DNA from: an uncultured Halanaerobiales bacterium
Lineage (GTDB): Bacteria; Bacillota; Halanaerobiia; B1SED10-174
NCBI GenBank assembly: GCA_964568715.1
Contig: CAZMQU010000004.1
Coordinates: 11,089 to 75,088, forward strand
DNA: 64,000 nucleotides
Reading direction: 5' to 3'
Shown here: positions 1 to 64,000 of the stretch, one piece after another
Position numbering within the stretch: the first letter of the stretch is position 1
Layout: every line of letters starts with the position of its first letter
The notes under the pieces: generated by a model
Seen by the model: the letters and a program-made list of their open reading frames with translations, nothing else
What the model was told of the DNA's origin: nothing
The model's database searches: none
Made by a program: the position numbers and the translations under genes

Positions 1-1
1 G

Positions 2-1180
2 GACGTGTACGAATCCATGGGTGATTGTGCTAAGGCCTTGGCTACCCTTAAGAAAGGGATAAAATTGGAGAGGGCTGCTTTTAATGAGGAAACAATTAAT
101 AGGATTGGTGTGCTCAAAGCACAACAAGTCCGGAGGGATAATTTGTTATATAAGGATTTGTATAATAGAATTGCCACAATCAGTCAGATTGGCCAAGCCA
201 TTACATCCACTTTTGACATAAAAAAAATCGGCGCCATAATTTATGGCTACATGAAAAAATTAATGGTAGTTAATAACCTGGTTATTGGATTATTTGTCCC
301 CGATGAAAGGGAGATAATCTATAAAATATTTATTGAAAATGGCGAGTTAAGGCCGGAATTTTCTGTAAAGCCAGCCAATGGTTTTGCTTTGAATCTGGAC
401 AACAGTTTAGACGAGGCGGAAGCAATTATTGTTAACCGACTAAACGAAAATGAGAATATAAAGGATAATTTGATGAATTTGGGGATTCTAAAGGGAAGTA
501 CGGTTAAATCTCTGCTGGTTTGTCCATTGATTGCCAGAAATAAATCCCTAGGTATTCTTGCTGTGGAAAGTGAGGAAAATGATTCTTATTCAAGTTATCA
601 TATAGGTGTTATAAAAGCCTTGGCAGCCTATCTAGCTATAGCAGTAGAAAATGAGAAACTCTTTTCAAATCTTAGTCTTATTGCCAGGACCGATTCCCTG
701 ACGAAGTTGGCAAACCGCAGGCGTACTTTTGAAGAAGTAGCCAAAGAGTTTGACAGATATAAGAGATACAAGCAACCTTTTGCGGTAATCATGGCTGATA
801 TTGATAAGTTCAAAATGGTTAATGATAAATACGGCCATGGGGTGGGAGATACGGTTTTAAGAAATACGGCTCAAATTTTTGAAGAGGGTACAAGGACGGT
901 GGATCTTGTTGGACGAATAGGTGGGGAGGAGTTTTTGTTGTTATTGCGCAACACCGGTATCACTGAAGCTGCCTCAATGGCGGAACGAATAAGGAAGAAG
1001 GTTGCCCAAAGAGGCCTTGCCAAAGTTGAGGGTAAGGACATAATGATAACAATTAGCTTTGGTGTCGCCCAGGCAATGGCTTCAGACAACAATTTTTATT
1101 CAACAATTAAAAGAGCCGACCGGGCTCTTTATAAAGTAAAAGCACATGGAGGCAACGCCGTTGGGCAAGCCTCAATTTAA
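2..1180 (+). CDS. GAF-GGDEF diguanylate cyclase, 5'-truncated at the window start (C-terminal GAF + GGDEF portion)
   Basis: The ORF is open from base 2 in frame with ORF 5..1180. The first residues (DVYESMGDCAKALATLKK) align to the internal TPR-to-GAF linker of the paralog at 4398..6542 (VYDMIGDCENAYKKLKEYKK). It has the GGDEF active-site motif RIGGEEFLLLL and the RYKRYKQPFAVIMADIDKFKMVND motif typical of GGDEF domains. Confidence 0.8.
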   Translation, partial: DVYESMGDCAKALATLKKGIKLERAAFNEETINRIGVLKAQQVRRDNLLYKDLYNRIATISQIGQAITSTFDIKKIGAIIYGYMKKLMVVNNLVIGLFVPDEREIIYKIFIENGELRPEFSVKPANGFALNLDNSLDEAEAIIVNRLNENENIKDNLMNLGILKGSTVKSLLVCPLIARNKSLGILAVESEENDSYSSYHIGVIKALAAYLAIAVENEKLFSNLSLIARTDSLTKLANRRRTFEEVAKEFDRYKRYKQPFAVIMADIDKFKMVNDKYGHGVGDTVLRNTAQIFEEGTRTVDLVGRIGGEEFLLLLRNTGITEAASMAERIRKKVAQRGLAKVEGKDIMITISFGVAQAMASDNNFYSTIKRADRALYKVKAHGGNAVGQASI

Positions 1181-1277
1181 ACACCAATTTAAATTTACAT
1201 GAATTTTAAAATAGCGTAAACATATTGTTTACCGACGAGGTTTTTGGCGGAAAGATATAAATTAAATATTTGAAAGA

Positions 1278-1922
1278 TTAAGTTTTGAGGACAGGAAATA
1301 TTTTTAGGGCAGATATAAAAAATTTTAACCCAAAGCCACACAAGCAACAGCCTAGGATGATAATTATTCTCTTATATACTTTTGGGTTGATAAAAGCCCG
1401 TGTTTTACCAACTAAAGCAGAAATGAAGACATACCAAGTTATATCAGCGGTAATATGGCCTAAATAAACTAAAGCAATACCAAGAAAGCCCATATATTTA
1501 TAGGCATTCATAATCAGCCCCAAACCGATGGTGGCCCACCAAACCAAGAAATAAGGATTGGATGCACTTAGCAAGGCGCCACCGGTAAGGAGGCTACCAT
1601 AGCGGATTTCACTTTCCTCTTCTAAATCAATGTCAATTTTATTCAGCAAACTTTCTTTAATCATGTTGATACCAAGAAATATTAAAACTGTTCCCCCCAA
1701 TATGCTGATTATTAGCTGGACAAGGGGAGAACTAAGGTAATTGCCAATCCCAAAAAAAATTAATATAACCAGAACCATTTCTAAAAAGGCATGGCCTATT
1801 GAGATGATTAAGCCGGATTTTGCACCAAATTTTATACCCTTATTTAAAGTGTATGTAAGTAAAGAGCCGGGCATTATTGCACCCGAATAACCAATTAGTA
1901 ATGCTTGAAGAAATATTTCCAT
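1278..1922 (-). CDS. LysE/RhtB-type translocator-like membrane protein (amino-acid exporter family)
   Basis: 214 aa with about 6 predicted TM segments. It has an N-terminal FLQALLIGYSGAIMPGS motif resembling the LysE-family N-terminus. There are no soluble domains. Confidence 0.55.
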   Translation of the reverse strand: MEIFLQALLIGYSGAIMPGSLLTYTLNKGIKFGAKSGLIISIGHAFLEMVLVILIFFGIGNYLSSPLVQLIISILGGTVLIFLGINMIKESLLNKIDIDLEEESEIRYGSLLTGGALLSASNPYFLVWWATIGLGLIMNAYKYMGFLGIALVYLGHITADITWYVFISALVGKTRAFINPKVYKRIIIILGCCLCGFGLKFFISALKIFPVLKT

Positions 1923-2063
1923 CCTATGACCGCCTCTCGTAGAAAGTTACCCTTGTTATTCATTGTAACAAAACTGTGCAAGAAAAGCTATAATATTTGA
2001 CAAGAGGTCTGTTATAGGCGTGGATTCCTCGGATAGTCCCGGGGTATTTTTTTTGTAAAATGC

Positions 2064-2091
2064 TTGACAAACATTACTTTAATGCTATAAT
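2064..2091 (+). promoter_or_regulatory. Sigma-A-type promoter (TTGACA-16-TATAAT) for the GntR-ABC operon
   Basis: The -35 hexamer TTGACA is at 2064-2069 and the -10 hexamer TATAAT at 2086-2091, with a 16-nt spacer. A GTGGTCCAC palindrome at 2104-2112 lies just downstream of the predicted start site and is a candidate autoregulatory operator. Confidence 0.55.
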
Positions 2092-2137
2092 AATAGTGTG
2101 GTGGTCCACTAATACACACGAGGAGGTGAGGATAGAT

Positions 2138-2512
2138 TTGTGTTTGGAAATAGATGAAAGAAGACCAATTTATAGACAGATTATGGAGGCTTTTATTCGG
2201 CAGATTGCTTGTGGTCGCTGGTCGCCGGGGGAGAAGTTACCGGCTATCCGTGAAGTTGCTACCAAGATTAATGTTAATTCCAACACTGTTGCACGGGCTT
2301 TTCAAGAGTTGGAAAGAACCGGTTTAACGGAGGCCAGGCGTGGCGAGGGCACCTTTGTTACTAATAATTTGGAAAAAATTAAGGCGTGGCGGGATAAAAC
2401 AGCAATGGAATTGTGGGATGAATTTTTTACCAAGATGTCTGAATTGGGATTCAGCGATCAGGAAATAGTCTGTTTTGTGTCAAAATTGAAGGGGGATCGT
2501 TTTAATGGGTAA
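2138..2512 (+). CDS. GntR-family (YtrA-like short) transcriptional regulator
   Basis: It has a winged-HTH signature: LPAIREVATKINVNSNTVARAFQELERTGLTEARRGEGTFV. The ATG at 2060 overlaps the -35 element, so I chose the TTG at 2138, which has an AGGAGG 11 nt upstream (a GTG at 2126 is an alternative). A short GntR followed by an ABC ATPase and a permease is the YtrA-type arrangement. Confidence 0.7.
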   Translation: MCLEIDERRPIYRQIMEAFIRQIACGRWSPGEKLPAIREVATKINVNSNTVARAFQELERTGLTEARRGEGTFVTNNLEKIKAWRDKTAMELWDEFFTKMSELGFSDQEIVCFVSKLKGDRFNG

Positions 2513-3206
2513 TCCAGTTGTTGTTTTGGAGAATATTGAGAAAAGATATGGATTTGTTAAGGCTTTGAAACAAATTAACCTTACCGTAGAAGAAGGAAAA
2601 ATTATTGGTTTGTTGGGCCATAATGGCAGCGGCAAGACAACTATGATGAAAATTATTGCCGGTTTAAAATATCCCACTACCGGTAAGGTACAAGTATTTG
2701 GAATGAAACCTAGTGCCAAAACCAAAAAGAGAATTTATTTTGCTTCGGAGATTAACATATATTATGAGTGGATGACTCTGGCTGAATTGCTCCGTTTTGT
2801 TAAATCCTTCCACCAGGATTTGGACTTGGCCAAAGCGGCTGAATTGTTGAATTTTATGAACTTAACGGATACTCAAAAGATAGGGACATTGTCGAGAGGG
2901 CAAAAGGCCAGATTGAAGCTTGTTGTTGGTTTGGCCCGCCAAGCCGATCTAATGCTTCTGGATGAGCCTTTGGCCGGTATCGATCCGCCCTCCCGGACCA
3001 AAATACTGAAAGCTTTGGTGGGTGATTGGCGCAAACCGGAGCAAACGGTTGTTATTACTACCCATGAAGTCAAGGAAGCTGAACCAATCTTTGACCATGT
3101 AATATTTTTGCGTGAAGGGCAAAAGGTTTTAGAGGGTGATGCTGAAACACTTCGAGGTGAGAGAGGTTGTTCCATGGTTGAGTTGTTTGAGGAGGTGCTG
3201 GAATGA
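2505..3206 (+). CDS. ABC transporter ATP-binding protein
   Basis: Walker A motif GHNGSGKTT, ABC signature LSRGQKARL, and Walker B motif LMLLDEP. Its start overlaps the GntR stop. Confidence 0.9.
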   Translation: MGNPVVVLENIEKRYGFVKALKQINLTVEEGKIIGLLGHNGSGKTTMMKIIAGLKYPTTGKVQVFGMKPSAKTKKRIYFASEINIYYEWMTLAELLRFVKSFHQDLDLAKAAELLNFMNLTDTQKIGTLSRGQKARLKLVVGLARQADLMLLDEPLAGIDPPSRTKILKALVGDWRKPEQTVVITTHEVKEAEPIFDHVIFLREGQKVLEGDAETLRGERGCSMVELFEEVLE

Positions 3207-3982
3207 AAATATTTTTTTCCTTGTATGGTAAAGAATTAAAGGGTATGCGGACGGTATTTTTGCTTGTCGTAATAGCGATTATTTGCATAGATGGCTTTAT
3301 GATTAGCAAAACCAAAGCATGGGGATACGAGAATGTATTTATCTTGACTATTGTTTCTTCCCTTTTTATTTTCTTATGGTCTTGCCTTCGCACTTTTTTA
3401 CTTATCAGATCCGAGTGGAAAGAACAGACGATGACTTTCTTAAAGTCATTACCTGTGACCGGTTGGCACATTATCGGAACAAAAATGTTGGCTGCCCTTA
3501 CCGAATGGGCTTTTCTGACGACTATTGCGTTAGCGATAACAGGTCTATATTATGCTTCAGCACCCTTATTGGGCGAAGAATATTTGGAAATTGGTAATCT
3601 TTTGACGATATTGCCCTTGCCAAATCTCTTGGTCTTGATTATTTGTACGGTTATCTGCATTTCTTTTGTTCTTTCAATCTTTGGGATGACGGTGCAATTA
3701 GGTTACTTGTTAGGGGAAGCTGTACAACGTTTCAAAGGCTTAATCCAGACTGTTGCCCCGGTTTTGTTGGTTTATTTCCTAATTCGGGTGAGCGAAATTT
3801 TGGGTTCTCTCTTATCGTTTATGCCCTACTTGTCTATCGATCCTTTATCATTCATTGGAGCTTCGAATTTGCTTGAGGGTTGCATATATGTTCCCCTGTC
3901 TTTGTTTTTAATACTGATTGTTTTATTTGCACCAATGCTATATTTAACCGGTTGGGTCTTGGAAAAAAAGGCTGAGGCATAG
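3203..3982 (+). CDS. ABC-2-type permease-like integral membrane protein
   Basis: 259 aa with about 6 TM helices. It is translationally coupled to the upstream ATPase through an ATGA overlap. Confidence 0.6.
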   Translation: MKIFFSLYGKELKGMRTVFLLVVIAIICIDGFMISKTKAWGYENVFILTIVSSLFIFLWSCLRTFLLIRSEWKEQTMTFLKSLPVTGWHIIGTKMLAALTEWAFLTTIALAITGLYYASAPLLGEEYLEIGNLLTILPLPNLLVLIICTVICISFVLSIFGMTVQLGYLLGEAVQRFKGLIQTVAPVLLVYFLIRVSEILGSLLSFMPYLSIDPLSFIGASNLLEGCIYVPLSLFLILIVLFAPMLYLTGWVLEKKAEA

Positions 3983-4109
3983 TTTTTTTCCGGATTCTAA
4001 AGAGGGTTAAGAATGGTATAATAAGTACTATCCTTATTGGTAAGTTGATAGTAGCTACATTGGCTGGATATCGTACAGCCTGATTCTATTGAAAATACTT
4101 ATTATCGCT

Positions 4110-4136
4110 AGGATCATTTCATTTTGAAATGATCCT
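4110..4136. repeat. Perfect inverted repeat (12-nt arms, 3-nt loop): AGGATCATTTCA-TTT-TGAAATGATCCT. Possible weak terminator or operator.
   Basis: Seen directly in the sequence. It is followed by TTTAAAATG, which is not a clean U-tract. It lies in the 415-bp intergenic region between the permease and the GGDEF gene. Confidence 0.35.
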
Positions 4137-4397
4137 TTAAAATGTACATGATTTCGAAATTCCAAAATTGAAAACTTTAAAAAATCATGAATTTAGCCGA
4201 TAAATAGGGCAAAAGAGACTAAATCAACTTAATCGAAAAGGATTTCCTTGTCTTTCCGGGGAAATTAGTACTTGGTCAAGGAATTTTTAGGACAGAAAAA
4301 GAAGATTTATAAAGACATTGCTTGTGGGGATCATTACAGCAAAAAACGAATCATTTAAAGTGCAATCCAATGAAAATTATGAAAGGAGGGAGAAAAG

Positions 4398-6542
4398 ATG
4401 GGTATGCAAAACATTTTTTTCTCCGATGACAATTGCCAGTTCAATCCCCCAAAGGATCCGACTATTTGTCAACAAAAAAAATTATTGGCAGAGGCAACAA
4501 ATATAGAAGCCAAGGTAGATATTCTATTGAGATTTTGGGTGGCCAATCGAGGCAAATATGTTGATTTTACAAGGAAGGTTGCGGAAAATATTGTCGAGGA
4601 GGCCAAGGATACAAATAACCATTACGCTCTTGGTTGGGGATATTTTATTCACGCTTGGTTAAAGCTGGACTTTGACCATTACAACGACAGTTTTCAATAT
4701 TTTAAGGCTGCAGAAGCTGAATTTGACAAGTGTGGAAATATTAAGGCGCAAGCCCGGGTAATGAATGGCATGGGAACAGCTTATCGATATTCCGGATATT
4801 TTGATAAGGCCTTGGAGCAATACTTACTGGGCTTGGAGTTGGCGGAAGAAGTAGGGGACGGCGAAATGATAGGGACACTTGGATTAAATATCGGAACCCT
4901 TCTTATTGATTTAAAGCAGTACGATGAGGCGGTACGGTATTTTAAGAAAACACAATTTTCTGATGAAATCAGTTCCATTAATAGGGCTATAGCAATACGC
5001 AATATGGGCAAAGCGCATAGATGCATGGGTGATTTAGATACGGCCGAGAAATATCTTAAGGAAGCTTTAAATCTGTGTGAAGTGTCAAACTATACCCATT
5101 TGAATATTTATTGTTATTTGGAGATGGGCTATTTGCGACAGTTTCAAAATAGGCTGGAGGAGGCTAAGGATTTATTTAAAAAAACAGTGGAACTGGCCTC
5201 CGATCAAGATATGTTAAAGGTTGAAGCTTCCGCCCTTTTGCAATTGGGGATCCTAAAAAAGCTTGAGGGTTATCCCCACAGGGCTTTGGAGAAACTACAA
5301 AGGGCTTTGGATATATTTGAAGAAATTGGTTCCAGGAACAATAAAGCCAGGACCTTAAGAGCTATTTCCAAGGTATACGATATGATTGGCGATTGTGAAA
5401 ATGCTTATAAAAAACTAAAGGAATACAAGAAGTTGGAGAGTGATGTATTTAATGAGGAGACAGTCAATAGGATAGGGGTTCTTAAGGTTCAACAGGCTCG
5501 CCGGGAAGATATCATTTATAAGGATCTTTACAACAGGATTAATACAATCAGCCAAATCGGTCAAGCCATAACTTCGACTTTCAATATCAAAGAAATTGGT
5601 AACATCGTTTATAAACATATCAAAAATTTGATGAAGGCCGACAACCTAGCTGTGGGTCTTTTCTCTGAGTCCCAAAAGGAAATTATCTACCGGATTTTCA
5701 TAAAAGACGGCGAATACATGTATGATTTGGTTTTGCCTATAGAGGAAAACAATAAGCTTGAGGGCAGATGTATAGAGAATAAAGAGGGATTCATTATTAA
5801 CGACCTGACGGACCGCCCAGATTATTTTGAAGGACGGGAAAAGTGGGGCAGTGTTTTTGCTGACAAGAATATCAGGTCCATAGTTTGTAGCCCCTTATCT
5901 TTGCGAGGAAACATGGTGGGTCTGATTACTGTTGAAAGTACCGAAAAAGATGCTTATTTACCTCACCATGCCGATATTCTAAGAGCCCTGGCAGCCTATA
6001 CGGCAATTGCTTTGGAAAATGAAAAATTGTTTTCACATGTTAATGCATTGGCTACAACTGATCCGCTTACCGGCTTGATAAATCGTCGGAGCATATTTAT
6101 TAAGGCAGATGAAGAATTTTCCCGTTACAAGAGATACAAGGAACCCCTGTCAATTGTTATGATAGACATTGATAAATTTAAAACAATCAATGATACTTAT
6201 GGACATCCTGTCGGGGATGCTGTCCTAATAAAGGTTGCAGAGGCTTTTGGGGCTGCAATCCGCAATACTGATGCCCTAGGACGTATCGGAGGCGATGAGT
6301 TTCTGTTGCTTTTGCCCAATACTGATTTGGAGGGGGCAATGGCAGTTGCAAAGAGGGTCCATGAGGCGGTTTTAAAAAAGCCTTATAATATTGAAGGGCA
6401 AGAGATTAGTATAAAAACCAGTTTGGGGGTGGCAGAACCTAACTTGACCGATACCAGCATTGCTGACGCTATAAAAAGGGCCGATTTTGCCCTTTATGAA
6501 GCTAAGGAAGCAGGTGGGAATACGATAAAAAAAGCCAAGTAG
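4398..6542 (+). CDS. TPR-repeat / GAF / GGDEF diguanylate cyclase
   Basis: 714 aa. The N-terminal half is TPR-like. The C-terminal region has a GAF-like segment and GGDEF motifs RIGGDEFLLLL and RYKRYKEPLSIVMIDIDKFKTIND. It is a paralog of the truncated gene at 2..1180. Confidence 0.85.
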   Translation: MGMQNIFFSDDNCQFNPPKDPTICQQKKLLAEATNIEAKVDILLRFWVANRGKYVDFTRKVAENIVEEAKDTNNHYALGWGYFIHAWLKLDFDHYNDSFQYFKAAEAEFDKCGNIKAQARVMNGMGTAYRYSGYFDKALEQYLLGLELAEEVGDGEMIGTLGLNIGTLLIDLKQYDEAVRYFKKTQFSDEISSINRAIAIRNMGKAHRCMGDLDTAEKYLKEALNLCEVSNYTHLNIYCYLEMGYLRQFQNRLEEAKDLFKKTVELASDQDMLKVEASALLQLGILKKLEGYPHRALEKLQRALDIFEEIGSRNNKARTLRAISKVYDMIGDCENAYKKLKEYKKLESDVFNEETVNRIGVLKVQQARREDIIYKDLYNRINTISQIGQAITSTFNIKEIGNIVYKHIKNLMKADNLAVGLFSESQKEIIYRIFIKDGEYMYDLVLPIEENNKLEGRCIENKEGFIINDLTDRPDYFEGREKWGSVFADKNIRSIVCSPLSLRGNMVGLITVESTEKDAYLPHHADILRALAAYTAIALENEKLFSHVNALATTDPLTGLINRRSIFIKADEEFSRYKRYKEPLSIVMIDIDKFKTINDTYGHPVGDAVLIKVAEAFGAAIRNTDALGRIGGDEFLLLLPNTDLEGAMAVAKRVHEAVLKKPYNIEGQEISIKTSLGVAEPNLTDTSIADAIKRADFALYEAKEAGGNTIKKAK

Positions 6543-6966
6543 ACGAAGGTGAATATTGGCAAACAAATAACTGAACGGCAAGATTTAATTTTGCTTCCGG
6601 CCATCAGGTTGGAAGCTTTGGAATTGTTTCGGCTAAATTCCATGCTCAGTCATAAAAAGATATTATGCCAACTACTAAGTTTTTCCAAGGGTACCGCCAA
6701 TGGGTTAAAGGATTTAGGAAGGGGAGTTCTGAAAAAATGCCCATTCGAAGGGTATTTTTAGATAGTTTTCAGTTGATAACTAGTCAGCTTTGGGTAAAGA
6801 TGCAAGAGCAAATATATAATTGGGGAAATTCAAACATTAGTAAGAGAATGCGCTGGTCAATAAAAAAAAATCTTACAAGGGTGTTTTTAATGATATAATG
6901 AACTTGTACCCATTTAAATTCGCACAAGGGGAAAAAATATATACTCAGTAAGGCGGTATAACAAAG

Positions 6967-8370
6967 ATGGAAAAAAATAAGAAGACAGAGATTATTTTAA
7001 AGGGCAATATTTACAAGGTACTTATTACACTCTCTATACCGATTATTATCAACAGTCTTATCCAAACGCTTTATAATTTGGCAGATGGCATATGGGTCAG
7101 CAAGATTTCTTCCGTTCACTTTGCAGCAACAGCTTTTGTCTGGCCGATAAATTTTCTTTTCATTTCTTTGGGAATCGGCCTGTCTATTGCAGGAACCTCC
7201 CTTTTGTCTCAGCTGGTTGGGGCCGGACAGTTGGATAGGGCAAAAAAATATTTTACTCAATTGATGGCTATTACCATTTTGAGCTCAATTGCTTTTACGG
7301 TTATCGGTTTTATCATTTGCCCCTTTATAATAAAACTAATGGGTGCAAAGGGAGATTTGGCGGTCTTGGGTACCCTTTACTTGCGGATTACTTTTTTAGA
7401 TCTGCCTTTTATGTTTTTGTTTTTCAATATTAATTCAACCATGCATGCCCAAGGTGATACTATTACTCCAATGATTCTAAGCGGAATTTCTGCAATTCTT
7501 AATATTATTCTCGATCCGGTTTTCATCTTTACTTTGGATATGGGTATTGCAGGTGCCGCCTGGGCAACCCTGATTTCCCGTGCCCTTTTGGCCGGTGCCG
7601 GTTTGGTATTGTTGTTTGGAGAGAAAAATAAGATTAAACCCAATTTCAAGGGATTTCGTTTTGATAAAGGGATTGGCAAAGAAATCTTGCAAGTCGGTTT
7701 GCCCTCGACCATTGGGCAGTCCGGTGCTTCCTTAGGTTTTATAGTTTTAAATGGTTTTATCGGATCCTACGGAACCGCTACAATTGCTGCCTATGCTATG
7801 GTTAACAGGATAACGTCTTTGATAATGCAGCCTGCCATGGGTATTGGGACTGCTTTGACTACCATGGTTGGCCAAAATATTGGTGCCGATCAAATGGACC
7901 GGGTAAAGGAGTCATTTTTCAAAGCCCTGCAGTTTACAATCTTAATCGGCCTCATTGGTTGTATACTTTTAATAGTATTTGATAAGCCCATTATCAATTT
8001 CTTTATTCAATCGGAGGATGACCCTTCGGTTATAGAATTGGCACTGACTTATTTATTTTATATATCCTTGTCCTTGCCTTTGATGGGAATTTTTAATGCC
8101 TTCAAGGGTCTTTTCCAAGGTACCGGCCATACTAAATACTCAATGTCCATGGAAGTTGGAAGATTGTGGTTTGTTCGATTGCCCATGATATTATTTTTTA
8201 AACATTTAACCAATTGGGGTTCTACCGGAATTTGGTTTTCCATGAGTTTTAGCAACCTTGTAATCTGTGTCTATGGTTATATAATCTATAGGGGTAAAGG
8301 CTGGCAACGCAGGATAATAAAATCGCAGACAAGGGAGTCTGAGAAAACTTTGAACTTGGCCAAAAATTGA
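6967..8370 (+). CDS. MATE-family multidrug/sodium efflux transporter
   Basis: 467 aa with about 12 TM helices. The overall pattern is MATE (NorM/DinF-like). A candidate extended -10 promoter lies just upstream (TGATATAAT at about 6886-6896). Confidence 0.8.
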   Translation: MEKNKKTEIILKGNIYKVLITLSIPIIINSLIQTLYNLADGIWVSKISSVHFAATAFVWPINFLFISLGIGLSIAGTSLLSQLVGAGQLDRAKKYFTQLMAITILSSIAFTVIGFIICPFIIKLMGAKGDLAVLGTLYLRITFLDLPFMFLFFNINSTMHAQGDTITPMILSGISAILNIILDPVFIFTLDMGIAGAAWATLISRALLAGAGLVLLFGEKNKIKPNFKGFRFDKGIGKEILQVGLPSTIGQSGASLGFIVLNGFIGSYGTATIAAYAMVNRITSLIMQPAMGIGTALTTMVGQNIGADQMDRVKESFFKALQFTILIGLIGCILLIVFDKPIINFFIQSEDDPSVIELALTYLFYISLSLPLMGIFNAFKGLFQGTGHTKYSMSMEVGRLWFVRLPMILFFKHLTNWGSTGIWFSMSFSNLVICVYGYIIYRGKGWQRRIIKSQTRESEKTLNLAKN

Positions 8371-8555
8371 AGGACAGCTTTTGTATCACTTGCTTGTCTA
8401 AATTTTGGCCATGGTACATATGAGAAAAGCCTAATTTATCTAAAGGAGCTGGTAGATTTAAAAAAAGCATGGATTATCTAAAGGAGTAGGATTTTTTTTT
8501 GGAAAGACATGTTTACTAAAAGGAGGAGAGAAAAATAAAAATAGCGGCTATTATT

Positions 8556-9584
8556 TTGATTATTGCTTTGGTAATACCTTTCCCGGGGATTGTATTTCTT
8601 TATAACCAGCAATTTGGCTCAAGAATTGATCTGGAGGATTCACCCTTGAATCTCACCATTGAGGATTATAAGGACTTAACAAGGAAGCCCATTTCTTTTA
8701 AATCCGATAAGGACCAAACTTTGCGGGGTTATCTCTATCAAAGCAAAAAGATAAACGAGGACCCTTTGGGATTAATTATATTTTCCCACGGTTTGGGTGG
8801 GGGGCACGAAGAATATATGGAGGTTCTTAATTATTTTGCCCAAGGAGGTTTTTTGGTGTTGGGTTTTGATAATACAGGAACTTATCATAGCGACGGTGAC
8901 AGTCTCGTCGGTTTGTCCCAGGCCACCATCGATTTGGCAGCAGCCATTGACTTTGTAGAAAATAATGATGACTTGTGTTCCTTACCTCGTCTTGTTTGTG
9001 GCCACAGTATGGGTGGTTACTCCTCCTGTGCTGTTCTCAACTACGAAGTTGCAGTTGACGGAGTTGCCACCTTTGCCGGCTTTAATCGACCCCAAGATAT
9101 AATCTTGGATGTGGGAATACAAAATTTTGGTAGTTGGGTAAAAATTGTTTTACCCTACATCACAGCCTATGAGTATTCAAAATTCGGCAGAGTCGCAAGA
9201 TATTTGGCGTCGGAGGGCATAGACAAGTCCGCAGCCAGGGTTTTTGTAATTCACGGCGATTGTGATGATATGATCAGCCTGGATAGCAGCATTTACCGCC
9301 ACTATGCCGAAGGCTCCCACCCTCGGGTGGAAGCTAAGTTGGTTGTTGACGGGGCCCATGATCTGATGTTTGGATCGGGAGCCTTCGATTACTGGCGGTC
9401 CAAGTACCACGAACTTTATGAACTGGTAGAATGCTATGGGGGGGAAGAAGACGTACCTTCTTCCGAAATGGCAGCTTTTAAAAAGTCGGTGGATCGCGAA
9501 ATGTTGCGTCCGGTGTTGAATTTTGAATTGTTGGACGAAGTCCTTGCATTTTTTAAAACAGTTGTTGAGGAACTTGCCGGTTAA
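8556..9584 (+). CDS. Alpha/beta-fold hydrolase (serine hydrolase, GxSxG)
   Basis: Nucleophile elbow GHSMGGY, an HGLGGGHEEY oxyanion region, and Asp (IHGDCDD) and His (DGAHD) candidates for the triad. The N-terminus is hydrophobic. The TTG start is uncertain because it is far from the RBS at 8517-8528. Confidence 0.7.
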   Translation: MIIALVIPFPGIVFLYNQQFGSRIDLEDSPLNLTIEDYKDLTRKPISFKSDKDQTLRGYLYQSKKINEDPLGLIIFSHGLGGGHEEYMEVLNYFAQGGFLVLGFDNTGTYHSDGDSLVGLSQATIDLAAAIDFVENNDDLCSLPRLVCGHSMGGYSSCAVLNYEVAVDGVATFAGFNRPQDIILDVGIQNFGSWVKIVLPYITAYEYSKFGRVARYLASEGIDKSAARVFVIHGDCDDMISLDSSIYRHYAEGSHPRVEAKLVVDGAHDLMFGSGAFDYWRSKYHELYELVECYGGEEDVPSSEMAAFKKSVDREMLRPVLNFELLDEVLAFFKTVVEELAG

Positions 9585-9613
9585 GGAGGTTGCCAGACTT
9601 AGCAAGCATAGTT

Positions 9614-11596
9614 TTAGGCGTTTTTACCGGCAAAATAGCCTCCGTGGATGGCATGAAGAATTTGGCCTGGCCTGAGACAATCGCCTACTGCTATAAAGTT
9701 ATCAACCTTTGATTTCCGCAATGCTTCTACTTTGTCCTCGGGAGATTTCATTCCCGCGGAAATAATAACCGTATCAGCCGGTAAAAACTTCTTTTTTGTT
9801 TGATTTTCCAGGTAATAAACCCCCTCCTTTGTTATTCTAATACAGGTACTATTGGTTAAAATTTGCAAGTTTCCCGGCAATTTATTAAATTCTTGGTGTA
9901 AAGCCTTTAAATGCAAGATTGGTGCATCTTTTGCCACCTGATCTTGCATTTCTATTATGGTAACCTTTTTGCCCTTTTGAGCCAAAATCAGGCCCTCTTC
10001 ACAGCCGGATAATCCACCACCGACGATGACTAGCCGCTTACCCAGGCCCTTCCTTTTTTTAATGATATCGTTAATTAAAAATACGTTGGGCAGATCTACC
10101 CCGGGTATTTGGGGAAGGAGGGGGATCGCACCTATGGCACAAATAAGTGTGTCGGGCTTGAAGTTGGCCAGCAACTTTGAAGTAACCTCAGTTTTCAAGC
10201 GGACTTCAATTTTAGGATTATCTTCTATGTTTTGGATTAAAAAATTGATAAAACGACTCAAATCCTTTTTAAAGTAGACTCCGGAGCTAATTGTTTTAAG
10301 AGGGCCACCCAAGTGGCCTTCTTTTTCGCAAAGTATTACTTCATGTCTTCTCTCCGCAGCACTAAGTGCCGCCTGCATGCCGCCGGGACCGCCACCGGCA
10401 ACCAGAACCCGTTTAGAGGATGGAAGAGGTTGGTAATAGGATTCGCGCAACTCCCTGCCTATTTGGGGATTAACGCTGCATTGGCTGATGCCCGAGGAAA
10501 TGGGAACGTAGGGGACATAATCCAGGCTCAGGCAGTGGTTGCATCGGATGCAGGGGCGGACTTCCCTTTCCCGTCCCTTTTTCACTTTAGCCGGGAAATA
10601 GGGGTCGGCCAAAATTTGCCGACCCATTACAATCACGTCGGCCTTTTCTTCACCTAGGAGAGACTCCATGTAAGCAGGATTGCTCAGGGCTCCTACGGTG
10701 GCAACAGGTATCTTGACCACTTTTTTAATTTCTGCTGCCAGATAGGTATTTACACCCTGGGGCAAGAAGGCGGAGGGGAACATGCGACAGCCGGAGTTGA
10801 CGTCTTTGAAAGAAGAGGCGGAAACATGGAGTAAATCGATTCTACCGTCAAGCATGCGAGCAAATTCCTTTGCTTCGTCGAGACCGTAGCCTCCTTCCAT
10901 GAATTCATCGCCGGAGAAACGGTATTCCAAAGGAAAATCAGGCCCTACCTGGGCCCGGATTCGCTCGATAACCATCAAGGGGAAGCGGGCCCTGTTTTCA
11001 ATGCTGCCTCCATAGCGATCCCGACGTCGGTTGTAGAGGGGGGAGAGGAATTGGCTTAAAAGCCAACCATGGCCGCCGTGGATCATGACCATATCGAAGC
11101 CGCCAAACTTGGCATTGAAGGCAGCCCGGGCAAAATGCTCAGCAACTTCTTCCATCATATCTTCATCCATTTCCCTAACTTCGACGCCATAGACTCCCAT
11201 CTCGGCACTGGGACCCCAGATTTCCCCTCCGGTGTAGCGAGGGTGAGCCCGGGCACCGCAGTGGAGGATTTCAATATTGGCCAGGGCGTTATGCTGGTGA
11301 ATTATGTCGGTCAACTGCAAGTGGCTGGGCATAAAACGTTCATCCCTCAGATTGCAAAGGTTACCGTGGGCACTGTCCGTTTTGTGACCGATCAGGGTTT
11401 CCCCCCGGGTGACTACTGCGGCACCGCCTTTGGCGCGCAATTCATAGGCCGCCAGATTTTGGTCCGATAAAAACCCCGAAGTATTCGGTTCGGAACCCAT
11501 CGGGGCTACGGCAATGCGGTTTTTCAATGTAAGTTTCCCTATTTTTATAGGGCTAAATAAAAGTGGATAATAGCTCATAATCATCTCTCCCGTCAC
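9614..11596 (-). CDS. Old Yellow Enzyme-family NADH:flavin oxidoreductase / 2,4-dienoyl-CoA reductase-like enzyme (FMN TIM-barrel + 4Fe-4S + FAD/NAD(P)-binding domain)
   Basis: The N-terminus MSYYPLLFSPIKIGKLTLKNRIAVAPMG is OYE-like. A CIRCNHC cluster motif is present. The C-terminal Rossmann motif is VLVAGGGPGGMQAALSAA...GHLGG. Confidence 0.8.
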   Translation of the reverse strand: MTGEMIMSYYPLLFSPIKIGKLTLKNRIAVAPMGSEPNTSGFLSDQNLAAYELRAKGGAAVVTRGETLIGHKTDSAHGNLCNLRDERFMPSHLQLTDIIHQHNALANIEILHCGARAHPRYTGGEIWGPSAEMGVYGVEVREMDEDMMEEVAEHFARAAFNAKFGGFDMVMIHGGHGWLLSQFLSPLYNRRRDRYGGSIENRARFPLMVIERIRAQVGPDFPLEYRFSGDEFMEGGYGLDEAKEFARMLDGRIDLLHVSASSFKDVNSGCRMFPSAFLPQGVNTYLAAEIKKVVKIPVATVGALSNPAYMESLLGEEKADVIVMGRQILADPYFPAKVKKGREREVRPCIRCNHCLSLDYVPYVPISSGISQCSVNPQIGRELRESYYQPLPSSKRVLVAGGGPGGMQAALSAAERRHEVILCEKEGHLGGPLKTISSGVYFKKDLSRFINFLIQNIEDNPKIEVRLKTEVTSKLLANFKPDTLICAIGAIPLLPQIPGVDLPNVFLINDIIKKRKGLGKRLVIVGGGLSGCEEGLILAQKGKKVTIIEMQDQVAKDAPILHLKALHQEFNKLPGNLQILTNSTCIRITKEGVYYLENQTKKKFLPADTVIISAGMKSPEDKVEALRKSKVDNFIAVGDCLRPGQILHAIHGGYFAGKNA

Positions 11597-12050
11597 TTGG
11601 TTCCCTTAAATTTGACCATGAATTTGTTTACAAGGAAATGTGAATTCCTTCATACTGGAAATATTCAACACGGGGAGGCGATTATCCCTCTAGCCTGAGA
11701 AAAACGCCGGATAAAGAAAAGATTTTCCTCCAGCCGGGACAATGAATTTGATAGAAATTTTTTAAAAATCACCCCGGGGGTGATTACTTTGGGTAACGGA
11801 TTTAGTATGATTGTTTTATATACGGAGAGTCTGTCAAATGTTGTATTTCCCAGAATTTCTTACGGCGACCTGTTAGCTCCGGCCTGGGAATGCTTATATA
11901 TTAACTAGATCTATTTCTCAAGACTATCGGCAATGACTGCTCCTTGTTCGTTTCATAGATCCAGACCCTTAATTAGTTTTGGTTTCCCAATTTTCAACAG
12001 GGGGTGACGGGTAAAAAGGTTGATATGGGTATTAAAAAGGAGGGTGCAAA

Positions 12051-13192
12051 TTGAAAAGAAAACTTTTGATCTGGGCTGTGCTGTTGTTGCTGGTACTGGT
12101 GGTGGGCTGCGATGGGAAAAAGGGTGGTTTGAGTGTCAAAGTATATGAAGGGGAAACCAGTGAATTTTTAAAGGTCAACTTGAAACTTACAATCGGCGGG
12201 AAAACAGCTTCTACTTCTTCGGGCCAATATACTTTTACACAAGTGCCTGTCGGTACCCATACCCTAACAGTCGAAGCTGCAGGCTATTTCGAAAAAAATC
12301 AAGAGGTTACCATCGAAGCGGGCAAGGTTGTGGACTGTGAGGTACGGTTGGTAAAAAACTATATCGCAGAGGTCAAGGTACCCGGAGGTATAAACCCCAT
12401 TGGCCTAAAAGATAACTATCTGATTACTCCAATTGATTCTTTCTTTATAGCCAAGTATGAAATAAGCTGGCAGGCCTGGAAAGAAGTCTATGATTGGGCC
12501 ACGGATGATGCGCGGCTGGGTAGAAAATATTATTTTGAAAATGAAGGCAAAATGGGTGAAGTCTTTTCGGGGGGGGTACCCCCATTACCACGGATGAAAA
12601 CCACCCGGTCACACATATTTCCTGGTATGATGCCATCGTTTGGTGCAATGCCCTGACCGAGTACTATAATCATTTCCAGGGTGAAAACTTGGAATGCGTT
12701 TATAAATCAAGTGGCGGATCGGTTCACCGTAGTTCCCAGGCAGCTTTTGTGCCACAGCTGGAGACGGTGAATCCCGACCCTGATGCCAAGGGTTTTCGTT
12801 TACCGTCTTCTAATGAGTGGGAACGGGCCGCCCGCTACAGGGACGGATCGAACTGGCTTGATGGCAACCATGCCAGCGGTGATCCTACCAAGCCATGCTG
12901 GACGGAGAGCGGCCAGGGCCTTTCGACCCTTTATGGCGACTATGCATGGCATGAGGGTAACAGCGAAGGTCATACTCACCCGGTTGGCAAAAAGAAAGAA
13001 AATGACTTGGGGATTTACGATATGAGCGGTAACGTTTCGGAATGGTGCTTTGATAAAGATGGTGACGATCGGGTTACCCATGGCGGGAGCGGCAAACTGG
13101 GCAACAGATGGCTGCAGATTGGTTTGCAAATTTCATGCGCTCCGGAATACACTTACAACGATTTGGGTTTGCGTCCCGTCAGGACCAAGTAG
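12051..13192 (+). pseudogene. FGE-sulfatase (SUMF1-like) domain lipoprotein, disrupted by a -1 frameshift in a G8 homopolymer (either phase-variable or a pseudogene)
   Basis: ORF 12051..12656 (frame 0) carries a signal peptide with a lipobox (VVGCDG) and a beta-sandwich domain. ORF 12689..13192 (frame 2) carries the FGE-domain motifs (GFRLPSSNEWERAARY, GIYDMSGNVSEWCF). Read in frame 2 from 12569, the sequence gives GGGTPITTDENHPVTHISWYDAIVWCNALTEYYN, which matches the paralogs. The junction is the G8 run at 12569-12576 followed by a C5 run. Confidence 0.7.
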
Positions 13193-13466
13193 GCGCGAAG
13201 CTTTTGCCGACGGTTATGAAAGCGGTTGCGGCATGGCTGTTTAAGGCTTAATGCGCTGGCTGCGGCGAATATTAACCGCTGCCTAAGAGTATAAGGCCTA
13301 TTATCTTTCAATGGATTTTATGCGACCCGGGGCAGGAATCTAGTATTTGGCAGCAATTTACGGCTGGCAAGAGAGGTATTTAAGGATTGGCTTGAATGGC
13401 AGAAAAAAGATGGATCGGAAAAAGTTTATTAGGGAAGGATTGAAGAAACCTTAAGGAGGGCTTGAG

Positions 13467-14618
13467 ATGAGCAGAAAGATTTTGGTTGTCGGTATGGCTT
13501 TGTTGATGCTCGCCTTGGTGGGCTGCGGGGGGAAAAAGGGCGTCTTGGAGGGGACTATTGTTAAGGAGGGCACTTCCGATTTAATTACAGATGAAGTGCT
13601 TGTCGAAGTGGCCGGCGAATCGATGACGACAGAAGACGGGAAATACGCCTTTGCCGGTATTTCCGCAGGGGTACACGTCCTTGAAGCCGTAGCTGACGGG
13701 TACAAGCCTTACAGCAGGCAAGTTATCGTCGAAGCAGGCAAAACGACGATACACAAGGTGGAGTTGACAGAAATTTTACCCCCTCTGGCCATTGAGGAAG
13801 CGGAAGTTCCGGCCACCCTTGCATTTCCGATGGAAACGGATGATTCAAAGACAAATATGCAACCATTTGACGATTTTTATATGGCCAAATACCAGGTAAC
13901 CTACGAATTGTGGAAGAAGGTCTATGATTGGGCAACAGATGAAGCAAGGGGGACAGGAAAATATACCTTTGCCAACGAAGGATTGAAGGGCAACGACGGT
14001 GACGCCGAAAAGACCGATCAACATCCCGTAACGAGCATCAATTGGCGGGATGCCGTGGTTTGGTGCAATGCTTTAACCGAGTATTACAATGGGGCAAACG
14101 ATGCGAACTTGGCTTGTGTTTACGTCGATACCAACAATAGAGTTATTCGCAAATCCGAGACCGGCACCCTTGCACCCACCATACAAGTTGCTGAAGGAGC
14201 CAAGGGCTTTCGCCTACCCACCAGCGTGGAATGGGAATTCGCCGCCCGCTACCGGGGCGATGATCCGACCAATACGGTAGAGGGTTTCTCAGATCCCTAT
14301 TTCACCAAGGGGGATTCCGCCAGCGGCGCCACCGCTAACTGGCAAGACAAAGAGGTCACCAAGCTGGTTGCCTGGTTTACAGAAAACAGCGGCGACTCTA
14401 CCCATGAGGTGGGCGGCCTGGCTGCGAACGCTTTGGGCATTTATGATATGAGCGGGAATGTCCGGGAATTCTGTTATACAAGCCGAGGGGATGGAAGGGC
14501 CCTTCGTAACGGTGGCTTCCGGGATATTGCCACTTTTCTGCAAATAGGTTACGAGCGGGAGCTTCGGGAGGATACAGTTTCGGAAGTTATCGGATTTAGG
14601 GTTGTGAGGACCAAATAA
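13467..14618 (+). CDS. Lipoprotein with an N-terminal CarboxypepD_reg/Ig-like beta-sandwich and a C-terminal FGE-sulfatase (formylglycine-generating-enzyme-like, DUF323) domain
   Basis: The signal peptide and lipobox are LALVGCGG. FGE-family motifs are present: HPVTSINWRDAVVWCNALTEYYNG, GFRLPTSVEWEFAARYRG and GIYDMSGNVREFCYT. It lacks the paired catalytic cysteines of true FGE. Confidence 0.8.
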   Translation: MSRKILVVGMALLMLALVGCGGKKGVLEGTIVKEGTSDLITDEVLVEVAGESMTTEDGKYAFAGISAGVHVLEAVADGYKPYSRQVIVEAGKTTIHKVELTEILPPLAIEEAEVPATLAFPMETDDSKTNMQPFDDFYMAKYQVTYELWKKVYDWATDEARGTGKYTFANEGLKGNDGDAEKTDQHPVTSINWRDAVVWCNALTEYYNGANDANLACVYVDTNNRVIRKSETGTLAPTIQVAEGAKGFRLPTSVEWEFAARYRGDDPTNTVEGFSDPYFTKGDSASGATANWQDKEVTKLVAWFTENSGDSTHEVGGLAANALGIYDMSGNVREFCYTSRGDGRALRNGGFRDIATFLQIGYERELREDTVSEVIGFRVVRTK

Positions 14619-14648
14619 ATTTTTCAGACTTGAGTACCTATAAATGAA

Positions 14649-14695
14649 AAAAGCCTTCCTTTGAACAGAGAAAAGTTCAAGGGGGGCTTTTTGTT
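14649..14695 (+). terminator. Rho-independent terminator after the FGE lipoprotein gene
   Basis: A nested hairpin, AAAAGCC...TTTGAAC-agagaaaa-GTTCAA-GGGGGGCTTTTT, is followed by a T-run. Confidence 0.5.
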
Positions 14696-14715
14696 AAGAA
14701 GAAATATGGTTGGTT

Positions 14716-14955
14716 TCAGATGAAATTTTCGTCTTTTCCTTTGATCATTTTGATATAAACCATCAATTTCTTGCGGTAATTCACATTCAGTTGTTGATAT
14801 TTCCGTTTTTTGTGATTTATGGACAAAAAAAGGGCATCAGCAGCTTCCTTGGCCTTGTAACCTCGGCAATAATGATCGAAGACACTTCGCTCTGCCGGTG
14901 TCAAGTTTTTAATATTGTCAGCAAATCTTTGCAAGAGTTGCTTGGCTTGCTGCAA
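14716..14955 (-). CDS. Stand-alone LuxR/FixJ-type HTH fragment (79 aa), probably a remnant of a duplicated membrane LuxR regulator
   Basis: LTPAERSVFDHYCRGYKAKEAADALFLSIN...YRKKLMVYIKMIKGK aligns to the C-terminal HTH of the 18697..20316 protein (LSPAEENVFNLYLKGHSAKEAAEILYLSINTIKTHNKRIYRKLNVSSRKELMILIKMM). It has a 4-aa gap in the recognition helix. No sensor domain lies upstream. Confidence 0.5.
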   Translation of the reverse strand: MQQAKQLLQRFADNIKNLTPAERSVFDHYCRGYKAKEAADALFLSINHKKRKYQQLNVNYRKKLMVYIKMIKGKDENFI

Positions 14956-15382
14956 GAAGTCTATAAGCGGGTAACAGACGAAGCAAAGGGAGATGGGTAG
15001 TATATATTTGGTAAATAAATTTGAAGTTTATTTATGGAAAACGTTTGCTTAGGCGATGGTATCGCTTTGGCAGCCGGTTATTTTTAAAGAGATGGCCGAT
15101 TATTTTTTACAACCGGCTTATACTTAATTTAGGGGATCATTTGCCAATTCCTCTTGCAAAATCACCCCTAATTCACCCCTTTGCAGAAAAATATCCAACA
15201 AAATCACCCTAAGGATGATTACAAATAAGAAAAAAAATTGTATATTAGGTCTGAAGAAACTTATTTTGCAGAAGCTGTTTTAGGACAACCGGAATTATTG
15301 TCTGTCCAAAAGCAGAGCATTTTGTCAACCTGACACCGGGTCAAGCAATTTACCGCCTGAAATTCTGTAAGGAGGTGTAGCA

Positions 15383-16252
15383 ATGCGGCAATATTTATCG
15401 CTTTTGCTATTGATTATTTGCCTGAACATATTTTCCGGTTGTAAAGCAAACGGGGTTTCCACAGTGAATTATAATAAGATCGAGGATAGGGCCCGGGTAG
15501 AAAGAGAAATTCTCCCGAAAATGCAAGTCAGCCGGGTAGAAGGGGCCAATATTAATAAGGGTGGGGGAAGCTATGCACAAAAAATACCGACAATAGCCGG
15601 CGGTTATAATGCTTATAAAGATGCCCGGGATGCTTTTGAGCGTTATGCTTTGGATATGAGTAATTTTTGTGGGACTGTTGCCTTAAATATAAGCTTGGTA
15701 AGTGCCTTTGAAGGAGAGATTTATTTTTATCTTTTGCCTTTGGATTTCATCGGCTTGTCAATAGATAGCTTGGGGTATTATGATGAATCAATGGAAGCAA
15801 CTTGGATCAAGATGGCTTTTGCCGGTGATGGTAAGATGATTATCGGCTCCGATGGTAGCTATCTTCTAACCGGTACTTCCGGTGAGGGTAAGTCGATGAT
15901 TTTGCAAATTGAATACCGACCTGAAGAAGATGAATTACGCTTGGAAGTGCAAGAAGACGGTAGACTGGCTTTACTTTTTGAATATATAAAAAACAAAGAA
16001 GGTTATGCCGCCCAGTATTACTTTAAGGCAGCCACCGGCTATTATGAAGATGCTCCAAAAGCAATGTGTGTCTATAGGACAATTTTCAACGGCTTGAACG
16101 GTTCCTGTGCCCGCTATGACGGTGTCGAATCAAAGCCGCAATCCTTGCTTGGCTCTGCTCCTTTAGGTGACGAATTTTTTGCCGGAGCAACCCACTGGTT
16201 TACTCTCACCAATGGAAGGTTTACAGGACTGCTAAATGGTAAGGCTTTTTAG
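15383..16252 (+). CDS. Hypothetical lipoprotein
   Basis: The signal peptide and lipobox are LNIFSGCKANG. It has a good RBS (AGGAGGTG, then 8 nt, then ATG). I recognised no conserved domain. Confidence 0.6.
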   Translation: MRQYLSLLLLIICLNIFSGCKANGVSTVNYNKIEDRARVEREILPKMQVSRVEGANINKGGGSYAQKIPTIAGGYNAYKDARDAFERYALDMSNFCGTVALNISLVSAFEGEIYFYLLPLDFIGLSIDSLGYYDESMEATWIKMAFAGDGKMIIGSDGSYLLTGTSGEGKSMILQIEYRPEEDELRLEVQEDGRLALLFEYIKNKEGYAAQYYFKAATGYYEDAPKAMCVYRTIFNGLNGSCARYDGVESKPQSLLGSAPLGDEFFAGATHWFTLTNGRFTGLLNGKAF

Positions 16253-16565
16253 TTCATAAAGTCGGTTGGGGGGGACAGTGTGTTTTCAAGTAGGTTCTTG
16301 TTTTATCGGAAATATGGCCAAGGGAAGATAGAGCTGATAATTAAAATAATCTAAATTAAAATGTTTTGTTTTCGATAAGTATTTTTTAATCATCCGATTA
16401 AAAAGCCTGGCGTAAAAAAACTATCGAAGGAGGTGATGGATCGGGTAATTATATAACTTAACCGGTTTGCGATAAAAATTGTCCTAACTTTGCCGAAAGC
16501 CGCTGTTCATATGGATCCTGTTTTGTTATTAGCCTATATCGTTCAATAGGGTCAAGAACGATGCA

Positions 16566-18332
16566 ATGAAAAAACAAATCAAACAATTGAGGTGGAAAAT
16601 AATGTTGAAAAGGGCATTTCTTTTTGTTTTAATTGGCGTTCTGGTTCTTACTACTGTTTTTATCGGATGTGAAGGTAAGAAAACAGGTCAATTAAAGGGT
16701 AAAATCTACGATGAAGCAACAGAAGAATTGGTTAAAGAAAGTATCACCATTACCCTAGGAGACAAGAACTTGCTTGTAGAGGATGGGGATTATATATTTA
16801 CCGACATAACCCCCGGTGAAAAGAGCCTGAAAGTTTTGGCTCCCGGTTATGAAGAATATAGTGCGACGGTGGTCATTGAAGCCGGTAAGGTAATGACTCA
16901 CGATGCTTATTTGATAAAAGAAGAATTGCCGATCGTAAAGGGTGCGCTGCAGGGTAAAATTATTGATAAAGAGCTCGGTATTTTAGTTACCGGAGCTGTT
17001 ACCGTAAAACTTGACGGCCAAGCTTCTACCTTCACCGATGGAGAATATATTTTTACCGATTTGGAGCCTGGTGAAAAAGAATTGCAAGTCAGCATACCCG
17101 CTTACAAAGTGTATTCTGCTAGAGTCGAAATTGAATCGGGAGAGACTACTGAGCATGATGTTTTACTGGAGCAAGCATTAAGAACTATTAAAGGAAAGAT
17201 TTTTGACAAAGCAAACGGAAATCTAATTACTCAAAGAGCAGACATTACGATAGAGTATGCCGATGGTGATTATGAAAGATCATTGACCGTTTATGATGGT
17301 GAATATTGTTTCGATGATTTGCCCTATTTTAAAGCAAATGCATACTGGCACATATCTTGCGCTACGGAAGACTATAAAACCCATTATACATTGCTAATCT
17401 TTTCCGGCAGTAATACCACCATTATTGAGAAAGATTTTTACCTTGATACAATAACCTTATCGCCGCTAAACCTTAATTTGATACCTATAACGGTAATTCC
17501 AGCGGAAGGGTTTCCCAAAGGAAACGATGATCTTTCCACGGGCCAGGTACCTGAACCCGATCTGTATTACCTGGGTAAATATCAAATTACTTATGGTTTG
17601 TGGCAGACTGTCTACAACTGGGCTACTGAGGAAGAACGCGGCGAAAATCGATACTATTTTCAAAATCCTGGGACAGGAACAGGTATTTTTCATCCGGTTA
17701 CGGGTATCAGTTGGCGGGATGCCATTGTCTGGTGCAATGCCTTAAGCGATTACTATCGGGAATCAAACGAGGATTACGAAAGCTATCCGGTTTATTTAGA
17801 TTCGGATAACTATGAACCTATTCGGGATTCCAGGGACAGTAACGGCGAAATCTGCGATAATGCCATATGCGCTTGGGAGGATGTTTACGGGTTTCGTCTA
17901 CCCACTTCAGAAGAATTTGAGGCAGCAGCCCGCTACATTGGGCCCGATAAGCCCACCGAAGGTGCAATTGGGGAAGAAGCTATCTTTAAAAACGATATTT
18001 ATTGGACGCCTCATAACTTTGCCAGCGGTGCTTTGGATGAAATAGATAACGAAGAGGCAACTACTGCCGTAGCCTGGTATTCACAAAACAGTGGTGATCA
18101 AATTCATCCTGTTGGCGATTTGTTGCCCAATGCTTTGGGGTTATACGACATGAGCGGCAATGTTTGGGAATATTGTTTTGCTTCAGGTGATGTTGGCAGA
18201 TGTGTTTTACGGGGTGGCCCTTTCAACGGGATGCGGGTAGATGTCGGTTATTACATTAGTGCTCCTTTTGATGATGGCTCCAATAATTTTGGCTTCCGTT
18301 TGGCCAGAAGCAGATATGAATTTAACTATTAA
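16566..18332 (+). CDS. Large lipoprotein with three tandem beta-sandwich repeats and a C-terminal FGE-sulfatase domain
   Basis: Lipobox VFIGCEG. There are three internal repeats of about 85 aa (GKIYDEATEEL...GDYIFTDITPGEKSLKVLAPGYEEYSATVVIEAGKVMTHDAYL; GKIIDKELGIL...GEYIFTDLEPGEKELQVSIPAYKVYSARVEIESGETTEHDVLL; GKIFDKANGNL...). FGE motifs are HPVTGISWRDAIVWCNALSDYY, GFRLPTSEEFEAAARY and GLYDMSGNVWEYCF. Confidence 0.8.
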   Translation: MKKQIKQLRWKIMLKRAFLFVLIGVLVLTTVFIGCEGKKTGQLKGKIYDEATEELVKESITITLGDKNLLVEDGDYIFTDITPGEKSLKVLAPGYEEYSATVVIEAGKVMTHDAYLIKEELPIVKGALQGKIIDKELGILVTGAVTVKLDGQASTFTDGEYIFTDLEPGEKELQVSIPAYKVYSARVEIESGETTEHDVLLEQALRTIKGKIFDKANGNLITQRADITIEYADGDYERSLTVYDGEYCFDDLPYFKANAYWHISCATEDYKTHYTLLIFSGSNTTIIEKDFYLDTITLSPLNLNLIPITVIPAEGFPKGNDDLSTGQVPEPDLYYLGKYQITYGLWQTVYNWATEEERGENRYYFQNPGTGTGIFHPVTGISWRDAIVWCNALSDYYRESNEDYESYPVYLDSDNYEPIRDSRDSNGEICDNAICAWEDVYGFRLPTSEEFEAAARYIGPDKPTEGAIGEEAIFKNDIYWTPHNFASGALDEIDNEEATTAVAWYSQNSGDQIHPVGDLLPNALGLYDMSGNVWEYCFASGDVGRCVLRGGPFNGMRVDVGYYISAPFDDGSNNFGFRLARSRYEFNY

Positions 18333-18418
18333 TTTTGACTTTGCCTGTTAAAAGTTTAAGTTCCCTTAAAAAATACTGATGCAACGGTATAGAAAATCTG
18401 CTAAACAATGAAAAATAA

Positions 18419-18470
18419 AAGCCGTTTGTCAGCTGTTGAGTGTGGCTGAGTAAAACGGCTTTTCTTCTTT
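18419..18470. terminator. Bidirectional rho-independent terminator between convergent genes
   Basis: The hairpin AAAAGCCGTTT-(loop)-AAACGGCTTTT has A-runs and T-runs on both sides. It sits between the + gene ending at 18332 and the - gene ending at 18697. Confidence 0.6.
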
Positions 18471-18696
18471 CATTAATTTACTTTTACCTTCAAAGGTAAG
18501 TCTATTTCAATTATCCAAAAAAGAAGTGATTAAGCGGAACTTACAATTAAACCCAAGGCTAAAAATATAGGAAACCAACTTGCAGGTGATGTTTTCCCTG
18601 TTTACCAATTACCGATGTGGGGACGGGAAGGTTTCCGGGGCGAAGATGATTTTCTGTTTTGAAATTCGGCAAAGTTTAATTCTTGTTTAGATGATT

Positions 18697-20316
18697 TTAT
18701 AAGGATTGTTCGTGTTTTTCCTGCATCATTTTTATTAGAATCATCAACTCTTTGCGGGAGCTAACATTTAGTTTTCGGTAGATCCTTTTATTGTGAGTTT
18801 TAATTGTATTGATGGACAGATAAAGGATTTCGGCGGCTTCCTTGGCGCTATGCCCTTTTAAATAAAGATTGAAGACATTTTCTTCCGCAGGTGACAGGGT
18901 TTTGATATTGTTGATAAAGTTTTGGAGAAGAGTAGAGTCGCCGGCCAGAATTTCTCTTATAGTAAGTCTTTGCTTTGTCTTTTCCCGGCTTGCCCAAAAG
19001 TTAACCAGTTCATCGATTTCTTGAATGTTTGTCTTGGTCTGTTCTATTGACGGGTCGCCCTTCATCCTTTCAAAGGTATCGACTAAAGGCTTAATTAGGC
19101 GACGGCTTAAAAATACTCCGGCGCTGATGCTGAGGGCAAATAGAAATAAAAGCAAAAGTAATATCGGTTTGTTTTGTTGCATAATCAGAGGGCCAAGATT
19201 ATTTTGCGGAATCAGCAAAGCCAAGGCCCATTGGGTATCGGCAAAGGCCGCATCTTTTGGATAAAGATTGATGGTTTTTTGGATGCCGTAGTATGTAGAA
19301 TGGTCTGCAAGGGCATATTGCAGCAAGCCCTTTTTGCTTTTTTGAAAGGTTAAAAAGCCTCCCTTTTCAGAGGGAACGGTAGTATAGTTAGCTGCAAAAA
19401 GGGCCCCTGAAACATCAAGATTAGCCTCTGCCAAAGGAGCAAGCATGGCGAAGGTGTGGGTATAGTAGCTACCGGCAGGAGTATGTTGCAATTTAAAGAG
19501 CATTTCACTTATCTCGAAGCCGCAAACCCCCATGATAATGCCGTCAGGGCTGATAAGGGGGATGGTGAGGAGTATGGCTTTTTCACAAGCTTCGCCTAAA
19601 GAAGTAGCCGGATTCCAATAGTAAAGTCGTGACAAGGGAAGCTTGCTGTGTTTGGCTTCATTGAGCGTAAAAGAAAAAAAGTCATCGGGGGCAATTGAAA
19701 ATTCCATTTGCCATTGGGGGAGCAAATCCAATCCTTTTTTGCGGGCTATTGTGACCGGGCCACGCAGATAGCGGATAGTAGGGAAAACAACATTGACAAT
19801 ATTTGGCTCCATATTTTTCAAAAAAATGCCGGCTCGGGATCGGTTGGCTGTGGGCAAAGCAGGGTTGATGGTAGCATCCAATACGAGAAATGCGCCGCTA
19901 CATTTGCTTTTTCCCAGAGCCGCTATCAATGAATCCAGTGAATTGGTCAAGAGAAGTTCGAGTTGTTCGGGATAATTTTGTAAATCGGCAGGGGCAATAT
20001 CCAGCCGGCGGAGGTCTGCTATCAGATTTTGAGCTAAAGTTTGAGCTAAGATGACTCCTTCAACGGCTAAAACATTAAATTCGCGGGAGATTCGCGGTGC
20101 TGTATGCTCCAATTCATTATGTAAAAAGACGCAAAATTCTCGCTGACCGCCGGAAAAGACGCCGGTAGCATATAAAATTATAAGTAGTGCAAACATAATT
20201 GCCAGCAAGAATAATAAAAAGAAAGTCAAAGAATGCCTTCGCAGGCTAGGATCTTTTTCCCAGAGGGACCGGATATTCGGTATTATATTTTTCAACACTA
20301 ACCTAAATTTGGTCAC
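18697..20316 (-). CDS. Membrane-tethered one-component transcriptional regulator: TM, an extracytoplasmic sensor domain of about 320 aa, a second TM, and a C-terminal LuxR-type HTH
   Basis: TM1 is LTFFLLFLLAIMFALLIILYATGVF and TM2 is ILLLLLFLFALSISAGVFL. The C-terminal HTH is LSPAEENVFNLYLKGHSAKEAAEILYLSINTIKTHNKRI. It has no kinase or receiver domains. Confidence 0.75.
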   Translation of the reverse strand: MTKFRLVLKNIIPNIRSLWEKDPSLRRHSLTFFLLFLLAIMFALLIILYATGVFSGGQREFCVFLHNELEHTAPRISREFNVLAVEGVILAQTLAQNLIADLRRLDIAPADLQNYPEQLELLLTNSLDSLIAALGKSKCSGAFLVLDATINPALPTANRSRAGIFLKNMEPNIVNVVFPTIRYLRGPVTIARKKGLDLLPQWQMEFSIAPDDFFSFTLNEAKHSKLPLSRLYYWNPATSLGEACEKAILLTIPLISPDGIIMGVCGFEISEMLFKLQHTPAGSYYTHTFAMLAPLAEANLDVSGALFAANYTTVPSEKGGFLTFQKSKKGLLQYALADHSTYYGIQKTINLYPKDAAFADTQWALALLIPQNNLGPLIMQQNKPILLLLLFLFALSISAGVFLSRRLIKPLVDTFERMKGDPSIEQTKTNIQEIDELVNFWASREKTKQRLTIREILAGDSTLLQNFINNIKTLSPAEENVFNLYLKGHSAKEAAEILYLSINTIKTHNKRIYRKLNVSSRKELMILIKMMQEKHEQSL

Positions 20317-20346
20317 TCCCGACCACCCGGCCTTAAGTTAATAATG

Positions 20347-21723
20347 TTAAAAATTCAGAAATTTTTGGTAGATATCAGCGTTTAAATCATTAATGCTTTG
20401 ATCGGTTGCCAGGTATTCATCTTTACCTGCAAGCATGGCTTCTTTTATCTTGGTTTCATATTCTTTGCTTAAGGCATCGAAATTTTCATAATTGGGCGGT
20501 ACCAAAAAAGTGTAGTCCTTGTACATTTCGATGACGGTTCGGAGGAGCTTTTGCAAATTTTCATTTTCAATGTAATCGATTTCCTGTTGCATATTGACTT
20601 CAAAAGCTTTCTTTGTCACCGGTAAATAGCCGGTGGAAGAAACGAAGCGCATATTCTGTTCAGGTTGGGTAAACCATTTTAAAAACAGTGCGGCGGCGTA
20701 TTCTTTTTCCGGGGTCGCCCTACCGATGCACATACCGCCTCCCCGTTGGAGGGCAATCTTTTGGCCTGCCTCGAAGGTCGGGTAGGGCAGAACGGTAAAG
20801 GAAACTTTTTCAGTTGTATTGTCCGGATATGTTACTTGATCACCGTAAAACAATATGCCTGCTGTGGAGCCGGTTGAGCAAAGAATTTCGCCTGTTCGCA
20901 CCAAATCGGAGGAGTAGCCGGTAGTAATCGCATAACCGCCGGTAATAGCCGGCAAAACTGTGCAATCCCAAATATGACGGAAAATGTTCCCATGTGTTTC
21001 CAGTCCTTTGGCTGTAACAAAGTCGCCGCCTAACTGGGCAGTGCCAACCTGAGCAATATTGAACCAGGAATCCGCCGTAAAGAAGGTAGTACCGGCTTTA
21101 TAATGGGATGGTGATTGAGAAGTAGCCCATTGGTGATAGTCTGTAGCGACTTTGCCCAAGCCCTCAAAGGTAGCTAGATCTTCCAAACCGGCGCCCGTTG
21201 CAGCGGAAAAACGATCAAACAGAGTCTGGTTGACGAAAAGAACCTCGGTGGATTTGGCGACAGGAAAGACATAGAGATTGCCATCTGTAAGGCATCCTTC
21301 GGCAATAAATTGGGGCAAGTAGGCCTCCAGCTCCTTGTCTGTAAAAAAATCGTCCAGCGGAACGATTAAATCTTCCTCGACCAGGGTTAGGGCTGTCTTG
21401 GGGTAAGTTGTGACAATATTGGGCATCAACGGGGCACCGGGATCGCCGGCAGCGATTAGGAACAGCTTTTCTTGGATGCTGGCTGAGCCGGATATGGATG
21501 TAACGTTGACCATGACCCCTTTTTTGCGCCCTAAAGAGTTGTTGAATTCGTCAACCAATGCATCCATTGCACTCTGCATTTGGCCACCGTAATTGTGCCA
21601 CATAGTAATAGTCACGGGATTTTTGGGATCGAGCTTAACGCCATTGCAGCTTGTAAGTAAAAAGGCTAAACTTAAAAAAATAACCGCCAAGATAAGTATT
21701 TTTCTAATGGATAACACCCCCAT
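20347..21723 (-). CDS. ABC transporter substrate-binding lipoprotein (family 1, carbohydrate-type SBP)
   Basis: Lipobox LLTSCNG. It is about 458 aa and the overall pattern is SBP_bac_1-like. It lies directly upstream of, and co-oriented with, the membrane LuxR regulator, with a 30-nt gap. Confidence 0.75.
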   Translation of the reverse strand: MGVLSIRKILILAVIFLSLAFLLTSCNGVKLDPKNPVTITMWHNYGGQMQSAMDALVDEFNNSLGRKKGVMVNVTSISGSASIQEKLFLIAAGDPGAPLMPNIVTTYPKTALTLVEEDLIVPLDDFFTDKELEAYLPQFIAEGCLTDGNLYVFPVAKSTEVLFVNQTLFDRFSAATGAGLEDLATFEGLGKVATDYHQWATSQSPSHYKAGTTFFTADSWFNIAQVGTAQLGGDFVTAKGLETHGNIFRHIWDCTVLPAITGGYAITTGYSSDLVRTGEILCSTGSTAGILFYGDQVTYPDNTTEKVSFTVLPYPTFEAGQKIALQRGGGMCIGRATPEKEYAAALFLKWFTQPEQNMRFVSSTGYLPVTKKAFEVNMQQEIDYIENENLQKLLRTVIEMYKDYTFLVPPNYENFDALSKEYETKIKEAMLAGKDEYLATDQSINDLNADIYQKFLNF

Positions 21724-21961
21724 AAATTGGTGAATATGTTTAATAACTATAAGTTCAGGCTTAGAGTTACTTTTAAAATATATGTTTTTGAAAAATTGAA
21801 GGATTACAAAGGTATTTGTCTAGCAAAATTTTTGGGGCTGACTATTTTTAATAATTCCATATTTCGATAATGAAATCCTGCCTTTTGTAGATATATTAAT
21901 TAGTATTTGCCGATCTGAAGTCGATTGAAGTTGATTGTTAAAAAGAAAAAACCTTGCAAGA

Positions 21962-21998
21962 GAGAAAAGATTCTATTGCAAGGTTTCTGTGTTATTTG
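21962..21998 (-). terminator. Rho-independent terminator on the minus strand, downstream of the peroxiredoxin gene
   Basis: The hairpin ACCTTGCAA-(16-nt loop)-TTGCAAGGT is followed, on the minus strand, by TTTTTTCTTTTT. Confidence 0.45.
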
Positions 21999-22138
21999 CT
22001 GAACCATATCAAAATCCATCAATATGTTTTTTTAAGGTTCGAAGCAAAGTGTCCCTTATCTACAAATAGGATTTAGAAACATACTTGGGATACATTGAAT
22101 CAAAAAGTATTTATCGGGTAAGGGGTTAAGCAAACTTC

Positions 22139-22750
22139 TTAGTCATCGAAAGCTTCGTTGACTTTCCATTCTTTCCACACATTACCTACCAGGTTAGGAT
22201 TGGGCTTAAGAGTATTTTTACCCGGTTTCCAGCCGGAAGGTGTAGCTTCGGTACCTTTCGATTTGCGGACCAGTTGGAAGGCTTGAATTTGTCTGATGGC
22301 TTCGGAAATATTTCTACCGACAGGCGGGGTCAAAACTTCAAAAGCCTGGATGATTCCTTCGGGATCGATAATGAACCTGCCCCGTGTTTCTGTACCGCTG
22401 TCTTCATCATAGATACCATACATTTTTCCTATGCTGCCATCTTGGTCGGAAAGCATGGGAAAGGGTATATCTTTGCCGATCATCTTGGAAAGTTCATGCT
22501 CGTTCCAAATTTTGTGAACATAAATGCTGTCTACGCTGACAGTTAAAACTTCCACGCCTAAATCTTGAAATTCAGAATATTTTTCAGCAACTGCTGAGAC
22601 TTCAGTAGCTCAGACAAAGGTGAAGTCCCCCGGATAAAAACATAGTAATACCCATTTGCCTAGATATTCCGACAGCTCGATGTTCATAAATTTCCCTTTG
22701 TGAAAGGCGGGTGCGGTAAAATCGGGTGCTTTGGAGCCAACTTTAACCAT
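22139..22750 (-). CDS. prxU: Selenocysteine-containing peroxiredoxin (PrxU-like, 1-Sec type). The in-frame UGA (plus coordinates 22610-22612) replaces the peroxidatic Cys.
   Basis: ORFs 22610..22858 and 22139..22555 are in the same frame and separated only by TGA. The joined translation reads [38 protein letters not shown]. The canonical AhpC/Prx motif is FYPLDFTFVCPTE. The resolving-Cys region reads [12 protein letters not shown], so that Cys is absent. The likely start is the ATG at 22750 ([14 protein letters not shown]), which has AAAGGAGGAAAT 7 nt upstream. Confidence 0.8.
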
Positions 22751-23229
22751 CGTTCTTATTTCCTCCTTTGGGCTTTGATTATTCACCGTTACAGCCTTTG
22801 AAACTTCTTTTTTCTTTATTGCGGGTCTTTGACAGCCCGGCCCAAACTCTTCGGCCAATATAATTCACCCCTTTTAAAAATATTTTTACACCGGAATAGA
22901 TTGGTTTTCTTTATAATGTTTACTTATTTATAATTTCCATCAATAGATATAAAATCCTCTTTATTTGTTTTTTCAATGACTGAATTGATATTATACAATC
23001 GATAACATAAAATGTTTGTTCAATTACCGATAAAATAGCCGGTAACCGTGGCTGCTAGGATGGAAAATAAATGGTTTAATAAGAGAAGCAGGAATGTGTA
23101 ACATACCCTTGTAAAAGATTGCCACTATGGGTAAGATATAGTTGAGAAGTTATACGATATAAAAATTATATAAAATATGAATATTAAGGGGGAATTACCA
23201 TAAAGAGGACTAAGAAGCAATTAGCTGTA

Positions 23230-24852
23230 GTGATCGTGGCAATAATAATGACCCTTGTATTCCCTTTGGGTGTTTTCGGTAAAAAAGCTAACCCTAGCGT
23301 TGCACTTGTATTGGGGGGAGGTTCAGCCCGTGGTTTGAGCCATATTGGTTTTATCAAAGCCATGGAAGAACAGGGGATTCCAATTGATCTATTGGTTGGG
23401 ACAAGCATGGGCAGTATTATTGCCGGTATTTATGCTGCCGGTTACTCGACTGACAATATGATACATATCTTCTCAACTTTGGATATGGCCTCCCTTCTCG
23501 ATATTCCAATGCCCCCCCTGGGCGGTGTTCTTGATACTGCCGGTTTACAATTGTATCTGGACAAGATGCTGCGGGGAATGTGCTTTGATGAGTTGTCCAT
23601 CCCTTTTTATTCAGTAGTGGTTAACCTGGGTACCGGTAAAGAGGAGGCATTGAATGAGGGAAAGGTTAGTACTGCCATTCAAGCCAGTATGTCTATTCCC
23701 GGTGTTTTTATGCCGGTTGAAATCGATGGACAACACTATGTAGACGGTGGTTTGAAAAATCAGGTTGCTGCTAATGTGGCCGCTGACAAGGGTGCCGATG
23801 TCATAGTTGCCGTATGTTTGGAGCACGATTATCAAGAGCCGAATTTTAAAGATATAATAAATAACTTACGCATGTCCTTGACCGCCATGATGGATGGCTA
23901 TGTTGATATACATACCGCCATGGCCGATGTGCTAGTCTTACCTGAAGTGGATTTTGGTTCATCTATGGACTATTACCGGGTGCCGTATTTTGTTACTCAA
24001 GGTTACAAGGCCGGCAATGAGTATGCTACGGAGATAAAAGAGGCCATCTTGGCCCAAAATCCTTCCTATAAATTCATTCCTTATAAGCAACCCGGTTGCA
24101 GTACCGGTGAATTGAATCAATTGTTGCGAGAAGCGGAGCTTGCTGCAGCCACACTGCCCAAACGTTTCACTTTGAAAACTCTTTTGACTTACGATAGAGA
24201 TTACAATTTTACAAAAATGGGCTTGAAGTTTACCCATGGCCCCCTAAATTTGTTTGGTGTCGGTTATCGTTATGGGTTCGATTCGCAGGATGGTGGGCAT
24301 GAATTGTTTTTGGATTGGGGGACCGAAAAGACTGGAGCGGCCGATCTTTATCTCCGATTAAACCCTAATAGAAGTAAGCCTTCTTTTGGGTTTTCTCTCC
24401 GAAGCCCTGAATATAATAACCTTGCTTTAGAAGCAGCGTATGTATCTCAAGGGGAAAAGGCTTGGCGATTATCCGTTACCAATAATTCACTTTTGAATCT
24501 CCCTCGGGTAGTTGCAGGGTTATCATTGCAAGTTCACAGGCTTCGTACCGATGAAACCAGTGTACCGTATGCAGAAAAAATTATTTTGAATGCTATGCCA
24601 AGGTTAAGAATATATCCTTGGGAAGACAAGCGTTTTGCCTTGGGAGCTGCCTTAATAAGACCGTACCTTTTAACGGGTGCTTCTATAGGCACAAAGATCA
24701 GCAAATTTGAACCTATTGTATCCATCAAAACCGGCATGGGCTTGGATTTCCAATTGATGGGCCTTTATCCGGGTACGTTTTTTGCCGGTATTCAATTTGA
24801 CGGTACCGGTAAGTTAAAAGGGAAGTTCGAATTAAAGATGGGTGATCTGTAG
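23230..24852 (+). CDS. Patatin-like phospholipase (PNPLA) with a C-terminal beta-strand-rich domain of about 250 aa
   Basis: Patatin motifs are present: the oxyanion motif LVLGGGSARG, the GxSxG motif GTSMGS, and DGG (YVDGGL). The C-terminal half shows alternating hydrophobic residues and is G/Y-rich, which looks beta-barrel-like. The start is uncertain. A signal-like sequence, KRTKKQLAVVIVAIIMTLVFPLGVFG, is in frame just upstream of the annotated GTG. Confidence 0.8.
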   Translation: MIVAIIMTLVFPLGVFGKKANPSVALVLGGGSARGLSHIGFIKAMEEQGIPIDLLVGTSMGSIIAGIYAAGYSTDNMIHIFSTLDMASLLDIPMPPLGGVLDTAGLQLYLDKMLRGMCFDELSIPFYSVVVNLGTGKEEALNEGKVSTAIQASMSIPGVFMPVEIDGQHYVDGGLKNQVAANVAADKGADVIVAVCLEHDYQEPNFKDIINNLRMSLTAMMDGYVDIHTAMADVLVLPEVDFGSSMDYYRVPYFVTQGYKAGNEYATEIKEAILAQNPSYKFIPYKQPGCSTGELNQLLREAELAAATLPKRFTLKTLLTYDRDYNFTKMGLKFTHGPLNLFGVGYRYGFDSQDGGHELFLDWGTEKTGAADLYLRLNPNRSKPSFGFSLRSPEYNNLALEAAYVSQGEKAWRLSVTNNSLLNLPRVVAGLSLQVHRLRTDETSVPYAEKIILNAMPRLRIYPWEDKRFALGAALIRPYLLTGASIGTKISKFEPIVSIKTGMGLDFQLMGLYPGTFFAGIQFDGTGKLKGKFELKMGDL

Positions 24853-25622
24853 ACAATTGTTGGGATAAGAGGCGAATAAAATAGGATAACCTCCTACTTT
24901 GTTAATGTTTGTTCATTTTTTCCATTAAGAAATATAAGAATCAATAGTAAAATTAAAGTGGATATGCATTTTATTGATAAAGTATTACTTTTGTAAAATA
25001 CCTGCCATCGGCTTGTATTACTAAAGAGCTGGGTATGCTGTTGGGCAATTTCAAAGCTAAACGGTTGTGAAAAAGAAACGATTAAAAGTTCTGCTCTCCG
25101 TGTCAGGTTTGGCCTTGCGGACTTGCAGAACTTTTTTAATGCTCTGTTGGCGGTGCAAAAAAATTTAAGAAGCTCCTTATCGTTATGGTCTTTATGACGA
25201 TTGGGTTCGTCGAGAATTGAAAACCAGGGGCACAACACCTAAGCCTATATAACGCCGTCCAGGGATTAGATGAAAACTGCATTTTCGTTTGTCTTCGCCA
25301 TGCTTATCATCGTTAAGCAACCCGGTTTATGGGAACAAAAAATATCGGTATCCTTTATTCGTTGGGATATGTTTGACGAATCAATTATGGCGAAGATTTA
25401 AAATAAAGTTTCCTTTAAAGGAAAGGGGGAGCTTTTGTATAAAAATTAATAGTACAAAGTTTATAGTTATAGCGATGTAATTTGCCGATAATTAAGTAGA
25501 TATTAGGTTTTAATTGAAGTTTGCCGGGTTATGGTTTTTGATAAAGGTTTGGAAAGGTTAAAATGAGCAGTGATTTCAGCAAATATTAAAATTTTCTGTA
25601 TGAAGCGGAAAGGAGAATATTT

Positions 25623-26066
25623 TTGATCGGCTTATTTTTGATTTTGGCCTTAATTGGTGGGTCGGCTGCTACTGTACAGACCGTAATCAATGCCCAGTTA
25701 CGCAATTGGGTGGGGCACCCTGTCTTCGCTTCTTTTGTTTCTTTCTTTGTTGGCGCCTTAGTACTTCTTTTATTCATTTTAATGGGTCGATTGCCCTTGC
25801 CGCCGCTGGCCGATCTGCAAAAGGCTCCTTGGTGGGTCTGGATTGGTGGAGCTTTGGGTGCTTTTTATATATGGTCGACGGTTATAGCTGCCCCGCGACT
25901 GGGGGCTACGGTTTTAATGGGGGCGGTGGTGGCGGGGCAAATGTTAATTTCTTTGGTATTGGATCACTACGGTCTTTTGGGATTGGAAAGGCAACCATTT
26001 AATGTTTGGCGGGCTTTAGGGATCTTATGTCTTTTTTTGGGGGTTGCATTGATAAGAGGGAAATAA
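25623..26066 (+). CDS. YdcZ/DUF606-like small DMT-superfamily membrane protein
   Basis: 147 aa with 4-5 TM segments. It is rich in G and A, like YdcZ. It has a TTG start. Confidence 0.5.
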   Translation: MIGLFLILALIGGSAATVQTVINAQLRNWVGHPVFASFVSFFVGALVLLLFILMGRLPLPPLADLQKAPWWVWIGGALGAFYIWSTVIAAPRLGATVLMGAVVAGQMLISLVLDHYGLLGLERQPFNVWRALGILCLFLGVALIRGK

Positions 26067-26395
26067 ATTGAGGGTAATAAAATAAATAATGTCAACAAGA
26101 CCAACCCAAAAAGTACCTTTCGATCAATTTTTTTCATGAAACCTCCTTTAACATTTTAATTCAAAATCATTTTTCCTCTTTGTCTCCGGAAAGTGGAATA
26201 CTGTCTGCCTTATGTATCAAAAAAATGTGCTTAATCAAAATTCATCGGTTGTAAAGGTGACAAAATTAACTGAAGACATTCTTAGATAGCTTGACTAATA
26301 TTCAAGCGTGATCGCCCTATTTAATAGAATATACTTACTAAGGAGGTTTTAATAAAAGGACCTTTCTAAATTGTTGGAACATTAGTCTGAATTCA

Positions 26396-26947
26396 GTGTA
26401 TCAGGTCAGCAAAAAGGGGGTGAGAAAAATCAAAGTAATTGTCAAAGAATATGATCCCGATTGGGTCGGTATGTTTCAACAGGAGGCTGCAATGCTAAGT
26501 AAAATATTTGGCAAGGAATTGATAACTATTTATCACATCGGGAGTACCGCAGTGCCCAACCTTAAAGCAAAGCCGATAATAGATATGATGCCGGTGGTTG
26601 AGGATATTGACAAGGTGGACCAATACAATGACGCAATGATTGCTTTAGGATATGAACCGATGGGTGAGTTTGGCATTCCCGGTAGACGTTATTTTCGAAA
26701 AGGGGGCAGCAAGCGAACCCACCAAGTCCATATTTTTCAAGTTGGCAGCAAAGATATTACTCGGCACCTGGCTTTTCGGGACTATTTGCTTGTTCACCCG
26801 GAAAAGGCAAAGGAATACGGTGAATTAAAAGCAGTATTGGCTCAACAGCATCCCGATGATATAGAAGCTTATTCCGATGGCAAAGATGATTTTGTAAAAA
26901 ATACTGAAAAAGCAGCCTTGGCTTGGTACAAAAAGGTATGCCCTTAA
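26396..26947 (+). CDS. GrpB-family protein (UPF0157, nucleotidyltransferase-like fold)
   Basis: IKVIVKEYDPDWVGMFQQEAAMLSKIFGKELITIYHIGSTAVPNLKAKPIIDMMPVVEDIDKVDQYNDAMIALGYEPMGEFGIPGRRYF matches the conserved GrpB core. Confidence 0.8.
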   Translation: MYQVSKKGVRKIKVIVKEYDPDWVGMFQQEAAMLSKIFGKELITIYHIGSTAVPNLKAKPIIDMMPVVEDIDKVDQYNDAMIALGYEPMGEFGIPGRRYFRKGGSKRTHQVHIFQVGSKDITRHLAFRDYLLVHPEKAKEYGELKAVLAQQHPDDIEAYSDGKDDFVKNTEKAALAWYKKVCP

Positions 26948-27198
26948 CTTTTACGACCATGCCGTCAGGCAATCTGTCAGTGGTAAGGCAATCCCCAAAA
27001 ACGATCTTTAATAAGAAGAGGGGCTAGGTAATTTAAAGGTCGTATTAGGAAAGCATAATAGTAGTAACAGGTGGTGAAATTTCTCTTTGCTCAGTTTCAC
27101 CCTCGCCGGTGCTAATTGGTGTCGGTAAATTATTATGATAGAATTGAAGTCGGAAGTTTTTTCGCACCGGAAAAAGTGTATACATATTTCCTGAGGAG

Positions 27199-29865
27199 GT
27201 GTGGCAAATCAAAAAAACTCGCAAGCAAGCCAAAAGTGAAGAAGAAATAGTTCGCAATCTCCGTAATGCCAGTGCAAAAAGTATTGACGATGTACTTTGT
27301 GAATTGGCAACTTCGCCCCAAGGTCTTTCACCTATAGAAATAGGTGAAAGATTGGCTCAATACGGTACCAATGAGCTCACTTATGAAAAGCGAAATCCCT
27401 GGTATATTTACCTTTTAAAGTCCTTTTTGGATCCCTTTATACTGATCTTGCTCGGCATAGTTTTTATTTCTTATTTTACGGATGTAGCCTTCGTTGCCAG
27501 CTCGGAGCGAAGCTGGGTAACAATTGTTATTATTTCCATAATGATTTTGATCAGTGTAATTTTGCGTTTCAGCCAGGAATATAAGTCGCAGATGACGGCG
27601 GATAACTTAAAAGATTTGGTTCCTACGACCACAGCCATCAAACGGAAGGGTTCGGAACCGTGTGAAATTGTTATGTCCAATGTGGTGCCCGGCGACATTA
27701 TTTATTTAGCGGCCGGGGATTTGATTCCTGCCGATATGAGGCTATTGACCAGTAAGGACTTGTTTATTAGCCAGTCCTCCTTGACCGGCGAATCGGAACC
27801 GGTGGAAAAATTTACGACAGCCGGCCGAAATACCTCTGACAATACTTCCCCTGAGCGGAAAAATGTTGCCGATTTGGACAATATTGCTTTGATGGGAACA
27901 ATCGTAGTCAGCGGATCAGCAACGGGGGTGGTCTTGGCTACCGGTAATGATACTTATTTTGGAAGTATTGCTGAATCTATAGCCAAAGATGTCGGTAAAA
28001 CCAGCTTCGAAGAAGGGGTTAAAAGTGTTGGGTTTTTGCTGATTAGATTTATGGTAGTTATGGTACCTATTGTTTTTTTGATTAACGGCATAACCAAAAA
28101 TGATTGGTTGGGTGCATTGCTGTTTTCCATATCAATTGCGGTCGGTTTGACGCCGGAGATGTTGCCGACCCTTGTCTCCACAAACTTGGCCAAGGGTGCT
28201 ATCTCTCTTTCAAAAAAAAGAATAATAATAAAAAGGCTCAGTTCCATACAAAACTTCGGCGCCATGGATATTTTGTGTACCGATAAAACCGGTACACTGA
28301 CTGAGGATAAGATTGTTTTGGAAAGTTATCTGGATGTCTTGGGGCAGGAAGACGACCGGGTTTTGCGGCACGGATTTTTAAACAGTTTTTATCAAACGGG
28401 CTTGAAGAACCTTTTGGATTTGGCTGTAATAGACCGGGCTCAAAAAAAAGAATTGGATAAAGTGACAAAACTGTATGAAAAGGTGGATGAGATTCCCTTT
28501 GATTTTACGAGAAGAAGGATGTCCGTGGTGGTGGAAAGCGAAGGAGGCAAACGTCAACTGATAACAAAAGGAGCAGTGGAGGAGATGATTTCTATCTGCT
28601 CTTTTGTAGAAGTGGGCGAAGAGGTGCTTCCTTTGACCGAAGAATTAACCGAGCGGGCCTTTAAGATGGTAAACAAACTCAACAGTCAGGGGATGCGCGT
28701 CTTGGCCGTTGCTCAAAAGAACGATGTTCCCGACGTAGATGTTTTTGGTGTAAAGGACGAGAGCGACATGGTTCTTATCGGTTATATGGGTTTTTTGGAC
28801 CCCCCTAAAATTACCGCTAAACCGGCTATCGAGGCTTTTTTTGAGCACGGGGTCGATGTTAAGATCTTAACCGGGGATAATGACATTGTGACTAAAAAGA
28901 TTGCCGGCGATTTGGGCATTCCAACGGAAAATATTCTTTTAGGTGCTGATATCGAGACTATCAGTGATGATGAATTATATCAATTGGCCCAAAATACCTC
29001 CATTTTGGCGAAACTATCGCCGATACAAAAAGAAAGAGTAATAACGGTTTTGCAGAAAAACGATCATGTTGTAGGCTTTTTGGGAGACGGCATTAATGAT
29101 GCCCAAGGCTTGAAACAAGCGGATGTCGGGATCTCCGTGGATACCGCCGTGGATATTGCCAAGGAATCGGCGGATATCATTATGTTGGAAAAAGATTTGA
29201 ATGTTTTAGAGGAGGGGGTAATTGAGGGAAGAAGAGTCTTTGGCAATATTATTAAATATATTAAAATAACGGCCAGTTCAAACTTCGGCAATGTTTTCAG
29301 TGTCTTGGCCGCCAGTGCCTTTTTACCTTTCTTGCCTATGCTCCCCTTGCAGCTTTTGGTCCAAAACCTTCTTTACAGCATCTCCCAAATCTCCATCCCT
29401 TGGGATAATATGGACCCGGAGTATCTTCGTAAACCCCAACAATGGGATGCCGACGAAATTGGCAAATTCATGATCTATATCGGTCCGATAAGTTCTGTAT
29501 TTGATATAGTGACTTTTTTAGTAATGTGGTTTATCTTTAAAGCCGACTCAGTGGCAATGGCTCCCTTATTCCAATCGGGCTGGTTTGTCGTAGGCCTTCT
29601 TACTCAAACCTTGATTGTTCATATTGTCAGAACACGAAAAATACCCTTTATCCAAAGTCGTGCTTCTTTGCCGGTCCTCTTGATGACGGGCTTGATTATG
29701 GTATTGGGGCTAATAGTTCCCTTCAGCGGATTTGGTCGCTTTATAGGCCTAGTTTCTTTGCCCGGTAACTATTTTATCTGGCTTGTGGGTATATTGTTGG
29801 CTTATTCCTTGTCTACGGAGCTGGTCAAAAGAATTTACGTCAAAAGATTCGACAATTGGCTCTAG
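27199..29865 (+). CDS. mgtA: Magnesium-importing P-type ATPase (MgtA/MgtB family)
   Basis: 888 aa. The phosphorylation motif is DKTGTLT. TGDN and GDGINDAQGL motifs are present. It has about 10 TM segments. It is preceded by a 250-nt leader. Confidence 0.9.
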   Translation: MWQIKKTRKQAKSEEEIVRNLRNASAKSIDDVLCELATSPQGLSPIEIGERLAQYGTNELTYEKRNPWYIYLLKSFLDPFILILLGIVFISYFTDVAFVASSERSWVTIVIISIMILISVILRFSQEYKSQMTADNLKDLVPTTTAIKRKGSEPCEIVMSNVVPGDIIYLAAGDLIPADMRLLTSKDLFISQSSLTGESEPVEKFTTAGRNTSDNTSPERKNVADLDNIALMGTIVVSGSATGVVLATGNDTYFGSIAESIAKDVGKTSFEEGVKSVGFLLIRFMVVMVPIVFLINGITKNDWLGALLFSISIAVGLTPEMLPTLVSTNLAKGAISLSKKRIIIKRLSSIQNFGAMDILCTDKTGTLTEDKIVLESYLDVLGQEDDRVLRHGFLNSFYQTGLKNLLDLAVIDRAQKKELDKVTKLYEKVDEIPFDFTRRRMSVVVESEGGKRQLITKGAVEEMISICSFVEVGEEVLPLTEELTERAFKMVNKLNSQGMRVLAVAQKNDVPDVDVFGVKDESDMVLIGYMGFLDPPKITAKPAIEAFFEHGVDVKILTGDNDIVTKKIAGDLGIPTENILLGADIETISDDELYQLAQNTSILAKLSPIQKERVITVLQKNDHVVGFLGDGINDAQGLKQADVGISVDTAVDIAKESADIIMLEKDLNVLEEGVIEGRRVFGNIIKYIKITASSNFGNVFSVLAASAFLPFLPMLPLQLLVQNLLYSISQISIPWDNMDPEYLRKPQQWDADEIGKFMIYIGPISSVFDIVTFLVMWFIFKADSVAMAPLFQSGWFVVGLLTQTLIVHIVRTRKIPFIQSRASLPVLLMTGLIMVLGLIVPFSGFGRFIGLVSLPGNYFIWLVGILLAYSLSTELVKRIYVKRFDNWL

Positions 29866-29933
29866 AAAAAGTTGTTTACGGAGAAGTTCGGCAGGTACAG
29901 ACCTGTCGTCATCAATACATGGGGTGATAGATA

Positions 29934-31376
29934 ATGGGTGGTCAAAATTGTTCTTTGAAAAATAAATACAGGGTAAAAGGAATAGTAACCAAGGGTACCA
30001 AGAAAAATGATTTTTGGGGTACAAGGGCTAAAGGTTGGGGTTTTGAACACATTGATTTATGGCAATTGGAAAACATTAAAGTAGAGGTGTATCGTGCTGA
30101 AGATGTAAGTTTCCGGGGCGAGGAGCTGCAATTTAAGGAGGGAGCTGAAGCGGTTGCTTCCCTTCTTGTATCTGATCCCAATCCGGCCGGGAAAAATTAT
30201 TATGCTCCTTTTGAATTTCTTTTGAAGCGGGGCGATTATTATCTGATAATCCGGAAAGCCCCCGGCCTTTACGCAACGGTTTATAAGTCTTTCACCGTGG
30301 CGGATGGGGATACCGACGTGGGTCCCTTGCCCATGCGCAAAGAAAAGATCGAAGGGGAATTTGTCCGCAGCTTTTTCAGTTGCCGGCCCGATGGCTCAGT
30401 CGATTCGGCCAATAACAGGATTACCGTTAAGATACTTAATGCCAAAGTTGCTCCCGGGGGAGCCAATCGGAACACGGTATTGGTGGACGGTATGCCGCCG
30501 GGATTATTTGTGGAAGATTATATTGCCGATACAGAAGAAAATTCCATAAGTTTGGTTTTTGGGGGCCAAAGGCAGGATGAACTTATTGCCGGTCTTGTTT
30601 TGACAGTTACCATTATGGAAAAGGCTGTAATTAATGAGTTCTTTCCCGGTTGTTATTCCTATGATACTTCCGATAGGTTAAACGGTATACGATTGGTTCA
30701 AGAGGTATCTCCCCAAGATGTTGCCCTAGGTAAGGCATCGTATGCTCAAGCCTTTACATTTTTGCCCGGCGAAGCATATCCGGTGGATGACGCCAAGGAA
30801 TCTATCCGAAAGATTACCGGGGTTGATCCCAAGATTTTGGAGATTCTCTACCGGGAAAGTTTACAGGAGGATGGCAGTTGCAAGTATTGTTTGTTTTTGG
30901 TCAATACCAACGTTACGAGTACTTACATGCAAAGGCATTCCAAAGGAATAACTCCGCGAGGTTGGGAGTGGACGGGGCTTACCTGGGATGACATACCCGG
31001 GTCGGGAGGTAAAAACATAATCGTGCGGATAGGCCGGAGCGATTACGGCCATGGGCACGGCTCTACCAATGTGGAGCTCCACGAACTGGCCCACAATATC
31101 GATGCTTCCGTTTTCAAGGGAATTTCCAAGACAAAAGAATGGAATGACCTGCGGGAGGAAGAATCAACGCAACTTTTCCCCATGGACATTAACTATATGA
31201 CAGCCTATACCGAGGAATTTTTTGCTGAATCTTTTATGCTATACTATTTAAACGAAGAAAGCAAAAGATGGCTTCGCAAGAAAGGCCCCAAGACCTACGA
31301 AGCCATTGAAGTGGGCTTGCAAGAAAAATTAAAAAAATTCTACGGTAAGGATCCCAAGTATTCACATCTTTTTTAA
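29934..31376 (+). CDS. Protein with a C-terminal anthrax-lethal-factor-like (ATLF / Pro-Pro-endopeptidase-like, M34-type) zinc metallopeptidase domain
   Basis: The HExxH motif is VELHELAHNID. A downstream Glu is present (YTEEFFAESF). The preceding segment GWEWTGLTWDDIPGSGGKNIIVRIGRSDYGHGHGSTN is typical of ATLF-fold peptidases. There is no obvious N-terminal signal peptide. Confidence 0.55.
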   Translation: MGGQNCSLKNKYRVKGIVTKGTKKNDFWGTRAKGWGFEHIDLWQLENIKVEVYRAEDVSFRGEELQFKEGAEAVASLLVSDPNPAGKNYYAPFEFLLKRGDYYLIIRKAPGLYATVYKSFTVADGDTDVGPLPMRKEKIEGEFVRSFFSCRPDGSVDSANNRITVKILNAKVAPGGANRNTVLVDGMPPGLFVEDYIADTEENSISLVFGGQRQDELIAGLVLTVTIMEKAVINEFFPGCYSYDTSDRLNGIRLVQEVSPQDVALGKASYAQAFTFLPGEAYPVDDAKESIRKITGVDPKILEILYRESLQEDGSCKYCLFLVNTNVTSTYMQRHSKGITPRGWEWTGLTWDDIPGSGGKNIIVRIGRSDYGHGHGSTNVELHELAHNIDASVFKGISKTKEWNDLREEESTQLFPMDINYMTAYTEEFFAESFMLYYLNEESKRWLRKKGPKTYEAIEVGLQEKLKKFYGKDPKYSHLF

Positions 31377-31720
31377 TATATTATTTAAAAATCCCGATAT
31401 GAAGTGTATTTTATTCGACAGATGGGGGGAGTTTGTAAACTACTTCCCCTTTTTTAAAGGATAAAACAGCCGGAGAATTTGTAGCCATTGCCTGTTTTCT
31501 TTGATTATTAAAAGGAGGCGATTGCTCTAATCAAGATGATAAGATAAAAAAAGATACTTAACATTAAACCAAATTACCATAAGTAGTGTAGCAAAAATTT
31601 TAAGCCTGATAAATTAACTTAAAAAATTACTGTAATAGAAAAAAACGCCATTAAAAAAAGGAAACAGTAATTGTTTGGAGTATTATGTAAAAAGCAAAGC
31701 GAAAATGGAGGGAGTTAGCA

Positions 31721-33046
31721 ATGAAACGGCTCGTTTTAATCAATCCCGTAAATCCTTGTAAAACCGGTTTGTCAATCAATAACAGTTCCCGATTTCCACC
31801 CTTGGGTTTGGGCATTGTTGCTGCTTTAACACCGGCTAATTGGGCCATTAAATTGATCGATGAGAACATTGCACCATTTGAATATATGGAGGCCGATTTA
31901 GTTGGAATTACAGCCTTTACTTCGTCAGCAAAACGGGCCTACGATATCGCATCGGTTTATCGCAAAAATGGCATACCTGTGGTTATGGGAGGTATTCATG
32001 CCTCAATGCTTCCTGAAGAAGCTCTTAGCTATGTTGATGCAGTAGTTGTTGGTGAGGCGGAGAGTGTTTGGCAAAAGGTTTTAAACGATTTTGAGGCTGG
32101 GAAATTATCCCCTGTTTATAAGGGTGACCTTATTGATTTAGACAAAATGCCTTCGGCCAGGCATGATTTATTTAGTTCCAAGTATTTGTTCAGTGTCGTG
32201 CAGACAGCCAGAGGTTGTCCGATGGATTGCGATTTTTGCTCGGTTACGCCCTTTAATGGTCGCCGATACAGGCAAAGACCGATTAGTGATGTGCTCGACG
32301 AGTTGGAGATCATTCCTAAAAAGAAGATTTTTTTTGTCGATGATAACATAATTGGCTATGGTAAACAAGCCCGCGAAAGGGCAGTGGAGCTATTCAAAGG
32401 TATGATTCAGCGTAAACTTAAAAAAGAATGGTTTTGCCAGGCCTCGATTAATTTTGCTGAAGATGAGGAAGTATTAAGATATGCTGCACAAAGCGGTTGC
32501 AGGATGGTATTTCTTGGTCTGGAAGCTGAAAGCAATGAAGCATTAGGTGGAATTAACAAGAAGCTGAATATTGAAATAGGGGTCGACCGATACAAAGATT
32601 TAATTGCCAGGATCAACCGATTTAAAATTGCTGTCTTGGGGGCGTTTATATATGGAATGGACACCGATACACTCAGCTCCCTGGAGGCAAGAACCAAATA
32701 CATGATTGAAGGACCGATTGATGTCATGCAATCAACCGTTTTAACCCCATTGCCCGGCACGAAGCTGTATAAAAGACTTTGTGAGGATAAAAGACTCTTG
32801 TATCACAATTATCCCCAGGATTGGAATCATTACGATATGACTGAAGTGGTTTTTCAACCGAAATTGATGAAAGTCGATGAACTTGCCAATGCAATGGATT
32901 TGGCGAGAAAGCAAAAATATAGGATGTTGGTGCTAGGACGTAAGTTTTTTAAAACCCTTGCGGCTACGAAAAGTTTAGCGACGGCAATTTGGGCCCTTAG
33001 CTCAAATATCAACTATGCCAAAGTTGCGAAGGATATTTCAAAATAA
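31721..33046 (+). CDS. B12-binding-domain radical SAM protein (class B rSAM)
   Basis: It has an N-terminal cobalamin-binding-like Rossmann segment. The radical SAM CxxxCxxC motif is RGCPMDCDFCSV. It is 441 aa. Confidence 0.8.
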   Translation: MKRLVLINPVNPCKTGLSINNSSRFPPLGLGIVAALTPANWAIKLIDENIAPFEYMEADLVGITAFTSSAKRAYDIASVYRKNGIPVVMGGIHASMLPEEALSYVDAVVVGEAESVWQKVLNDFEAGKLSPVYKGDLIDLDKMPSARHDLFSSKYLFSVVQTARGCPMDCDFCSVTPFNGRRYRQRPISDVLDELEIIPKKKIFFVDDNIIGYGKQARERAVELFKGMIQRKLKKEWFCQASINFAEDEEVLRYAAQSGCRMVFLGLEAESNEALGGINKKLNIEIGVDRYKDLIARINRFKIAVLGAFIYGMDTDTLSSLEARTKYMIEGPIDVMQSTVLTPLPGTKLYKRLCEDKRLLYHNYPQDWNHYDMTEVVFQPKLMKVDELANAMDLARKQKYRMLVLGRKFFKTLAATKSLATAIWALSSNINYAKVAKDISK

Positions 33047-33175
33047 TTTTTATTCCTTGTCCCGGGCAACTCTTGCAAAGGCCATTATGAAAAGTTATTG
33101 AACGGACGATAAATATATCAAATGGGTCCATTAATTTCAGGGCTAAGTACTAAAGTGCCATTTATTTTATAACTT

Positions 33176-34873
33176 ATGGGGAGTTGTCCATTGGTTCTTG
33201 GAAGGGTGAGTGCTGTGAAAAAGAAAAAAAATACAACTATCCTGATCATTTTGTCTTTACTTATGGTCGTTTTTAATTTGTTGGGTGTTTCAGTAATTTA
33301 TGCTTCCCCACCGTCTGTTGCTTTGATTTTAGGCGGTGGTTCAGCCCGGGGTTTAAGCCACATAGGGATGATCGAAGCCTTTGAAGAAAATGGTATACCC
33401 ATCGATATGTTGTTGGGGACAAGTAGCGGGAGTATTATAGGGGGGCTATATGGGGCCGGATTTTCCATTGAAAACATGATTGATATTTGCACTAATTTGG
33501 ATATGCACTCCTTAATTGAGATTCCCTTGCCGCCCCGTGGTGGTTTTATTGATTCCGGGCGACTTAGATATTACTTGGACATTATATTGGAGGGGATAAC
33601 CCTCGAACAACTATCAATTCCTTTTTATCCGGGTGTTGTTGATTTAGGTACGGGTCGGGATGTTGCCTTGGACCAAGGTAAGCTTAGTGCCGGTATCCTG
33701 GCCAGTATTGCCATTCCCGGAGTTTTTCCGCCTGTGGAAGTTGGCGGCAATTATTATGTCGATGGTGGTTTAAAAAATCTGGTCCCGGCAAATCTGGCCT
33801 CTGCTTTGGGAGCAGATGTCATTATCGGCGTATCTATGGGGCAAGAAAACCGAGTTTATAAGGATCCCGAACACAAAAGTATTTATAACAATTTGCGAAA
33901 AACCATCAATGCGGTTATGGTGGGGTATTCTGCGGTTAACACTGCTGAAGCTGATGTTCTTTTTGTGCCTGACATTGACTTGACACACATATACGACTAT
34001 GAAAATGTTCTTTATTTTGTTGAACGCGGCTATCAAGCAGGCATTGACCACATGGACGAAATTAGGGCGGCTATCCTGGCCAGAGATCCCGATTTTGTGT
34101 TTAAGCCCTACAAGCAAAAGGGAATCAGCAGTGTTGATTTGGCCAACCGGATTGAAAAGGCGAAGCGTGAAACAGAAAAATTTCATGGCCCACTTACGGT
34201 TAAGCCCCTTTTGGGTTTTGATGATAATTACTACTTTTCAAAAATTGGTGCAAAGGTTACGGCCGGTCCTTTAAAACGCTTTGGAGTTGGTTACCGCTAC
34301 GGTTTTAACGACGATGAAGGAGGCCATGAATTATTTGTCGATTGGTCCCATCCCAAAATTGCCAATCTCGATACTTATTTTAGAAAAAGTCCTAAAAGAG
34401 AGAAGATCACTTGGGGCCTGGACCTCAATATTCCTTTATACAAGAAATTTGCCTTGGATGCTGCTTTTGTTACGCAGGGTTCTAATGCTTGGCATGTGGC
34501 AGTTAGAAATGAAGCTTTCCTAAATTTTCCCCATTTTAACGGCGGTTTGGCCTTAACTCTTAAGGGCCTGCGTTCAGAAGGGGGTAATCTCTCCAACGAA
34601 GGGAAGCTTTCCTTGAGTTTAAAACCACAGATAAAGATTTTGCCTTGGGGCGAAAAGTGGCTTCCCCTAGGGCCTTTCCCCCTTAAACCCTACTTCTTGG
34701 CTGCTGCCGAAATGGGAACTCCTTTGAATGATTTCTCATTGCAGACGACTTTTAAAGTCGGCTTGGGAACCGACTTCAGAATCTTGGGCTTATTCCCGGG
34801 TGAACTGTCGTTGAACGGTTATATAACAAATGAAGGTCAATTTTTTGGCCAGATTGGATTAAGAAGAAAATAA
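33176..34873 (+). CDS. Patatin-like phospholipase, a paralog of 23230..24852, with a C-terminal beta-rich domain
   Basis: Motifs ALILGGGSARG, GTSSGS and YVDGGLKN. The N-terminal signal-like segment is KKKKNTTILIILSLLMVVFNLLGVSVIYAS. The C-terminus aligns with its paralog (KVGLGTDFRILGLFPG against KTGMGLDFQLMGLYPG). The start is uncertain, with a GTG at about 33212 as an alternative. Confidence 0.8.
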   Translation: MGSCPLVLGRVSAVKKKKNTTILIILSLLMVVFNLLGVSVIYASPPSVALILGGGSARGLSHIGMIEAFEENGIPIDMLLGTSSGSIIGGLYGAGFSIENMIDICTNLDMHSLIEIPLPPRGGFIDSGRLRYYLDIILEGITLEQLSIPFYPGVVDLGTGRDVALDQGKLSAGILASIAIPGVFPPVEVGGNYYVDGGLKNLVPANLASALGADVIIGVSMGQENRVYKDPEHKSIYNNLRKTINAVMVGYSAVNTAEADVLFVPDIDLTHIYDYENVLYFVERGYQAGIDHMDEIRAAILARDPDFVFKPYKQKGISSVDLANRIEKAKRETEKFHGPLTVKPLLGFDDNYYFSKIGAKVTAGPLKRFGVGYRYGFNDDEGGHELFVDWSHPKIANLDTYFRKSPKREKITWGLDLNIPLYKKFALDAAFVTQGSNAWHVAVRNEAFLNFPHFNGGLALTLKGLRSEGGNLSNEGKLSLSLKPQIKILPWGEKWLPLGPFPLKPYFLAAAEMGTPLNDFSLQTTFKVGLGTDFRILGLFPGELSLNGYITNEGQFFGQIGLRRK

Positions 34874-34905
34874 TTTTTAAATGAATTTGAAAGAATGTTT
34901 TACTT

Positions 34906-34928
34906 GGGACCTTGAGGTCCCTTTTTTT
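34906..34928 (+). terminator. Rho-independent terminator (GGGACC-TTGA-GGTCCC followed by T7)
   Basis: A perfect 6-bp GC-rich stem with a 4-nt loop and TTTTTTT, 33 nt after the patatin stop. Confidence 0.7.
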
Positions 34929-34956
34929 ATGGTTGAAAAGATTGGGGTCCCTGTTA

Positions 34957-34985
34957 TTGGATTTTGTATTTTCATGTAGTATAAT
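34957..34985 (+). promoter_or_regulatory. Sigma-A-type promoter (TTGGAT-17-TATAAT) driving a leader of about 280 nt ahead of the lipoprotein/ECF locus
   Basis: The -35 hexamer is at 34957-34962 and the -10 at 34980-34985. The long leader (about 34990-35264) contains GC-rich paired segments (AGCCGGCCGGCA; GCCGGGGCAGGCAAGGCAATCGGCTC). Confidence 0.5.
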
Positions 34986-35264
34986 GGGGAAGGCAGCTTG
35001 AACAACACTTTTAATAAAGATATTTATGCCAAGAATAATAGCCGGCCGGCATTTACTTGCCTGAAATTTTTGAAAAATCGACCTCTGTATCTGTATTATG
35101 TATGAAAATATAAGCCGGGGCAGGCAAGGCAATCGGCTCTCATAAAAATTGTTTTTGATGGTACAAGTAAACATAGGATAATAGAAAATAATTAAAATAG
35201 CCAGAATTATTCTGATTGGATTGTTCACTGCCCTTGGACAATAATGCTTTAAAGGAGAGGGACA

Positions 35265-36380
35265 ATGGATAGAAGAAAGTTGTTTGTAATGGTTTTTGTT
35301 CTGGTTGCTGTTATTTTTACAGCTTGTGGAGGAAAGGGAACGGATTCAAAAACGATTGTTCCCACCCCGGAGAAAAACGAACTTGATCCCAATGCTGAGC
35401 TGGGGATTATTGGTGGCGGACTCAAGATAAACCTTAATGCGCAGGAGATGATGGCGCGTCCTCAAAAAACCTTCACCTGTAAAAATGTCAGTTCTTCAGG
35501 CGAAGTTGCCGAGGTAGAGGTAACAGGGTTTTCTTTGGATGAACTCTTGGCTGAACATGGTATTGCAATGGATAACATAATATCAATTAATTTTGTCGGT
35601 GATGACGGGTTTGTAATGGCTGCCCCGGCGGAGATATTTGCCGATACAGAAGTCTATATTATGTTGGAAAAGAACGGCGATGTGCTGGCTTATCCCACAA
35701 GCTGTATACCGGACCAGCGGGCTATGTATTGGGTTAGGGATCTGGTCAGAGTCGAAATTACAATGAAAGATTCGACTTTGGCGGCAAGAGAAAAATCAAT
35801 AAATAGAATCAGCATATTTAGAGAAGCTGTCGATGAACTTACCGCCGACCTGCTTGATAACCGGGGTACCAAGGTGGCTTCTTATTCATTGCAGGCTTAT
35901 TTTGAAAACTTTGCAACAAAGTTCCCCCAAAGACCGGTCACCATGATTGCCGGCGATGGGTTTAAAAAGACGGAGACTCCGGAAGTACTTTTGAAAGGAT
36001 TCGTTACATTGGAATCGGAACCGGGTCGTGAAGATGAATTGCCCCTTTACTTTTCGGAAGAGATGAACATTGGTATGCGGGTTAAGCAACTCGATGCAAT
36101 TATTGCGGAAGGGGAAGCGATTTATTTGGGAAGGGAAATATCGGTCGCTGATCTTTTTGCCCTAGTTGGGATGAAAGATGCGCCAAGTTACCGGTTTATT
36201 GCCGGTGATGGATATGTGACTGAGATTCCCCTTGCGGCTATATCTTTTGGCAAGATATTTATCGACGAAAATAAAGGCTATATGCGCGTTGAGTTTGAAG
36301 GTTATGATTTTACCGGAGTCGGCGGCCGCGGTATAGTTAAATATTTGACTTTTATAGAAGCAATTGAAGGAGATATGTAA
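35265..36380 (+). CDS. Lipoprotein built from repeated sulfite-oxidase/MsrP-like (Oxidored_molyb-fold-like) modules
   Basis: Lipobox IFTACGG. Module 1 is FTCKNVSSSGEVAEVEVTGFSLDELLAEHGIAMDNIISINFVGDDGFVMAAPAEIFADTEVYIMLEKNGDVLAYPTSCIPDQRAMYWVRDLVRVEI. It parallels the YedY/MsrP core (C...GFPLhkLL...G.......V.F...DGY...P.E.........NGEPL...G.P.RL.VP.....VKWL..I). Two more degenerate copies follow. Confidence 0.55.
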   Translation: MDRRKLFVMVFVLVAVIFTACGGKGTDSKTIVPTPEKNELDPNAELGIIGGGLKINLNAQEMMARPQKTFTCKNVSSSGEVAEVEVTGFSLDELLAEHGIAMDNIISINFVGDDGFVMAAPAEIFADTEVYIMLEKNGDVLAYPTSCIPDQRAMYWVRDLVRVEITMKDSTLAAREKSINRISIFREAVDELTADLLDNRGTKVASYSLQAYFENFATKFPQRPVTMIAGDGFKKTETPEVLLKGFVTLESEPGREDELPLYFSEEMNIGMRVKQLDAIIAEGEAIYLGREISVADLFALVGMKDAPSYRFIAGDGYVTEIPLAAISFGKIFIDENKGYMRVEFEGYDFTGVGGRGIVKYLTFIEAIEGDM

Positions 36381-36515
36381 GTCTCGAAATACAGAGAAAA
36401 TTCGGCAACAAGCAAGATTCTCAATGCCCGCTAATAGAAGGTTTGCTGCCGGATGTTGTACCTGTAAAAAGGGTGTCGGTTAGATACCGGTGTTTGCGTT
36501 AATGGGAGGTTCAAT

Positions 36516-37106
36516 GTGGCCATGCGGCATAAAGAAAAAAGCTTTCGCCGACAGCACTTTTCATTGGTCGATTACATTATAATTGCGATGTTGGCGGCTA
36601 TTGGAATTGCCATAAAAGTTGTTATTGTTCCTTTGGCTCATATCATTACCGGACCGCTCTTTATTCCCGGCGGTGTTTTGGCCGGTGGATTTTATATGAT
36701 GTTTTTGGTTATGGGTATGGCTTTGGTAAAAAAAAGGGGGGCTGCTTTTGCCGTCTCCCTAATTCAAGCTGTACTGGTGACAATTTCCGGAACCTTGGGT
36801 TCCCACGGGGCGGCGAGCATCATAACTTATACGGTTCCCGGCTTGGTTGTTGAGTTATGGTTTTTTATCAGTCGCCATAAAGGCTGTTGTACTTTCTGTT
36901 GTTTTGTAGGAGGAATGCTGGCCAATATGGCTGGCAGTTTTACGGTTAATTTAGCCATTTTCAACCTTCCTTTTGTACCCTTGATGCTGTCTCTTAGTGT
37001 CAGTGCATTATCGGGTGGCTTGGGGGGCTTGGTGGCCAATATGGTTGCCCGCAATGTAGAAAGGCTGGGAATTATAAAAAACAATGATAAAGAAAGTGAA
37101 GCTTAA
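36516..37106 (+). CDS. ECF-transporter substrate-specific (S) component-like membrane protein
   Basis: 196 aa with about 6 TM segments. ITGPLFIPGGVLAGGFYMMFLVMGMALVKKRGAAFAVSLIQAVLV is a pattern typical of S components. It sits next to an EcfA-EcfA'-EcfT module. Confidence 0.55.
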   Translation: MAMRHKEKSFRRQHFSLVDYIIIAMLAAIGIAIKVVIVPLAHIITGPLFIPGGVLAGGFYMMFLVMGMALVKKRGAAFAVSLIQAVLVTISGTLGSHGAASIITYTVPGLVVELWFFISRHKGCCTFCCFVGGMLANMAGSFTVNLAIFNLPFVPLMLSLSVSALSGGLGGLVANMVARNVERLGIIKNNDKESEA

Positions 37107-37138
37107 ATTATAGGTTCCTTTTAGGGAGGTAATTATTT

Positions 37139-38611
37139 ATGGGCCGCTATAGATATTGTTTTGGCAAGGCTTTAGCTCTTGTTAGCTGTATTGCAATTTT
37201 ATTTTCCGGTTGTGCAAAGGAGGATACCCCCCCTCTTATGGGTGCCAATTTGACTATTACCGGTGATGTGGAGAAAGAAATAATAATAAATAGTTACAAA
37301 GGTTATGATGCAGTAAAAATACAGGAGGGGGAACAAGAGAGAGATGTTATCCCTCTCTTACCTCTTTTGGAAGAGGCCGGCTTGACGGGCCAAGATAATG
37401 TAATATTTTTATCCTCCCCCGATGGGGCCTTGGCGGGCATTCCCTGCCGTGAAATTGACGAAGAATGTTGGCTCCGATTAAGCAGTGAGTTTGGATGGGA
37501 ATTCATTTCACTCAATCACCCTCGCCAAGTTGGGATAAAGTTTATGGATTACATAGTTATTGCTGCTCAAGAACCGGGAAACAAAGCTCCTTGCTTGCGT
37601 TTTATCGAAGAAGGGGAGGAGAAGACCCTTACCTACGGTCAGCTTTTTGCTATGGACAGTATCAGCCGCCTGGTCTTTGAAGGGCAAGCAATGAAGGGAG
37701 ATTATTCCGCCGGTGTTTATCGGCGTCGTAATCTGGTGCCGGTCGGTCGTTTTTTTACAAAGGCCATAGAGGACCGTTATCAAAAGGGTTTAGCTTATTT
37801 TGCCGACGGTAGCCAAGAAGAGATTTCGTGGCAGGGTTTCTTGGAATGGCGGGGCAGTTCGGCTGATTATATTGGTCCCGACAGTAAGAGTCGCAAGAAA
37901 GATATTATCGGCATATGGGCGGGTGCACCGGTGTTGGCTGTTACCGATTTGGCGCCAAAAGCCCTGTCTTCTTTGGTAAACAATCGAGTTCTGATTATTC
38001 TTTTGGATGGATTGAGTTACTATGATCTGAAAATTATTAAGCCCGCCTTTTTGGGGGAGAAAACAACTATGGCGGCGAGAACGGTAATGCCTTCCATTAC
38101 TCCGGTGGCCTTGGCTTCAATAGTAACCGGTGAATATCCTGATAAAACGGGTGTTAAGTCAAGAGATGACAGGGAATTGCATCTGGAAGATATGTTTGTT
38201 GCTGCTGAATATATGGGCAAAACTGCAGCCATGATTGGCGGTTCTACCCAAGTTATAAATGTCGGAATAGGGCAAATATTAAATCCCGATTTGAATGGCA
38301 ACGATTCAACCGATGATGAAGTATTCATTGCAGCCGTCGAGGAATTGAAGGCCGGGCGGGATTTGACCTTTGTTCACTTTCACGGTTACGATGATGTTGC
38401 TCATACGTACGGCCCCCTTTCACCCCAAGCCCTTCAAAAAATGATTGAGCTGGATGGGTACATTGAGCAACTATGTATGAGCTTTGCCGGTAAAGTATAT
38501 ATTATTGCTGATCATGGGCAACATGCTACCTCCGGAGATAAGCTAGGTGATCATGGTGAATTTAGGGCTTTGGATATGACGGTACCCTGGGTGGAATTTG
38601 AGATTGAATAA
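37139..38611 (+). CDS. Lipoprotein with an N-terminal sulfite-oxidase-like module fused to a C-terminal type-I phosphodiesterase / nucleotide pyrophosphatase (NPP, AlkP-superfamily) domain
   Basis: Lipobox LFSGCAKED. The N-terminal module is LTITGDVEKEI...VIPLLPLLEEAGLTGQDNVIFLSSPDGALAGIPCREIDEECWL...GIKFMDYIVI. The NPP motifs are VLIILLDGLSYYDL (metal site), TVMPSITPVALASIVTGEYPDKTGV (nucleophile region, compare NPP [20 protein letters not shown]), FVHFHGYDDVAHTYGP and IADHGQH. Confidence 0.7.
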   Translation: MGRYRYCFGKALALVSCIAILFSGCAKEDTPPLMGANLTITGDVEKEIIINSYKGYDAVKIQEGEQERDVIPLLPLLEEAGLTGQDNVIFLSSPDGALAGIPCREIDEECWLRLSSEFGWEFISLNHPRQVGIKFMDYIVIAAQEPGNKAPCLRFIEEGEEKTLTYGQLFAMDSISRLVFEGQAMKGDYSAGVYRRRNLVPVGRFFTKAIEDRYQKGLAYFADGSQEEISWQGFLEWRGSSADYIGPDSKSRKKDIIGIWAGAPVLAVTDLAPKALSSLVNNRVLIILLDGLSYYDLKIIKPAFLGEKTTMAARTVMPSITPVALASIVTGEYPDKTGVKSRDDRELHLEDMFVAAEYMGKTAAMIGGSTQVINVGIGQILNPDLNGNDSTDDEVFIAAVEELKAGRDLTFVHFHGYDDVAHTYGPLSPQALQKMIELDGYIEQLCMSFAGKVYIIADHGQHATSGDKLGDHGEFRALDMTVPWVEFEIE

Positions 38612-38825
38612 CAGTATTGCAGTCCGATATTTGGCGGATACCGAGGGGCTATCTTCCGGTTAGGGGAAAGATTCGTGCGGGTTGCATTTTGAGCCGGACC
38701 GGGCCATGGATTCAGAGCATCAACAAGTTGGACAGCCGGTGAAGACTGATTCCGGCGGTAAACTATTCCGGCATAGAGCGGCGATTATCTTTGTCGGACA
38801 AAATAAAGTCGGGAGGTACGGGATA

Positions 38826-39380
38826 ATGGTCAAAAACAATGACAAAGGGATAAAATACAACGACAAACGAATGAAAATAATTATTGCTATCGTTGTAGCA
38901 TTACTTGTTTTGGTGATAACAGTTTTAGCATATCTGAATGCAGGTGATATCGAAAGAAAGAAAGATTTGGAGATGCGGGCGGAATTCATTATCAGGCAAA
39001 ATAGCCGGGAGCAACGGCTTACCATGCAAGATATTTTGGATTTGGACCCGGTTGATTTCGAGACGGTAAAAAGAACAAGCACCAGCGAACCTACCCCGGT
39101 CACCTTTACCGGCGTTGATTTTAGTAAATTGTTTCTTGCCTACGGATTTGAAATAGACAATAGTTCTACAGTTCAAGTAATGTCGCTGGATGGTTACGCA
39201 TCGGCGATTTCAGGTCAGGAAATTCTTAGCGGTGACAATGTCTATCTCTGTATTTACATGGATGGTGAACCGATGAAGACTAAGCAAGAAGGTGGTTTCG
39301 GGCCATACCTCATGGTTATAAAAAATGACCGTTTTGCCCAAAGATGGTGTAAATTTGTGGAGGTAATTACAATTAAATGA
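38826..39380 (+). CDS. Membrane-anchored extracytoplasmic protein with a sulfite-oxidase-like module
   Basis: The start was chosen at the ATG at 38826, which has GGGAGGT 7 nt upstream. The TM anchor is MKIIIAIVVALLVLVITVLAYL. The module is PVTFTGVDFSKLFLAYGFEIDNSSTVQVMSLDGYASAISGQEILSGDNVYLCIYMDGEPMKTKQEGGFGPYLMVIKNDRFAQRWCKFVEVITIK. It parallels the MsrP C-terminal half (...MNGEPL...HG.P.RLVVP...G...VKWL..I). Confidence 0.55.
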   Translation: MVKNNDKGIKYNDKRMKIIIAIVVALLVLVITVLAYLNAGDIERKKDLEMRAEFIIRQNSREQRLTMQDILDLDPVDFETVKRTSTSEPTPVTFTGVDFSKLFLAYGFEIDNSSTVQVMSLDGYASAISGQEILSGDNVYLCIYMDGEPMKTKQEGGFGPYLMVIKNDRFAQRWCKFVEVITIK

Positions 39381-40051
39381 TAGTACTCGAAGGGCGTAAC
39401 ATCGATTTTCATTATTTTCCTGATAAGCTATTATTGCGACAGGCTAATATCCATGTTAAAAAAGGTGAATGTGTTGCCCTTATCGGCTCTTCGGGTTGCG
39501 GAAAAACAACTCTATGCTATATTTTGGCAGGTATTATTCCTCGTTCTATTAAGGGGGACTTAACAGGAGAAGTATTTCTTTCCGGTCGCAATATTGTTGA
39601 TTTGCCCCTTGCTGATCTTGTCAGGCAGGTTGGTATTGTTTTTCAAGATCCCGAGTCGCAATTGTTTTCTCCAACGGTGGAAGATGAGATTGCTTTTGGG
39701 CCGGAAAATCTTTGTTTGCCAAGGGAGGAAATTGATAAAAGAATTGAAGAAGCCCTTCGTTTGGTGGGGATGGAAGAACACCGGAGGGCGGATACCCAGA
39801 CGCTTTCCTATGGGCAAAAGCAACTTATTGCAATAGCGGCTGTTCTGGCCTTACAACCGCAAACATTGATATTGGATGAAATTTTTTCCCATTTGGATTT
39901 TGATTCTGCTGAAAGGATAAAAAGGCTTATATTGGGCCAAAAAAAGGCCGGCAAGGCAATTCTTCTGACCGGACATGGGCAAGACTATATTGATTTAGCA
40001 GACCGTGTTTATCAAATAGAAAAGGCCGAGGTTGAGGAGATTTATTTATGA
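39377..40051 (+). CDS. ecfA: ECF transporter ATPase component EcfA
   Basis: Walker A motif GSSGCGKTT, signature LSYGQKQLIAIA, and Walker B motif LILDE. It overlaps its neighbours, which indicates translational coupling. Confidence 0.85.
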   Translation: MIVLEGRNIDFHYFPDKLLLRQANIHVKKGECVALIGSSGCGKTTLCYILAGIIPRSIKGDLTGEVFLSGRNIVDLPLADLVRQVGIVFQDPESQLFSPTVEDEIAFGPENLCLPREEIDKRIEEALRLVGMEEHRRADTQTLSYGQKQLIAIAAVLALQPQTLILDEIFSHLDFDSAERIKRLILGQKKAGKAILLTGHGQDYIDLADRVYQIEKAEVEEIYL

Positions 40052-40704
40052 CGGTAGCAGTTGGACTAAAGGGTGTAAGATATAAGTATCCCCGTAGCAA
40101 TTTTGAAATTAAATTTGATAATCTCGAGTTCCTGATGGGTCGGGTTACCCTTATAAGCGGACCTAACGGTAGCGGTAAAACGACACTTTCTAAATTGATG
40201 TGCGGAATTCTAAAACCACAAAGAGGAAAGCTTGAAATCTTCGGCAACTTGGCCAATGATTGGCCCCTGGGTTTGATTGGCGAGCATATAGGTTATCTTT
40301 TTCAAGAGCCCTCCCGCCAGCTGTTTGCTACAACTGTTTGGCAGGAGATGACTTTCATAGCCGGGATATTGGGGTGGGATTGTGACAACGTCGGTCGAAA
40401 AGCTCGGGAGCTACTTATTCGTTTCGATCTTTTCCATCTTAAGGACCGCACCATTTTTCACTTAAGTAGGGGAGAGAGACAAAGGTTGGCTATTTGTACG
40501 GTGCTTATGAATGGGGCTAAATTCCTGATTTTAGACGAACCGACGACAGGCTTGGACCAAAAAAACCGGGAACATCTTTACAGTTTAATAGATGGGATGG
40601 TTGCCGAAGGTAAGGGTATAGCTCTAATATCTCACGAAAAGGAACTTATTTCCCGTTACGGGAAGAACACGATTGAGGTTATAAATGGGAGGGTCCTGGT
40701 TTGA
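40048..40704 (+). CDS. ecfA2: ECF transporter ATPase component EcfA'
   Basis: Walker A motif GPNGSGKTT, signature LSRGERQRLAIC, and Walker B motif FLILDEP. Confidence 0.85.
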   Translation: MTVAVGLKGVRYKYPRSNFEIKFDNLEFLMGRVTLISGPNGSGKTTLSKLMCGILKPQRGKLEIFGNLANDWPLGLIGEHIGYLFQEPSRQLFATTVWQEMTFIAGILGWDCDNVGRKARELLIRFDLFHLKDRTIFHLSRGERQRLAICTVLMNGAKFLILDEPTTGLDQKNREHLYSLIDGMVAEGKGIALISHEKELISRYGKNTIEVINGRVLV

Positions 40705-41432
40705 GAAAAGCAGATCCAAGAGTAAAACTTTTTTGGACGTTAATCTGTACAACCGGGGCCTTGATTTTTTCCAGGCCCGGCTGGATGTTGGGTTTGAGTA
40801 TCTTCACCTTATGCGGTGCTGTTATTTGGGGTAGCGATATGAAGGCTTTTCTATATCGATTTAAGAAAGTTCTACCCTTGCTGGTCTTGGTGGCCTTGGT
40901 CCAAATTGTTTTTGTCCGCTCCGGCCAGCCTCTTTTGGTCTATAAAGATTTTATCCTGGTGAGTAAGGTTGGCTTAATAAGAGGTTTAGGTACAGCAATG
41001 CGGTTTTTTATTATCTTAGCCAGTTCTTCGGTTATGGCCGGTGAGAATAATCGGCGCGTCATTGCAGCCCTTACAAATGTGGGAATGCCCTATTTATTTT
41101 CTTTCCTGCTCATGACCGCCTTGCGCTTTTTACCTTTTTTTAGCTCCTCTTTCGAAGATGCCTTAGTGGCAATACAGTTACGCGGCATACAACCCAAGAC
41201 TTTGCCTTGGCAAAAAAGAATCAGCTTATATGGCAATTTGGTTTTACCTGTAGTGGCGGATGCTGTTGCCAAGGCACAAAATCTGGCTATGGCCATGGAA
41301 GCCAGAGGCTTTGGCGCGATGAAGCAACGAACCTCCTATATAGCTGTTCAAATGACAGTTATGGACTGGCTGCTTTTTAGCGGACTTCTTGTTTTGAGTT
41401 TTTGGGCTCTTTTGAAATATTTTTCAATTTGA
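40701..41432 (+). CDS. ecfT: ECF transporter transmembrane (T) component EcfT/CbiQ family
   Basis: 243 aa with about 5 TM segments. The conserved C-terminal Ala-Arg-Gly motif is AMEARGFG. Confidence 0.8.
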   Translation: MRKADPRVKLFWTLICTTGALIFSRPGWMLGLSIFTLCGAVIWGSDMKAFLYRFKKVLPLLVLVALVQIVFVRSGQPLLVYKDFILVSKVGLIRGLGTAMRFFIILASSSVMAGENNRRVIAALTNVGMPYLFSFLLMTALRFLPFFSSSFEDALVAIQLRGIQPKTLPWQKRISLYGNLVLPVVADAVAKAQNLAMAMEARGFGAMKQRTSYIAVQMTVMDWLLFSGLLVLSFWALLKYFSI

Positions 41433-41478
41433 GATTTTTAAAAAAATTTAAGATAAAATGCTGCAGGGAGGGGTGACT

Positions 41479-42231
41479 ATGAAAGCAATAGCTATAAACG
41501 GAACTTCCAATTCGGGGAAGACAACAGTGTCTAAGGCCATTATTCGAGGCTTGCGTCACAGAGGGTATAGGGTCGGGTCGGTTAAAGAGATTCACCATGA
41601 AGATTTCACAATAGATCCCGATAGTGAGGTTGATACAAGACTTCATAAAGCGGCAGGATCACAGTTGGTTACAGCCCGAGCTCCCCGGGAGACCGATATT
41701 CTCCATCAGCGCAAATTAACTGTTGAAGAAATTCTCCGCTTCTATGATCATGATTTTGTTATTTTGGAGGGGGTGGCTGATTGTAACGCGCCGCGAATTA
41801 TAACCGCCCATAACGAGGTGGAGATTGCTGAGCGGATAGACGGTAGGGCCATTGCTGTATCGGGTGTCTTGGCCAATAATGCAAGCGGTGAAATTTTGGG
41901 TATGCCAATATTTAATGTTCTCAAGGATGCGGAAGCATTGGTGGACTTTGTTGAAGACCGTGCTTTCGAGCCTCTGCCTTCCTTTGATGCAAACTGTTGC
42001 TCTCACTGCGGTTACAGTTGTCGGGAAATGGCCGGTATGATTGCATGGCAGAGGGCCAAAAGGGAGGATTGTGTTCTTTATGCGCAGGCAACGGAATTGA
42101 TTATAGATGGCGAGCCTGTGCCAATGGTGCCCTTTGTACAAAGTATTTTAAAAAATGCTGTATTGGGAGTGGCCAAGGAGTTGCAAGGTTTCAAAGGTAA
42201 GGGGAAAATTGAAGTCAGGTTTGAGATATGA
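41479..42231 (+). CDS. MobB-like P-loop GTPase domain with a Cys-rich C-terminal extension
   Basis: The N-terminus MKAIAINGTSNSGKTTVSKAIIRGLRHRGYRVGSVKEIHH resembles MobB (M.IxIxGxSGSGKTTL...G..V..IKH). The extra C-terminal region carries CCSHCGYSC and a further Cys. The start was chosen at the ATG at 41479, which has GGGAGGGG 6 nt upstream. Confidence 0.55.
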   Translation: MKAIAINGTSNSGKTTVSKAIIRGLRHRGYRVGSVKEIHHEDFTIDPDSEVDTRLHKAAGSQLVTARAPRETDILHQRKLTVEEILRFYDHDFVILEGVADCNAPRIITAHNEVEIAERIDGRAIAVSGVLANNASGEILGMPIFNVLKDAEALVDFVEDRAFEPLPSFDANCCSHCGYSCREMAGMIAWQRAKREDCVLYAQATELIIDGEPVPMVPFVQSILKNAVLGVAKELQGFKGKGKIEVRFEI

Positions 42232-42833
42232 GATTTAAATCGAAGAAAAACCTTGTTTTTCTGGAAAACGGGGTTGTAGTAAAAGAATTTAAAGATGAGG
42301 CGGCACTGAAGCGTGAAGCAGAAACCTTGCTTGCCCTTAAGGCTGCCGGTTTAGCGGTCCCCTCTTTATTGAACAAGGAGGGAAAGAGATTATTCCTTGA
42401 ATATATTCCCGGCGAGACTTATGAAGCCTTGGTAGAGGAGATGGACTTTGAAAAGGCTGATTCCTTGGCCCGATGGTTGGTTGATTACCATCGAATTACG
42501 AATTCTTTGCGGGGCGATGTGAACCTGCACAATTTTATATGGAGCAAGGCCGGCTGTCTAGGGGTAGACTTCGAGGAAGTACCCCAAAAGGGAGAAGGGG
42601 AGACGGATATGGGTAGGATAGTCGCTTTTGCAGTAACCTATTCTCCTGCTTTTTCCCCCGGGAAATTGGTCGGGGGAGGACTTTTTCTGACGGCTTTTTT
42701 GAAAAGAGGTGGCAGAAAAGATAAAATCCGCCAAGCATATCTGGAGGAAATAATTGCAATGAATCAACGGAGGTCTGCATTTTGGCTGACTAAGAAAGAG
42801 GCCCTTGAGTTCTTTGATTGTTTGGTTACTTGA
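42228..42833 (+). CDS. Small protein-kinase-like (Kdo/RIO/APH-type) fold protein
   Basis: 201 aa. It has a candidate catalytic loop, GDVNLHNFIW (compare HGDLHEYNIL), and a beta-rich N-terminus with a conserved Lys context (VVVKEFKDE). This is a weak call by eye. Confidence 0.4.
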   Translation: MRFKSKKNLVFLENGVVVKEFKDEAALKREAETLLALKAAGLAVPSLLNKEGKRLFLEYIPGETYEALVEEMDFEKADSLARWLVDYHRITNSLRGDVNLHNFIWSKAGCLGVDFEEVPQKGEGETDMGRIVAFAVTYSPAFSPGKLVGGGLFLTAFLKRGGRKDKIRQAYLEEIIAMNQRRSAFWLTKKEALEFFDCLVT

Positions 42834-43123
42834 AATCAAAAGCCGGAGCGCGGGTAAAAAGATCTGTAAATTCTTTTGTTAACCCAAGGCTGCCAAAAAA
42901 CAGGAATTTACTTCGATAAAACTTACCGGATTTCCCGAATTTGCCCTAGAAAAGCTTTACTTTTAAATCTCTTTGCAGTATCATAAATATTGGAGTAAAA
43001 AATCTGATATTTTTTGCCTAACGGTCCAAAATTATCTGCTTAAATGGGGTGGTTGGAACCGTTGTTAAGTTCTTGTTGAACATAACGGTTGTTATAAAAG
43101 TAATATATGGAGGTGTATTCGTA

Positions 43124-43630
43124 ATGGTCGTAAATGGAAAAGTAACTTGCAATACTACAGCGACAGACGTACTCGAACAGGTTGCAACAATTGCAGCCAG
43201 ATGGAGAGACAGGCCTGATATGATTATTCCTGTTCTCCACGAGGTACAGACAATTGCCGGTAATGGCTTACCAAAGGACGTAGTCGATGTAGTATCCCGT
43301 GAAATGAGGGTTCCCCTGTCGGATATATACGGCGTGGAAACCTTTTATTCTTTCTTTTCGACGCAAAAACGGGGAAAAACAGTGATTAGACTATGCAAAA
43401 GTGCCCCTTGCCATGTAAAGGGCAGTAAAAAGGTCTTGGAAGCCTTTGAGAAAGTTTTAGGAATCAAGGCCGGCGAGACTACTGAAGACGGAGATTTTAC
43501 TCTCGAAACCTGCGAATGCATTGGTGCTTGTGATGTTTCTCCGGCAGCACTTATCGACGGCGTTGTTTATGGTGACTTAACTCCTGAAAAAGTAGAAAAA
43601 CTAATAACCACACTTAGGAAAAAGGAGTGA
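43124..43630 (+). CDS. NADH-dehydrogenase 24-kDa-subunit-like [2Fe-2S] protein (NuoE/HoxE/FdsG family)
   Basis: A thioredoxin-like 2Fe-2S motif spans CKSAPCHVKG...CIGACDVSPA. The start was set at the ATG at 43124, which has GGAGGTG 8 nt upstream. Confidence 0.85.
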   Translation: MVVNGKVTCNTTATDVLEQVATIAARWRDRPDMIIPVLHEVQTIAGNGLPKDVVDVVSREMRVPLSDIYGVETFYSFFSTQKRGKTVIRLCKSAPCHVKGSKKVLEAFEKVLGIKAGETTEDGDFTLETCECIGACDVSPAALIDGVVYGDLTPEKVEKLITTLRKKE

Positions 43631-43634
43631 AAAC

Positions 43635-44894
43635 ATGGAAGAAATGAGAATTCTACTGGATAAGGCGGGGGAGATATCTCCTATTAGTGCGAAAGAGTAT
43701 GCCGATGTCGGTGGCTATGAAGGCTTAAAAAAAGCTTTGCAAGCACCTGAAAAAATTGTTGATGTCATTAAGGCCTCCGGTGTCCGTGGTCGTGGTGGAG
43801 CAGGTTTCCCGGCCGGATTGAAGTTGTCTTTTACGGCCAATACGCCGGCTGATCAAAAGTACATCGTGTGCAACGCTGATGAGGGCGAACCCGGAACCAA
43901 TAAAGACCGGGTAATAATGGAGCAAGTACCCCACCGCCTTTTGGAAGGTATGGCCATTGCGGGTTTGGCGGTAGGCGCCAGCAAAGGTTACATTTACTTA
44001 CGAGCGGAGTATCCTTATGTAGCGACTATCTTAGCGGATGCCCTTGCCGATGCCCGTGCCAATGGTTATTTGGGTGAAAATATTTTAAACAGTGGTTTTG
44101 ATTTTGATGTAGAGCTTTTTATCGGTGCAGGGGCTTATGTTTGTGGTGAAGAAACTGCTTTGTTGAATTCAATGGAAGGCAAAAGGGGAGAATCAAGGTT
44201 TAAGCCCCCATACCCCGGTGTTGAAGGTCTATGGGGTAAGCCAACGGTGGTCAATAATGTGGAGACCCTAACCAACTTTCCCGTGATTATGGTAAAAGGG
44301 GCTGAGTGGTATAGAAAAATCGGAACTGAAACATGCCCCGGTACAAAATTGTTTACCTTAAGCGGTAACATCTCTAATCCCGGTGTCTATGAGTTCCCCG
44401 TAGGTACGACGATTCGCAGCCTTTTTGAAGAGGTTGGCGGCGGTTGCCCGAATGGTAAAAAGCTTTATGCTGTCCAGACCGGAGGAGCTTCGGGTAATAT
44501 AATTCCTGCTTCCTTATTGGATACCCCCATGGATGTCGATTGTTGTGCTGAAGTTGGTGCCACCTTTGGTGCGGGGGACTTGATGTTCATCGATGAAGAC
44601 AATTGCTTGTTGGATGTATTGGAGAATTTGATGGAGTTTTTTGCCCATGAGTCTTGTGGTAAATGCACTCCCTGCCGGGAAGGTAATGTCCAGCTATTGG
44701 GGCTTATTAGGAAATTTAAAGCCGGAACCGCCGAGGAAGGCGATTTGGACTTGATGGTTGAGTTGGCCAATTTTATGGTAGAGGGAAGCCTCTGCGGTTT
44801 AGGTCAAGCTTCGCCGAACCCAATTTTATCGGCAGTCCGTTTTTTCCCGGCAATATTCACATTAAAAAACGAATCTAAAGGGAGGGTTAGCTAA
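43635..44894 (+). CDS. NADH-binding 51-kDa-subunit-like flavoprotein (NuoF/HoxF/FdsB family; FMN, NAD(H), 4Fe-4S)
   Basis: Glycine-rich NADH/FMN motifs GRGGAGFPAG and GAGAYVCGEETALLNSMEG. The 4Fe-4S motif is ESCGKCTPCREG. Confidence 0.9.
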   Translation: MEEMRILLDKAGEISPISAKEYADVGGYEGLKKALQAPEKIVDVIKASGVRGRGGAGFPAGLKLSFTANTPADQKYIVCNADEGEPGTNKDRVIMEQVPHRLLEGMAIAGLAVGASKGYIYLRAEYPYVATILADALADARANGYLGENILNSGFDFDVELFIGAGAYVCGEETALLNSMEGKRGESRFKPPYPGVEGLWGKPTVVNNVETLTNFPVIMVKGAEWYRKIGTETCPGTKLFTLSGNISNPGVYEFPVGTTIRSLFEEVGGGCPNGKKLYAVQTGGASGNIIPASLLDTPMDVDCCAEVGATFGAGDLMFIDEDNCLLDVLENLMEFFAHESCGKCTPCREGNVQLLGLIRKFKAGTAEEGDLDLMVELANFMVEGSLCGLGQASPNPILSAVRFFPAIFTLKNESKGRVS

Positions 44895-47569
44895 TGATAA
44901 AGGTTGTTATTGACGGTCAGCCTCTGGAGGTAGAAAAAGGTACTACAATTCTTGAAGCCTGCCAAAAGCTGGGTATTGAAATCCCAACCCTTTGCCACTA
45001 CAACCACCTTGCTCCGGAGGGGTCTTGCCGGATTTGCGTTGTAGAAGTTAAAGGAACAAAAGATTTGCAGGTTTCTTGTGCCACTCCTTGTGCAGAGGGC
45101 ATGGAAGTGACTACTATGAACGAAAGAATTTACACTTTTAGGAAAATGATCATTGAGTTGCTTTTGGCCAACCATGATACAGATTGTTTTTCCTGCCCTG
45201 CCGTAGGTGAGTGTGAATTATATCGGTATGCCGTAGAGTATGGTGTTGAGGAAACAAGGTTTCCCAGGACAAAAGAAATTGAACCCAAAGACCTTTCCAA
45301 CGAATTTTTTGAATATGATCCTTCCAAATGTATTTTGTGTCGTAGGTGCGTACGTGTATGCAATGAATTACAAAGCAACCGTACCCTCAGCCTAAAGAAC
45401 AGGGGCGTAGACACAGCTGTTAGTATACCATTTGATGAGCTTTTTGTTGACAGTAATTGCGTATCTTGTGGAAACTGCGTTTCAGTTTGTCCTACAGGTG
45501 CACTTACAACTAAAGCCAGTAAAAAATATCGCTCTTGGGAGGTAACCAAGACCAGAACGACTTGTCCATACTGTGGTGTTGGCTGCCAATTGGACTTGCT
45601 TGTAAAAGACGACAAGGTTGTTGGTGTTGAACCGGCTGACGGACCGGCAAACCATGGTCTTCTTTGCGTCAAGGGAAAATTTGCTTATGATTTTATAAAT
45701 CATCCTGATCGCCTGACGACTCCTTTGATAAGGAAGGACGGAGTTTTGACCCCGGCAAGCTGGGATGAGGCACTCGATTATGCAGTGAAAGGGATTAAAA
45801 AGGTAAGGGAGGAGAGCGGTCCCGATGCAATCGCCGGTTTTTCTTCCTCCCGGGCAACCAACGAGGATAATTATACTTTTATGAAGATGATGAGGGCGGC
45901 AATCGGTACCAACAATGTCGATAACTGTGCCCGTGTCTGACACGCTCCTACAGTGGCTGGTCTAGCCACAACATTAGGTAGCGGAGCAATGACAAACTCC
46001 ATTTCCGAGTTGGTCGATGCTGAAGTAATCTTTATTATCGGTTCCAATCCCACCGAGGCACATCCGGTTATCGGTGCTCAGATTAGACAGGCCCGCAATC
46101 GTGGTGCCAAGCTGATTGTAATCGATCCAAGGGTAATTGACTTAGCTGAAGAGGCAGAAATCCATCTGCGTATTAAACCGGGAACCAACGTTGCCTTCTT
46201 AAACGGCCTCATGAATGTTATCATTGAAAAAGGCCTTTTAGATAAAGAATACGTTGAAAACAAAACCGAGGGATTTGAAGAGTTAAAAGAAACAGTAAAA
46301 GATTATACCCCCGAAAGCGTGGCGGAAATATGTGGGATAAATCCTGATGACCTGGAAAGGGTTGCCAGATTGTATGCGCCGGCTGAAAGGGCGCCCATTG
46401 TATACTGCCTGGGTGTGACCGAGCATTCAACAGGAACTACCGGTGTTATGTCGGTAGCCAACTTGGCCCTTCTTTGCGGTAAAGTTGGTAAGTATGCTTG
46501 TGGAGTTAATCCCTTGCGGGGACAAAATAATGTGCAAGGTGCTTGTGACATGGGATGTATGCCTTCCGATTATTCCGGTTACCAGAAGGTTGCCAACCCC
46601 GAAGCCAGGGCCAAGTTTGAAAAACTATGGGGAACGAAATTGCCCTCCAATCCCGGCTTAACAAGTACCGATGCTATGAATGCAGCAGCTAAGGGCGATG
46701 TACGTTGCTTGTATATATTTGGAGAAAACCCCATGGTCAGTGATCCCAACCTTAGCAATGTCCAAAAAGCTTTAACCAAGGCTGACTTTGTGATAGTACA
46801 AGATATTTTCTTGACGGAAACAGCAGAATTTGCCGATGTAGTCTTGCCTGCAACAAGCTATGCCGAAAAAGAGGGAACTTTCACAAACAGTGAGAGAAGG
46901 CTCCAGAGGGTTCGGCCTGCTGTTAGCCCAAGGGGTGAGAGTCGTGACGATTGGGCGATTTTCTCCGAAATAATGCATCGTCTTGGTTATGACAACAAAT
47001 TCACCTCTGCCAAAGAAGTATTGGATGAAATTGCTGAGGTAACACCTTCTTATGGTGGCTATAGTTTCGAGCGATTGGAACGGGAGCAGCCCCAATGGCC
47101 TTGCCCAACTCCGGACCATCCCGGAACACCTATTCTTCATGTTGGTAAGTTTGCCAGAGGTGAGCGGGCAATTTTCAAACCGTCTCCCTATGTGCCTTCT
47201 GCGGAACTACCTGATGAAGAGTATCCATTGATATTTTCCACCGGAAGGCTCTTGTATCAATACCATACCACTACCATGACGGGTAGAAGTGAAGGTATTG
47301 CCAATTTGGCCGGCAAACCTTTCGTCGAAATCAACCCGGCCGATGCATCTAAACAGGATATTGTTGATGGTGGAAGGGTAAAGATTGCCTCCCGCCGTGG
47401 AGAAATAGAAGTTGATGCCCGTGTTACGGAGCGGGTTCCTGAAGGCGTTCTTTATATGCCTTTCCACTGGGCAGAAGGGGCGGCCAACTGGTTGACCAGT
47501 GAAGCCTTGTGTCCCATTGCCAAAACACCCGAGTATAAAGTTTGTGCTGCCAAAGTACAAAGGGCTTAA
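44894..47569 (+). CDS. fdhA: Formate dehydrogenase catalytic subunit with an N-terminal NuoG-like 2Fe-2S/4Fe-4S extension. It is a selenoprotein, with in-frame UGA-Sec at 45938-45940.
   Basis: ORFs 44894..45940 and 45953..47569 share a frame and are separated only by TGA. The joined sequence reads NCARV-U-HAPTVAGL. The E. coli FdhH Sec motif is CARVUHGPSV. The N-terminus has the 2Fe-2S motif CHYNHLAPEGSCRIC and two CxxCxxCxxxCP ferredoxin motifs. A long molybdopterin-oxidoreductase body follows. Confidence 0.9.
45953..45969 (+). promoter_or_regulatory. Candidate SECIS hairpin 13 nt downstream of the fdhA UGA (GUGGCU-GGUCU-AGCCAC)
   Basis: A 6-bp stem with a GGU-containing apical loop, positioned as bacterial SECIS elements are. 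The full element is probably longer. Confidence 0.45.
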
Positions 47570-47579
47570 AAAAGAAAAT

Positions 47580-48192
47580 GGCTTGCGATGATATCCGGGA
47601 TTTTAATAGCGCAGTTATCCTCGCCGGTGGTCGCTCCACTCGGATGGGTTTCGATAAGCAACTTCTGTCGATTGATGGGAAAAGGATAGTACAGAAGCAC
47701 ATTGACCTTTTAAAAACCCGTTTTGGGGATATCATGGTGTCCAGCTATACTCCCGAATTATACGAAATGGAGCAGGTTAGGGTTATCTCGGATGTATATG
47801 AAGATGTGGGGCCATTGGGTGGTATCCATTCTGCTTTGGTTAATGCCCAAAGCAATGCCGTTTTCCTGATTGCTTGCGATATGCCACTCTTAAGCCTTGA
47901 CTACATTGATTATATGGTTTCTCGCATGAAGGGGCAGAAAGTAGATGCCTGTGTAACAAGATACAGGCATCACCTGGAGTTTTTCCATGCATTTTTTTGC
48001 AAGTCGGCCCTACCCCTTTTGGAAGAACAACTCGATGCAGGGCAATATTCAGTGAAAAACCTGGTAAAAAAACTTAATGCCCTCATTATTGCGGAAAAGG
48101 ATGCGCAGCCTTATACGAAGGATTGGTCAATATTTACGAGTTTGAATACTCTGAATGAATACAATGCCTATATAAACAAAACAATTAGCTAG
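47580..48192 (+). CDS. mobA: Molybdenum cofactor guanylyltransferase MobA
   Basis: AVILAGGRSTRMGFDKQLL matches the MobA N-terminal GGxSxRMG motif. LIACDMPLL is also present. The start was set at the ATG at 47580. The ORF-track start at 47542 would overlap fdhA. Confidence 0.8.
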
Positions 48193-48260
48193 AAAAAGAC
48201 GATCGGTGCCTTTAACCGGGTTCCGGTCGTCTCCTTTTAAATGCTAGGAGAGGGTGGAAG

Positions 48261-49004
48261 GTGGAGGTTTTTAAGGGAATCGAAATTACAAAAATTGAAG
48301 GCTGTCAAAGTGAAACTGTTATTGATAATGTTGTTGTGGAGTTCAATTTGGAAATTTATTTGAACTGTTCTTTTCTTGTTCGACTTGTTTGTACGCCCCG
48401 TGATCTGGAAGCATTGGTTTACGGCCATCTTTTTGCCCGAGGGATTATCAAGACTCTCGATGACATAGAATCTCTCTCCATTGCAGATGCTAAGGCGCAG
48501 GTTTTCTTGAAGCAAGAAACTTTTCCAAAGGAAAACAGCCCTAAAATAGATTTTAGCGATCCTTTATCGGAAAGGGCGGCCGCTGATTCGAAGGATGTAT
48601 TCCTAAGTCCAGAGGAACTATTTGCTGCCTTGGCATCTTTGGATGCCAATTCGCCTCTTTTTACCGCTACAGGGGGTGTCCACGGTTGTCTTTTGGCCAA
48701 CATCGATGGAAAGCAACTCTTTACCGAAGATTTGGGGCGGCATAATGCGATTGATAAGGTTTTGGGACGAGCATTAATGGCTGGCTGGGATCTGACGGGG
48801 GCTTATTTGGTAACGGGGGCCAGGATTGCTGAGAGCTTGTTGGGCAAAGCCCTCAACAGTGGCCTACCGCTTATAGTATCCCGCTCGGCGCCGACCGTAG
48901 AAGCAGTGAAGATGGCCCGAAAATACAATCTGACATTATGCGGTTTTGCGCGGGGTCGCCGCATGAACATATACAGTGGGTTGCAACGAATAAAAAATAT
49001 TTAA
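48261..49004 (+). CDS. fdhD: Formate dehydrogenase accessory sulfurtransferase FdhD
   Basis: The conserved FdhD C-terminal region is TATGGVHGCLLA...LGRHNAIDKVLG...LVTGARIAESLLGKALNSGLPLIVSRSAPT. Confidence 0.85.
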   Translation: MEVFKGIEITKIEGCQSETVIDNVVVEFNLEIYLNCSFLVRLVCTPRDLEALVYGHLFARGIIKTLDDIESLSIADAKAQVFLKQETFPKENSPKIDFSDPLSERAAADSKDVFLSPEELFAALASLDANSPLFTATGGVHGCLLANIDGKQLFTEDLGRHNAIDKVLGRALMAGWDLTGAYLVTGARIAESLLGKALNSGLPLIVSRSAPTVEAVKMARKYNLTLCGFARGRRMNIYSGLQRIKNI

Positions 49005-49075
49005 AGGAAAGACCGACGATAAAGAGGAATTGTTTAATTTAGTTGAACATAGAAAAATCGATGTACTTGCTCAAA

Positions 49076-49116
49076 TAAGCCCCCGATTAAGTTTAGGGGC
49101 TTTTGTCTCCTTTTTT
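49076..49116 (+). terminator. Rho-independent terminator after fdhD
   Basis: AAGCCCC-(loop)-GGGGCTT followed by TTGTCTCCTTTTTT. Confidence 0.6.
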
Positions 49117-49125
49117 GATTAGGAG

Positions 49126-50322
49126 GTGCCGGCAATAGCCAAAAAAATTCTTTTGATATTTAGGTTTTCTATAATTCTTTTGTTGGTTTTGGGGCTGTCT
49201 TTCTATGAAACCAACGACATCAGCTTCATAAAGGTTATGTTTGTTTTAGCTTATATAATTAATTCTCAGTTAAGATACCACCATTTTTTAGATAAAGAGC
49301 GATATTTAGTTGTGGCTTTGCTGATTGATTATATTATTGCCTTTGGCCTTGTATTGGACTGTTCACAACTATTATTACCCGTATTGGGCCTCCTAATTGC
49401 AGATTCCTTATTTTATCTTACTTCTCCGGCTAGGTATATCCTTTTGACCCTGGGATTACTGGAATTCATTTATTTGGGCTTCAGACTTCCTTGGAAGCAG
49501 CAATTTACCAATTTTAGTGCATTAATTCCTTTCATTTTAATAACCCTTTATTCCATGTACTTAAAGGAGCAGGAAAGCAAAGCAGAGAATCTTTATCGTG
49601 AGCTGAGGATTTCGGAGGATAAGTTGCTTAAAACCAACCGTGAATTGGAATTGTATGTTGATTCAATCAAAGAATTGACCCTATTGCAAGAAAGAAATCG
49701 AATTTCCCGGGAAATACATGATAGTGTCGGCCACAGCCTTTCAACGGTAATAGTCCAATTGGGTGCCATAGAGAAGGTAGCAAGAGAAGACGGACTTTTG
49801 GCAGCCAAGATGGCCGCTGAATTGCGTTTTTTTGCCAAGGGAGGTTTGGATGAAATCCGCCGGGCTTTACGAGAATTGAAGCCCAAAGAATTTGAAGATT
49901 ACAAAACCATTTTAGTTATTGAATCCCTTACGAAAAATTTTAGCAAGCTGACGGGTATCGATGTTGTATTTCGGTTTTCCAAGGCAAACTGGCTAGGCAG
50001 TGAGGCTATTTCCCTGGTAATTTATCGGGCTGTCCAAGAATTTTTATCCAACTCCCTTCGCCATGGAGAAGCATCGAAGATTGATATATTTTTCTTTTTT
50101 GATAAAAAATCAATTATTTTGACTATGCAGGATAATGGTAGGGGAACCGGTGAGATTGTTTTAGGCATGGGTTTATCCGGCTTGCGAGAAAGGGTAAAAG
50201 AGCTGGGTGGTAAGGTTACTTTTGCCTCCAGCCCCGCCAAGGGTTTTTCCCTGCGTATGTCCTTTGATTTGCCGGGAAAGGCAGCTGTTGATTTGCCCGA
50301 GGCTTCATTTGATTCGGAATGA
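49126..50322 (+). CDS. Sensor histidine kinase, HisKA_3 (NarX/LiaS/DesK) type
   Basis: A polytopic N-terminal TM region. The DHp motif is ERNRISREIHDSVGHSL. HATPase_c motifs are present (MQDNGRGTG, GMGLSGLRERVKELGG). Confidence 0.85.
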   Translation: MPAIAKKILLIFRFSIILLLVLGLSFYETNDISFIKVMFVLAYIINSQLRYHHFLDKERYLVVALLIDYIIAFGLVLDCSQLLLPVLGLLIADSLFYLTSPARYILLTLGLLEFIYLGFRLPWKQQFTNFSALIPFILITLYSMYLKEQESKAENLYRELRISEDKLLKTNRELELYVDSIKELTLLQERNRISREIHDSVGHSLSTVIVQLGAIEKVAREDGLLAAKMAAELRFFAKGGLDEIRRALRELKPKEFEDYKTILVIESLTKNFSKLTGIDVVFRFSKANWLGSEAISLVIYRAVQEFLSNSLRHGEASKIDIFFFFDKKSIILTMQDNGRGTGEIVLGMGLSGLRERVKELGGKVTFASSPAKGFSLRMSFDLPGKAAVDLPEASFDSE

Positions 50323-50344
50323 TGGATAAGGGAGGATAAGGGGT

Positions 50345-50992
50345 TTGAAGAAGATGAATATTGCCGTAATTGATGATGAGATGTTGATAAGGGAAGGTCT
50401 TAAAATTATTCTATCTTCTTTCAGTGATATCGATGTTGTGGCAGTCGGAACCGACGGATTTGAAGCAGTGGAGATTTGTCGGGAGCATGAGGTCGATTTG
50501 GTTTTGATGGATGTCAGGATGCCCTGCTGTGACGGTGTTGCGGGAACCAAATTGATAAAAGACAGTTTCCCCGCTGTAAAGGTCTTGATTTTGACGACCT
50601 TTAAGGATATTGAGTATATTCAACAAGCGTTGGAAAACGGTGCCTCAGGCTATTTATTAAAAGACAGTCCAGACGATTTGCTGTACGAAGCCATCAAGGC
50701 CGCTTATTCCGGCAATATCGTTATTCACCCTGATATTGTCGGTAGCATTCTCCACCCGGCTAAGGAGGCCGGTGGGCTTGATGTGCGCCAACGATATGAT
50801 TTGACTGAAAGGGAATGCCGGATAATTGAATTGATTGCGCAAGGGTTTTCCAATCGGGAAATAGGCGGAATTCTGCATTTGTCGGAAGGAACGATTAAAA
50901 ACTACCTTAGCACGGTTTTTGCTAAGTTGAATTTGCGGGATCGAACCCAACTTGTGGCCTTTGCCTACAAGAACAATCTTGTAAAACAGTGA
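50345..50992 (+). CDS. NarL/FixJ-family response regulator (REC + LuxR HTH)
   Basis: The REC motifs are MNIAVIDDEMLIREGL...DLVLMDVRMP. The LuxR HTH is LTERECRIIELIAQGFSNREIGGILHLSEGTIKNYLSTVFAKL. Confidence 0.9.
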   Translation: MKKMNIAVIDDEMLIREGLKIILSSFSDIDVVAVGTDGFEAVEICREHEVDLVLMDVRMPCCDGVAGTKLIKDSFPAVKVLILTTFKDIEYIQQALENGASGYLLKDSPDDLLYEAIKAAYSGNIVIHPDIVGSILHPAKEAGGLDVRQRYDLTERECRIIELIAQGFSNREIGGILHLSEGTIKNYLSTVFAKLNLRDRTQLVAFAYKNNLVKQ

Positions 50993-51011
50993 CCTTGGTC
51001 ACTGTTTTTTG
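50985..51011 (+). terminator. Rho-independent terminator overlapping the stop of the response regulator gene
   Basis: AACAGTGACC-TTG-GTCACTGTT followed by TTTTTTG. Confidence 0.6.
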
Positions 51012-51102
51012 TTACTTAAGGCAATTGTTTGACTGCGACCTGAGGTTTACACTTAAGTCAGCAAGCATATTTTCTTAAAATAATTTAAGGGAGGAAGGGT
51101 CG

Positions 51103-52272
51103 ATGGGGAAAAAAATATTTAAACCTACCCCGGCCAGAGGTATTATATACTTTATTATAGTCATGATTCTTTTGGTAGTTGTTGCCTTCCCGGTCCAGTC
51201 AAGATGGGGAATGAAGGGCCTATTGATAACGGAACTGCTTATTTTCTTCTTGGCCTTGGTTCCTATCTTTGGCTCCGGCCGGGATCGCAAAGAGGTTTTT
51301 AAGATAAAGATGCCGGCAGAAGGGCAGTTGGGCGGTATTTTGCTGTTGTGGGTCGGTATTTACTTAATAGTTTTGGTGATCGGCAGAGTGCTTTCCTATT
51401 TTTTCCCGGCCGAAATGCAAGAGGTGAATCAGGGTATCACAGAAATGTTTTTGAGCGTGCCTCTGGCATTGAGTTTATTGATAGCGGCGGTAATGCCGGC
51501 CATTTGTGAAGAGGCTTTGTTTCGGGGTTTGCTGCTTTACACTTTTAAAAAGAAAAATAAATGGTTTACTATTATTACCTCGGCAATATTGTTTGGAATT
51601 TTTCATGCCAGTGTATACCGATTTTTGCCCACTGCAATTTTAGGTGGAGCCATGGCTTTTATTATGCTGGAAACGGGAAATTTAATCTTACCGGTCATCT
51701 TTCATTTTATCAATAATGCAGTGGGTATAATTTTTATTTTTGCCGGCGGACCCAATACTATCATAGACGGGATACCACTCAACAGCGTTGGATATAGCTT
51801 TTTTGCTGCTGTTTTTGCTCCCTGGTTAATCTTGGCTGGGAGCCGGTTGCTTTGGAGCAAGAAAAAAAGAGAAAGAAAGGAAACCGATAAAAAAATGGTA
51901 ATTTGGCTTGCATTGTTTAGCATAGCCTTTTTAATCGGTGGTTTTTGCCTTACTGATACTGTTCCGGCAAAAAAAATTTTCGCAACCAATTTTTCCTTGC
52001 AATTGAATGCTGATTGGGGCGGAATGCAGCAGAGAATGGTTGTTGAAGAAAGTGCTCAATATGAAATGAAATTAAACTTTAAAGGGTCTGATTTTTGTAC
52101 GAAGGTTTCAATTGTAAACGAATTGGGCAGGCCGGTCTTCTCTGTTGAAGAAGAATCGCTTAATTGGCAGGGATTGCTTGATTTGGCAGCGGGGGAATAT
52201 ACGATTTTCATCACTCATGATTATGAAGGGCACAAATATTTACCTTTTAAATTGTCGATGAATATTCAATGA
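51103..52272 (+). CDS. CPBP-family (CAAX protease / Abi) intramembrane metalloprotease with an extra C-terminal domain
   Basis: CPBP motifs: EE in ICEEALFRGLLL, FxxxH in LFGIFHAS, and a second His in VIFHFINNAVG. It has about 8 TM segments plus a soluble tail of about 110 aa. Confidence 0.75.
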   Translation: MGKKIFKPTPARGIIYFIIVMILLVVVAFPVQSRWGMKGLLITELLIFFLALVPIFGSGRDRKEVFKIKMPAEGQLGGILLLWVGIYLIVLVIGRVLSYFFPAEMQEVNQGITEMFLSVPLALSLLIAAVMPAICEEALFRGLLLYTFKKKNKWFTIITSAILFGIFHASVYRFLPTAILGGAMAFIMLETGNLILPVIFHFINNAVGIIFIFAGGPNTIIDGIPLNSVGYSFFAAVFAPWLILAGSRLLWSKKKRERKETDKKMVIWLALFSIAFLIGGFCLTDTVPAKKIFATNFSLQLNADWGGMQQRMVVEESAQYEMKLNFKGSDFCTKVSIVNELGRPVFSVEEESLNWQGLLDLAAGEYTIFITHDYEGHKYLPFKLSMNIQ

Positions 52273-52561
52273 TTCTTGCCGGGGATGTTTTAGCATGATT
52301 CAATGAATGATATTAAGGTTAGCATCTAGATTGGCAAAGAGGTGAGGAAGTTATGAAAGGTATATTTTCGATGGTTGAGCCACGCTTGCTTGGTTAGGGA
52401 GGAATTATTTTAACATCGATATCTTTACTGTTGGAACGAATAGGAAAGGACAGTCGGTTGGTTATGTTTGTCCAAGGGCTAAGCATCGGTTTGGCTATGG
52501 TTCTTTTAGTATACGGATTTATTCAGCAGAGAAAAAACATAAGTAAAAGGGAGTTGCTTTT

Positions 52562-53503
52562 ATGAACAATTACATTGATGTGAGAAATGTTACCAAGAAA
52601 TTCAACGGGAAAATTGTATTGGATAATGTTACCTTTGCGGTCAGTAAAGGGGAAATATTTGGATTAATCGGGCCCAACGGTGCCGGGAAAACCACTTTGA
52701 TTAAGATTATTACCGGTCTTTTGGCTGCTGACAATGGGCAAATCAGTGTAGCCGGGCATCCGGTCAAAGGAGAAGCCCTTGCAGCCAAACGAAAGATGGG
52801 CCTGGTACCCCAAGAGTTGGCTCTGATTGAAGCTATATCAGCCTACGATAACCTTGAATTTTTTGGCAGCCTTTATGGACTGAAGGGAAAAATTTTGCGT
52901 GATAGAATTGTTCGAGCTATGGAATTTGTTGGTTTGGGGGAGAAAAGGCGGATGAAGGTCAAGAAATTTTCCGGTGGTATGAAAAGAAGACTGAATTTGG
53001 CTGCAGCCATTATGCATGAGCCGGAAATATTAATTCTTGATGAGCCCACGGTAGGAATTGATCCCCAATCCCGCAACCATATTTTTAACTTTATCAAAGA
53101 GGTCAATCGGGAAAAAGAAACAACGGTACTTTATACTTCCCACTATATGGAGGAAGTGGAATACCTTTGCAATACCATTTTTATTATCGATGAAGGCAAG
53201 GAAATTGCTTATGGATCCCAACAATCTGTTAAGTCCTTAATCAGTAATAACAACCGGGTCAGTTTGGAGGTGGAAGGTCTAACTAAAGAGGGGTTGGCTG
53301 AAATCGAAGTTATGGATTCGGTAATTAATTTGGAGTCGGACCACAACAAGGTCAACCTTTTGGTGGATGCTGATAATTTTCGCTTGGAACCCTTACTCAA
53401 AGTATTGGAAAGCAATGAATTTATTATTAAAGCAATTAATGTTGAAGAGCCCAATTTGGAAGAAGTATTTTTAAGCCTAACGGGCAAAAGCCTGCGGAAT
53501 TAG
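52562..53503 (+). CDS. ABC transporter ATP-binding protein (ABC-2/LanF-like)
   Basis: Walker A motif GPNGAGKTT, signature FSGGMKRRLNLAAA, and Walker B motif LILDEP. Confidence 0.9.
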   Translation: MNNYIDVRNVTKKFNGKIVLDNVTFAVSKGEIFGLIGPNGAGKTTLIKIITGLLAADNGQISVAGHPVKGEALAAKRKMGLVPQELALIEAISAYDNLEFFGSLYGLKGKILRDRIVRAMEFVGLGEKRRMKVKKFSGGMKRRLNLAAAIMHEPEILILDEPTVGIDPQSRNHIFNFIKEVNREKETTVLYTSHYMEEVEYLCNTIFIIDEGKEIAYGSQQSVKSLISNNNRVSLEVEGLTKEGLAEIEVMDSVINLESDHNKVNLLVDADNFRLEPLLKVLESNEFIIKAINVEEPNLEEVFLSLTGKSLRN

Positions 53504-53512
53504 GAGGATAAA

Positions 53513-54688
53513 ATGAAATTAGCTGCATTTTTAAGATTATCGCTCAAAACGATATTTAAAACATTACCAGTTTTTGCTTTGTTTTTGGCCGGCTTTCCTT
53601 TGTTGTTGAGTCTGCTCATGGGCTTTGTCCAACAGGACATGTTTACAGCGGTTGTATCCGAGCCCCTTTTTGCCATTAACATTATAGACGAAGATAATTC
53701 CTTGCAATCCGGCGCTTTAAGTGAATATCTGAGTTTAGCGGAGTTTACAGAAATATTTACTACGGTTGATGACGGAGAAGAACATGAATATACCTTGAGG
53801 ATCCCGTCCGGCTACGGGGCAGGCCTTTTGGGTAAGGGTGAGGCAACGATCAAGGTGGAGATCAAGGAGAAAGCCAAGCTATCCTCAGCTATGATATTGG
53901 CCGGTATAGTCGATTCCTTTAATGAGGAGGTCAGCCAAGTATTAATTGTTAATAGGGCCATCGAAGCTATGGACCGGGAGGATTGGGAGCAGCAAATTTT
54001 GATTGGCGAATTTAACTCCCTATTAAACGACCTTGACGGCCAAACTCTTTTTGAAACAATCCCCCATACTATAAAGAATAATTTGGATTCTTATGAATAT
54101 TATTCTGTTTCATTCTTTGCTTTTGTCTTTTTCTTCCTCTTACAATCTCTTATTCAAGGTAAAGGGCCGGCGGAAGAAATCGGTTTGCGGGGCAGAGTGC
54201 TGGCTACACCCATGACCAGGGTGGACTATTTTAATTTCAATCTGGCCACCGGTATTCTGCAGGTTTTTGTTGCTTCCTTGCTATATGTAGGCGTCTACAG
54301 ATTATTGGGTCTGTCCTTTCAAGGCTCCCTGCCCCTTCTTTTGTTGATAGTGTTTATCCAAGCCTTGTTTATTGGAGTTTTAGGTTCTTTTATGGTCAAT
54401 GTTTTTACCAAAAGATATGGGACCATTTTGTTGCAACTATTTTTAATGTTTCAGGTACTCTTCGGTGGAATGGTGGGACCTCTTGATAAATGGTCCAATA
54501 GTGCCATGTTTCAATTTGCGGCAAAAATTAAACCTATATTACTATTTAGTAATACTTATAAAGACTATATTCTTTACAACAGCATGGAACTATTGGTCGG
54601 CAATTTATCGATACTGCTGGGTTTATTTATTGTTCTCTATCTGGTTAATATTGTCATCGTCAAATTGAGATGGGGTGAAAACAGATGA
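53513..54688 (+). CDS. ABC-2-type transporter permease
   Basis: 391 aa. It has one N-terminal TM, a large extracytoplasmic loop and about 5 C-terminal TM segments, which is typical ABC-2 topology. Confidence 0.7.
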   Translation: MKLAAFLRLSLKTIFKTLPVFALFLAGFPLLLSLLMGFVQQDMFTAVVSEPLFAINIIDEDNSLQSGALSEYLSLAEFTEIFTTVDDGEEHEYTLRIPSGYGAGLLGKGEATIKVEIKEKAKLSSAMILAGIVDSFNEEVSQVLIVNRAIEAMDREDWEQQILIGEFNSLLNDLDGQTLFETIPHTIKNNLDSYEYYSVSFFAFVFFFLLQSLIQGKGPAEEIGLRGRVLATPMTRVDYFNFNLATGILQVFVASLLYVGVYRLLGLSFQGSLPLLLLIVFIQALFIGVLGSFMVNVFTKRYGTILLQLFLMFQVLFGGMVGPLDKWSNSAMFQFAAKIKPILLFSNTYKDYILYNSMELLVGNLSILLGLFIVLYLVNIVIVKLRWGENR

Positions 54689-55782
54689 AATTTTTGCAAT
54701 TGGGTTTGGTCAATATAAAAAGATTCCTTAAAGATCCGTTGAAATTGCTGTCTTTTTTTCTCTTACCCGTTGGGGTTTTGATCTTTACTTTTGGTCTGGG
54801 GGAGGGACCAAAGGATATTATTGCCGATAGTAAAATCGCCTATAATTCGGAAGATAAAGGTGAGCTGTGGCAAGAATTTGATAGTACCACCGGTGGTTCA
54901 ACCTGGTTTTTTAAGCAAGAACTTGCTAAAGCTCTCGATTTGTTGGAAGAGGGTGAGGTTGCAGTGGTCTATAATATTCCTGTTGATTTCAGCGATAAAA
55001 TTATGGCTTATGAAAAACCCACGATACAAGCCTACAGAAGAGAAGAGGGTAATATAACTCTGCCTTTGGAAAACGGGATCAACCATAAAGTAAGAGATAT
55101 GATTAAAGAGCAATTTTTGCTCGATAAGGGGATAATTGATAAGATAGAAGACTTGGCGGTTTTGCAAGTTGATACAGTAATATCCAGGGAAGAAAAAATT
55201 GTTTCCGGTGATTTGCATCTGACAACTTTACTTTTAATAGTTTGCATTATAATGAGCTCATCGGCGATGGTTACGGAGCTGATGGAGTTTAAAAGTAAAG
55301 GTGTCTTTCTGAGAGCGGCTTCAACCCCCAACAAGAACTGGGTTATATTGGGAAGTTTTATGGTTGCCATGATGTCCCTTCAGATTGTAGCCAACTTATT
55401 TATTGTCCAGGTTGGTGCCAGGTTTTTTAAGTATAGTATCGTTAACTTGCCCTTGGTTTTTGTAAATTTTTTATTGGCCAGTTTTTTTGCTATTACCCTA
55501 TCTTTGGCCTTGACCAGAGTCTTTAAAAATTCGGGAATTTGTACCTTGGTCAGTAGCATATTTTCCATTTTAGGTTTTTTCCTGGCTATGTTTACCCAAA
55601 ATGAATTTTTGGTCAGTGTTCCCAGGGCAATTGTTAACCTTGGCAAATTTACACCTCACTATTGGCTCTTCGATAGCTTGGAAAGGTCGGTATTTTTCCC
55701 CAATACTTTGGTAGTCCTACTGATGGCCTTGGCCTTGTTTTCCGCCGGTTGCTATAAACTAAGGGAGTTTGCTGACAGTTGA
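54685..55782 (+). CDS. ABC-2-type transporter permease (second subunit)
   Basis: 365 aa with the same topology as the upstream permease. It is translationally coupled through an ATGA overlap. Confidence 0.7.
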   Translation: MKFLQLGLVNIKRFLKDPLKLLSFFLLPVGVLIFTFGLGEGPKDIIADSKIAYNSEDKGELWQEFDSTTGGSTWFFKQELAKALDLLEEGEVAVVYNIPVDFSDKIMAYEKPTIQAYRREEGNITLPLENGINHKVRDMIKEQFLLDKGIIDKIEDLAVLQVDTVISREEKIVSGDLHLTTLLLIVCIIMSSSAMVTELMEFKSKGVFLRAASTPNKNWVILGSFMVAMMSLQIVANLFIVQVGARFFKYSIVNLPLVFVNFLLASFFAITLSLALTRVFKNSGICTLVSSIFSILGFFLAMFTQNEFLVSVPRAIVNLGKFTPHYWLFDSLERSVFFPNTLVVLLMALALFSAGCYKLREFADS

Positions 55783-55867
55783 ATGATTTTAGCGGATTAT
55801 GGTCTCTTGGAGAGGCGTTTTAAAACCAGATTGGTCTGTTATTATTACCGGGAAAGACATTGCAAAT

Positions 55868-55892
55868 CGCCCCTGCGGGGGCGTTTTTTTTA
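55868..55892 (+). terminator. Rho-independent terminator (CGCCCC-TGC-GGGGGCG followed by T9)
   Basis: A GC-rich stem and a run of 9 T, 86 nt after the permease stop. Confidence 0.75.
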
Positions 55893-56100
55893 CAGTTTGC
55901 TGCCCGCACGGAATAAGTTTACCGATTAATATATTTAAACTCGTCTATTAAAGGAAAAATTTACATGGTAATAGAATTATATAGATGATGGCGATGTTTA
56001 CTACAATATGAACACAATTGTGATTGCAAGAAAAGTTTTTTGGCGAATTGATAGATTGTTAAATACACTTGATTTATAAACAAAGCGGGAGGTTGGATAA

Positions 56101-56370
56101 ATGAGCATTAATATTATCTTGGTTATTTTGGTTTTAGCAGGAGGAATTTGTTTGCAGGTGTTTTTGGCAACAAAGGGTAAATGGTTGGGGCTTATTTTGC
56201 CTGCCCTTTGGTTTATTTATTCATTTTATTTATTATACGGTGTCTATATGTATGAAAGGTATAACCCACAAGCACTATTGCATGTACTGGTACCGGCTTT
56301 TTTTATCTATAACATTCCAACGATGATATTGTTAATTATATACTTTGCCAGACGTAGGGGTATTGGATAG
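56101..56370 (+). CDS. Small hypothetical membrane protein (89 aa, about 3 TM)
   Basis: An ORF with 3 hydrophobic helices. GGGAGGTTGG lies 6 nt upstream of the ATG. No homology was recognised. Confidence 0.4.
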   Translation: MSINIILVILVLAGGICLQVFLATKGKWLGLILPALWFIYSFYLLYGVYMYERYNPQALLHVLVPAFFIYNIPTMILLIIYFARRRGIG

Positions 56371-56519
56371 TCTGCATGATTTCTCATTGCATTTCGAAAT
56401 TTATAAAAGAATTGCTTTAAGTACAAATACTATGGCATGGATATTTTATGGATACCGGCTTTTTGCAACGAAGAGATGGACCATTAAAGAGCGGACCAGA
56501 GCGGGGGAGGCAAAAAGTA

Positions 56520-57155
56520 TTGACACGAATATATGTTGTTGATGATCATCCTTTTGTCCGAGAAGGGCTGAAGACATTTCTGGGCACCCAGGAAGGGATA
56601 ACTGTAGTAGGCGAATCGGATACGGCACAAAAGGCCCTGCCTGAAATTGAAAAATTGCAGCCGGATATCGTTATAGTCGATCTGCACCTGCCCGGCATGA
56701 GTGGCATTGAGTTGACCCGTAAAATCAGCTTGTTCTCCACCGGTATTGCCGTTATCATCCTCTCGAGCTTTTCTGAAGAGGATGAGGTTATCGCAGCTAT
56801 TGAGGCAGGAGCTTTGAGTTATATTCTGAAGGATTCCCCGCCGGAAAAATTGGTTGAAGCAATTCGGGCTGCAAAGCGGAAGGAACCGGTCTTGCATCCC
56901 CGCATTGCCAAGAAGCTCATGGAAAAAATGCGCCAACCTGAACCAGTGCTTATAACTGAGCAACTGACCATGAAAGAAAAAGAAGTGATGGCCTTATTGA
57001 CAGAAGGTTTTTCCAATAAAGAAATAGCCCAAAAGCTCTATGTATCCGAGTCCACCGTCAAAAGCCATGTTAGCAGCATTTTAAGAAAGCTGGAGGTTCA
57101 AGACAGAACCCAGGCAGTAATAAAAGTGATGGAAGAAAGGTTGTTGGATAAATGA
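56520..57155 (+). CDS. NarL/FixJ-family response regulator
   Basis: REC motifs RIYVVDDHPFVREGL...DIVIVDLHLPGMSG. The LuxR HTH is LTMKEKEVMALLTEGFSNKEIAQKLYVSESTVKSHVSSILRKL. The start was set at the TTG at 56520, which has GGGGGAGG 9 nt upstream. The ORF-track ATG at 56448 would add an implausible 24-aa extension. Confidence 0.8.
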   Translation: MTRIYVVDDHPFVREGLKTFLGTQEGITVVGESDTAQKALPEIEKLQPDIVIVDLHLPGMSGIELTRKISLFSTGIAVIILSSFSEEDEVIAAIEAGALSYILKDSPPEKLVEAIRAAKRKEPVLHPRIAKKLMEKMRQPEPVLITEQLTMKEKEVMALLTEGFSNKEIAQKLYVSESTVKSHVSSILRKLEVQDRTQAVIKVMEERLLDK

Positions 57156-57883
57156 AAGCCAGGTTGTTAAGTGGAAAGGAGATTCTCAAAGACTCTTGTG
57201 GGGGGGCTTTATTCGGCTTGGGAATCAGTTTATTCTTTTTAGTAGTTACCCAGGGTATCTATGCTCCTTTTTGGGCTTGGTTGGCCAGCCTTTTTTTTGG
57301 TCTCGTCCTGGGATTTTTTATAACCATAGCCATTGAAAATATCAATAATTTGTTTGTCGCTGTATTTCCGTATCATTCGGTCGGCTTTTTGTTTCGGTTT
57401 ATCTTGTCTTTCAGCGTTGGGTTTGGTTTGTTTTGGATTTTAGCCCAAGCCTTTTGGCCTTTCAACTTCACAGGCCGCTCACTGCTGGCTTTCAGCTTGG
57501 CGACAGGCTTTTTTTCCGCCCTGGTCGGTCTTTTTTTTGCCTATTCCTGGGGGGCAAAAGAAAGGTTGCGCTTGGAAGAGGAGAACAAGAAACTGGCGGT
57601 TCCGGAAGAACGCAACCGAATTGCCCTTCAGCTGCACGATTCAATAGTTCAAAGTCTGTTTGGTTTGAATTTACATTTAAATACCTTGGTTTACCTCCAT
57701 GAACATCGGCCGGAGGAGGTGCAGGGGGTTATCTGTCAACTACAAAATAAGGTCGAAGAAATCCATAAAGAACTTAAGCTGATGATCCATGAATTAAAGC
57801 CCGCGGTTTTTATTGGCACTGATTTTCAAAAGCCGGTGGAATCCGTCGCCCCAAAGACCGAAGGGTGGGAGGATAACCGGTGA
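57152..57883 (+). CDS. Membrane protein with a HisKA_3 dimerisation/phosphoacceptor (DHp) domain but no ATPase domain (truncated kinase paralog)
   Basis: About 4 TM segments followed by EERNRIALQLHDSIVQSLFGLNLHL. It ends about 60 aa later with no HATPase_c motifs. It overlaps the next kinase gene by 4 nt. Confidence 0.6.
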   Translation: MKARLLSGKEILKDSCGGALFGLGISLFFLVVTQGIYAPFWAWLASLFFGLVLGFFITIAIENINNLFVAVFPYHSVGFLFRFILSFSVGFGLFWILAQAFWPFNFTGRSLLAFSLATGFFSALVGLFFAYSWGAKERLRLEEENKKLAVPEERNRIALQLHDSIVQSLFGLNLHLNTLVYLHEHRPEEVQGVICQLQNKVEEIHKELKLMIHELKPAVFIGTDFQKPVESVAPKTEGWEDNR

Positions 57884-58938
57884 AGCACTTGTTGCAAGAC
57901 GTTTTAAAAGAAAGTTGCAAAGGCGGTTTAATAGGGGTAGGCGTCACTATGGCAATTATCTTTATCGGCTCCGGAATTTGTTTTGCACCGACCCTGCTTT
58001 TATCTATCTTTATATATGGTTTTGGGATCGGCTTTTTTCTGACCGCCAGCAACCTTTTCGTCCAATCGGCCTTGGATCATTATTTCCCATCTTTGTTGGG
58101 CTGGAAAATAATCGGACCTATTTTGTGTTTTTTTGTCAGCGTACCCTTATTTTACTTGTATAACAGGCTGGTCATCCGTTTAACATCCTTGTTTGCCATG
58201 GATGACAAAAGCTTGTTATTATTTAGTTTGGGAGCAGGAATTGTTTCCATTATGGTTGGTTTTTACTACATTTATTCGCAAGAAAAAGAAGGTCGCATCT
58301 ACCAGGAAAGAGAGTTCCAAAGGTTGGCAATTCTGAAGGAACGCAATCGGATTGCCCAGGAATTACATGATTCCGTTTCACAAAATTTTTACGGCATCAG
58401 TCTCTATTTAAGTACATTGGAGCGAGTACAGAATACCGACAAAGAAGCTTTCTACAGCTCCCTGCAAATTTTGCAGGAGATGATAGCCGAGACACAAATT
58501 GAAATGGGACTGTTGATTTATGAATTGGCACCTCAGGCGGAGAAGAAAGGTTTTTTTCAGGCATTGGATAAGCTGACCGACCTATATAGCACCCGCTACA
58601 AATTAACCATAGAAACTGTTTTTCACGGTGAAGAGGAAAGGCTTAAAGATGGAACCCGCAATGCTTTATATCGGGTAAGCCAAGAAGCATTGAACAATGT
58701 GATAAAACACTCCAAAGCCGACCGGGCACGACTGAGTTTGCAGGTATTGCCAAGCGGTTCCAGCATTTTATCAATTGAGGATGACGGTATCGGTTTTGAA
58801 TTGGCAGACTTGAAGAAAACGAAGCAGTACGGGATTAGGGGTATGCGGGAGCGACTGGAGGGGATTGGTGGGCATTTGATTATTGAAACGGCTGAAGGGC
58901 AGGGAACTGTTATCAGGGCAATCTTTCCTCTTGATTAG
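57880..58938 (+). CDS. Sensor histidine kinase, HisKA_3 type (complete: TM, DHp and HATPase_c)
   Basis: DHp motif ERNRIAQELHDSVSQNFYG. HATPase_c motifs IEDDGIGFE and GIRGMRERLEGIGG. It is a paralog of the upstream DHp-only ORF. Confidence 0.85.
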   Translation: MKHLLQDVLKESCKGGLIGVGVTMAIIFIGSGICFAPTLLLSIFIYGFGIGFFLTASNLFVQSALDHYFPSLLGWKIIGPILCFFVSVPLFYLYNRLVIRLTSLFAMDDKSLLLFSLGAGIVSIMVGFYYIYSQEKEGRIYQEREFQRLAILKERNRIAQELHDSVSQNFYGISLYLSTLERVQNTDKEAFYSSLQILQEMIAETQIEMGLLIYELAPQAEKKGFFQALDKLTDLYSTRYKLTIETVFHGEEERLKDGTRNALYRVSQEALNNVIKHSKADRARLSLQVLPSGSSILSIEDDGIGFELADLKKTKQYGIRGMRERLEGIGGHLIIETAEGQGTVIRAIFPLD

Positions 58939-59047
58939 ATTTAATATCCAAGGCCGGCGGTCTTTTTTTTTGTTCTTTTCCCTGCTATTGGCATCTTTCT
59001 CCTACTAAAGTTGGAGAGAGCCTAATACTATCTAGTTAAAAAGTTTA

Positions 59048-59078
59048 AACCTCAGGCGGAAGAAATCGGACCGCCTTT
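59048..59078 (+). terminator. Rho-independent terminator (AGGCGG-loop-CCGCCT followed by T8)
   Basis: Seen in the sequence. It is downstream of the kinase operon. Confidence 0.55.
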
Positions 59079-59198
59079 TTTTTATACTTAGGTTAGCTGG
59101 TCAAGGATTGAATAAGAGAGAGAAACCAGAATTTAGCCTGTATCCAGAAATCAGTCTGATCAGCTTTAACTAAAACCCTTAAAAAAGGAGAGCTTATT

Positions 59199-59993
59199 AT
59201 GATTAGATTTAATGGAAAAAAGACAGAAAAAGGGAAGACAGTAAACCTATTTTGTTTGATATTCATTCTGTTTCTGGGCTGCGGATTGCAGGGAGCGGCC
59301 AGTTGCCAGGAAATGGAAGTCGATTTGGAATCGGCAATCAAGCTTTATTTGACCGGTCAGAGAATAATTTACAGTCAAGAAGACACTTTGGAGGAGGGCA
59401 GGAATAAGCTTTTGGCAGCCAAAGAAGTTTTTTTGGATCTTGCTGAAAGTGTGGACCGCTCTTATTGGTTGGCCCGGGTGGAATATCAGCTGGGTGAACT
59501 TGAAGAAGCTTGTGGTGACGCACGGTCTGCGGCAACTGCTTTTACTTGGTGCGGTCAATGGGCTGAGAAAGCGATCAAGTCCGATAAAAAACATAGTGAT
59601 GCCCATCGCGTCCTGGCCGACTCTTATATGCGGTTGATGTCGTACAACGGTACCTTTTATTTGGTAACGAAAGGCCCCCAGGCCTTGAGTTTGCTCAAAA
59701 AGGCAGTGAGTTTGGATCAGAATAATTATAAGGCCTACATTTCCATGGGAATGTATTACTTAGGCGCTCCGGCAATCGGTGGCGGCAGCAACAAAAAAGC
59801 TCTTGAAGTACTCAATATAGCATTGGACACCGCCGATGAATTAGACATGTTTTTATGTAATGCTTGGCTGGGCCATGCTTACAAAAGGTTAAATGATAAA
59901 GATCGTGCTATTGAACACTATTCAAAAGCTCTGGCAATTTATCCTGATAGTCAATGGGCGAGAGATTTTATCGGGGCAACGACAGATATATAA
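59199..59993 (+). CDS. TPR-repeat lipoprotein
   Basis: Lipobox LFLGCGLQG. The TPR-like helical repeats include AWLGHAYKRLNDKDRAIEHYSKALAIYPD. Confidence 0.7.
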   Translation: MIRFNGKKTEKGKTVNLFCLIFILFLGCGLQGAASCQEMEVDLESAIKLYLTGQRIIYSQEDTLEEGRNKLLAAKEVFLDLAESVDRSYWLARVEYQLGELEEACGDARSAATAFTWCGQWAEKAIKSDKKHSDAHRVLADSYMRLMSYNGTFYLVTKGPQALSLLKKAVSLDQNNYKAYISMGMYYLGAPAIGGGSNKKALEVLNIALDTADELDMFLCNAWLGHAYKRLNDKDRAIEHYSKALAIYPDSQWARDFIGATTDI

Positions 59994-60005
59994 AGAGGTG
60001 AAAAG

Positions 60006-60698
60006 ATGGCTATTTTAAAGGCAAGATCGCTTTGGAAAACTTATTCGACACAGGTTGAGGAAGTCCAGGCTTTAAAGGGCATTGATTTCCGGATTGCCGT
60101 CGGAGACTTTCTGGTAATAAACGGACCCTCCGGTAGTGGCAAGTCGACCCTGTTAAATCTTCTGGCGGGAATTGATAGGCCGACTGCCGGCAGTGTGTAC
60201 CTTGAGCAGCAATCGCTGGATAAACTATCTGACAGCAAGAGAACAATTTTGCGCCGGGACCATATCGGTTTAATTTTCCAGTCTTTCGAGTTAATTCCCG
60301 TTTTAACTGCCGGCGAAAATGTAGAATACCCCCTTATATTGCAAAAAATTGGCCGCCGGGAAAGACATAAGAGAGTGAAGGAAGTATTGGCAAGTGTAGG
60401 CTTGGATGCAGAAATTGACAGGCTTCCTTCCCAGCTTTCAGGTGGCCAAAAACAGAGGGTGGCAATCGCTCGGGCCTTGGTGACAAGGCCCAAGGTAATT
60501 CTGGCCGATGAGCCGACCGGTAACCTTGATTCGGAGACAGGCTTGAAGATAATAGATTTGCTCTTAGAGTTAAACCGTAAATACGGTGTGGCGATAGTTG
60601 TTGTTACCCACGATCTGTCCATAAATGAATATGCCAACCATGTATACCTTCTCAAAGACGGTGTTTTGACGGAAAAAGGGGGTAAGGGATATGTTTAG
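60006..60698 (+). CDS. ABC transporter ATP-binding protein (MacB/LolD-type)
   Basis: Walker A motif GPSGSGKST, signature LSGGQKQRVAIARAL, and Walker B motif ILADEPTGNLD. Confidence 0.9.
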   Translation: MAILKARSLWKTYSTQVEEVQALKGIDFRIAVGDFLVINGPSGSGKSTLLNLLAGIDRPTAGSVYLEQQSLDKLSDSKRTILRRDHIGLIFQSFELIPVLTAGENVEYPLILQKIGRRERHKRVKEVLASVGLDAEIDRLPSQLSGGQKQRVAIARALVTRPKVILADEPTGNLDSETGLKIIDLLLELNRKYGVAIVVVTHDLSINEYANHVYLLKDGVLTEKGGKGYV

Positions 60699-61893
60699 AG
60701 TTGCTTGGCGAAACATTCTCAGAAATAAACGACGTTCCTTGGTGAGCCTTTTGATTATCATTATCAGCGTTGTGGTCCTGTCCCTGTTTAAAGGCTATAA
60801 TCGGGGGACCTATGAAGGCTTGACCATGTTATCGGTTATGGAATATGGGAACTTCCAGATTGCCAAGGAGGGTTATTGGTCAGCTACGGGCAGCAGTCGC
60901 CACCTGATAAGCGATGAGGAAATTAATCTTATCAACAGTATTTTAGATGAAGAGACGGAGGTTGTAAGTACTTCGATGGAATTGGCAATGCAAGGCATCA
61001 TGGGAACCGAGAAATCCAGTACCATTGTGGCGGCAACCGGCTTGGATTTGGCCAACATAGCCAGTGAAAATCTGATGATTACCAGTGGTTTAAATCTTTT
61101 TGAAGGAGATACAGACCGGGTACTTCTGGGGCAGGGAGTCAAGGATATCTTGGGTGTAGAAGAAGAGGAATGGGTTTCTCTTATGGCCACAACCCTCGAC
61201 GGTGCTTATAATGCCGGCAATTTGCAGGTAAGCGGCAGTTTCTCCTACGGCAATACCGATGCCGATAATTTCTTCGCTATTGTACCCTTATGCTATGCTC
61301 AAAGCATGCTCAACACTAGAGGAGTCGACAAGTATAAGGTTACCCTTCGCCACGTTGGGGCAACGGAAAAAGTGATAGAGAGTGTGCGGCAAAAATTCGC
61401 TGCTGCCGGTTTAGGGGTGGAAATCAAAAGCTGGCTGGATTTGGCCGACTTTTACCATCAGGTTCGAAGCCTGTATGAGACTGTGTTTTTCTTTGTCTCC
61501 TTGATTCTTTTCGTTTTGGTTTTCTTCAGCATTTTGGAGATAGTCTCTTTAGCCTTCTTTGAAAGGATGAGGGAAATTGGATCAATAAGGGCGATTGGTG
61601 CGCGACGTCGAGAAGTTTTTTCCCTTCTAGGCCAGGAAGGTCTGATTTTGGGCTTGATAGGTGGTATCTTGGGGGTCTTGGTTGGCTGGTTTGCCGGGAA
61701 ATTGATTAATGACATCGGTATCACCTATACACCGCCTTCGATGAGCCAACCGGTGCAGGTCTATATTTACCAAGCCTGGACCAATGGGTTAAAACCCTTT
61801 ATTGTGGTTCTGGCGGCCACCTTGTTTGCGGCGATTATTCCGGCCCTCAAGGCTGCTCGGCTCAATGTAACCGAGGTTCTTCGCCATTTGTAA
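60691..61893 (+). CDS. FtsX-like ABC permease (MacB/LolC-type: 4 TM plus a large extracytoplasmic domain)
   Basis: 400 aa. The topology is TM1, a periplasmic domain of about 220 aa, then TM2-4. The conserved FtsX C-terminal region is present (REIGSIRAIGARRREV). Confidence 0.8.
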   Translation: MFRVAWRNILRNKRRSLVSLLIIIISVVVLSLFKGYNRGTYEGLTMLSVMEYGNFQIAKEGYWSATGSSRHLISDEEINLINSILDEETEVVSTSMELAMQGIMGTEKSSTIVAATGLDLANIASENLMITSGLNLFEGDTDRVLLGQGVKDILGVEEEEWVSLMATTLDGAYNAGNLQVSGSFSYGNTDADNFFAIVPLCYAQSMLNTRGVDKYKVTLRHVGATEKVIESVRQKFAAAGLGVEIKSWLDLADFYHQVRSLYETVFFFVSLILFVLVFFSILEIVSLAFFERMREIGSIRAIGARRREVFSLLGQEGLILGLIGGILGVLVGWFAGKLINDIGITYTPPSMSQPVQVYIYQAWTNGLKPFIVVLAATLFAAIIPALKAARLNVTEVLRHL

Positions 61894-62052
61894 AGAGTTG
61901 TTCAATTTTTCATCGTCGAAGTTTTCCGGCTACCGACAGGCATATTTAGGCTGCCAGAAGTAATGGCAGTTGACTATTGTCTCCGCCAGAAAAAAAGGAA
62001 CTGTTTTATAAAAGATTGCAGTAAACAAATTGCGGAAAGGGGATGAAAAAAA

Positions 62053-62835
62053 TTGATCTTGAGTAAATTTACCGGGAAGGCTTGTTTTGTGGCTTTCCTA
62101 TTGATGGTGATTATACTGACCGGCTTATCGGTTAAAGCCTTGGAAGCTGAGGAGTTGTTGAAAGACATCTATAGACGCCAAGGTTTTGGGAAAGGATCCT
62201 ATATATTGGAGATACAGGTCGATTTACAGCAAAAAAACGAAGTGCAGACCTCTCATGTACGAGTCTATTTGCATGAGTCGAATAAGCAGCTGGTTACTTT
62301 TCTAAGCCCCCAGAGGATGACCGGCCAGTCATTTCTGGTAAGCGACAATAACACCTGGATGCACCAAGAGGGCCTGAACAGACCCTTGCGAATATCGCCC
62401 CAACAAAAACTGTTCGGTGAGGCGGGCATTGCCGAGACGATAGGTATCGATTACCTGAATGATTACAGGATAACGGAAAGGGCTGAAACCCCTACTGAAC
62501 ACATATTGGATTTGGAAGCAACAGATGTAAAGACTGCCTATCAAAGGGCACGTTTATGGATAGACAAAGAAGAAGTTAAAATTGAAAAAGTCGTATTGAT
62601 GGCCATCAATGGTCTACCGCTCAAAGAGCTGATCTTCAGCGATTATTGTCTTTTAAACGATCATGAAGTAGCCAGGATTGATATACGAAATCTTCTTTCT
62701 GAAAAGGATCAGAATACCGTAATAAACTACCTGTCCATCGAAGAAAGCCGGTTGCCGGCGGAAATATTCGATCCTCTGTTAATGGGAAAATCGCAATTCT
62801 TATTAAAAAAAGGAGAAAAGGGCGATGAAAGCTGA
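62053..62835 (+). CDS. LolA-like / lipoprotein-sorting-protein-like secreted protein, commonly paired with MacB-type ABC systems
   Basis: A signal peptide followed by a beta-rich domain of about 230 aa. Its position after the ATPase-FtsX pair fits the usual pairing. The call is by pattern only. Confidence 0.45.
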   Translation: MILSKFTGKACFVAFLLMVIILTGLSVKALEAEELLKDIYRRQGFGKGSYILEIQVDLQQKNEVQTSHVRVYLHESNKQLVTFLSPQRMTGQSFLVSDNNTWMHQEGLNRPLRISPQQKLFGEAGIAETIGIDYLNDYRITERAETPTEHILDLEATDVKTAYQRARLWIDKEEVKIEKVVLMAINGLPLKELIFSDYCLLNDHEVARIDIRNLLSEKDQNTVINYLSIEESRLPAEIFDPLLMGKSQFLLKKGEKGDES

Positions 62836-63820
62836 TAAAAGTCTTTTCACTCACTGCTTGGCCTTCTGTCTGCTTTTGATAGCCTTGCTTCTGATATCTA
62901 TATTTTTTACTGAGAAAGAGGTTCTGGCAAAAGAAATGCTGTGTAAATATAGGATTTTCAGCGAAATATATTACAAAAACGTAAAAGAAAATTTCCCCCC
63001 GGAAATGAGGAGGGCCTTGGAAATCGGTACCGGAACCGGATTGCAAATGATTCTTGCCGGAAGGGTTGAAGATTACCGGTATGACATACAGTTGACCGGC
63101 CATTTTAACGATTTTACTTTGACCGTGGATAGATTGACCTTATGCGGGTTCAGCCGGGAGTCATTTTGGGAGTTGGGTAAAAAGGATTGGAGTTGGGGTA
63201 AAGGTTTGGTGTTAGCAGCAAATTATCCCCTTGAAGAAGGTATCCCCTACTGGGGGCTGGAAAATACGGCTTTCCTGCTTCCTTATAGCTTGATAGTTGG
63301 TGGCGCACTGGAAGACATACCACGAGGTGCCGCTTGGATCAGGCTAGCCAGAATTTATCCGAGTTTCGACTGGGAGACCTGCCTGGCTTGCCTCTTGGTA
63401 GATAATGCTTATCATTGGGAGGGGGGGGTGGATTTATCCTGGGATCTTTTAAACGGTCTTAGCCTGCACGGTGCATATAAAAGAGAGTTTTCTCAAAAGA
63501 AAAACAAATACTTGCTGGGCGGAACCTATATGGAAGATGATAAGGTGTTGTCTTTTGAATATTATTACGATGACAATCACTACCTCTATGGAGGTCTCAG
63601 CAAGGAGCCGGGCCTGTTTGGCAGTTGGCAGTGGGGGATTAAAGAGGTTTTGCACTTAAAAGACGGTGGCTTGGTAAGCATTTTTAATGTCCAATATGTA
63701 AAGAATGATGTTCTCATCCCCGAGCTTATTGTTACCAATTATACCGGTAAAGACTACAGCTTGGTGGGGCAAAATCCTTTGAACTGGGAATGTACCTTGC
63801 GATTAAAAGGTCATTTCTAA
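62825..63820 (+). CDS. Hypothetical membrane-anchored or secreted protein
   Basis: The N-terminal TM or signal segment is HCLAFCLLLIALLLISIFF. It contains an in-frame G8 tract at 63421-63428. No domain was recognised. Confidence 0.45.
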   Translation: MKADKSLFTHCLAFCLLLIALLLISIFFTEKEVLAKEMLCKYRIFSEIYYKNVKENFPPEMRRALEIGTGTGLQMILAGRVEDYRYDIQLTGHFNDFTLTVDRLTLCGFSRESFWELGKKDWSWGKGLVLAANYPLEEGIPYWGLENTAFLLPYSLIVGGALEDIPRGAAWIRLARIYPSFDWETCLACLLVDNAYHWEGGVDLSWDLLNGLSLHGAYKREFSQKKNKYLLGGTYMEDDKVLSFEYYYDDNHYLYGGLSKEPGLFGSWQWGIKEVLHLKDGGLVSIFNVQYVKNDVLIPELIVTNYTGKDYSLVGQNPLNWECTLRLKGHF

Positions 63821-63878
63821 TTGGGTTTGATTGCTACTAGTTAGTCCCTTTTAATATTTGGGTAAAGGAGAAAAGTTT

Positions 63879-64000
63879 ATGGAGCAAAATGTGGTTTTAC
63901 TCAAAAGAGGGGTCTGCACATCAATTGTTTTTATAGTTTTACTGTTTTCGGCGCCGGTGCAAGCCAATTTCCAAGCATACTTACCCTTTGCAGGAGACAC
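63879..64000 (+). CDS. 5' part of a secreted protein gene (continues beyond the window)
   Basis: The ATG at 63879 has AAAGGAG 7 nt upstream. A signal-peptide-like VFIVLLFSAPVQA is present. Confidence 0.35.
   Translation, partial: MEQNVVLLKRGVCTSIVFIVLLFSAPVQANFQAYLPFAGD

What the first reader, a model, noticed from the sequence alone, without database searches (positions are those of the whole stretch)
12051..18332. Variable cluster of three paralogous FGE-sulfatase (SUMF1-fold) lipoproteins with tandem N-terminal beta-sandwich repeats
Three genes (12051..13192, 13467..14618, 16566..18332) share a C-terminal FGE/DUF323 domain with motifs HPVTxIxWxDAxxWCNALxxYY, GFRLPxxxEWExAARY and GxYDMSGNVxE. 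Their N-terminal beta-sandwich repeats differ in number (1, 1 and 3). All have lipoboxes. They lack the Cys pair of true formylglycine-generating enzymes, so the function is unknown. Possibilities are cell-surface binding or a non-FGE oxidative enzyme. Their copy-number expansion, internal repeat expansion, one frameshifted copy and a neighbouring LuxR fragment mark this as a fast-evolving surface-protein locus.
Basis: partly seen in the sequence, partly recalled or inferred. Interest (0 to 1): 0.65.

Follow-up and report, generated by a model that had tools for sequence, protein, structure and literature searches.

The report
TvpA-like non-catalytic FGE-fold lipoprotein cluster
Three neighbouring genes encode membrane-anchored surface proteins built on the formylglycine-enzyme fold; they have lost the enzyme's catalytic cysteines and most resemble known ligand-binding proteins, so this is an ordinary, already-annotated kind of bacterial surface-protein family with a few modestly interesting local features.

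Summary
Three + strand genes (12051..13192 frameshifted, 13467..14618, 16566/16602..18332) encode lipoproteins with one, one and three CarboxypepD_reg-type beta-sandwiches followed by a PF03781 FGE-sulfatase domain. The catalytic Cys pair of FGE is absent. By sequence profile and by predicted fold, the nearest solved proteins are not FGE. They are TvpA (the Treponema DGR variable protein) and CarF, both non-catalytic envelope proteins. The last ~40 residues align to TvpA's variable ligand-binding region. This tail is hypervariable across the family and between the three paralogs, between invariant scaffold residues. I found no DGR. There is no template repeat or reverse transcriptase in the window or about 7-10 kb beyond each end. 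The three tails cannot share one template, and they are identical between independent samples. The paralogs are old (38-42% identity), and the g1-g2 tandem is conserved in another species. The "fast-evolving" label is therefore only partly right. The frameshift lies in a G8 tract that is G6 (in frame) in another sample, which may reflect phase variation, decay or sequencing error. A conserved SBP + membrane-LuxR gene pair flanks these genes here and in one related group (two species). Best reading: a repertoire of non-enzymatic surface binding lipoproteins, a new member of a known kind, of modest interest.

The parts
12051..13192 (+). g1: FGE-fold lipoprotein gene, frameshifted in this sequence. 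Frame A runs 12051..12656. The true continuation is in the +1 frame, from about 12569 to 13192. The intact form is 379 aa.
   Evidence: ORFs. Pfam CarboxypepD_reg + FGE-sulfatase. Intact 379-aa version in L002. Strong AGGAGG Shine-Dalgarno before the TTG start.
12569..12576 (+). G8 homopolymer, the site of the frameshift. G6 or G9 would be in frame. L002 has G6.
   Evidence: Sequence. Window vs L002 alignment shows a 2-G deletion in L002. Only two G>=8 runs occur in 64 kb, against 0.6 expected.
13070..13189 (+). g1 C-terminal tail (RVTHGG...RPVRTK), equivalent to the TvpA variable region.
13467..14618 (+). g2: intact 383-aa lipoprotein. Signal peptide and lipobox at residues 1-20, beta-sandwich at about residues 24-101, FGE-subtype C-type-lectin domain at about residues 115-383.
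   Evidence: AF2 model pLDDT 92.6. Foldseek best hits CarF and TvpA.
14496..14615 (+). g2 C-terminal tail (residues 344-383). Hypervariable positions lie between the scaffold residues R344, R347, G349, G361, G376-F-R378 and R381.
   Evidence: Alignment to the TvpA C-terminus. Per-column entropy 3.0-3.8 bits against a core mean of 1.45. FGE Cys336/Cys341 map here to I354 and T356.
14655..14686 (+). Terminator-like hairpin (12-bp stem followed by a T-run) after g2.
14716..14955 (-). Remnant of a second LuxR-type regulator gene (C-terminal HTH only, 79 codons), convergent with g2 just as the intact regulator is convergent with g3.
   Evidence: Pfam GerE E 1.8e-4. 51% aa identity to residues 455-536 of the 539-aa protein. 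DNA repeat D2.
15383..16252 (+). 289-aa predicted lipoprotein (IFSGC lipobox) of a small uncharacterised family, inserted between g2 and g3.
   Evidence: No Pfam, NCBIfam or PADLOC hit. Only 48 representative clusters in 1.84 billion proteins.
16602..18332 (+). g3: lipoprotein with three tandem beta-sandwich repeats (about 16680-16940, 16941-17186, 17187-17465) and an FGE-subtype domain (about 17514-18314). The ORF opens at 16566, but the probable start is 16602.
   Evidence: 576-aa gene call in L001.
18198..18329 (+). g3 C-terminal tail (RCVLRGG...GFRLARSRYEFNY). It contains a run of 20 consecutive NNY codons.
18697..20316 (-). 539-aa membrane-bound LuxR/GerE-type one-component regulator. It has two hydrophobic segments (about residues 30-54 and 372-396) flanking a ~320-aa extracytoplasmic domain, and a C-terminal HTH.
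   Evidence: Pfam GerE E 3.1e-12. Sequence. Conserved full-length family in Clostridia. 50% identical ortholog next to FGE lipoproteins in L083-L086.
20347..21723 (-). 458-aa SBP_bac_8 solute-binding lipoprotein, immediately upstream of the LuxR-type gene and in the same direction. This is a conserved gene pair.
   Evidence: Pfam. 61% identical ortholog in L083-L085. The pair is conserved in every sampled neighbourhood.

Best explanation
The three genes encode non-catalytic, lipid-anchored surface proteins.

Domain layout:
- A signal peptide with a lipobox cysteine tethers each protein to the outer face of the membrane.
- One to three transthyretin/PEGA-like beta-sandwich domains act as a stalk.

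Proposed binding site:
- The site is the C-terminal ~40 residues. Conserved scaffold residues (R..RGG....G......P.......GFR.VRT) hold a set of positions that differ completely between the three paralogs.
- The cluster therefore provides a small repertoire of different binding specificities. The ligand is unknown; a glycan or another cell-surface or matrix component is the most plausible guess.

Local features:
- In this genome one member (g1) is switched off by a frameshift in a G8 tract that is G6 (in frame) in another sample.
- The adjacent, conserved pair of a solute-binding lipoprotein and a membrane-spanning LuxR-type regulator may sense an external signal and control these genes.

Shown:
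- Domain architecture.
- Fold kinship.
- Loss of the catalytic cysteines.
- Tail hypervariability.
- G-tract polymorphism.
- Conserved neighbourhood in one related group of Firmicutes MAGs (two species).

Inferred:
- Surface exposure.
- Binding function.
- Regulation by the LuxR pair.
- Phase variation.
For: Domain architecture: Pfam PF03781 + PF13620.

Kinship to non-enzymes:
- The family profile matches TvpA (2y3c) at E 8.5e-38 over its full length and CarF (5aoh) at 6.7e-32. True FGEs score only 1e-8 to 1e-11.
- The AF2 model (pLDDT 92.6) gives Foldseek E 6.8e-17 for CarF and 1.3e-14 for TvpA, against about 2e-9 for FGE/PvdO and weaker for EgtB/OvoA.

Loss of catalysis: catalytic Cys336 and Cys341 align to non-Cys hypervariable columns.

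Binding tail:
- The tail aligns to the TvpA C-terminal VR.
- TvpA's VR is its C-terminal 45 aa, with solvent-exposed variable residues forming the binding site and an invariant final beta5 strand (PMC6328139). TvpA has no FGE activity and is thought to bind ligands (PMC5758913).
- Tail entropy is 3.0-3.8 bits at variable positions, against a core mean of 1.45. Paralog identity is 40-50% in the core and 26-36% in the tail.

Other points:
- Lipoboxes are read directly from the sequences.
- The Ca-site-like motif D-M-S-G-N-V-x-E is invariant and aligns to FGE N-I-V-G-N-A-W-E.
- G8 vs G6 polymorphism.
- SBP + LuxR orthologs (61% and 50% identity) sit beside CarboxypepD_reg+FGE lipoproteins in the related P0002 and P0003 species. 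A LuxR remnant lies behind g2, mirroring the intact one behind g3.
- Tandem arrays of this family recur in 13 of 80 related loci.
Against: - No ligand or binding experiment exists for any close relative. TvpA's and CarF's own mechanisms are unknown.
- Surface exposure is inferred from lipoboxes only; no signal-peptide predictor was available.
- The SBP-LuxR pair is conserved on its own in many Clostridia without FGE lipoproteins nearby, and a close homolog, P0007, lacks it. The regulatory link is therefore weak.
- No shared operator-like motif was found upstream of g1, g2 and g3.
- The G-tract difference rests on two assemblies and could be sequencing or assembly error, or simple pseudogenisation.
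- Public sources name relatives 'SUMF1/EgtB/PvdO family nonheme iron enzyme'.
Confidence: 0.65

Rival explanations
1. The genes are remote targets of a diversity-generating retroelement (DGR) located elsewhere in the genome, or recent ex-targets. On this reading, the divergent tails were written by adenine mutagenesis of a template repeat, as for TvpA and its seven scattered paralogs in Treponema denticola.
For: - TvpA is the closest solved relative by profile, and the divergent tail aligns exactly to its VR.
- FGE-sulfatase lipoproteins are the largest DGR target class, and remote targets more than 100 kb away are known (PMC5758913).
- Target genes persist in strains that lack the DGR core (PMC4891356).
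- The g3 tail holds the longest NNY-codon run in the window, 20 codons, which is the footprint expected from AAY template codons.
- Only 64 kb of the 216-kb contig, and none of the rest of the genome, could be examined.
Against: - No template repeat was found by BLAST or by an adenine-tolerant scan (best 99/141, noise level).
- No reverse transcriptase was found among the window ORFs scanned, nor about 7-10 kb beyond each window end.
- The three tails differ at silent sites and in scaffold codons, so they cannot share one template.
- The g1 and g3 tails are unchanged in the independent contigs that cover them; g2's are too, but those contigs were retrieved by exact g2 protein match.
- In the sister lineage, two alleles 96% identical differ only in the 5' 700 nt and not in the tail.
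- The screen was validated by a positive control (L078: 22 of 22 mismatches at template A). It found a TR/VR pair in only 1 of 80 related loci.
- NNY runs of 19 and 17 codons occur in unrelated genes in the window.
- The g1 and g2 tails show no NNY bias.
Confidence: 0.08
2. They are enzymes: FGE-like or 'nonheme iron' oxidases, as the public annotation implies, acting on an extracytoplasmic substrate through a catalytic site different from that of FGE.
For: - PF03781 membership.
- Sources name relatives 'SUMF1/EgtB/PvdO family nonheme iron enzyme' or 'formylglycine-generating enzyme'.
- Several members of the fold are enzymes: FGE, EgtB, OvoA.
Against: - The Cys336/Cys341 equivalents are absent and fall in the most variable columns of the family. 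A catalytic site would be conserved.
- There is no DinB-type N-terminal domain of the kind found in EgtB/OvoA. The N-terminus is a beta-sandwich.
- Enzyme members are much more distant than TvpA and CarF.
- No sulfatase gene was seen among about 27 window ORFs scanned.
- The gene content suggests an anaerobe: selenocysteine formate dehydrogenase, radical SAM and an enoate-reductase-like flavoprotein. O2-dependent chemistry would be unexpected there (inference).
Confidence: 0.07
3. They are structural subunits of an envelope machine, like the FGE-fold lipoproteins PorK/GldK/GldJ of the type IX secretion and gliding apparatus.
For: - The best NCBIfam hits are GldK and GldJ (E 6e-14 for g2).
- PorK structures appear among the PDB hits.
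- All are lipoproteins with a non-catalytic FGE fold.
Against: - Scores are far below the family cut-offs (52 bits against 350 for GldK).
- No PorL/M/N-like partners were found among the window ORFs scanned.
- The relatives are Firmicutes and Spirochaetes, where T9SS is not known (established knowledge).
- A hypervariable tail and variable copy number do not fit a stoichiometric machine part.
Confidence: 0.05
4. The cluster's 'variability' is mostly artefact or decay. On this reading the G8/G6 difference is a homopolymer sequencing or assembly error or a dead pseudogene, and nothing in the locus is phase-variable or fast-evolving.
For: - There are only two observations of the tract.
- The source appears to be metagenome-derived, since related records are metagenome assemblies.
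- The rest of the cluster is 99.7-99.9% identical between samples.
- The lesions in the sister lineage's second copy are deletions or mosaics, not homopolymer slips, and could be chimeric assembly.
Against: - A two-base length difference is less typical of a simple homopolymer miscall.
- Another G8 run at 63421 lies inside an intact ORF, so the assembly does not systematically miscall G8.
- 9 of 12 SNPs between the window and L002, plus the indel, fall within g1. The two alleles are therefore distinct.
Confidence: 0.15

Closest known systems
TvpA (Treponema denticola variable protein A, PDB 2y3c) and the 'category b' FGE-sulfatase/CLec1 DGR target proteins
   Same: - Lipoprotein with an FGE-subtype C-type-lectin fold.
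- All three scaffold motifs are shared (HPV..NW..A..CN.L, GFRLPT..EWE.AA, G.YD..GNV.EWC).
- No catalytic cysteines.
- The variable, presumably ligand-binding segment is the last ~40-45 residues, ending in an invariant GFR-type strand.
- Occurs as multiple paralogs per genome.
- Best profile hit, E 8.5e-38 (PMC5758913, PMC6328139).
   Different: - No template repeat, reverse transcriptase or accessory gene was detected.
- The tails are not derived from one template and do not vary between samples.
- These proteins carry N-terminal CarboxypepD_reg beta-sandwich stalk domains that TvpA lacks.
- The host is a Firmicute-like organism rather than a spirochaete.
CarF (carbapenem intrinsic-resistance protein of Serratia/Pectobacterium, PDB 5aoh)
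   Same: - Best structural match (Foldseek E 6.8e-17, TM 0.74-0.76 normalised to the target) and second-best profile match.
- Exported, non-FGE member of the fold, with a protective or binding role rather than a known catalytic one (PMC11778176).
   Different: - CarF is a single-domain protein encoded in an antibiotic biosynthesis operon together with CarG.
- No such operon is present here.
- Sequence identity is only about 24%.
PorK / GldK / GldJ (T9SS and gliding lipoproteins)
   Same: Non-catalytic FGE-fold lipoproteins of the cell envelope. They are the best NCBIfam hits.
   Different: - Scores are far below the equivalog cut-offs.
- No T9SS partner genes are present.
- The phylum is different.
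- PorK forms a fixed ring and does not have a variable tail.
Formylglycine-generating enzyme (human SUMF1, bacterial FGEs)
   Same: - Same Pfam family and overall fold.
- The Ca-site-like motif (NIVGNAWEW in FGE, DMSGNVxEW here) is conserved.
   Different: - Cys336 and Cys341 are replaced by variable non-Cys residues.
- The relationship is much more distant (E 1e-8 to 1e-11).
- These proteins are lipid-anchored, with beta-sandwich stalks.

Membership tests
Pfam PF03781 FGE-sulfatase (SUMF1-like domain) superfamily | Significant match to the family profile above the gathering score | tested here: met
   70.5, 95.6 and 76.0 bits against a cut-off of 23.3.
Catalytic formylglycine-generating enzyme (FGE/SUMF1) | Copper-binding catalytic cysteine pair (human Cys336/Cys341, CxxxxC) | tested here: not met
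   hhalign of family alignment A3 to validated human FGE gives probability 97.8%. Cys336 aligns to I and Cys341 to T in g2, both in hypervariable columns. No CxxxxC is present in any of the three tails.
Catalytic formylglycine-generating enzyme (FGE/SUMF1) | Genomic or functional association with Cys-type sulfatases | tested here: inconclusive
   No PF00884 sulfatase was found among about 27 window ORFs scanned. Not all ORFs were scanned, and the rest of the genome was not examined.
DGR variable protein (TvpA class) | [quoted passage not shown] | tested here: met
DGR variable protein (TvpA class) | Cognate template repeat differing from the VR only at adenines | tested here: not met
   None was found in the window by BLAST or by the adenine-tolerant scan. 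The method was validated on L078. The rest of the genome is not available.
DGR variable protein (TvpA class) | DGR reverse transcriptase and accessory gene in the genome | tested here: inconclusive
   None was found in the window ORFs scanned or in about 7-10 kb beyond either end. About 150 kb of the contig and the rest of the genome were not seen.
DGR variable protein (TvpA class) | VR differs between closely related strains or samples while the rest of the gene is constant | tested here: not met
   The g1 and g3 tails are unchanged in the independent contigs that cover them; g2's are too, but those contigs were retrieved by exact g2 protein match. The sister-lineage alleles differ only in the 5' part.
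T9SS PorK/GldK/GldJ | Equivalog-level match to TIGR03525/TIGR03524/TIGR03530 | tested here: not met
   52.2 bits against a cut-off of 350 (GldK), and 24-29 bits against 382-458 (GldJ).
EgtB/OvoA sulfoxide synthases | N-terminal DinB-type domain carrying the iron-binding histidines | tested here: not met
   The N-terminal region is a CarboxypepD_reg beta-sandwich. EgtB/OvoA are only distant fold hits, E about 1e-5 to 1e-6.
Bacterial lipoprotein | N-terminal signal peptide (basic n-region, hydrophobic h-region) ending in a lipobox [LVI][ASTVI][GAS]C | tested here: met
   Read from the sequences: g1 MKRKLLIWAVLLLLVLVVGC, g2 MSRKILVVGMALLMLALVGC, g3 MLKRAFLFVLIGVLVLTTVFIGC. No dedicated predictor was available.
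Phase-variable (contingency) gene | Homopolymer or short repeat inside the ORF whose length differs between isolates and switches the frame | tested here: inconclusive
   The window has G8 (out of frame) and L002 has G6 (in frame). There are only two observations, and no read-level data.

The most novel reading that the evidence does not exclude
The locus could be a DGR-independent binding-repertoire system in an uncultured Clostridia-like bacterium. It would consist of a set of TvpA-like lipoproteins whose specificity is varied by paralog choice. One member would be toggled by slipped-strand phase variation at a poly-G tract, and the set would be expressed under control of a conserved solute-binding-protein plus membrane-LuxR sensor. 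Alternatively, g3, with its NNY-rich tail, could be a remote target of a DGR elsewhere in the genome.
Probability: 0.12. Interest if true: 0.5.

Novelty: new member of a known kind. Interest (0 to 1): 0.3.

Why it matters
- **Annotation.** Thousands of proteins like these are labelled 'formylglycine-generating enzyme' or 'nonheme iron enzyme'. This case shows that such lipoproteins lack the catalytic cysteines and belong with the TvpA/CarF binding proteins, so the enzyme label is probably misleading for this clade.
- **Evolution of the scaffold.** The same C-terminal segment that DGRs mutagenise in Treponema is hypervariable here without any detectable DGR. This suggests the scaffold is used for diversification of binding specificity by ordinary paralog divergence as well.
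- **Testable leads.** The possible poly-G switch and the conserved SBP + membrane-LuxR neighbours can be tested, but neither would be a surprise to specialists.

Tried and rejected
1. **DGR hypothesis.**
   - I searched for a template repeat by BLAST and by an adenine-tolerant sliding match, and found none.
   - I screened 80 related loci for A-specific TR/VR pairs. Only the positive control L078 was found.
   - I checked NNY-codon bias. The g3 run of 20 is the longest in the window, but runs of 19 and 17 occur in unrelated genes.
   - I compared strain alleles and found no tail variation.
   - I rejected it as the main explanation but could not exclude it for the unseen part of the genome.
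2. **More observations of the G tract.** A search with the intact g1 did not find it indexed elsewhere.
3. **Organism identification.**
   - Cluster look-ups carry no names.
   - Only accession-level leads were obtained: GCA_040436515.1, GCA_040364275.1, and runs SRR22941227 and SRR24100343.
   - Relatives are Firmicutes/Bacillota MAGs.
4. **Shared operator motif** upstream of g1, g2 and g3: none found.
5. **Rfam regulatory RNAs** in the window: none.
6. **PADLOC defence families** for the cluster proteins: none relevant.
7. **Gene conversion** from local paralogs as the source of the SNP patch at 12395-12458: the variant residues do not match g2 or g3.
8. **The TvpA structure paper** (PMC3167528) was not held in the library.

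Full report
**1. Observation**

The region 12051-18332 holds three + strand genes, as described.
- g1 is split into two frames, 12051..12656 and 12689..13192.
- g2 is 13467..14618 (383 aa).
- g3 is 16566..18332 (588 aa). Its probable start is the ATG at 16602. That ATG has a GAGGTGG Shine-Dalgarno 7 nt upstream and matches the 576-aa gene call on an independent contig.

Pfam assigns each C-terminal half to PF03781 FGE-sulfatase (E 2.4e-19, 5.2e-27 and 4.8e-21). It assigns the N-terminal parts to PF13620 CarboxypepD_reg and related PEGA-like beta-sandwiches. g3 has three such repeats, the third more degenerate.

The quoted motifs are present. The one deviation is EF instead of EW in the second motif of g3. 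Lipoboxes (LVVGC, ALVGC, VFIGC) follow typical signal peptides.

A LuxR/GerE fragment lies at 14716..14955 (-). It is 51% identical to the C-terminus of the intact 539-aa LuxR-type gene at 18697..20316 (-).

**2. The frameshift**

g1 changes frame at a G8 run, 12569-12576. One more G (G9) or two fewer (G6) restores "...SGG(G)TPITTDENHPVTHISWYDAIVWCNAL...".

An independent metagenome contig (L002, SRR24100343) is 99.7% identical over 4.9 kb. It has G6 and an intact 379-aa gene.

G runs of 8 or more are rare in the window: two observed against about 0.6 expected. The other run lies inside an intact ORF.

Of the 12 SNPs between the window and L002, 9 fall inside g1, and 7 of those lie within 64 bp. 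The two g1 alleles are therefore distinct.

There are only two observations of the tract. A search for further copies of g1 found none indexed. Phase variation, a fixed pseudogene and a homopolymer error all remain possible.

**3. What the C-terminal domain is**

- A sequence search of PDB with g2 finds CarF (5aoh) and TvpA (2y3c), but no FGE, at E <= 0.001.
- A profile of 27 family members matches TvpA at E 8.5e-38 over its full length and CarF at 6.7e-32. True FGEs, pFGE, PvdO and CalU17 score only 1e-6 to 1e-13.
- An AlphaFold2 model of g2 is confident (mean pLDDT 92.6, pTM 0.85).
- Foldseek against PDB ranks CarF (E 6.8e-17) and TvpA (1.3e-14) first. Human and bacterial FGE and PvdO follow at about 2e-9, then PorK and EgtB/OvoA.

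I then aligned it to the family profile (hhalign probability 97.8%). Cys336 and Cys341 fall on I and T of g2, in columns that are among the most variable of the family. None of the three tails contains a CxxxxC pair.

The motif DMSGNVxE is invariant in the family. It aligns to FGE NIVGNAWE. From my recollection of the FGE structure papers, that segment forms a structural Ca2+ site; this point is inference.

These are therefore FGE-fold proteins that are not FGEs, and they belong with the non-catalytic TvpA/CarF branch.

**4. The variable tail and the DGR question**

TvpA is the variable protein of the Treponema denticola diversity-generating retroelement (DGR).
- Its variable region is the C-terminal 45 residues.
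- The variable residues are solvent-exposed and form the presumed binding site, and the final strand is invariant (PMC6328139).
- FGE-sulfatase proteins are the largest class of DGR targets.
- TvpA has no FGE activity and seven remote paralogous targets (PMC5758913). Most such targets are lipoproteins, and target genes persist in strains without the DGR core (PMC4891356).

In the present family, the last ~40 residues align to the TvpA C-terminal VR.
- They are strikingly variable: per-column entropy is 3.0-3.8 bits at positions 352-375 of g2, against a core mean of 1.45 bits.
- The variable positions lie between nearly invariant scaffold residues: R344, R347, G349, G361, G376-F-R378 and R381.
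- Among the three window paralogs, the core is 40-50% identical and the tail 26-36%.

I tested whether a DGR is responsible.
- BLAST of the three 3' ends against the window finds only the paralogs, and only upstream of the tails.
- An adenine-tolerant sliding match, in which the template equals the VR with any base allowed to be A, gives at best 99/141. That match is in an A-rich stretch and is at noise level.
- No reverse transcriptase is among the window ORFs scanned, nor in about 7-10 kb beyond each window end.
- The three tails differ at silent sites and in scaffold codons, so they cannot be co-targets of one template.
- The g1 and g3 tails are unchanged in the independent contigs that cover them; g2's are too, but those contigs were retrieved by exact g2 protein match.
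- In a sister lineage, two alleles 96% identical differ at 52 positions, all in the first 700 nt and none in the tail.
- A screen of 80 related loci for repeat pairs with adenine-specific mismatches recovered one clear DGR (L078: 22 of 22 mismatches at template A). This validates the method and shows that most of the family is not DGR-adjacent.
- One suggestive point remains. The g3 tail carries 20 consecutive NNY codons, the longest run in the window. However, runs of 19 and 17 occur in unrelated genes.

DGR targeting is therefore unlikely, but it cannot be excluded for the unseen part of the genome.

**5. Age and dynamics of the cluster**

- The three paralogs are 38-42% identical.
- A different organism (L087) has a g1 ortholog (56% identity) followed by a g2 ortholog (58%). 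The tandem is therefore old.
- g2 and the FGE part of g1 are compositionally atypical: GC 51-52% and GC3 about 56%. Other window ORFs have GC 42.9 +/- 2.5% and GC3 43.5 +/- 3.3%.
- g3 looks native at GC 41.7%. Sister lineages have about 48-49% GC, so the g1-g2 pair may have been imported.
- Tandem arrays of this family recur elsewhere: 13 of 80 loci have at least 2 copies, and one has 7.
- In the closest lineage (P0002, 49% identity), collinear strains carry the second copy in different states: intact (L085), internally deleted (L083), partly replaced (L086), or duplicated as a mosaic (L084). Metagenome assembly chimeras cannot be excluded for these.
- 'Variable' is therefore fair at the level of copy integrity and the G tract. 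'Fast-evolving' overstates what the strain comparison shows.

**6. Neighbourhood**

Downstream of g3, and convergent with it, lies an operon of two genes.
- The first is an SBP_bac_8 solute-binding lipoprotein (20347..21723, -).
- The second is the 539-aa LuxR-type protein. It has two hydrophobic segments flanking a ~320-aa extracytoplasmic region, and a C-terminal GerE HTH. It looks like a membrane-bound one-component regulator.

Orthologs of both (61% and 50% identity, full length) sit directly beside CarboxypepD_reg+FGE lipoproteins in the P0002 and P0003 lineages. There the arrangement is divergent rather than convergent.

The LuxR remnant behind g2 mirrors the intact gene behind g3. This suggests an ancestral duplication of a lipoprotein-regulator unit.

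However, the SBP-LuxR pair is conserved by itself in many Clostridia, with other envelope genes as neighbours. A close FGE-lipoprotein homolog lacks it. I also found no shared upstream motif. A regulatory link is a reasonable hypothesis and no more.

Between g2 and g3 lies a 289-aa predicted lipoprotein of a very small uncharacterised family.

**7. Mechanism proposed**

- Lipid-anchored proteins project a TvpA-like binding domain on a stalk of one to three beta-sandwiches.
- The ligand-binding face is built from the C-terminal variable segment.
- Three paralogs with unrelated tails give three specificities.
- g1 is off in this genome through the poly-G frameshift.
- Expression may depend on the neighbouring SBP/LuxR sensor.

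Confidence is about 0.65 for 'non-catalytic binding lipoproteins'. It is much lower for the regulatory and phase-variation elements. Rivals are scored in the dedicated fields: remote DGR targets, cryptic enzymes, PorK-like structural subunits, and artefact or decay.

**8. Comparison and novelty**

The proteins pass the membership test for the PF03781 superfamily and for lipoproteins.

They fail the defining tests for:
- catalytic FGE (no Cys pair);
- EgtB/OvoA (no DinB domain);
- PorK/GldK/GldJ (scores far below the cut-offs);
- DGR variable proteins in the functional sense (no TR, no RT seen, no strain-level VR variation).

They work most like TvpA/CarF-type binding proteins.

Thousands of homologs already exist in public databases under generic FGE/SUMF1 names. 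This is therefore a new member of a known kind, and overall interest is modest (0.3).

Noticed in passing
window 44894..47569 (+), stop at 45938-45940: The molybdopterin oxidoreductase (formate-dehydrogenase-like) gene is a single frame interrupted by TGA in the context NCARV-TGA-HAPTVAGL. This is very likely a selenocysteine codon, so the two listed ORFs are one selenoprotein gene.
   Followed up: partly
window 15383..16252 (+): A 289-aa predicted lipoprotein (IFSGC lipobox) has no Pfam, NCBIfam or PADLOC match and only 48 representative clusters among 1.84 billion proteins. It is absent from the homologous clusters in sister lineages, so it looks like an insertion between g2 and g3.
   Followed up: partly
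window 18697..21723 (-); L083-L091, L095: An SBP_bac_8 lipoprotein immediately followed by a ~540-aa two-TM LuxR/GerE protein is an invariably conserved gene pair across Clostridia (Syntrophomonadaceae, Desulfotomaculum, Intestinimonas, Christensenellales). It appears to be an uncharacterised SBP-dependent membrane one-component regulator.
   Followed up: partly
window 12590..14618 vs 16602..18332: g2 and the FGE part of g1 have GC 51-52% and GC3 about 56%, more than 3 sd above other window ORFs. The adjacent flavin oxidoreductase (9614..11596) has GC 48.6%. g3 is compositionally native. This suggests the g1-g2 tandem arrived by transfer from a higher-GC relative.
   Followed up: partly
window 12395..12458: Seven SNPs lie within 64 bp between the window and L002, in the linker before the FGE domain of g1 (3 non-synonymous). 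The surrounding 4.9 kb has only 5 other SNPs. This looks like a recombination patch, but it does not match g2 or g3.
   Followed up: partly
window 18246..18305 (g3 tail): A run of 20 consecutive NNY codons (DVGYYISAPFDDGSNNFGFR) is the longest in the window and sits exactly in the TvpA-VR-equivalent segment. It is compatible with a past DGR footprint but not statistically compelling, because runs of 19 and 17 occur elsewhere.
   Followed up: yes
window 5..1180, 4398..6542; L093 7076..14035: There are several paralogous TPR-GAF-GGDEF diguanylate cyclases at and beyond the left end of the window: at least five copies within about 20 kb.
   Followed up: no
window 23230..24852, 33176..34873, 29934..31376: Two patatin-like phospholipase paralogs flank a protein with an anthrax-lethal-factor-type (ATLF, PF07737) metalloprotease domain.
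   Followed up: no
L078 10406..10534 and 12202..12330: A Saprospiraceae MAG locus carries a clean DGR VR/TR pair (129 nt, 22 of 22 mismatches at template adenines) on an FGE-fold gene. It served as the positive control for the DGR screen.
   Followed up: partly
L084 11227..13891 vs L085 11227..12453: In the sister lineage one strain has an extra, mosaic copy of the second FGE lipoprotein: the 5' 847 nt are 99.9% identical to the neighbour's copy, and the 3' part is 88.6% identical. This could be tandem recombination or a metagenome assembly chimera.
   Followed up: partly

Follow-up and report, generated by a model that had tools for sequence, protein, structure and literature searches.

A lipoprotein gene divided at a G tract

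The window, the 64-kb stretch of DNA analyzed here as a whole, contains a lipoprotein gene that is divided between two reading frames and accompanied by two intact paralogues (Table 1). The frame-0 ORF begins 6 nt downstream of a Shine-Dalgarno-like sequence and comprises the signal peptide and lipobox, a CarboxypepD_reg β-sandwich, and the first ~45 residues of an FGE domain. The lipobox (MKRKLLIWAVLLLLVLVVGC/DG, containing LVVGC), predicted by inspection of the sequence, places Cys20 at 12108-12110. At a run of eight guanines the FGE frame is lost; 27 out-of-frame codons follow, whose product includes VPPLPR, and a stop codon ends the ORF at 12654-12656. Frame 2 reads GGGTPITTDENHPVTHISWYDAIVWCNALTEYYN... 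from inside the G run and encodes the remainder of the FGE domain, which shows no protein-level difference from residues 175-379 of P0123, the intact allele described below. The ORF and frame readings thus bear out the division described in the sequence-only reading, as well as its statement that the frame-2 stretch aligns to the paralogues, which it does at 14022-14101 and 17691-17770.

Table 1. Coordinates of the divided gene, its tract, and its paralogues in the window.
Feature	Position	Strand	Description
Shine-Dalgarno-like sequence	12037..12044	+	AAGGAGGG; read from sequence
Frame-0 ORF, 201 aa	12051..12656	+	start TTG; product ends ...GEVFSGGVPPLPRMKTTRSHIFPGMMPSFGAMP, then stop
Divergent haplotype patch, 264 nt	12395..12658	+	brackets the tract; 9 SNPs relative to G6 assemblies
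G8 homopolymer, frameshift site	12569..12576	+	within codons 173-175 of the lipoprotein gene
Perfect 12-nt palindrome	12572..12583	.	GGGGGTACCCCC; 3' part of G run, TA, and C5
Frame-2 continuation	12575..13192	+	remainder of FGE-sulfatase domain; natural stop 13190-13192
Paralogue 2, intact, 383 aa	13467..14618	+	lipoprotein; CarboxypepD_reg and FGE-sulfatase (Pfam)
Paralogue 3, intact	16566..18332	+	588-aa ORF, called as 576 aa from 16602

The tract lies in the context ...GTCTTTTC GGGGGGGG TA CCCCC ATTACC..., so that the G8 followed by C5 that had been read from the sequence is indeed present, with TA separating the two runs (C5 at 12579-12583). DNA spanning the G5/C5 palindrome (12555-12600) is not predicted to fold better than its shuffles (z -0.10). 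We rebuilt the gene in silico with tracts of G5 to G11 and compared the lengths of the products. Full-length proteins resulted from G6 (379 aa) and G9 (380 aa) and from no other length, while G7 and G8 gave truncated products of 181 and 201 amino acids, respectively. The window thus has two guanines more than G6, or one fewer than G9. The sequence-only reading had expected one fewer G to restore a lipoprotein of about 380 amino acids; G7 instead yields the 181-aa truncation. The tract is an in-frame repeat, and changes in its length toggle the gene between a full-length (G6, G9) and a truncated (G7, G8) product. Across the tract, the intact product reads SGG(G)TPITTDENHPVTHISWYDAIVWCNALTEYYNHFQGENLECVYK, and the G9 version contains SGGGTPI.

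The intact allele ends in a C-type-lectin-like domain that matches the Pfam family FGE-sulfatase (PF03781) over residues 128-376 with 112.5 bits (gathering cut-off 23.3); its CarboxypepD_reg match scores 38.3 (cut-off 32.3). Its closest solved structures by phmmer are 5aoh (E = 3.9e-17) and Treponema denticola TvpA (2y3c; E = 1.4e-14). No NCBIfam model, and no equivalog, attains its cut-off on this allele. The C-terminal segment, HGGSGKLGNRWLQIGLQISCAPEY, has one cysteine only, whereas true FGEs have a catalytic pair, which we take, from human FGE, to be placed as CxxxxC after an RGGS motif. Neither of the marks of a catalytic formylglycine-generating enzyme, the active-site cysteine pair and an equivalog-level score, was found. 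The single cysteine in this segment makes a lectin-fold binding lipoprotein more likely than an enzyme.

When paralogues and homologues are aligned, the tract is placed in an unconserved loop with many gaps that directly precedes the invariant motif HPVT..W.DA.VWCNA. Paralogues 2 and 3 have no G tract at this site of the alignment. According to Pfam, paralogue 3 has two CarboxypepD_reg domains in addition to FGE-sulfatase. A 79-aa ORF (14716-14955, minus strand) located between paralogue 2 and a 289-aa gene is similar to the LuxR/GerE helix-turn-helix. It resembles the C-terminus of a 539-aa regulator (18697-20316), with a 70% nucleotide repeat against 18808-18924. Judged by this resemblance, the ORF is probably the remnant of a duplicated regulator, in which case the lipoprotein cluster would have grown by duplication.

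Tract length among assemblies of the same species

Conspecific assemblies were reached through exact-product look-ups of neighboring genes. Three of their contigs cover the tract: L002 (Logan SRR24100343), L083 (NCBI GCA_040436515.1), and L085 (Logan SRR22941227). Further conspecific contigs are L001 (Logan SRR22941227) and L087 and L168 (GCA_040436515.1). The short contigs L084 and L086 are identical to the window and end before the tract. DNA identical to the window is present in samples SRR8925798 and SRR28883302, in contigs that end short of the tract. Identity to the window is 99.7-99.9% for the conspecific assemblies that show any difference, and 99.7-99.8% for L002, L083, and L085.

The tract, as read from consensus contigs, is G6 in all three of the other covering assemblies, as against G8 in the window. 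The gene is intact in these assemblies: all 379 amino acids are encoded in L002 and L083, and in L085 the frame stays open past the tract as far as the contig extends. Tract length is thus polymorphic across populations, with two states seen, G6 and G8, 2 nt apart. A 90%-identity cluster of the gene, drawn from ~15 billion proteins, contains only the 379-aa allele and the two fragments of the window, and no G7 or G9 allele was found either in these proteins or in the conspecific assemblies. The comparison with related genomes that the sequence-only reading had proposed therefore reveals a difference in length, but one limited to two states. Exact-product look-ups of the 201-aa, 167-aa, and 660-aa ORFs returned no match, and a DNA pattern across the tract with a variable gap had no matches in the JGI metagenome collection. 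Protein-based scans of the GTDB representative genomes and of the JGI metagenome collection found no relative above 44% identity; the species is therefore missing from both.

A syntenic orthologue occurs in a sister species (contig L169), flanked by the same Oxidored_FMN gene and paralogue 2. It has 55% protein identity and reads AAAATGGGCGGTAAATGGGATGAA at the site of the tract, where the G run is absent. The NuoF-like protein of the organism shares 74-77% identity with proteins from 'Firmicutes bacterium ADurb.Bin182' and from a Limnochordia MAG.

The Logan assembly of SRR22941227 breaks within the gene at 12940-12962, ~370 nt 3' of the tract, where L085 ends and L001 starts with an overlap of 23 nt. 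The assembly graph may branch here owing to strain variation or paralogue similarity in the sample.

One explanation of the two-frame arrangement is recoding, in which the G8 allele would yield the full-length protein by programmed -1 ribosomal frameshifting or transcriptional slippage. A heptamer of the form X_XXY_YYZ (G_GGG_GGG) stands in frame 0 at 12569-12575, and a -1 slip there would produce 380 amino acids; this match is an automatic result of the G8 run and is formal only. The 84 nt 3' of the tract (12577-12660) fold no better than shuffles (z -0.41), and programmed frameshifting was rejected because no stimulatory RNA structure was found in this stretch. The arrangement is also unconserved, the gene being single-frame in the three conspecific assemblies and in the sister species. 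We consider recoding highly improbable.

Homopolymer controls and a divergent haplotype

The sequence-only reading had named an assembly or sequencing error as the trivial alternative. The consensus would then be wrong and the gene intact, the real tract of the strain being in frame, either as G9 with a 1-nt under-call or as G6. Under-calling by one nucleotide is the commonest homopolymer error. G8 occurs in a single assembly as against G6 in three, the tract belongs to a G/C palindrome, and the site has the longest G-run length in the window. Both of the indel differences from the other assemblies are differences in homopolymer length, and the window is the longer each time.

As controls, we compared every homopolymer of at least 6 nt in the window that is covered by another assembly (n = 100). 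Two differ in length and 98 agree. Those that differ are the G8 tract and an intergenic run at 4341-4346, located 5' of a TPR-GAF-GGDEF gene at 4398, which is A6 in the window and A5 in L083. The invariant controls include two T9 runs, one A9, several A8 and T8, three G7 (at 9438, 16268, and 57200), and the other G8. This second G8 (63421-63428) is read in frame (W-E-G-G-V-D) within a 331-aa ORF (62825-63820) that has no Pfam match and follows a LolA-like/TP_0789-like gene and an ABC/FtsX pair; GCA_040436515.1 (L168) has the same run. Such agreement, which extends to T9, A9, and the other G8, shows that the window assembly is not prone to homopolymer errors, and a general explanation by such errors was rejected on this ground.

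No other frameshifted gene was found in the 64 kb, and the two remaining split genes are interrupted by selenocysteine TGA codons. The first encodes a peroxiredoxin (AhpC-TSA; 22139-22750, minus strand) with an in-frame TGA (22612-22610) at the position of the peroxidatic cysteine. Gene calling in GCA_040436515.1 likewise splits it into two ORFs (82 and 138 aa), and it is probably a selenocysteine-containing PrxU-type gene rather than a pseudogene. The second is a formate dehydrogenase alpha-like gene (44894-47569, plus strand), in which the TGA at 45938-45940 lies inside NCARV-TGA-HAPTVAGL, a classic selenocysteine site; genes for FdhD, MobA, and MobB are nearby. Broken genes as a mark of poor assembly were accordingly rejected, as these are selenoprotein genes. 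Taken with the agreement of the controls, this indicates an assembly of high quality, to which a generic account by homopolymer errors does not apply.

Two other observations were made in the window. Two adjacent HisKA_3 histidine-kinase genes (57152-58938), the first of which (243 aa) has no HATPase_c match, are called identically in GCA_040436515.1 and are therefore not an assembly error. A 480-aa protein (29934-31376) matches ATLF, the N/C-terminal domain of anthrax toxin lethal factor (E = 2e-41), which is unexpected in an apparently environmental anaerobe.

The tract also lies within a patch of sequence divergence, in which the same nine SNPs separate the window from all three G6 assemblies. 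Outside this patch, L083 departs from the window at 6 positions over ~10.6 kb; a simple Poisson estimate from this rate predicts ~0.15 SNPs in 264 nt, and the probability of nine is ~1e-13. The SNPs of the patch affect eight codons, five synonymously and three nonsynonymously, and the two changes 3' of the tract leave the protein read in the FGE frame unaltered. The C-terminal third of the gene is identical in all four assemblies, and apart from the tract the window allele carries no other lesion. The bias toward synonymous differences, which are silent in the FGE frame 3' of the tract, indicates that the region diverged as a functional gene of which the frameshift is the sole lesion. By this pattern of substitution, the patch is a real and functionally constrained divergent allele, for example a short recombination import, and neither noise from sequencing nor the outcome of long decay as a pseudogene. 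A real allelic difference at the tract is unsurprising at a site within such a haplotype. The haplotype and the homopolymer controls weaken the case for an artefact, which we regard as unlikely while still allowing it some weight; the true sequence at the tract could be G9 or G6.

Comparable SNP patches occur elsewhere in the window, at 15941-15973 (nine changes in 33 nt, in the 289-aa lipoprotein-like gene) and at 58292-58380 (five in 89 nt, in a histidine-kinase gene), and several SNPs are found in the third FGE-lipoprotein gene (16975-18103). The strong clustering of these SNPs suggests that short stretches were imported by recombination or that several nucleotides changed in one event. Paralogues 2 and 3 were rejected as gene-conversion donors of the SNP patch around the tract, as they share just 63-76% identity, and this over the conserved motif.

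Treponema denticola TvpA and other variable lipoproteins of the FGE-sulfatase/C-type-lectin fold that are DGR targets resemble the protein described here in being lipoproteins of the FGE-sulfatase fold with clustered paralogues. In contrast to these, the variation here consists of a frameshift and a mid-gene SNP patch rather than of adenine-directed mutagenesis. None of the 57 ORFs of at least 150 amino acids in the window has a reverse-transcriptase Pfam match, and no template/variable repeat pair was found in the 64 kb. A DGR origin of the variation was rejected on these grounds, along with the lack of adenine specificity of the SNPs and the identity of the C-terminus in the four assemblies.

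Possible phase variation and probable strain-level loss of function

The sequence-only reading had proposed a slipped-strand phase-variation switch. As a poly-G contingency locus, the tract would undergo high-frequency slippage that reversibly toggles the lipoprotein ON (G6/G9) and OFF (G7/G8), with a possible benefit such as escape from phage or from other ligands of the lectin-like domain. The G8 tract within a predicted lipoprotein ORF passes the cut-off of PhasomeIt for poly-G/C tracts (at least 7; PMC6321876), and in-silico screens for phase variation would flag the window allele as a tract of this length inside a surface-protein ORF. Populations of one species differ in its length, ON and OFF states both being present, and polymorphism between strains is accepted as support for phase variation (PMC1891110). 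The frameshift is, moreover, the only lesion in the gene, and the loop at the tract tolerates an extra glycine. SNP patches concentrate in the lipoprotein cluster, which would fit with diversifying pressure.

The common allele, however, is G6, carried by three of the four assemblies, which lies below the mutable range and outside the cut-off that G8 passes. No more than two states were seen, with 2 nt between them and no G7 or G9 in ~15 billion proteins. The tract is missing from the syntenic orthologue of the sister species and from the same site in the paralogues, and neither the other G8 nor any G7 run varies from one assembly to another. Nor are such runs enriched: the window has two G8/C8 runs, while shuffles that preserve dinucleotides average 5.5, and at least two occur in 96 of 100 of them. 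With neither over-representation nor conservation in the orthologue or paralogues, we see no sign of selection maintaining the tract. Of the proposed switch, then, the length polymorphism stands, while the commonness of G6, the two states, the unconserved tract, and the lack of enrichment speak against it, and we judge a contingency locus to be improbable. In-silico evidence on tracts is silent on rate, and mutability forms a continuum (PMC6321876, PMC1891110). The readings of the G8 allele as an ordinary mutation and as a switch differ only in rate.

Comparison with known systems leads in the same two directions. As in the poly-G/C phase variation of Campylobacter jejuni, Neisseria, and Bordetella, a G run lies in a predicted surface-protein ORF, its length toggles a full-length and a truncated product, and that length differs among close populations. 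Unlike in C. jejuni, where the modal poly-G length is 9 (PMC3401435), the common allele here is G6, and screens use at least 7 (PMC6321876). The locus also departs from known poly-G/C loci in its two states, unenriched tracts, invariant other G7 and G8 runs, and missing tract in the nearest orthologue. The organism is an uncultured member of the Bacillota whose nearest named relatives, on NuoF, are one anaerobic-digester and one Limnochordia MAG, and not a host-adapted pathogen. Pseudogenes formed by homopolymer frameshifts, such as those in Bordetella (PMC1891110), share with the G8 allele a sole inactivating indel in a short homopolymer, in a nonessential gene that has paralogues and is polymorphic among strains. 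They differ in that the lesion here lies within a locally divergent, recombinant-looking patch.

Our best reading is that G8 is an ordinary strain-level loss-of-function polymorphism in a redundant, presumably surface-exposed protein gene, and not an evolved high-frequency switch. With moderate confidence, we attribute it to a recent, strain-specific slipped-strand frameshift that would have inactivated one of three paralogous FGE-fold lipoprotein genes and would be reversible in principle. In the common allele, G6 encodes Ser-Gly-Gly, within a loop that is rich in indels and has little conservation. The length of the run would have changed when slipped strands mispaired at the homopolymer as the DNA was replicated, either from G6 to G8, through two successive +1 changes or one uncommon +2 change, or by a single -1 step, real or artefactual, from an in-frame G9 that the divergent haplotype patch may have carried. 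In reporter assays in C. jejuni, nearly all poly-G changes are of one unit, the exceptions being a few -2 deletions in long tracts (PMC3401435), and a 2-nt difference would therefore be unusual for one slippage event. In the G8 lineage, translation would leave the FGE frame at the tract and run through the 27 wrong codons to the stop at 12654-12656. The allele would be null, as its 201-aa product has lost nearly all of the FGE domain. The lack of other damage in the gene suggests that the event was recent, and a step from G8 to G9 would give back a 380-aa protein. A counterpoint to this reading is the presence of G8 in one assembly only.

A true poly-G switch in a free-living, uncultured member of the Bacillota, in which the divergent haplotype carries a hypermutable G8/G9 that toggles one lectin-fold lipoprotein, perhaps in defense against phage or predators, appears improbable. 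If such a switch is true, SSR phase variation would reach far past pathogens adapted to a host, and would take in a protein fold for which DGRs are otherwise the source of diversity. As an ordinary mutation, the finding would be another instance of a well-known type of event. For annotation, a single frameshifted allele of the 379-aa protein, intact in every other respect, describes the locus better than two genes do. If the G8 allele is real, it would represent a clean, strain-level functional presence or absence of one lectin-fold lipoprotein paralogue in an uncultured anaerobe, and variation in this gene cluster would come about through short recombination-like patches together with homopolymer slippage.

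Follow-up and report, generated by a model that had tools for sequence, protein, structure and literature searches.

Solute-binding proteins (SBPs) that signal through receptors with dCache-like domains have several precedents, namely LuxP-LuxQ, HptA-HptS, NspS-MbaA and ChvE-VirA (PMC8050422). The receptor classes described as SBP-stimulated in a 2021 review are chemoreceptors, kinases, GGDEF/EAL enzymes and Ser/Thr kinases; the review has no class of transcription regulators, and its text uses neither "transcriptional regulator" nor "one-component" (PMC8050422). An SBP-controlled DNA binder that resides in the membrane does have a precedent, and the closest one, of a different architecture, is the CBP-ChiS system of Vibrio cholerae. 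There, a periplasmic SBP interacts with an inner-membrane protein, ChiS, at its dCache-like periplasmic domain (Table 1 of PMC8050422), and ChiS itself binds promoter DNA from the membrane, without a partner response regulator. A literature search found no description of a family of dCache-LuxR regulators paired with an SBP. The gene pair described here is a conserved two-gene sensor of this kind that is widespread in anaerobic Firmicutes, and its SBP and regulator probably relay an external signal to promoters directly, with no kinase in between.

The pair is located in a window of 64 kb, by which we mean the whole stretch of DNA that was analysed, and its features are collected in the table below. 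Both open reading frames were found exactly where the first-pass annotation had placed them, on the minus strand and with 30 nt between the SBP gene and the regulator gene that follows it. A selenocysteine peroxiredoxin gene and a patatin gene are situated on the upstream side of the SBP gene, and the regulator end of the pair faces genes for FGE-sulfatase lipoproteins. After the upstream prxU gene, a terminator-like hairpin with the arms AACCTTGCAA and TTGCAAGGTT, followed by TTTTTCTTTTT, suggests that the SBP-regulator pair forms a separate transcription unit. A promoter and terminator scan gave nothing above chance near the pair, and it missed this hairpin because the loop comprises 16 nt.

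Table 1. Positions within the window of the SBP-regulator pair, the predicted operator-promoters and the genes they read into.
Feature	Position	Strand	Description and basis
SBP gene	20347..21723	-	458 aa, ATG start; ORF and translation
Regulator gene	18697..20316	-	539 aa, GTG start; TM1 / dCache-like sensor / TM2 / linker / LuxR/GerE HTH
TM1	20143..20238	-	about residues 27-58; Kyte-Doolittle window score 3.15; AF2 helix 25-51
Extracytoplasmic double-Cache-like sensor	19177..20154	-	residues 55-380, about 325 aa
TM2	19093..19188	-	about residues 377-408; hydropathy 2.82; AF2 continuous helix 371-420 into the cytoplasm
LuxR/GerE-type HTH	18739..18900	-	residues 473-526; recognition helix SINTIKTHNKRI
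Intrinsic-terminator-like hairpin and T-run	21941..21985	-	after the upstream prxU gene; read from sequence
Operator 1, perfect	11767..11785	strand-neutral	AATCACCCCGGGGGTGATT; palindrome search of the window
Promoter 1, fused to operator 1	11784..11811	+	-35 TTACTT, 16-nt spacer, -10 TATGAT; reads into FGE-lipoprotein genes; built like the family consensus
Operator 2, one mismatch	15202..15220	strand-neutral	AATCACCCTAAGGATGATT; palindrome search of the window
Two extra direct half-sites	15160..15178	-	GGGTGATT and GGGTGAAT; on the side where an SBP gene is expected
Promoter 2, fused to operator 2	15219..15246	+	-35 TTACAA, 16-nt spacer, -10 TATATT
Remnant of a second family regulator	14716..14955	-	79-codon ORF matching residues 455-536; tblastn (LuxR fragment at 14728-14961), DNA repeat D2
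Predicted target 1, FGE-sulfatase lipoprotein gene	12051..13192	+	frameshifted, frame 0 to frame 2 near 12650
Predicted target 1b, FGE-sulfatase lipoprotein	13467..14618	+	383 aa; Pfam FGE-sulfatase, E 5e-27
Predicted target 2	15383..16252	+	289 aa, no family match; first gene after promoter 2
Predicted target 2b, FGE-sulfatase lipoprotein	16566..18332	+	588 aa; Pfam FGE-sulfatase and CarboxypepD_reg; convergent with the regulator gene

The SBP begins with a signal peptide and the lipobox LTSC (Cys26) and belongs to the family-1 SBPs (SBP_bac_8 / SBP_bac_1) by profile (Pfam SBP_bac_8, E 1.9e-29) as well as by its two-lobe type-II periplasmic-binding fold. Its AF2 model (pLDDT 92) displays a complete two-lobe MalE/UgpB-type fold, for which Foldseek retrieved SBPs of this type with E values of 1e-22 to 1e-16. 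As the nearest structures in sequence and fold searches are distant (<=20% identity) and have mixed ligands, namely a dinucleotide, oligosaccharides and glycerophosphodiesters, we do not call a ligand class.

For the regulator, the first-pass annotation had claimed a layout of transmembrane segment, extracytoplasmic domain of about 320 aa, second transmembrane segment and LuxR HTH without kinase or receiver domains, and hydropathy, Pfam and the AF2 model all agree with this. The GerE/LuxR HTH (PF00196, NarL-FixJ type; residues 473-526, 46.4 bits against a gathering cutoff of 23.5) is the sole Pfam match of the protein, and neither Pfam nor NCBIfam finds HisKA, HATPase or receiver domains, which sets it apart from two-component and hybrid kinases including the ChiS family. 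It is not of the quorum-sensing LuxR/TraR type either, as Pfam finds no autoinducer-binding domain and the N-terminal 470 residues consist of the first transmembrane segment, dCache domain, second transmembrane segment and linker. With a GerE HTH and two hydrophobic segments (27-58 and 377-408), the protein corresponds to the definition of a transmembrane transcription regulator (PMC10269533), and these two segments distinguish it from the LuxR regulators of Coriobacteriia with their 10-12 transmembrane helices (PMC9734109). Seven Lys or Arg residues precede TM1 (residues 1-29) and five are found within the 17 residues directly after TM2; this distribution fits a topology with the N-terminus inside, the sensor outside and the HTH inside, with which the AF2 model agrees. 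In the model, the sensor is dCache-like by fold, with a long N-terminal stalk helix and two PAS-like alpha/beta modules between the transmembrane helices. Pfam dCache profiles (e.g. PF02743) do not match it, Pfam and NCBIfam being empty outside the HTH, and a sequence search of the PDB with the family profile returned HTH domains only and nothing for the sensor region. A conserved linker, KTNIxEIDDL, connects the TM2 helix with the HTH.

The regulator has 497 full-length homologues (about 40-55% identity), and 80 genome loci were compared that were drawn from its 460 relatives in species-representative genomes. Conservation of the pair in other genomes, proposed as a check in the first-pass annotation, is evident from 79 of these 80 loci, in which an SBP orthologue (45-67% identity) is encoded immediately upstream on the same strand; the sole exception is a locus that is cut 76 nt upstream of the regulator. 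The intergenic gap in related loci is small (median about 20 nt), and SBP and regulator are the only families found in all loci. A protein in which an SBP fragment is fused to the regulator (P0212) was rejected as a probable gene-calling or frameshift artefact, and its topology would place the sensor inside the cell.

Further insight comes from the outputs to which the sensor is attached. The family HTH is found on 122 of the top 150 sensor-domain representatives, and in three others the output is a kinase (a HisKA-HATPase-REC-Hpt hybrid, a His_kinase type and a HisKA type). All three have an orthologous SBP directly upstream, which is full-length and 40-41% identical to the window SBP in two cases and a partial 26% match left at a contig end in the third. 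As the sensor keeps its SBP when it is placed on kinases, SBP and sensor are the conserved unit, with an interchangeable output. An SBP gene that is dedicated to signalling and adjoins its receptor gene, as known from LuxPQ-like SBP-dependent receptors, is thus found in the 79 loci and again with the kinase outputs. The distances of the SBPs correlate with those of the sensor domains (r = 0.90, Mantel p = 0.001; partial r 0.71) more strongly than the sensor distances do with those of their own cytoplasmic parts (r = 0.81), although an SBP-sensor correlation is also expected from plain co-inheritance.

An unlikely but serious alternative is that the dCache domain is the true ligand sensor and that the SBP is an accessory that serves as a second input or, as CBP does on ChiS, as a co-receptor or standing inhibitor. 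dCache domains usually bind small ligands in their membrane-distal module (PMC8050422), and the distal module of the regulator contains many family-invariant polar and aromatic residues (R161, W202, E205, Y232, W234, D258) and could therefore bind a small ligand itself; CBP, in addition, remains on ChiS with or without chitin. However, by mean pairwise distance the SBP (0.41) is even better conserved than the sensor (0.57), and it has a complete two-lobe fold and many residues that are invariant across the family. Even an accessory SBP would act in concert with the sensor, which alters one step and not the overall picture.

The operator of the family could be recovered only by comparing upstream regions across loci; a repeat search of 11-23 kb recovered the paralogous FGE repeats and a LuxR fragment, but not the operator. 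It is a 19-bp palindrome, AATCACCC-N3-GGGTGATT, that precedes the SBP gene in most related loci, with the half-site 8-mer in 58 of 62 SBP upstream regions and the inverted-repeat arm in 33 loci, compared with <=3 in shuffles. Fused to it is a promoter of the sigma-70 type (TTACAA-16-TATAAT; consensus GGGTGA[TTACAa]-16-[TATaaT]), which is directed away from the SBP gene, and the palindrome overlaps the -35 element with its centre near -42. A -35/-10 pair is present on the flank pointing away from the SBP at 40 of 60 sites and on the opposite flank at none of the 60, and its spacer measures 16 nt in 35 of the 40 promoter-bearing sites. The recognition helix is nearly invariant and matches an invariant half-site, and the regulator presumably binds this palindrome. 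Activation rather than repression is most likely, with the promoter geometry as the sole basis. In the canonical array, two direct GGGTGATT half-sites accompany the palindrome on the SBP side, which suggests autoregulation.

The promoter usually reads into a divergent operon for zinc-ribbon proteins, small membrane proteins, DUF6591 lipoproteins, proteases or a BTAD regulator, and in one locus (L006) FGE genes are also found on this side. A metagenome scan for the operator with its -35 element gave 49 sites, 23 of them with an SBP gene on the non-promoter side, and the genes on the promoter side encode zinc-ribbon, DUF6591, MamF-like, BTAD, protease and FGE-sulfatase proteins. Where the target operon has been relocated (L061, L063, L079, L080), the palindrome goes with it.

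In the window, the operator search gave two matches, where 0.20 are expected, and the sequence upstream of the intact pair lacks an operator-promoter. The first-pass annotation had pointed to a LuxR fragment and a shared upstream motif in the FGE cluster, and both are real. The motif is the family operator, and the fragment is 51% identical to residues 455-536 of the regulator (tblastn, E 7e-19; 70% DNA identity over 117 nt) with a 4-residue deletion within the recognition helix (SIN----HKKR); operator 2 adjoins this decayed second copy. Sphaerochaeta LuxR proteins of 110-142 aa encoded divergently from the module have a different recognition helix and are not equivalents of the remnant. Promoter 2 reads into predicted target 2 and the FGE gene of target 2b. 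As both operator-promoters point into the FGE cluster, its FGE-sulfatase lipoprotein genes are the predicted local regulon, and the link between pair and cluster is probably regulatory, beyond mere position.

The local system may be eroding, as the intact pair has no operator, one target is frameshifted and the second module copy has decayed to 79 codons. That the module is a decaying relic without current function in this genome, which these same three observations would favor, seems to us quite improbable. Both open reading frames of the pair are intact and complete, every family-invariant residue is retained, the recognition helix included, and at 11767-11811 a perfect palindrome is still accompanied by a good promoter. 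The frameshift, recognized by Pfam on the two halves and by frame analysis against the paralogue repeat D1, could be an assembly error in this metagenome-derived contig.

Family-1 SBP genes in Firmicutes normally adjoin their permease genes. The first-pass annotation had stated that no ABC permease or ATPase is adjacent, and indeed the neighbours are other types of genes; a cognate permease or ATPase of a CUT1-type importer operon was found neither beside the pair nor in the scan of ORFs over the 64 kb, which turned up only two ABC systems, an ECF module and an ABC-2 exporter; systems of these two types do not work with a family-1 SBP. An importer just outside the window, named there as a finding that would speak against the proposal, is not applicable, since the window runs 18 kb and 42 kb past the ends of the pair. 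Among the 80 related loci, no ABC permease or ATPase family is conserved, and the ABC ATPases that occur in six of them are ABC-2-like; the Pfam-labelled contexts of an Intestinimonas isolate and a 2.6-Mb contig contain no permease. It is very unlikely, then, that the SBP feeds an importer encoded elsewhere and adjoins the regulator only as a regulated gene, without signalling to the sensor. The transport SBP fold, the JGI label "multiple sugar transport system substrate-binding protein" on family members and the operator half-sites upstream of the SBP gene would agree with such a role, but the SBP stays with the sensor when the output is a kinase and the LuxR operator is absent, and it co-diverges more strongly with the sensor than with the DNA-binding part. 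The pairing, the lack of a conserved ABC system, the kinase swaps and the distance correlation, all of them comparative tests, instead support the initial proposal that an orphan SBP acts through the extracytoplasmic domain of a kinase-less LuxR regulator.

It is hardly tenable that the palindrome is the site of another factor or an RNA hairpin in a leader: it can fold as an 8-bp hairpin with a 3-nt loop, is just 42 nt from the SBP start codon in some loci and may hence be transcribed, and BTAD or XRE regulators are encoded nearby in some loci, but these are a minority, while the palindrome co-occurs with the LuxR-type regulator and is absent from kinase-type loci, its invariance matches that of the recognition helix, a two-fold 19-bp site with extra half-sites is typical of NarL/GerE-type dimers, the spacing to the -35/-10 pair is fixed and on one flank only, and an Rfam scan of 11.0-23.5 kb yielded nothing but a single chance match below the threshold.

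Taken together, we consider it fairly probable that the two genes form one signalling device in which the signal passes from the SBP via the dCache domain and a tethered LuxR dimer to the palindrome, with the FGE genes as local regulon. The SBP would be a lipid-anchored extracytoplasmic ligand receptor without a transporter that passes its state on to the double-Cache domain, be it through docking of the loaded form or through a change in a standing complex. The conformational change would pass through TM2, as one long helix, into the cytoplasm and via the linker to the HTH, and the membrane-tethered dimer would bind the 19-bp operator, most likely as a class-II-type activator of genes read from the operator-fused promoter. 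These promoters would serve exported proteins, in most genomes a divergent operon of exported and membrane proteins, and the half-sites on the SBP side would provide autoregulation. In the window, the two operator-promoters would drive the adjacent FGE-sulfatase lipoprotein genes, the intact pair having lost its own operator. Of this scheme, the anatomy of the genes, the folds, the conserved pairing, the swapped outputs and the architecture of operator and promoter are shown, whereas we infer the contact between SBP and sensor, the partner that binds the ligand, the binding of this regulator to the palindrome and the sign of regulation. With some hesitation, we also lean towards a broader reading, in which the pair is the founding example of widespread kinase-less, SBP-gated transmembrane transcription factors (lipoprotein SBP, dCache and LuxR HTH, with a 19-bp operator fused to the -35 element), represented in hundreds of anaerobic Firmicutes and also in some Spirochaetes, with genera of the human gut among them. 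Their regulon of exported, zinc-ribbon and lipoprotein genes would answer one conserved extracellular molecule, and evolution would have plugged the SBP-sensor cassette into a kinase or a DNA-binding output.

ChiS is the only SBP-controlled membrane-bound DNA binder that has been studied, yet it is still a kinase, and a family without any phosphorelay would be the shortest known path from an extracellular binding protein to a promoter. The SBP is soluble, the linker short and the HTH canonical, the palindrome is perfect and the promoter has a fixed geometry; with these parts and the dCache domain so well defined, the family is a tractable system for studying how signals cross the membrane to a DNA-binding domain and how membrane-tethered regulators find their targets. 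It also gives access to the many unstudied proteins that gut and digester Clostridia export, such as zinc-ribbon proteins and DUF6591 and FGE-sulfatase lipoproteins, and could serve as a compact sensor module in synthetic biology. New here are the conservation of the pair, the swapping of outputs, the family operator and its placement in the FGE cluster of the window.

With LuxP-LuxQ, HptA-HptS, ChvE-VirA, NspS-MbaA, and the clostridial three-component systems XylFII-LytS and CuaD-CuaSR, the pair shares an orphan or signalling-dedicated SBP gene beside a receptor with a double PAS/Cache-like domain, and NspS is also an SBP_bac_8 protein (PMC8050422). The sensor family of the regulator itself has kinase-output members, whereas the window regulator would act by direct DNA binding instead of the phosphotransfer or c-di-GMP turnover of the SBP-dependent kinases and c-di-GMP enzymes. 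In its two-fold site of about 20 bp over the -35 region, centred near -42 and presumably bound by a dimeric LuxR-type HTH, the predicted operator resembles the lux box (position -42.5) of LuxR, but its sequence is unrelated and the window regulator is membrane-tethered and has no autoinducer-binding domain. ToxR, TcpP, CadC and BcrR (surveyed in PMC10269533) likewise act from the membrane as single polypeptides that contain both a DNA-binding domain and a transmembrane segment, and the predicted targets are likewise close to the regulator gene. These proteins, however, are single-pass with an N-terminal OmpR-type or XRE-type DNA-binding domain and have ToxS, TcpH or LysP as partners, not an SBP, whereas the window family is two-pass with a C-terminal LuxR HTH. 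DadR, HcdR and CadR of Eggerthella lenta (Coriobacteriia) are also membrane-embedded one-component sensors with a C-terminal LuxR-type HTH (PMC9734109), but have 10-12 N-terminal transmembrane helices and lack both an SBP partner and a large extracytoplasmic domain, in contrast to the two helices that flank a dCache domain here. [quoted passage not shown] Phosphorylation governs its binding to DNA, for which it uses a cryptic non-LuxR HTH (PMC8092284), and CBP is an SBP_bac_5 protein that is listed with transporter as well as signalling genes (Table 1 of PMC8050422). The window pair, by contrast, combines a regulator without kinase or receiver and with a canonical LuxR/GerE HTH with an SBP_bac_8 lipoprotein without a transporter.

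The pair consists of two co-directional ORFs with 30 nt between them (see table), which match the first-pass annotation exactly in strand, coordinates and gap. The upstream ORF encodes a family-1 solute-binding protein (SBP; Pfam SBP_bac_8, E 1.9e-29) that starts with a signal peptide and the lipobox LTSC. The downstream ORF encodes a regulator whose sole Pfam domain is a LuxR/GerE HTH (residues 473-526, 46.4 bits), and domain profile searches of the 539-aa protein found no kinase or receiver domain. Hydropathy reveals two strong transmembrane segments (27-58 and 377-408), and the middle of about 325 residues is placed outside the cell because of the charge distribution, so that the proposed order of TM, extracytoplasmic domain, TM and LuxR HTH is borne out. 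It had also been claimed that no ABC permease or ATPase adjoins the pair, and indeed a peroxiredoxin gene (predicted to encode a selenoprotein) and a patatin gene are found next to the SBP gene and FGE-sulfatase lipoprotein genes next to the regulator gene. The ABC systems found in the 64-kb window are limited to an ECF module and an ABC-2 exporter. As a hairpin followed by a T-run can be read from the sequence past the end of the peroxiredoxin gene, the pair looks like its own transcription unit.

Coordinates of the pair, the operators and further features in the window
Feature	Position	Strand	Remarks
Site 1 operator	11767-11785		perfect palindrome
Site 1 promoter		+	TTACTT-16-TATGAT, after operator
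FGE lipoprotein gene, frameshifted	12051-13192	+	downstream of site 1
FGE lipoprotein gene, intact	13467-14618		downstream of site 1
Remnant of second family regulator	14716-14955	-	79 codons, 51% identity to residues 455-536
Half-site array at site 2	15160-15220		two extra half-sites on side opposite the promoter
Site 2 operator	15202-15220		one mismatch
Site 2 promoter			TTACAA-16-TATATT, reads towards the next two genes
ORF behind site 2	15383-16252
FGE lipoprotein gene	16566-18332		588 aa
Regulator gene	18697..20316	-	539 aa, GTG start
SBP gene	20347..21723	-	458 aa, ATG start
Hairpin and T-run	21985-21941		past end of peroxiredoxin gene
PrxU-type peroxiredoxin gene	22139-22858	-	in-frame TGA
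Patatin-like (two) and ATLF genes	23230-24852, 33176-34873, 29934-31376	+
Formate-dehydrogenase-like subunit gene	44894-47569	+	in-frame TGA at 45938-45940

The peroxiredoxin gene is split by its in-frame TGA into ORFs of 82 and 138 aa, which the public annotation calls as two separate genes. The codon lies at the peroxidatic position (F-V-TGA-A-T-E where peroxiredoxins have FVCPTE), and since it replaces the cysteine codon of this motif, it almost certainly encodes selenocysteine. The NCBIfam PrxU match of 251 bits falls short of the cutoff of 270 only because the scan covered half the protein. The formate-dehydrogenase-like molybdopterin subunit, split within the motif C-A-R-V-TGA-H-A-P, is likely a second selenoprotein. 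Two patatin-like phospholipase genes and one gene for a protein with an anthrax-lethal-factor-like (ATLF) domain are located within 12 kb of the pair.

A large protein collection contains 497 homologues of the regulator, the best 120 listed being mostly full length with about 40-55% identity, and a scan of one genome per species yielded 460 relatives. The best 80 of these 460 relatives' loci were compared; they belong to Clostridia (Oscillospiraceae, Christensenellales, Lachnospiraceae, Syntrophomonadaceae, Peptococcaceae, Hydrogenispora) and also include Sphaerochaeta. Conservation of the pair in other genomes could be confirmed, as 79/80 loci possess an SBP orthologue (45-67% identity to the window SBP) directly upstream of the regulator on the same strand, and the single exception is a locus truncated 76 nt upstream of the regulator. 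The gaps between both genes are short (median about 20 nt), and nearly all SBPs have a signal peptide ending in cysteine. Clustering of the ORFs from the 80 loci identified SBP and regulator as the only universal genes and no recurring permease family; an ABC-2-like ATPase occurs in six loci only. An importer was likewise not found in two Pfam-labelled neighbourhoods, one of an Intestinimonas butyriciproducens isolate and one on a 2.6-Mb contig. This family of probably SBP-gated, kinase-less dCache-LuxR regulators is widespread in anaerobic Firmicutes.

The strongest argument for a functional link between SBP and sensor, the extracytoplasmic dCache-like domain, comes from the swapping of outputs. 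The sensor domain alone was searched against 1.84 billion representative proteins, which resulted in 660 clusters. Among the best 150 of these, 122 carry the family HTH and the remainder are mostly fragments, with kinase outputs in three (a HisKA-HATPase-REC-Hpt hybrid, a His_kinase/HATPase type and a HisKA/HATPase type). In every recoverable kinase context, an orthologous SBP is encoded immediately upstream of the kinase gene; the SBPs of three such loci (L082-L084) are 40-41% identical to the window SBP over their full length, and that of L085 is a partial match cut by the contig end. Because the SBP stays upstream when the output is a kinase, SBP and sensor most likely act as one functional unit with an interchangeable cytoplasmic part. 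Among 63 complete pairs, SBP and sensor distances correlate with r = 0.90 (Mantel p = 0.001), whereas the correlation of the sensor with its own cytoplasmic part is weaker (r = 0.81), and the partial SBP-sensor correlation after controlling for the cytoplasmic part is 0.71. This is compatible with co-evolution but no proof of the presumed physical contact between the two.

The kinase-output relative in L083 (1352-15435) lies within a tightly packed series of hybrid histidine kinase genes, with a different binding protein (SBP_bac_8, Peripla_BP_6 or DUF3798) encoded ahead of each one; the arrangement resembles a battery of SBP-dependent sensors that feed Hpt proteins. The sensor-domain search also returned P0212, a protein of 703 aa in which a complete regulator follows part of an SBP_bac_8 protein; as a real fusion of this kind would have the wrong topology, we regard it as probably a frameshift or gene-calling artefact.

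The AlphaFold2 model of the regulator (32 homologues; mean pLDDT 81, about 90 in the extracytoplasmic part) predicts a long stalk helix followed by two alpha/beta modules, and TM2 and the cytoplasmic extension are modelled as a single continuous helix. Residues R161, W202, E205, Y232, W234 and D258 are invariant in the distal Cache module, which may therefore be a ligand-binding site in its own right. The SBP model (pLDDT 92) has a predicted MalE/UgpB-type fold, and the nearest solved structure is a Thermus dinucleotide-binding protein, followed by oligosaccharide and glycerophosphodiester binders, all with at most 20% identity. Conservation is higher in the SBP than in the sensor (mean distance 0.41 vs 0.57), and the SBP contains many family-invariant residues, which would fit a single conserved ligand better than a variable nutrient.

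The operator of the family was derived by comparing the upstream regions of the SBP genes (350 nt each). Of these regions, 58/62 contain the 8-mer AATCACCC or its complement, and in 33 loci this arm forms part of an inverted repeat, compared with at most three in shuffles. The usual array consists of AATCACCC-N3-GGGTGATT followed by two more direct GGGTGATT half-sites, with start-to-start spacings of 11, then about 23 and then about 12 nt. Read on the opposite strand to the SBP gene, the consensus is AATCACCC-N3-GGGTGA[TTACAa]-16 nt-[TATaaT]. A -35 (up to one mismatch) and -10 (up to two mismatches) flank the palindrome on the side away from the SBP at 40/60 sites, 35 of these 40 pairs having a spacer of 16 nt, and on the SBP side at 0/60. 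If the -10 is set at -12 to -7, the palindrome covers about -51 to -33 with its centre near -42. Class-II activator sites have this geometry, which is comparable to the placement of the lux box, and the target promoters would be activated rather than repressed. In four loci with a relocated divergent operon (L061, L063, L079, L080), the palindrome has been relocated along with it, 55-65 nt upstream. Of 65 regulators, 60 share the recognition helix SINTIKTHN(K/R)RI without change, and the palindrome was not found in the kinase-output loci; this HTH presumably binds the palindrome. In some loci, the palindrome lies 42 nt from the SBP start codon and may be transcribed there.

An independent scan of metagenome contigs for exact matches to operator plus -35 gave 49 sites, with an SBP gene on the non-promoter side of 23. 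On the promoter side are zinc-ribbon proteins (10), DUF6591 lipoproteins (6), MamF/MmsF-like membrane proteins (3), BTAD regulators (3), proteases (2) and FGE-sulfatase proteins (2), and several unmatched proteins start with a signal peptide or lipobox. The predicted regulon therefore consists largely of proteins without known function that are exported or membrane-bound. In L006, a close relative, FGE genes likewise lie on the promoter side of the operator.

In the closest relatives of the window (L001-L012 and L020), the operator-fused promoter drives a BTAD/SARP-type regulator, beyond which a multi-pass membrane protein and a CsgG-like lipoprotein are encoded; the window lacks all three. 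The promoter-side gene in Sphaerochaeta (L024 351-776, L033 5052-5381) encodes a soluble LuxR-type protein of only 110-142 aa whose recognition helix differs (STGTAKTHKNNIY), which may indicate a regulatory cascade in spirochaetes. Very large (>900 aa) secreted proteins without match to other regulon clusters are encoded directly behind the operator-fused promoter in the metagenome loci L105, L106, L111 and L132, and those of L105, L106 and L132 have an N-terminal region in common.

While nearly all relatives possess the operator and divergent promoter, these are absent at the intact window pair, as no recognisable operator was found in the 415 nt upstream of the SBP gene (21724-22138, minus strand); a possible vestige in this region is TTGTAATC. 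The window contains exactly two palindrome matches (0.2 expected by chance), both inside the FGE-sulfatase lipoprotein cluster and with promoters reading into FGE genes. The shared upstream motif and the LuxR fragment noted there from the sequence alone were thus both confirmed, and they gain regulatory meaning. Behind site 1, the first FGE gene, when compared with its paralogues, passes from frame 0 into frame 2 at around 12650 and is either a pseudogene or an assembly error. The extra half-sites at site 2 are oriented as before an SBP gene, and about 200 nt beyond them lies the regulator remnant, which has a 4-residue deletion within its recognition helix. Most simply, site 2 would mark the place of a former second SBP-regulator module, whose divergent promoter survived what looks like a deletion of about 2.8 kb that removed the SBP gene and most of the regulator gene. 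With its canonical recognition helix, the intact regulator is the obvious candidate for binding both sites.

Earlier, the SBP had been interpreted as working through a membrane-tethered LuxR regulator, which our analysis supports and extends. The SBP, with or without a standing complex, would report ligand occupancy to the dCache domain, the assignment of ligand binding to the SBP rather than the dCache domain being presumptive. From there, TM2 and the conserved linker would carry the signal to the tethered LuxR dimer, and the dimer would activate the operator-fused promoters. We found no description of an SBP/dCache-LuxR family in the literature, of which our coverage was incomplete, so that absence is no proof. 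The family is large, unstudied and experimentally tractable, and the window offers a concrete and testable regulon prediction for it.

This is not a new principle, but a transmembrane transcription factor of dCache-LuxR type that lacks a kinase, is probably SBP-gated and has a defined operator. Transmembrane transcription regulators are known as a general, widespread class (PMC10269533), and SBP-stimulated receptors with dCache-like sensors are represented by LuxPQ, HptAS, ChvE-VirA and NspS-MbaA (PMC8050422). The same review, of 2021 and on SBP signalling, names chemoreceptors, kinases, c-di-GMP enzymes and Ser/Thr kinases as receptor classes and has none for transcription regulators. Membrane LuxR regulators of Eggerthella differ in having 10-12 TM helices and no SBP (PMC9734109). 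The nearest precedent is CBP-ChiS of Vibrio cholerae, in which an SBP binds the periplasmic domain of a directly DNA-binding membrane protein; unlike the window regulator, however, ChiS is a hybrid kinase controlled by phosphorylation, and its DNA-binding domain is not of the LuxR type.
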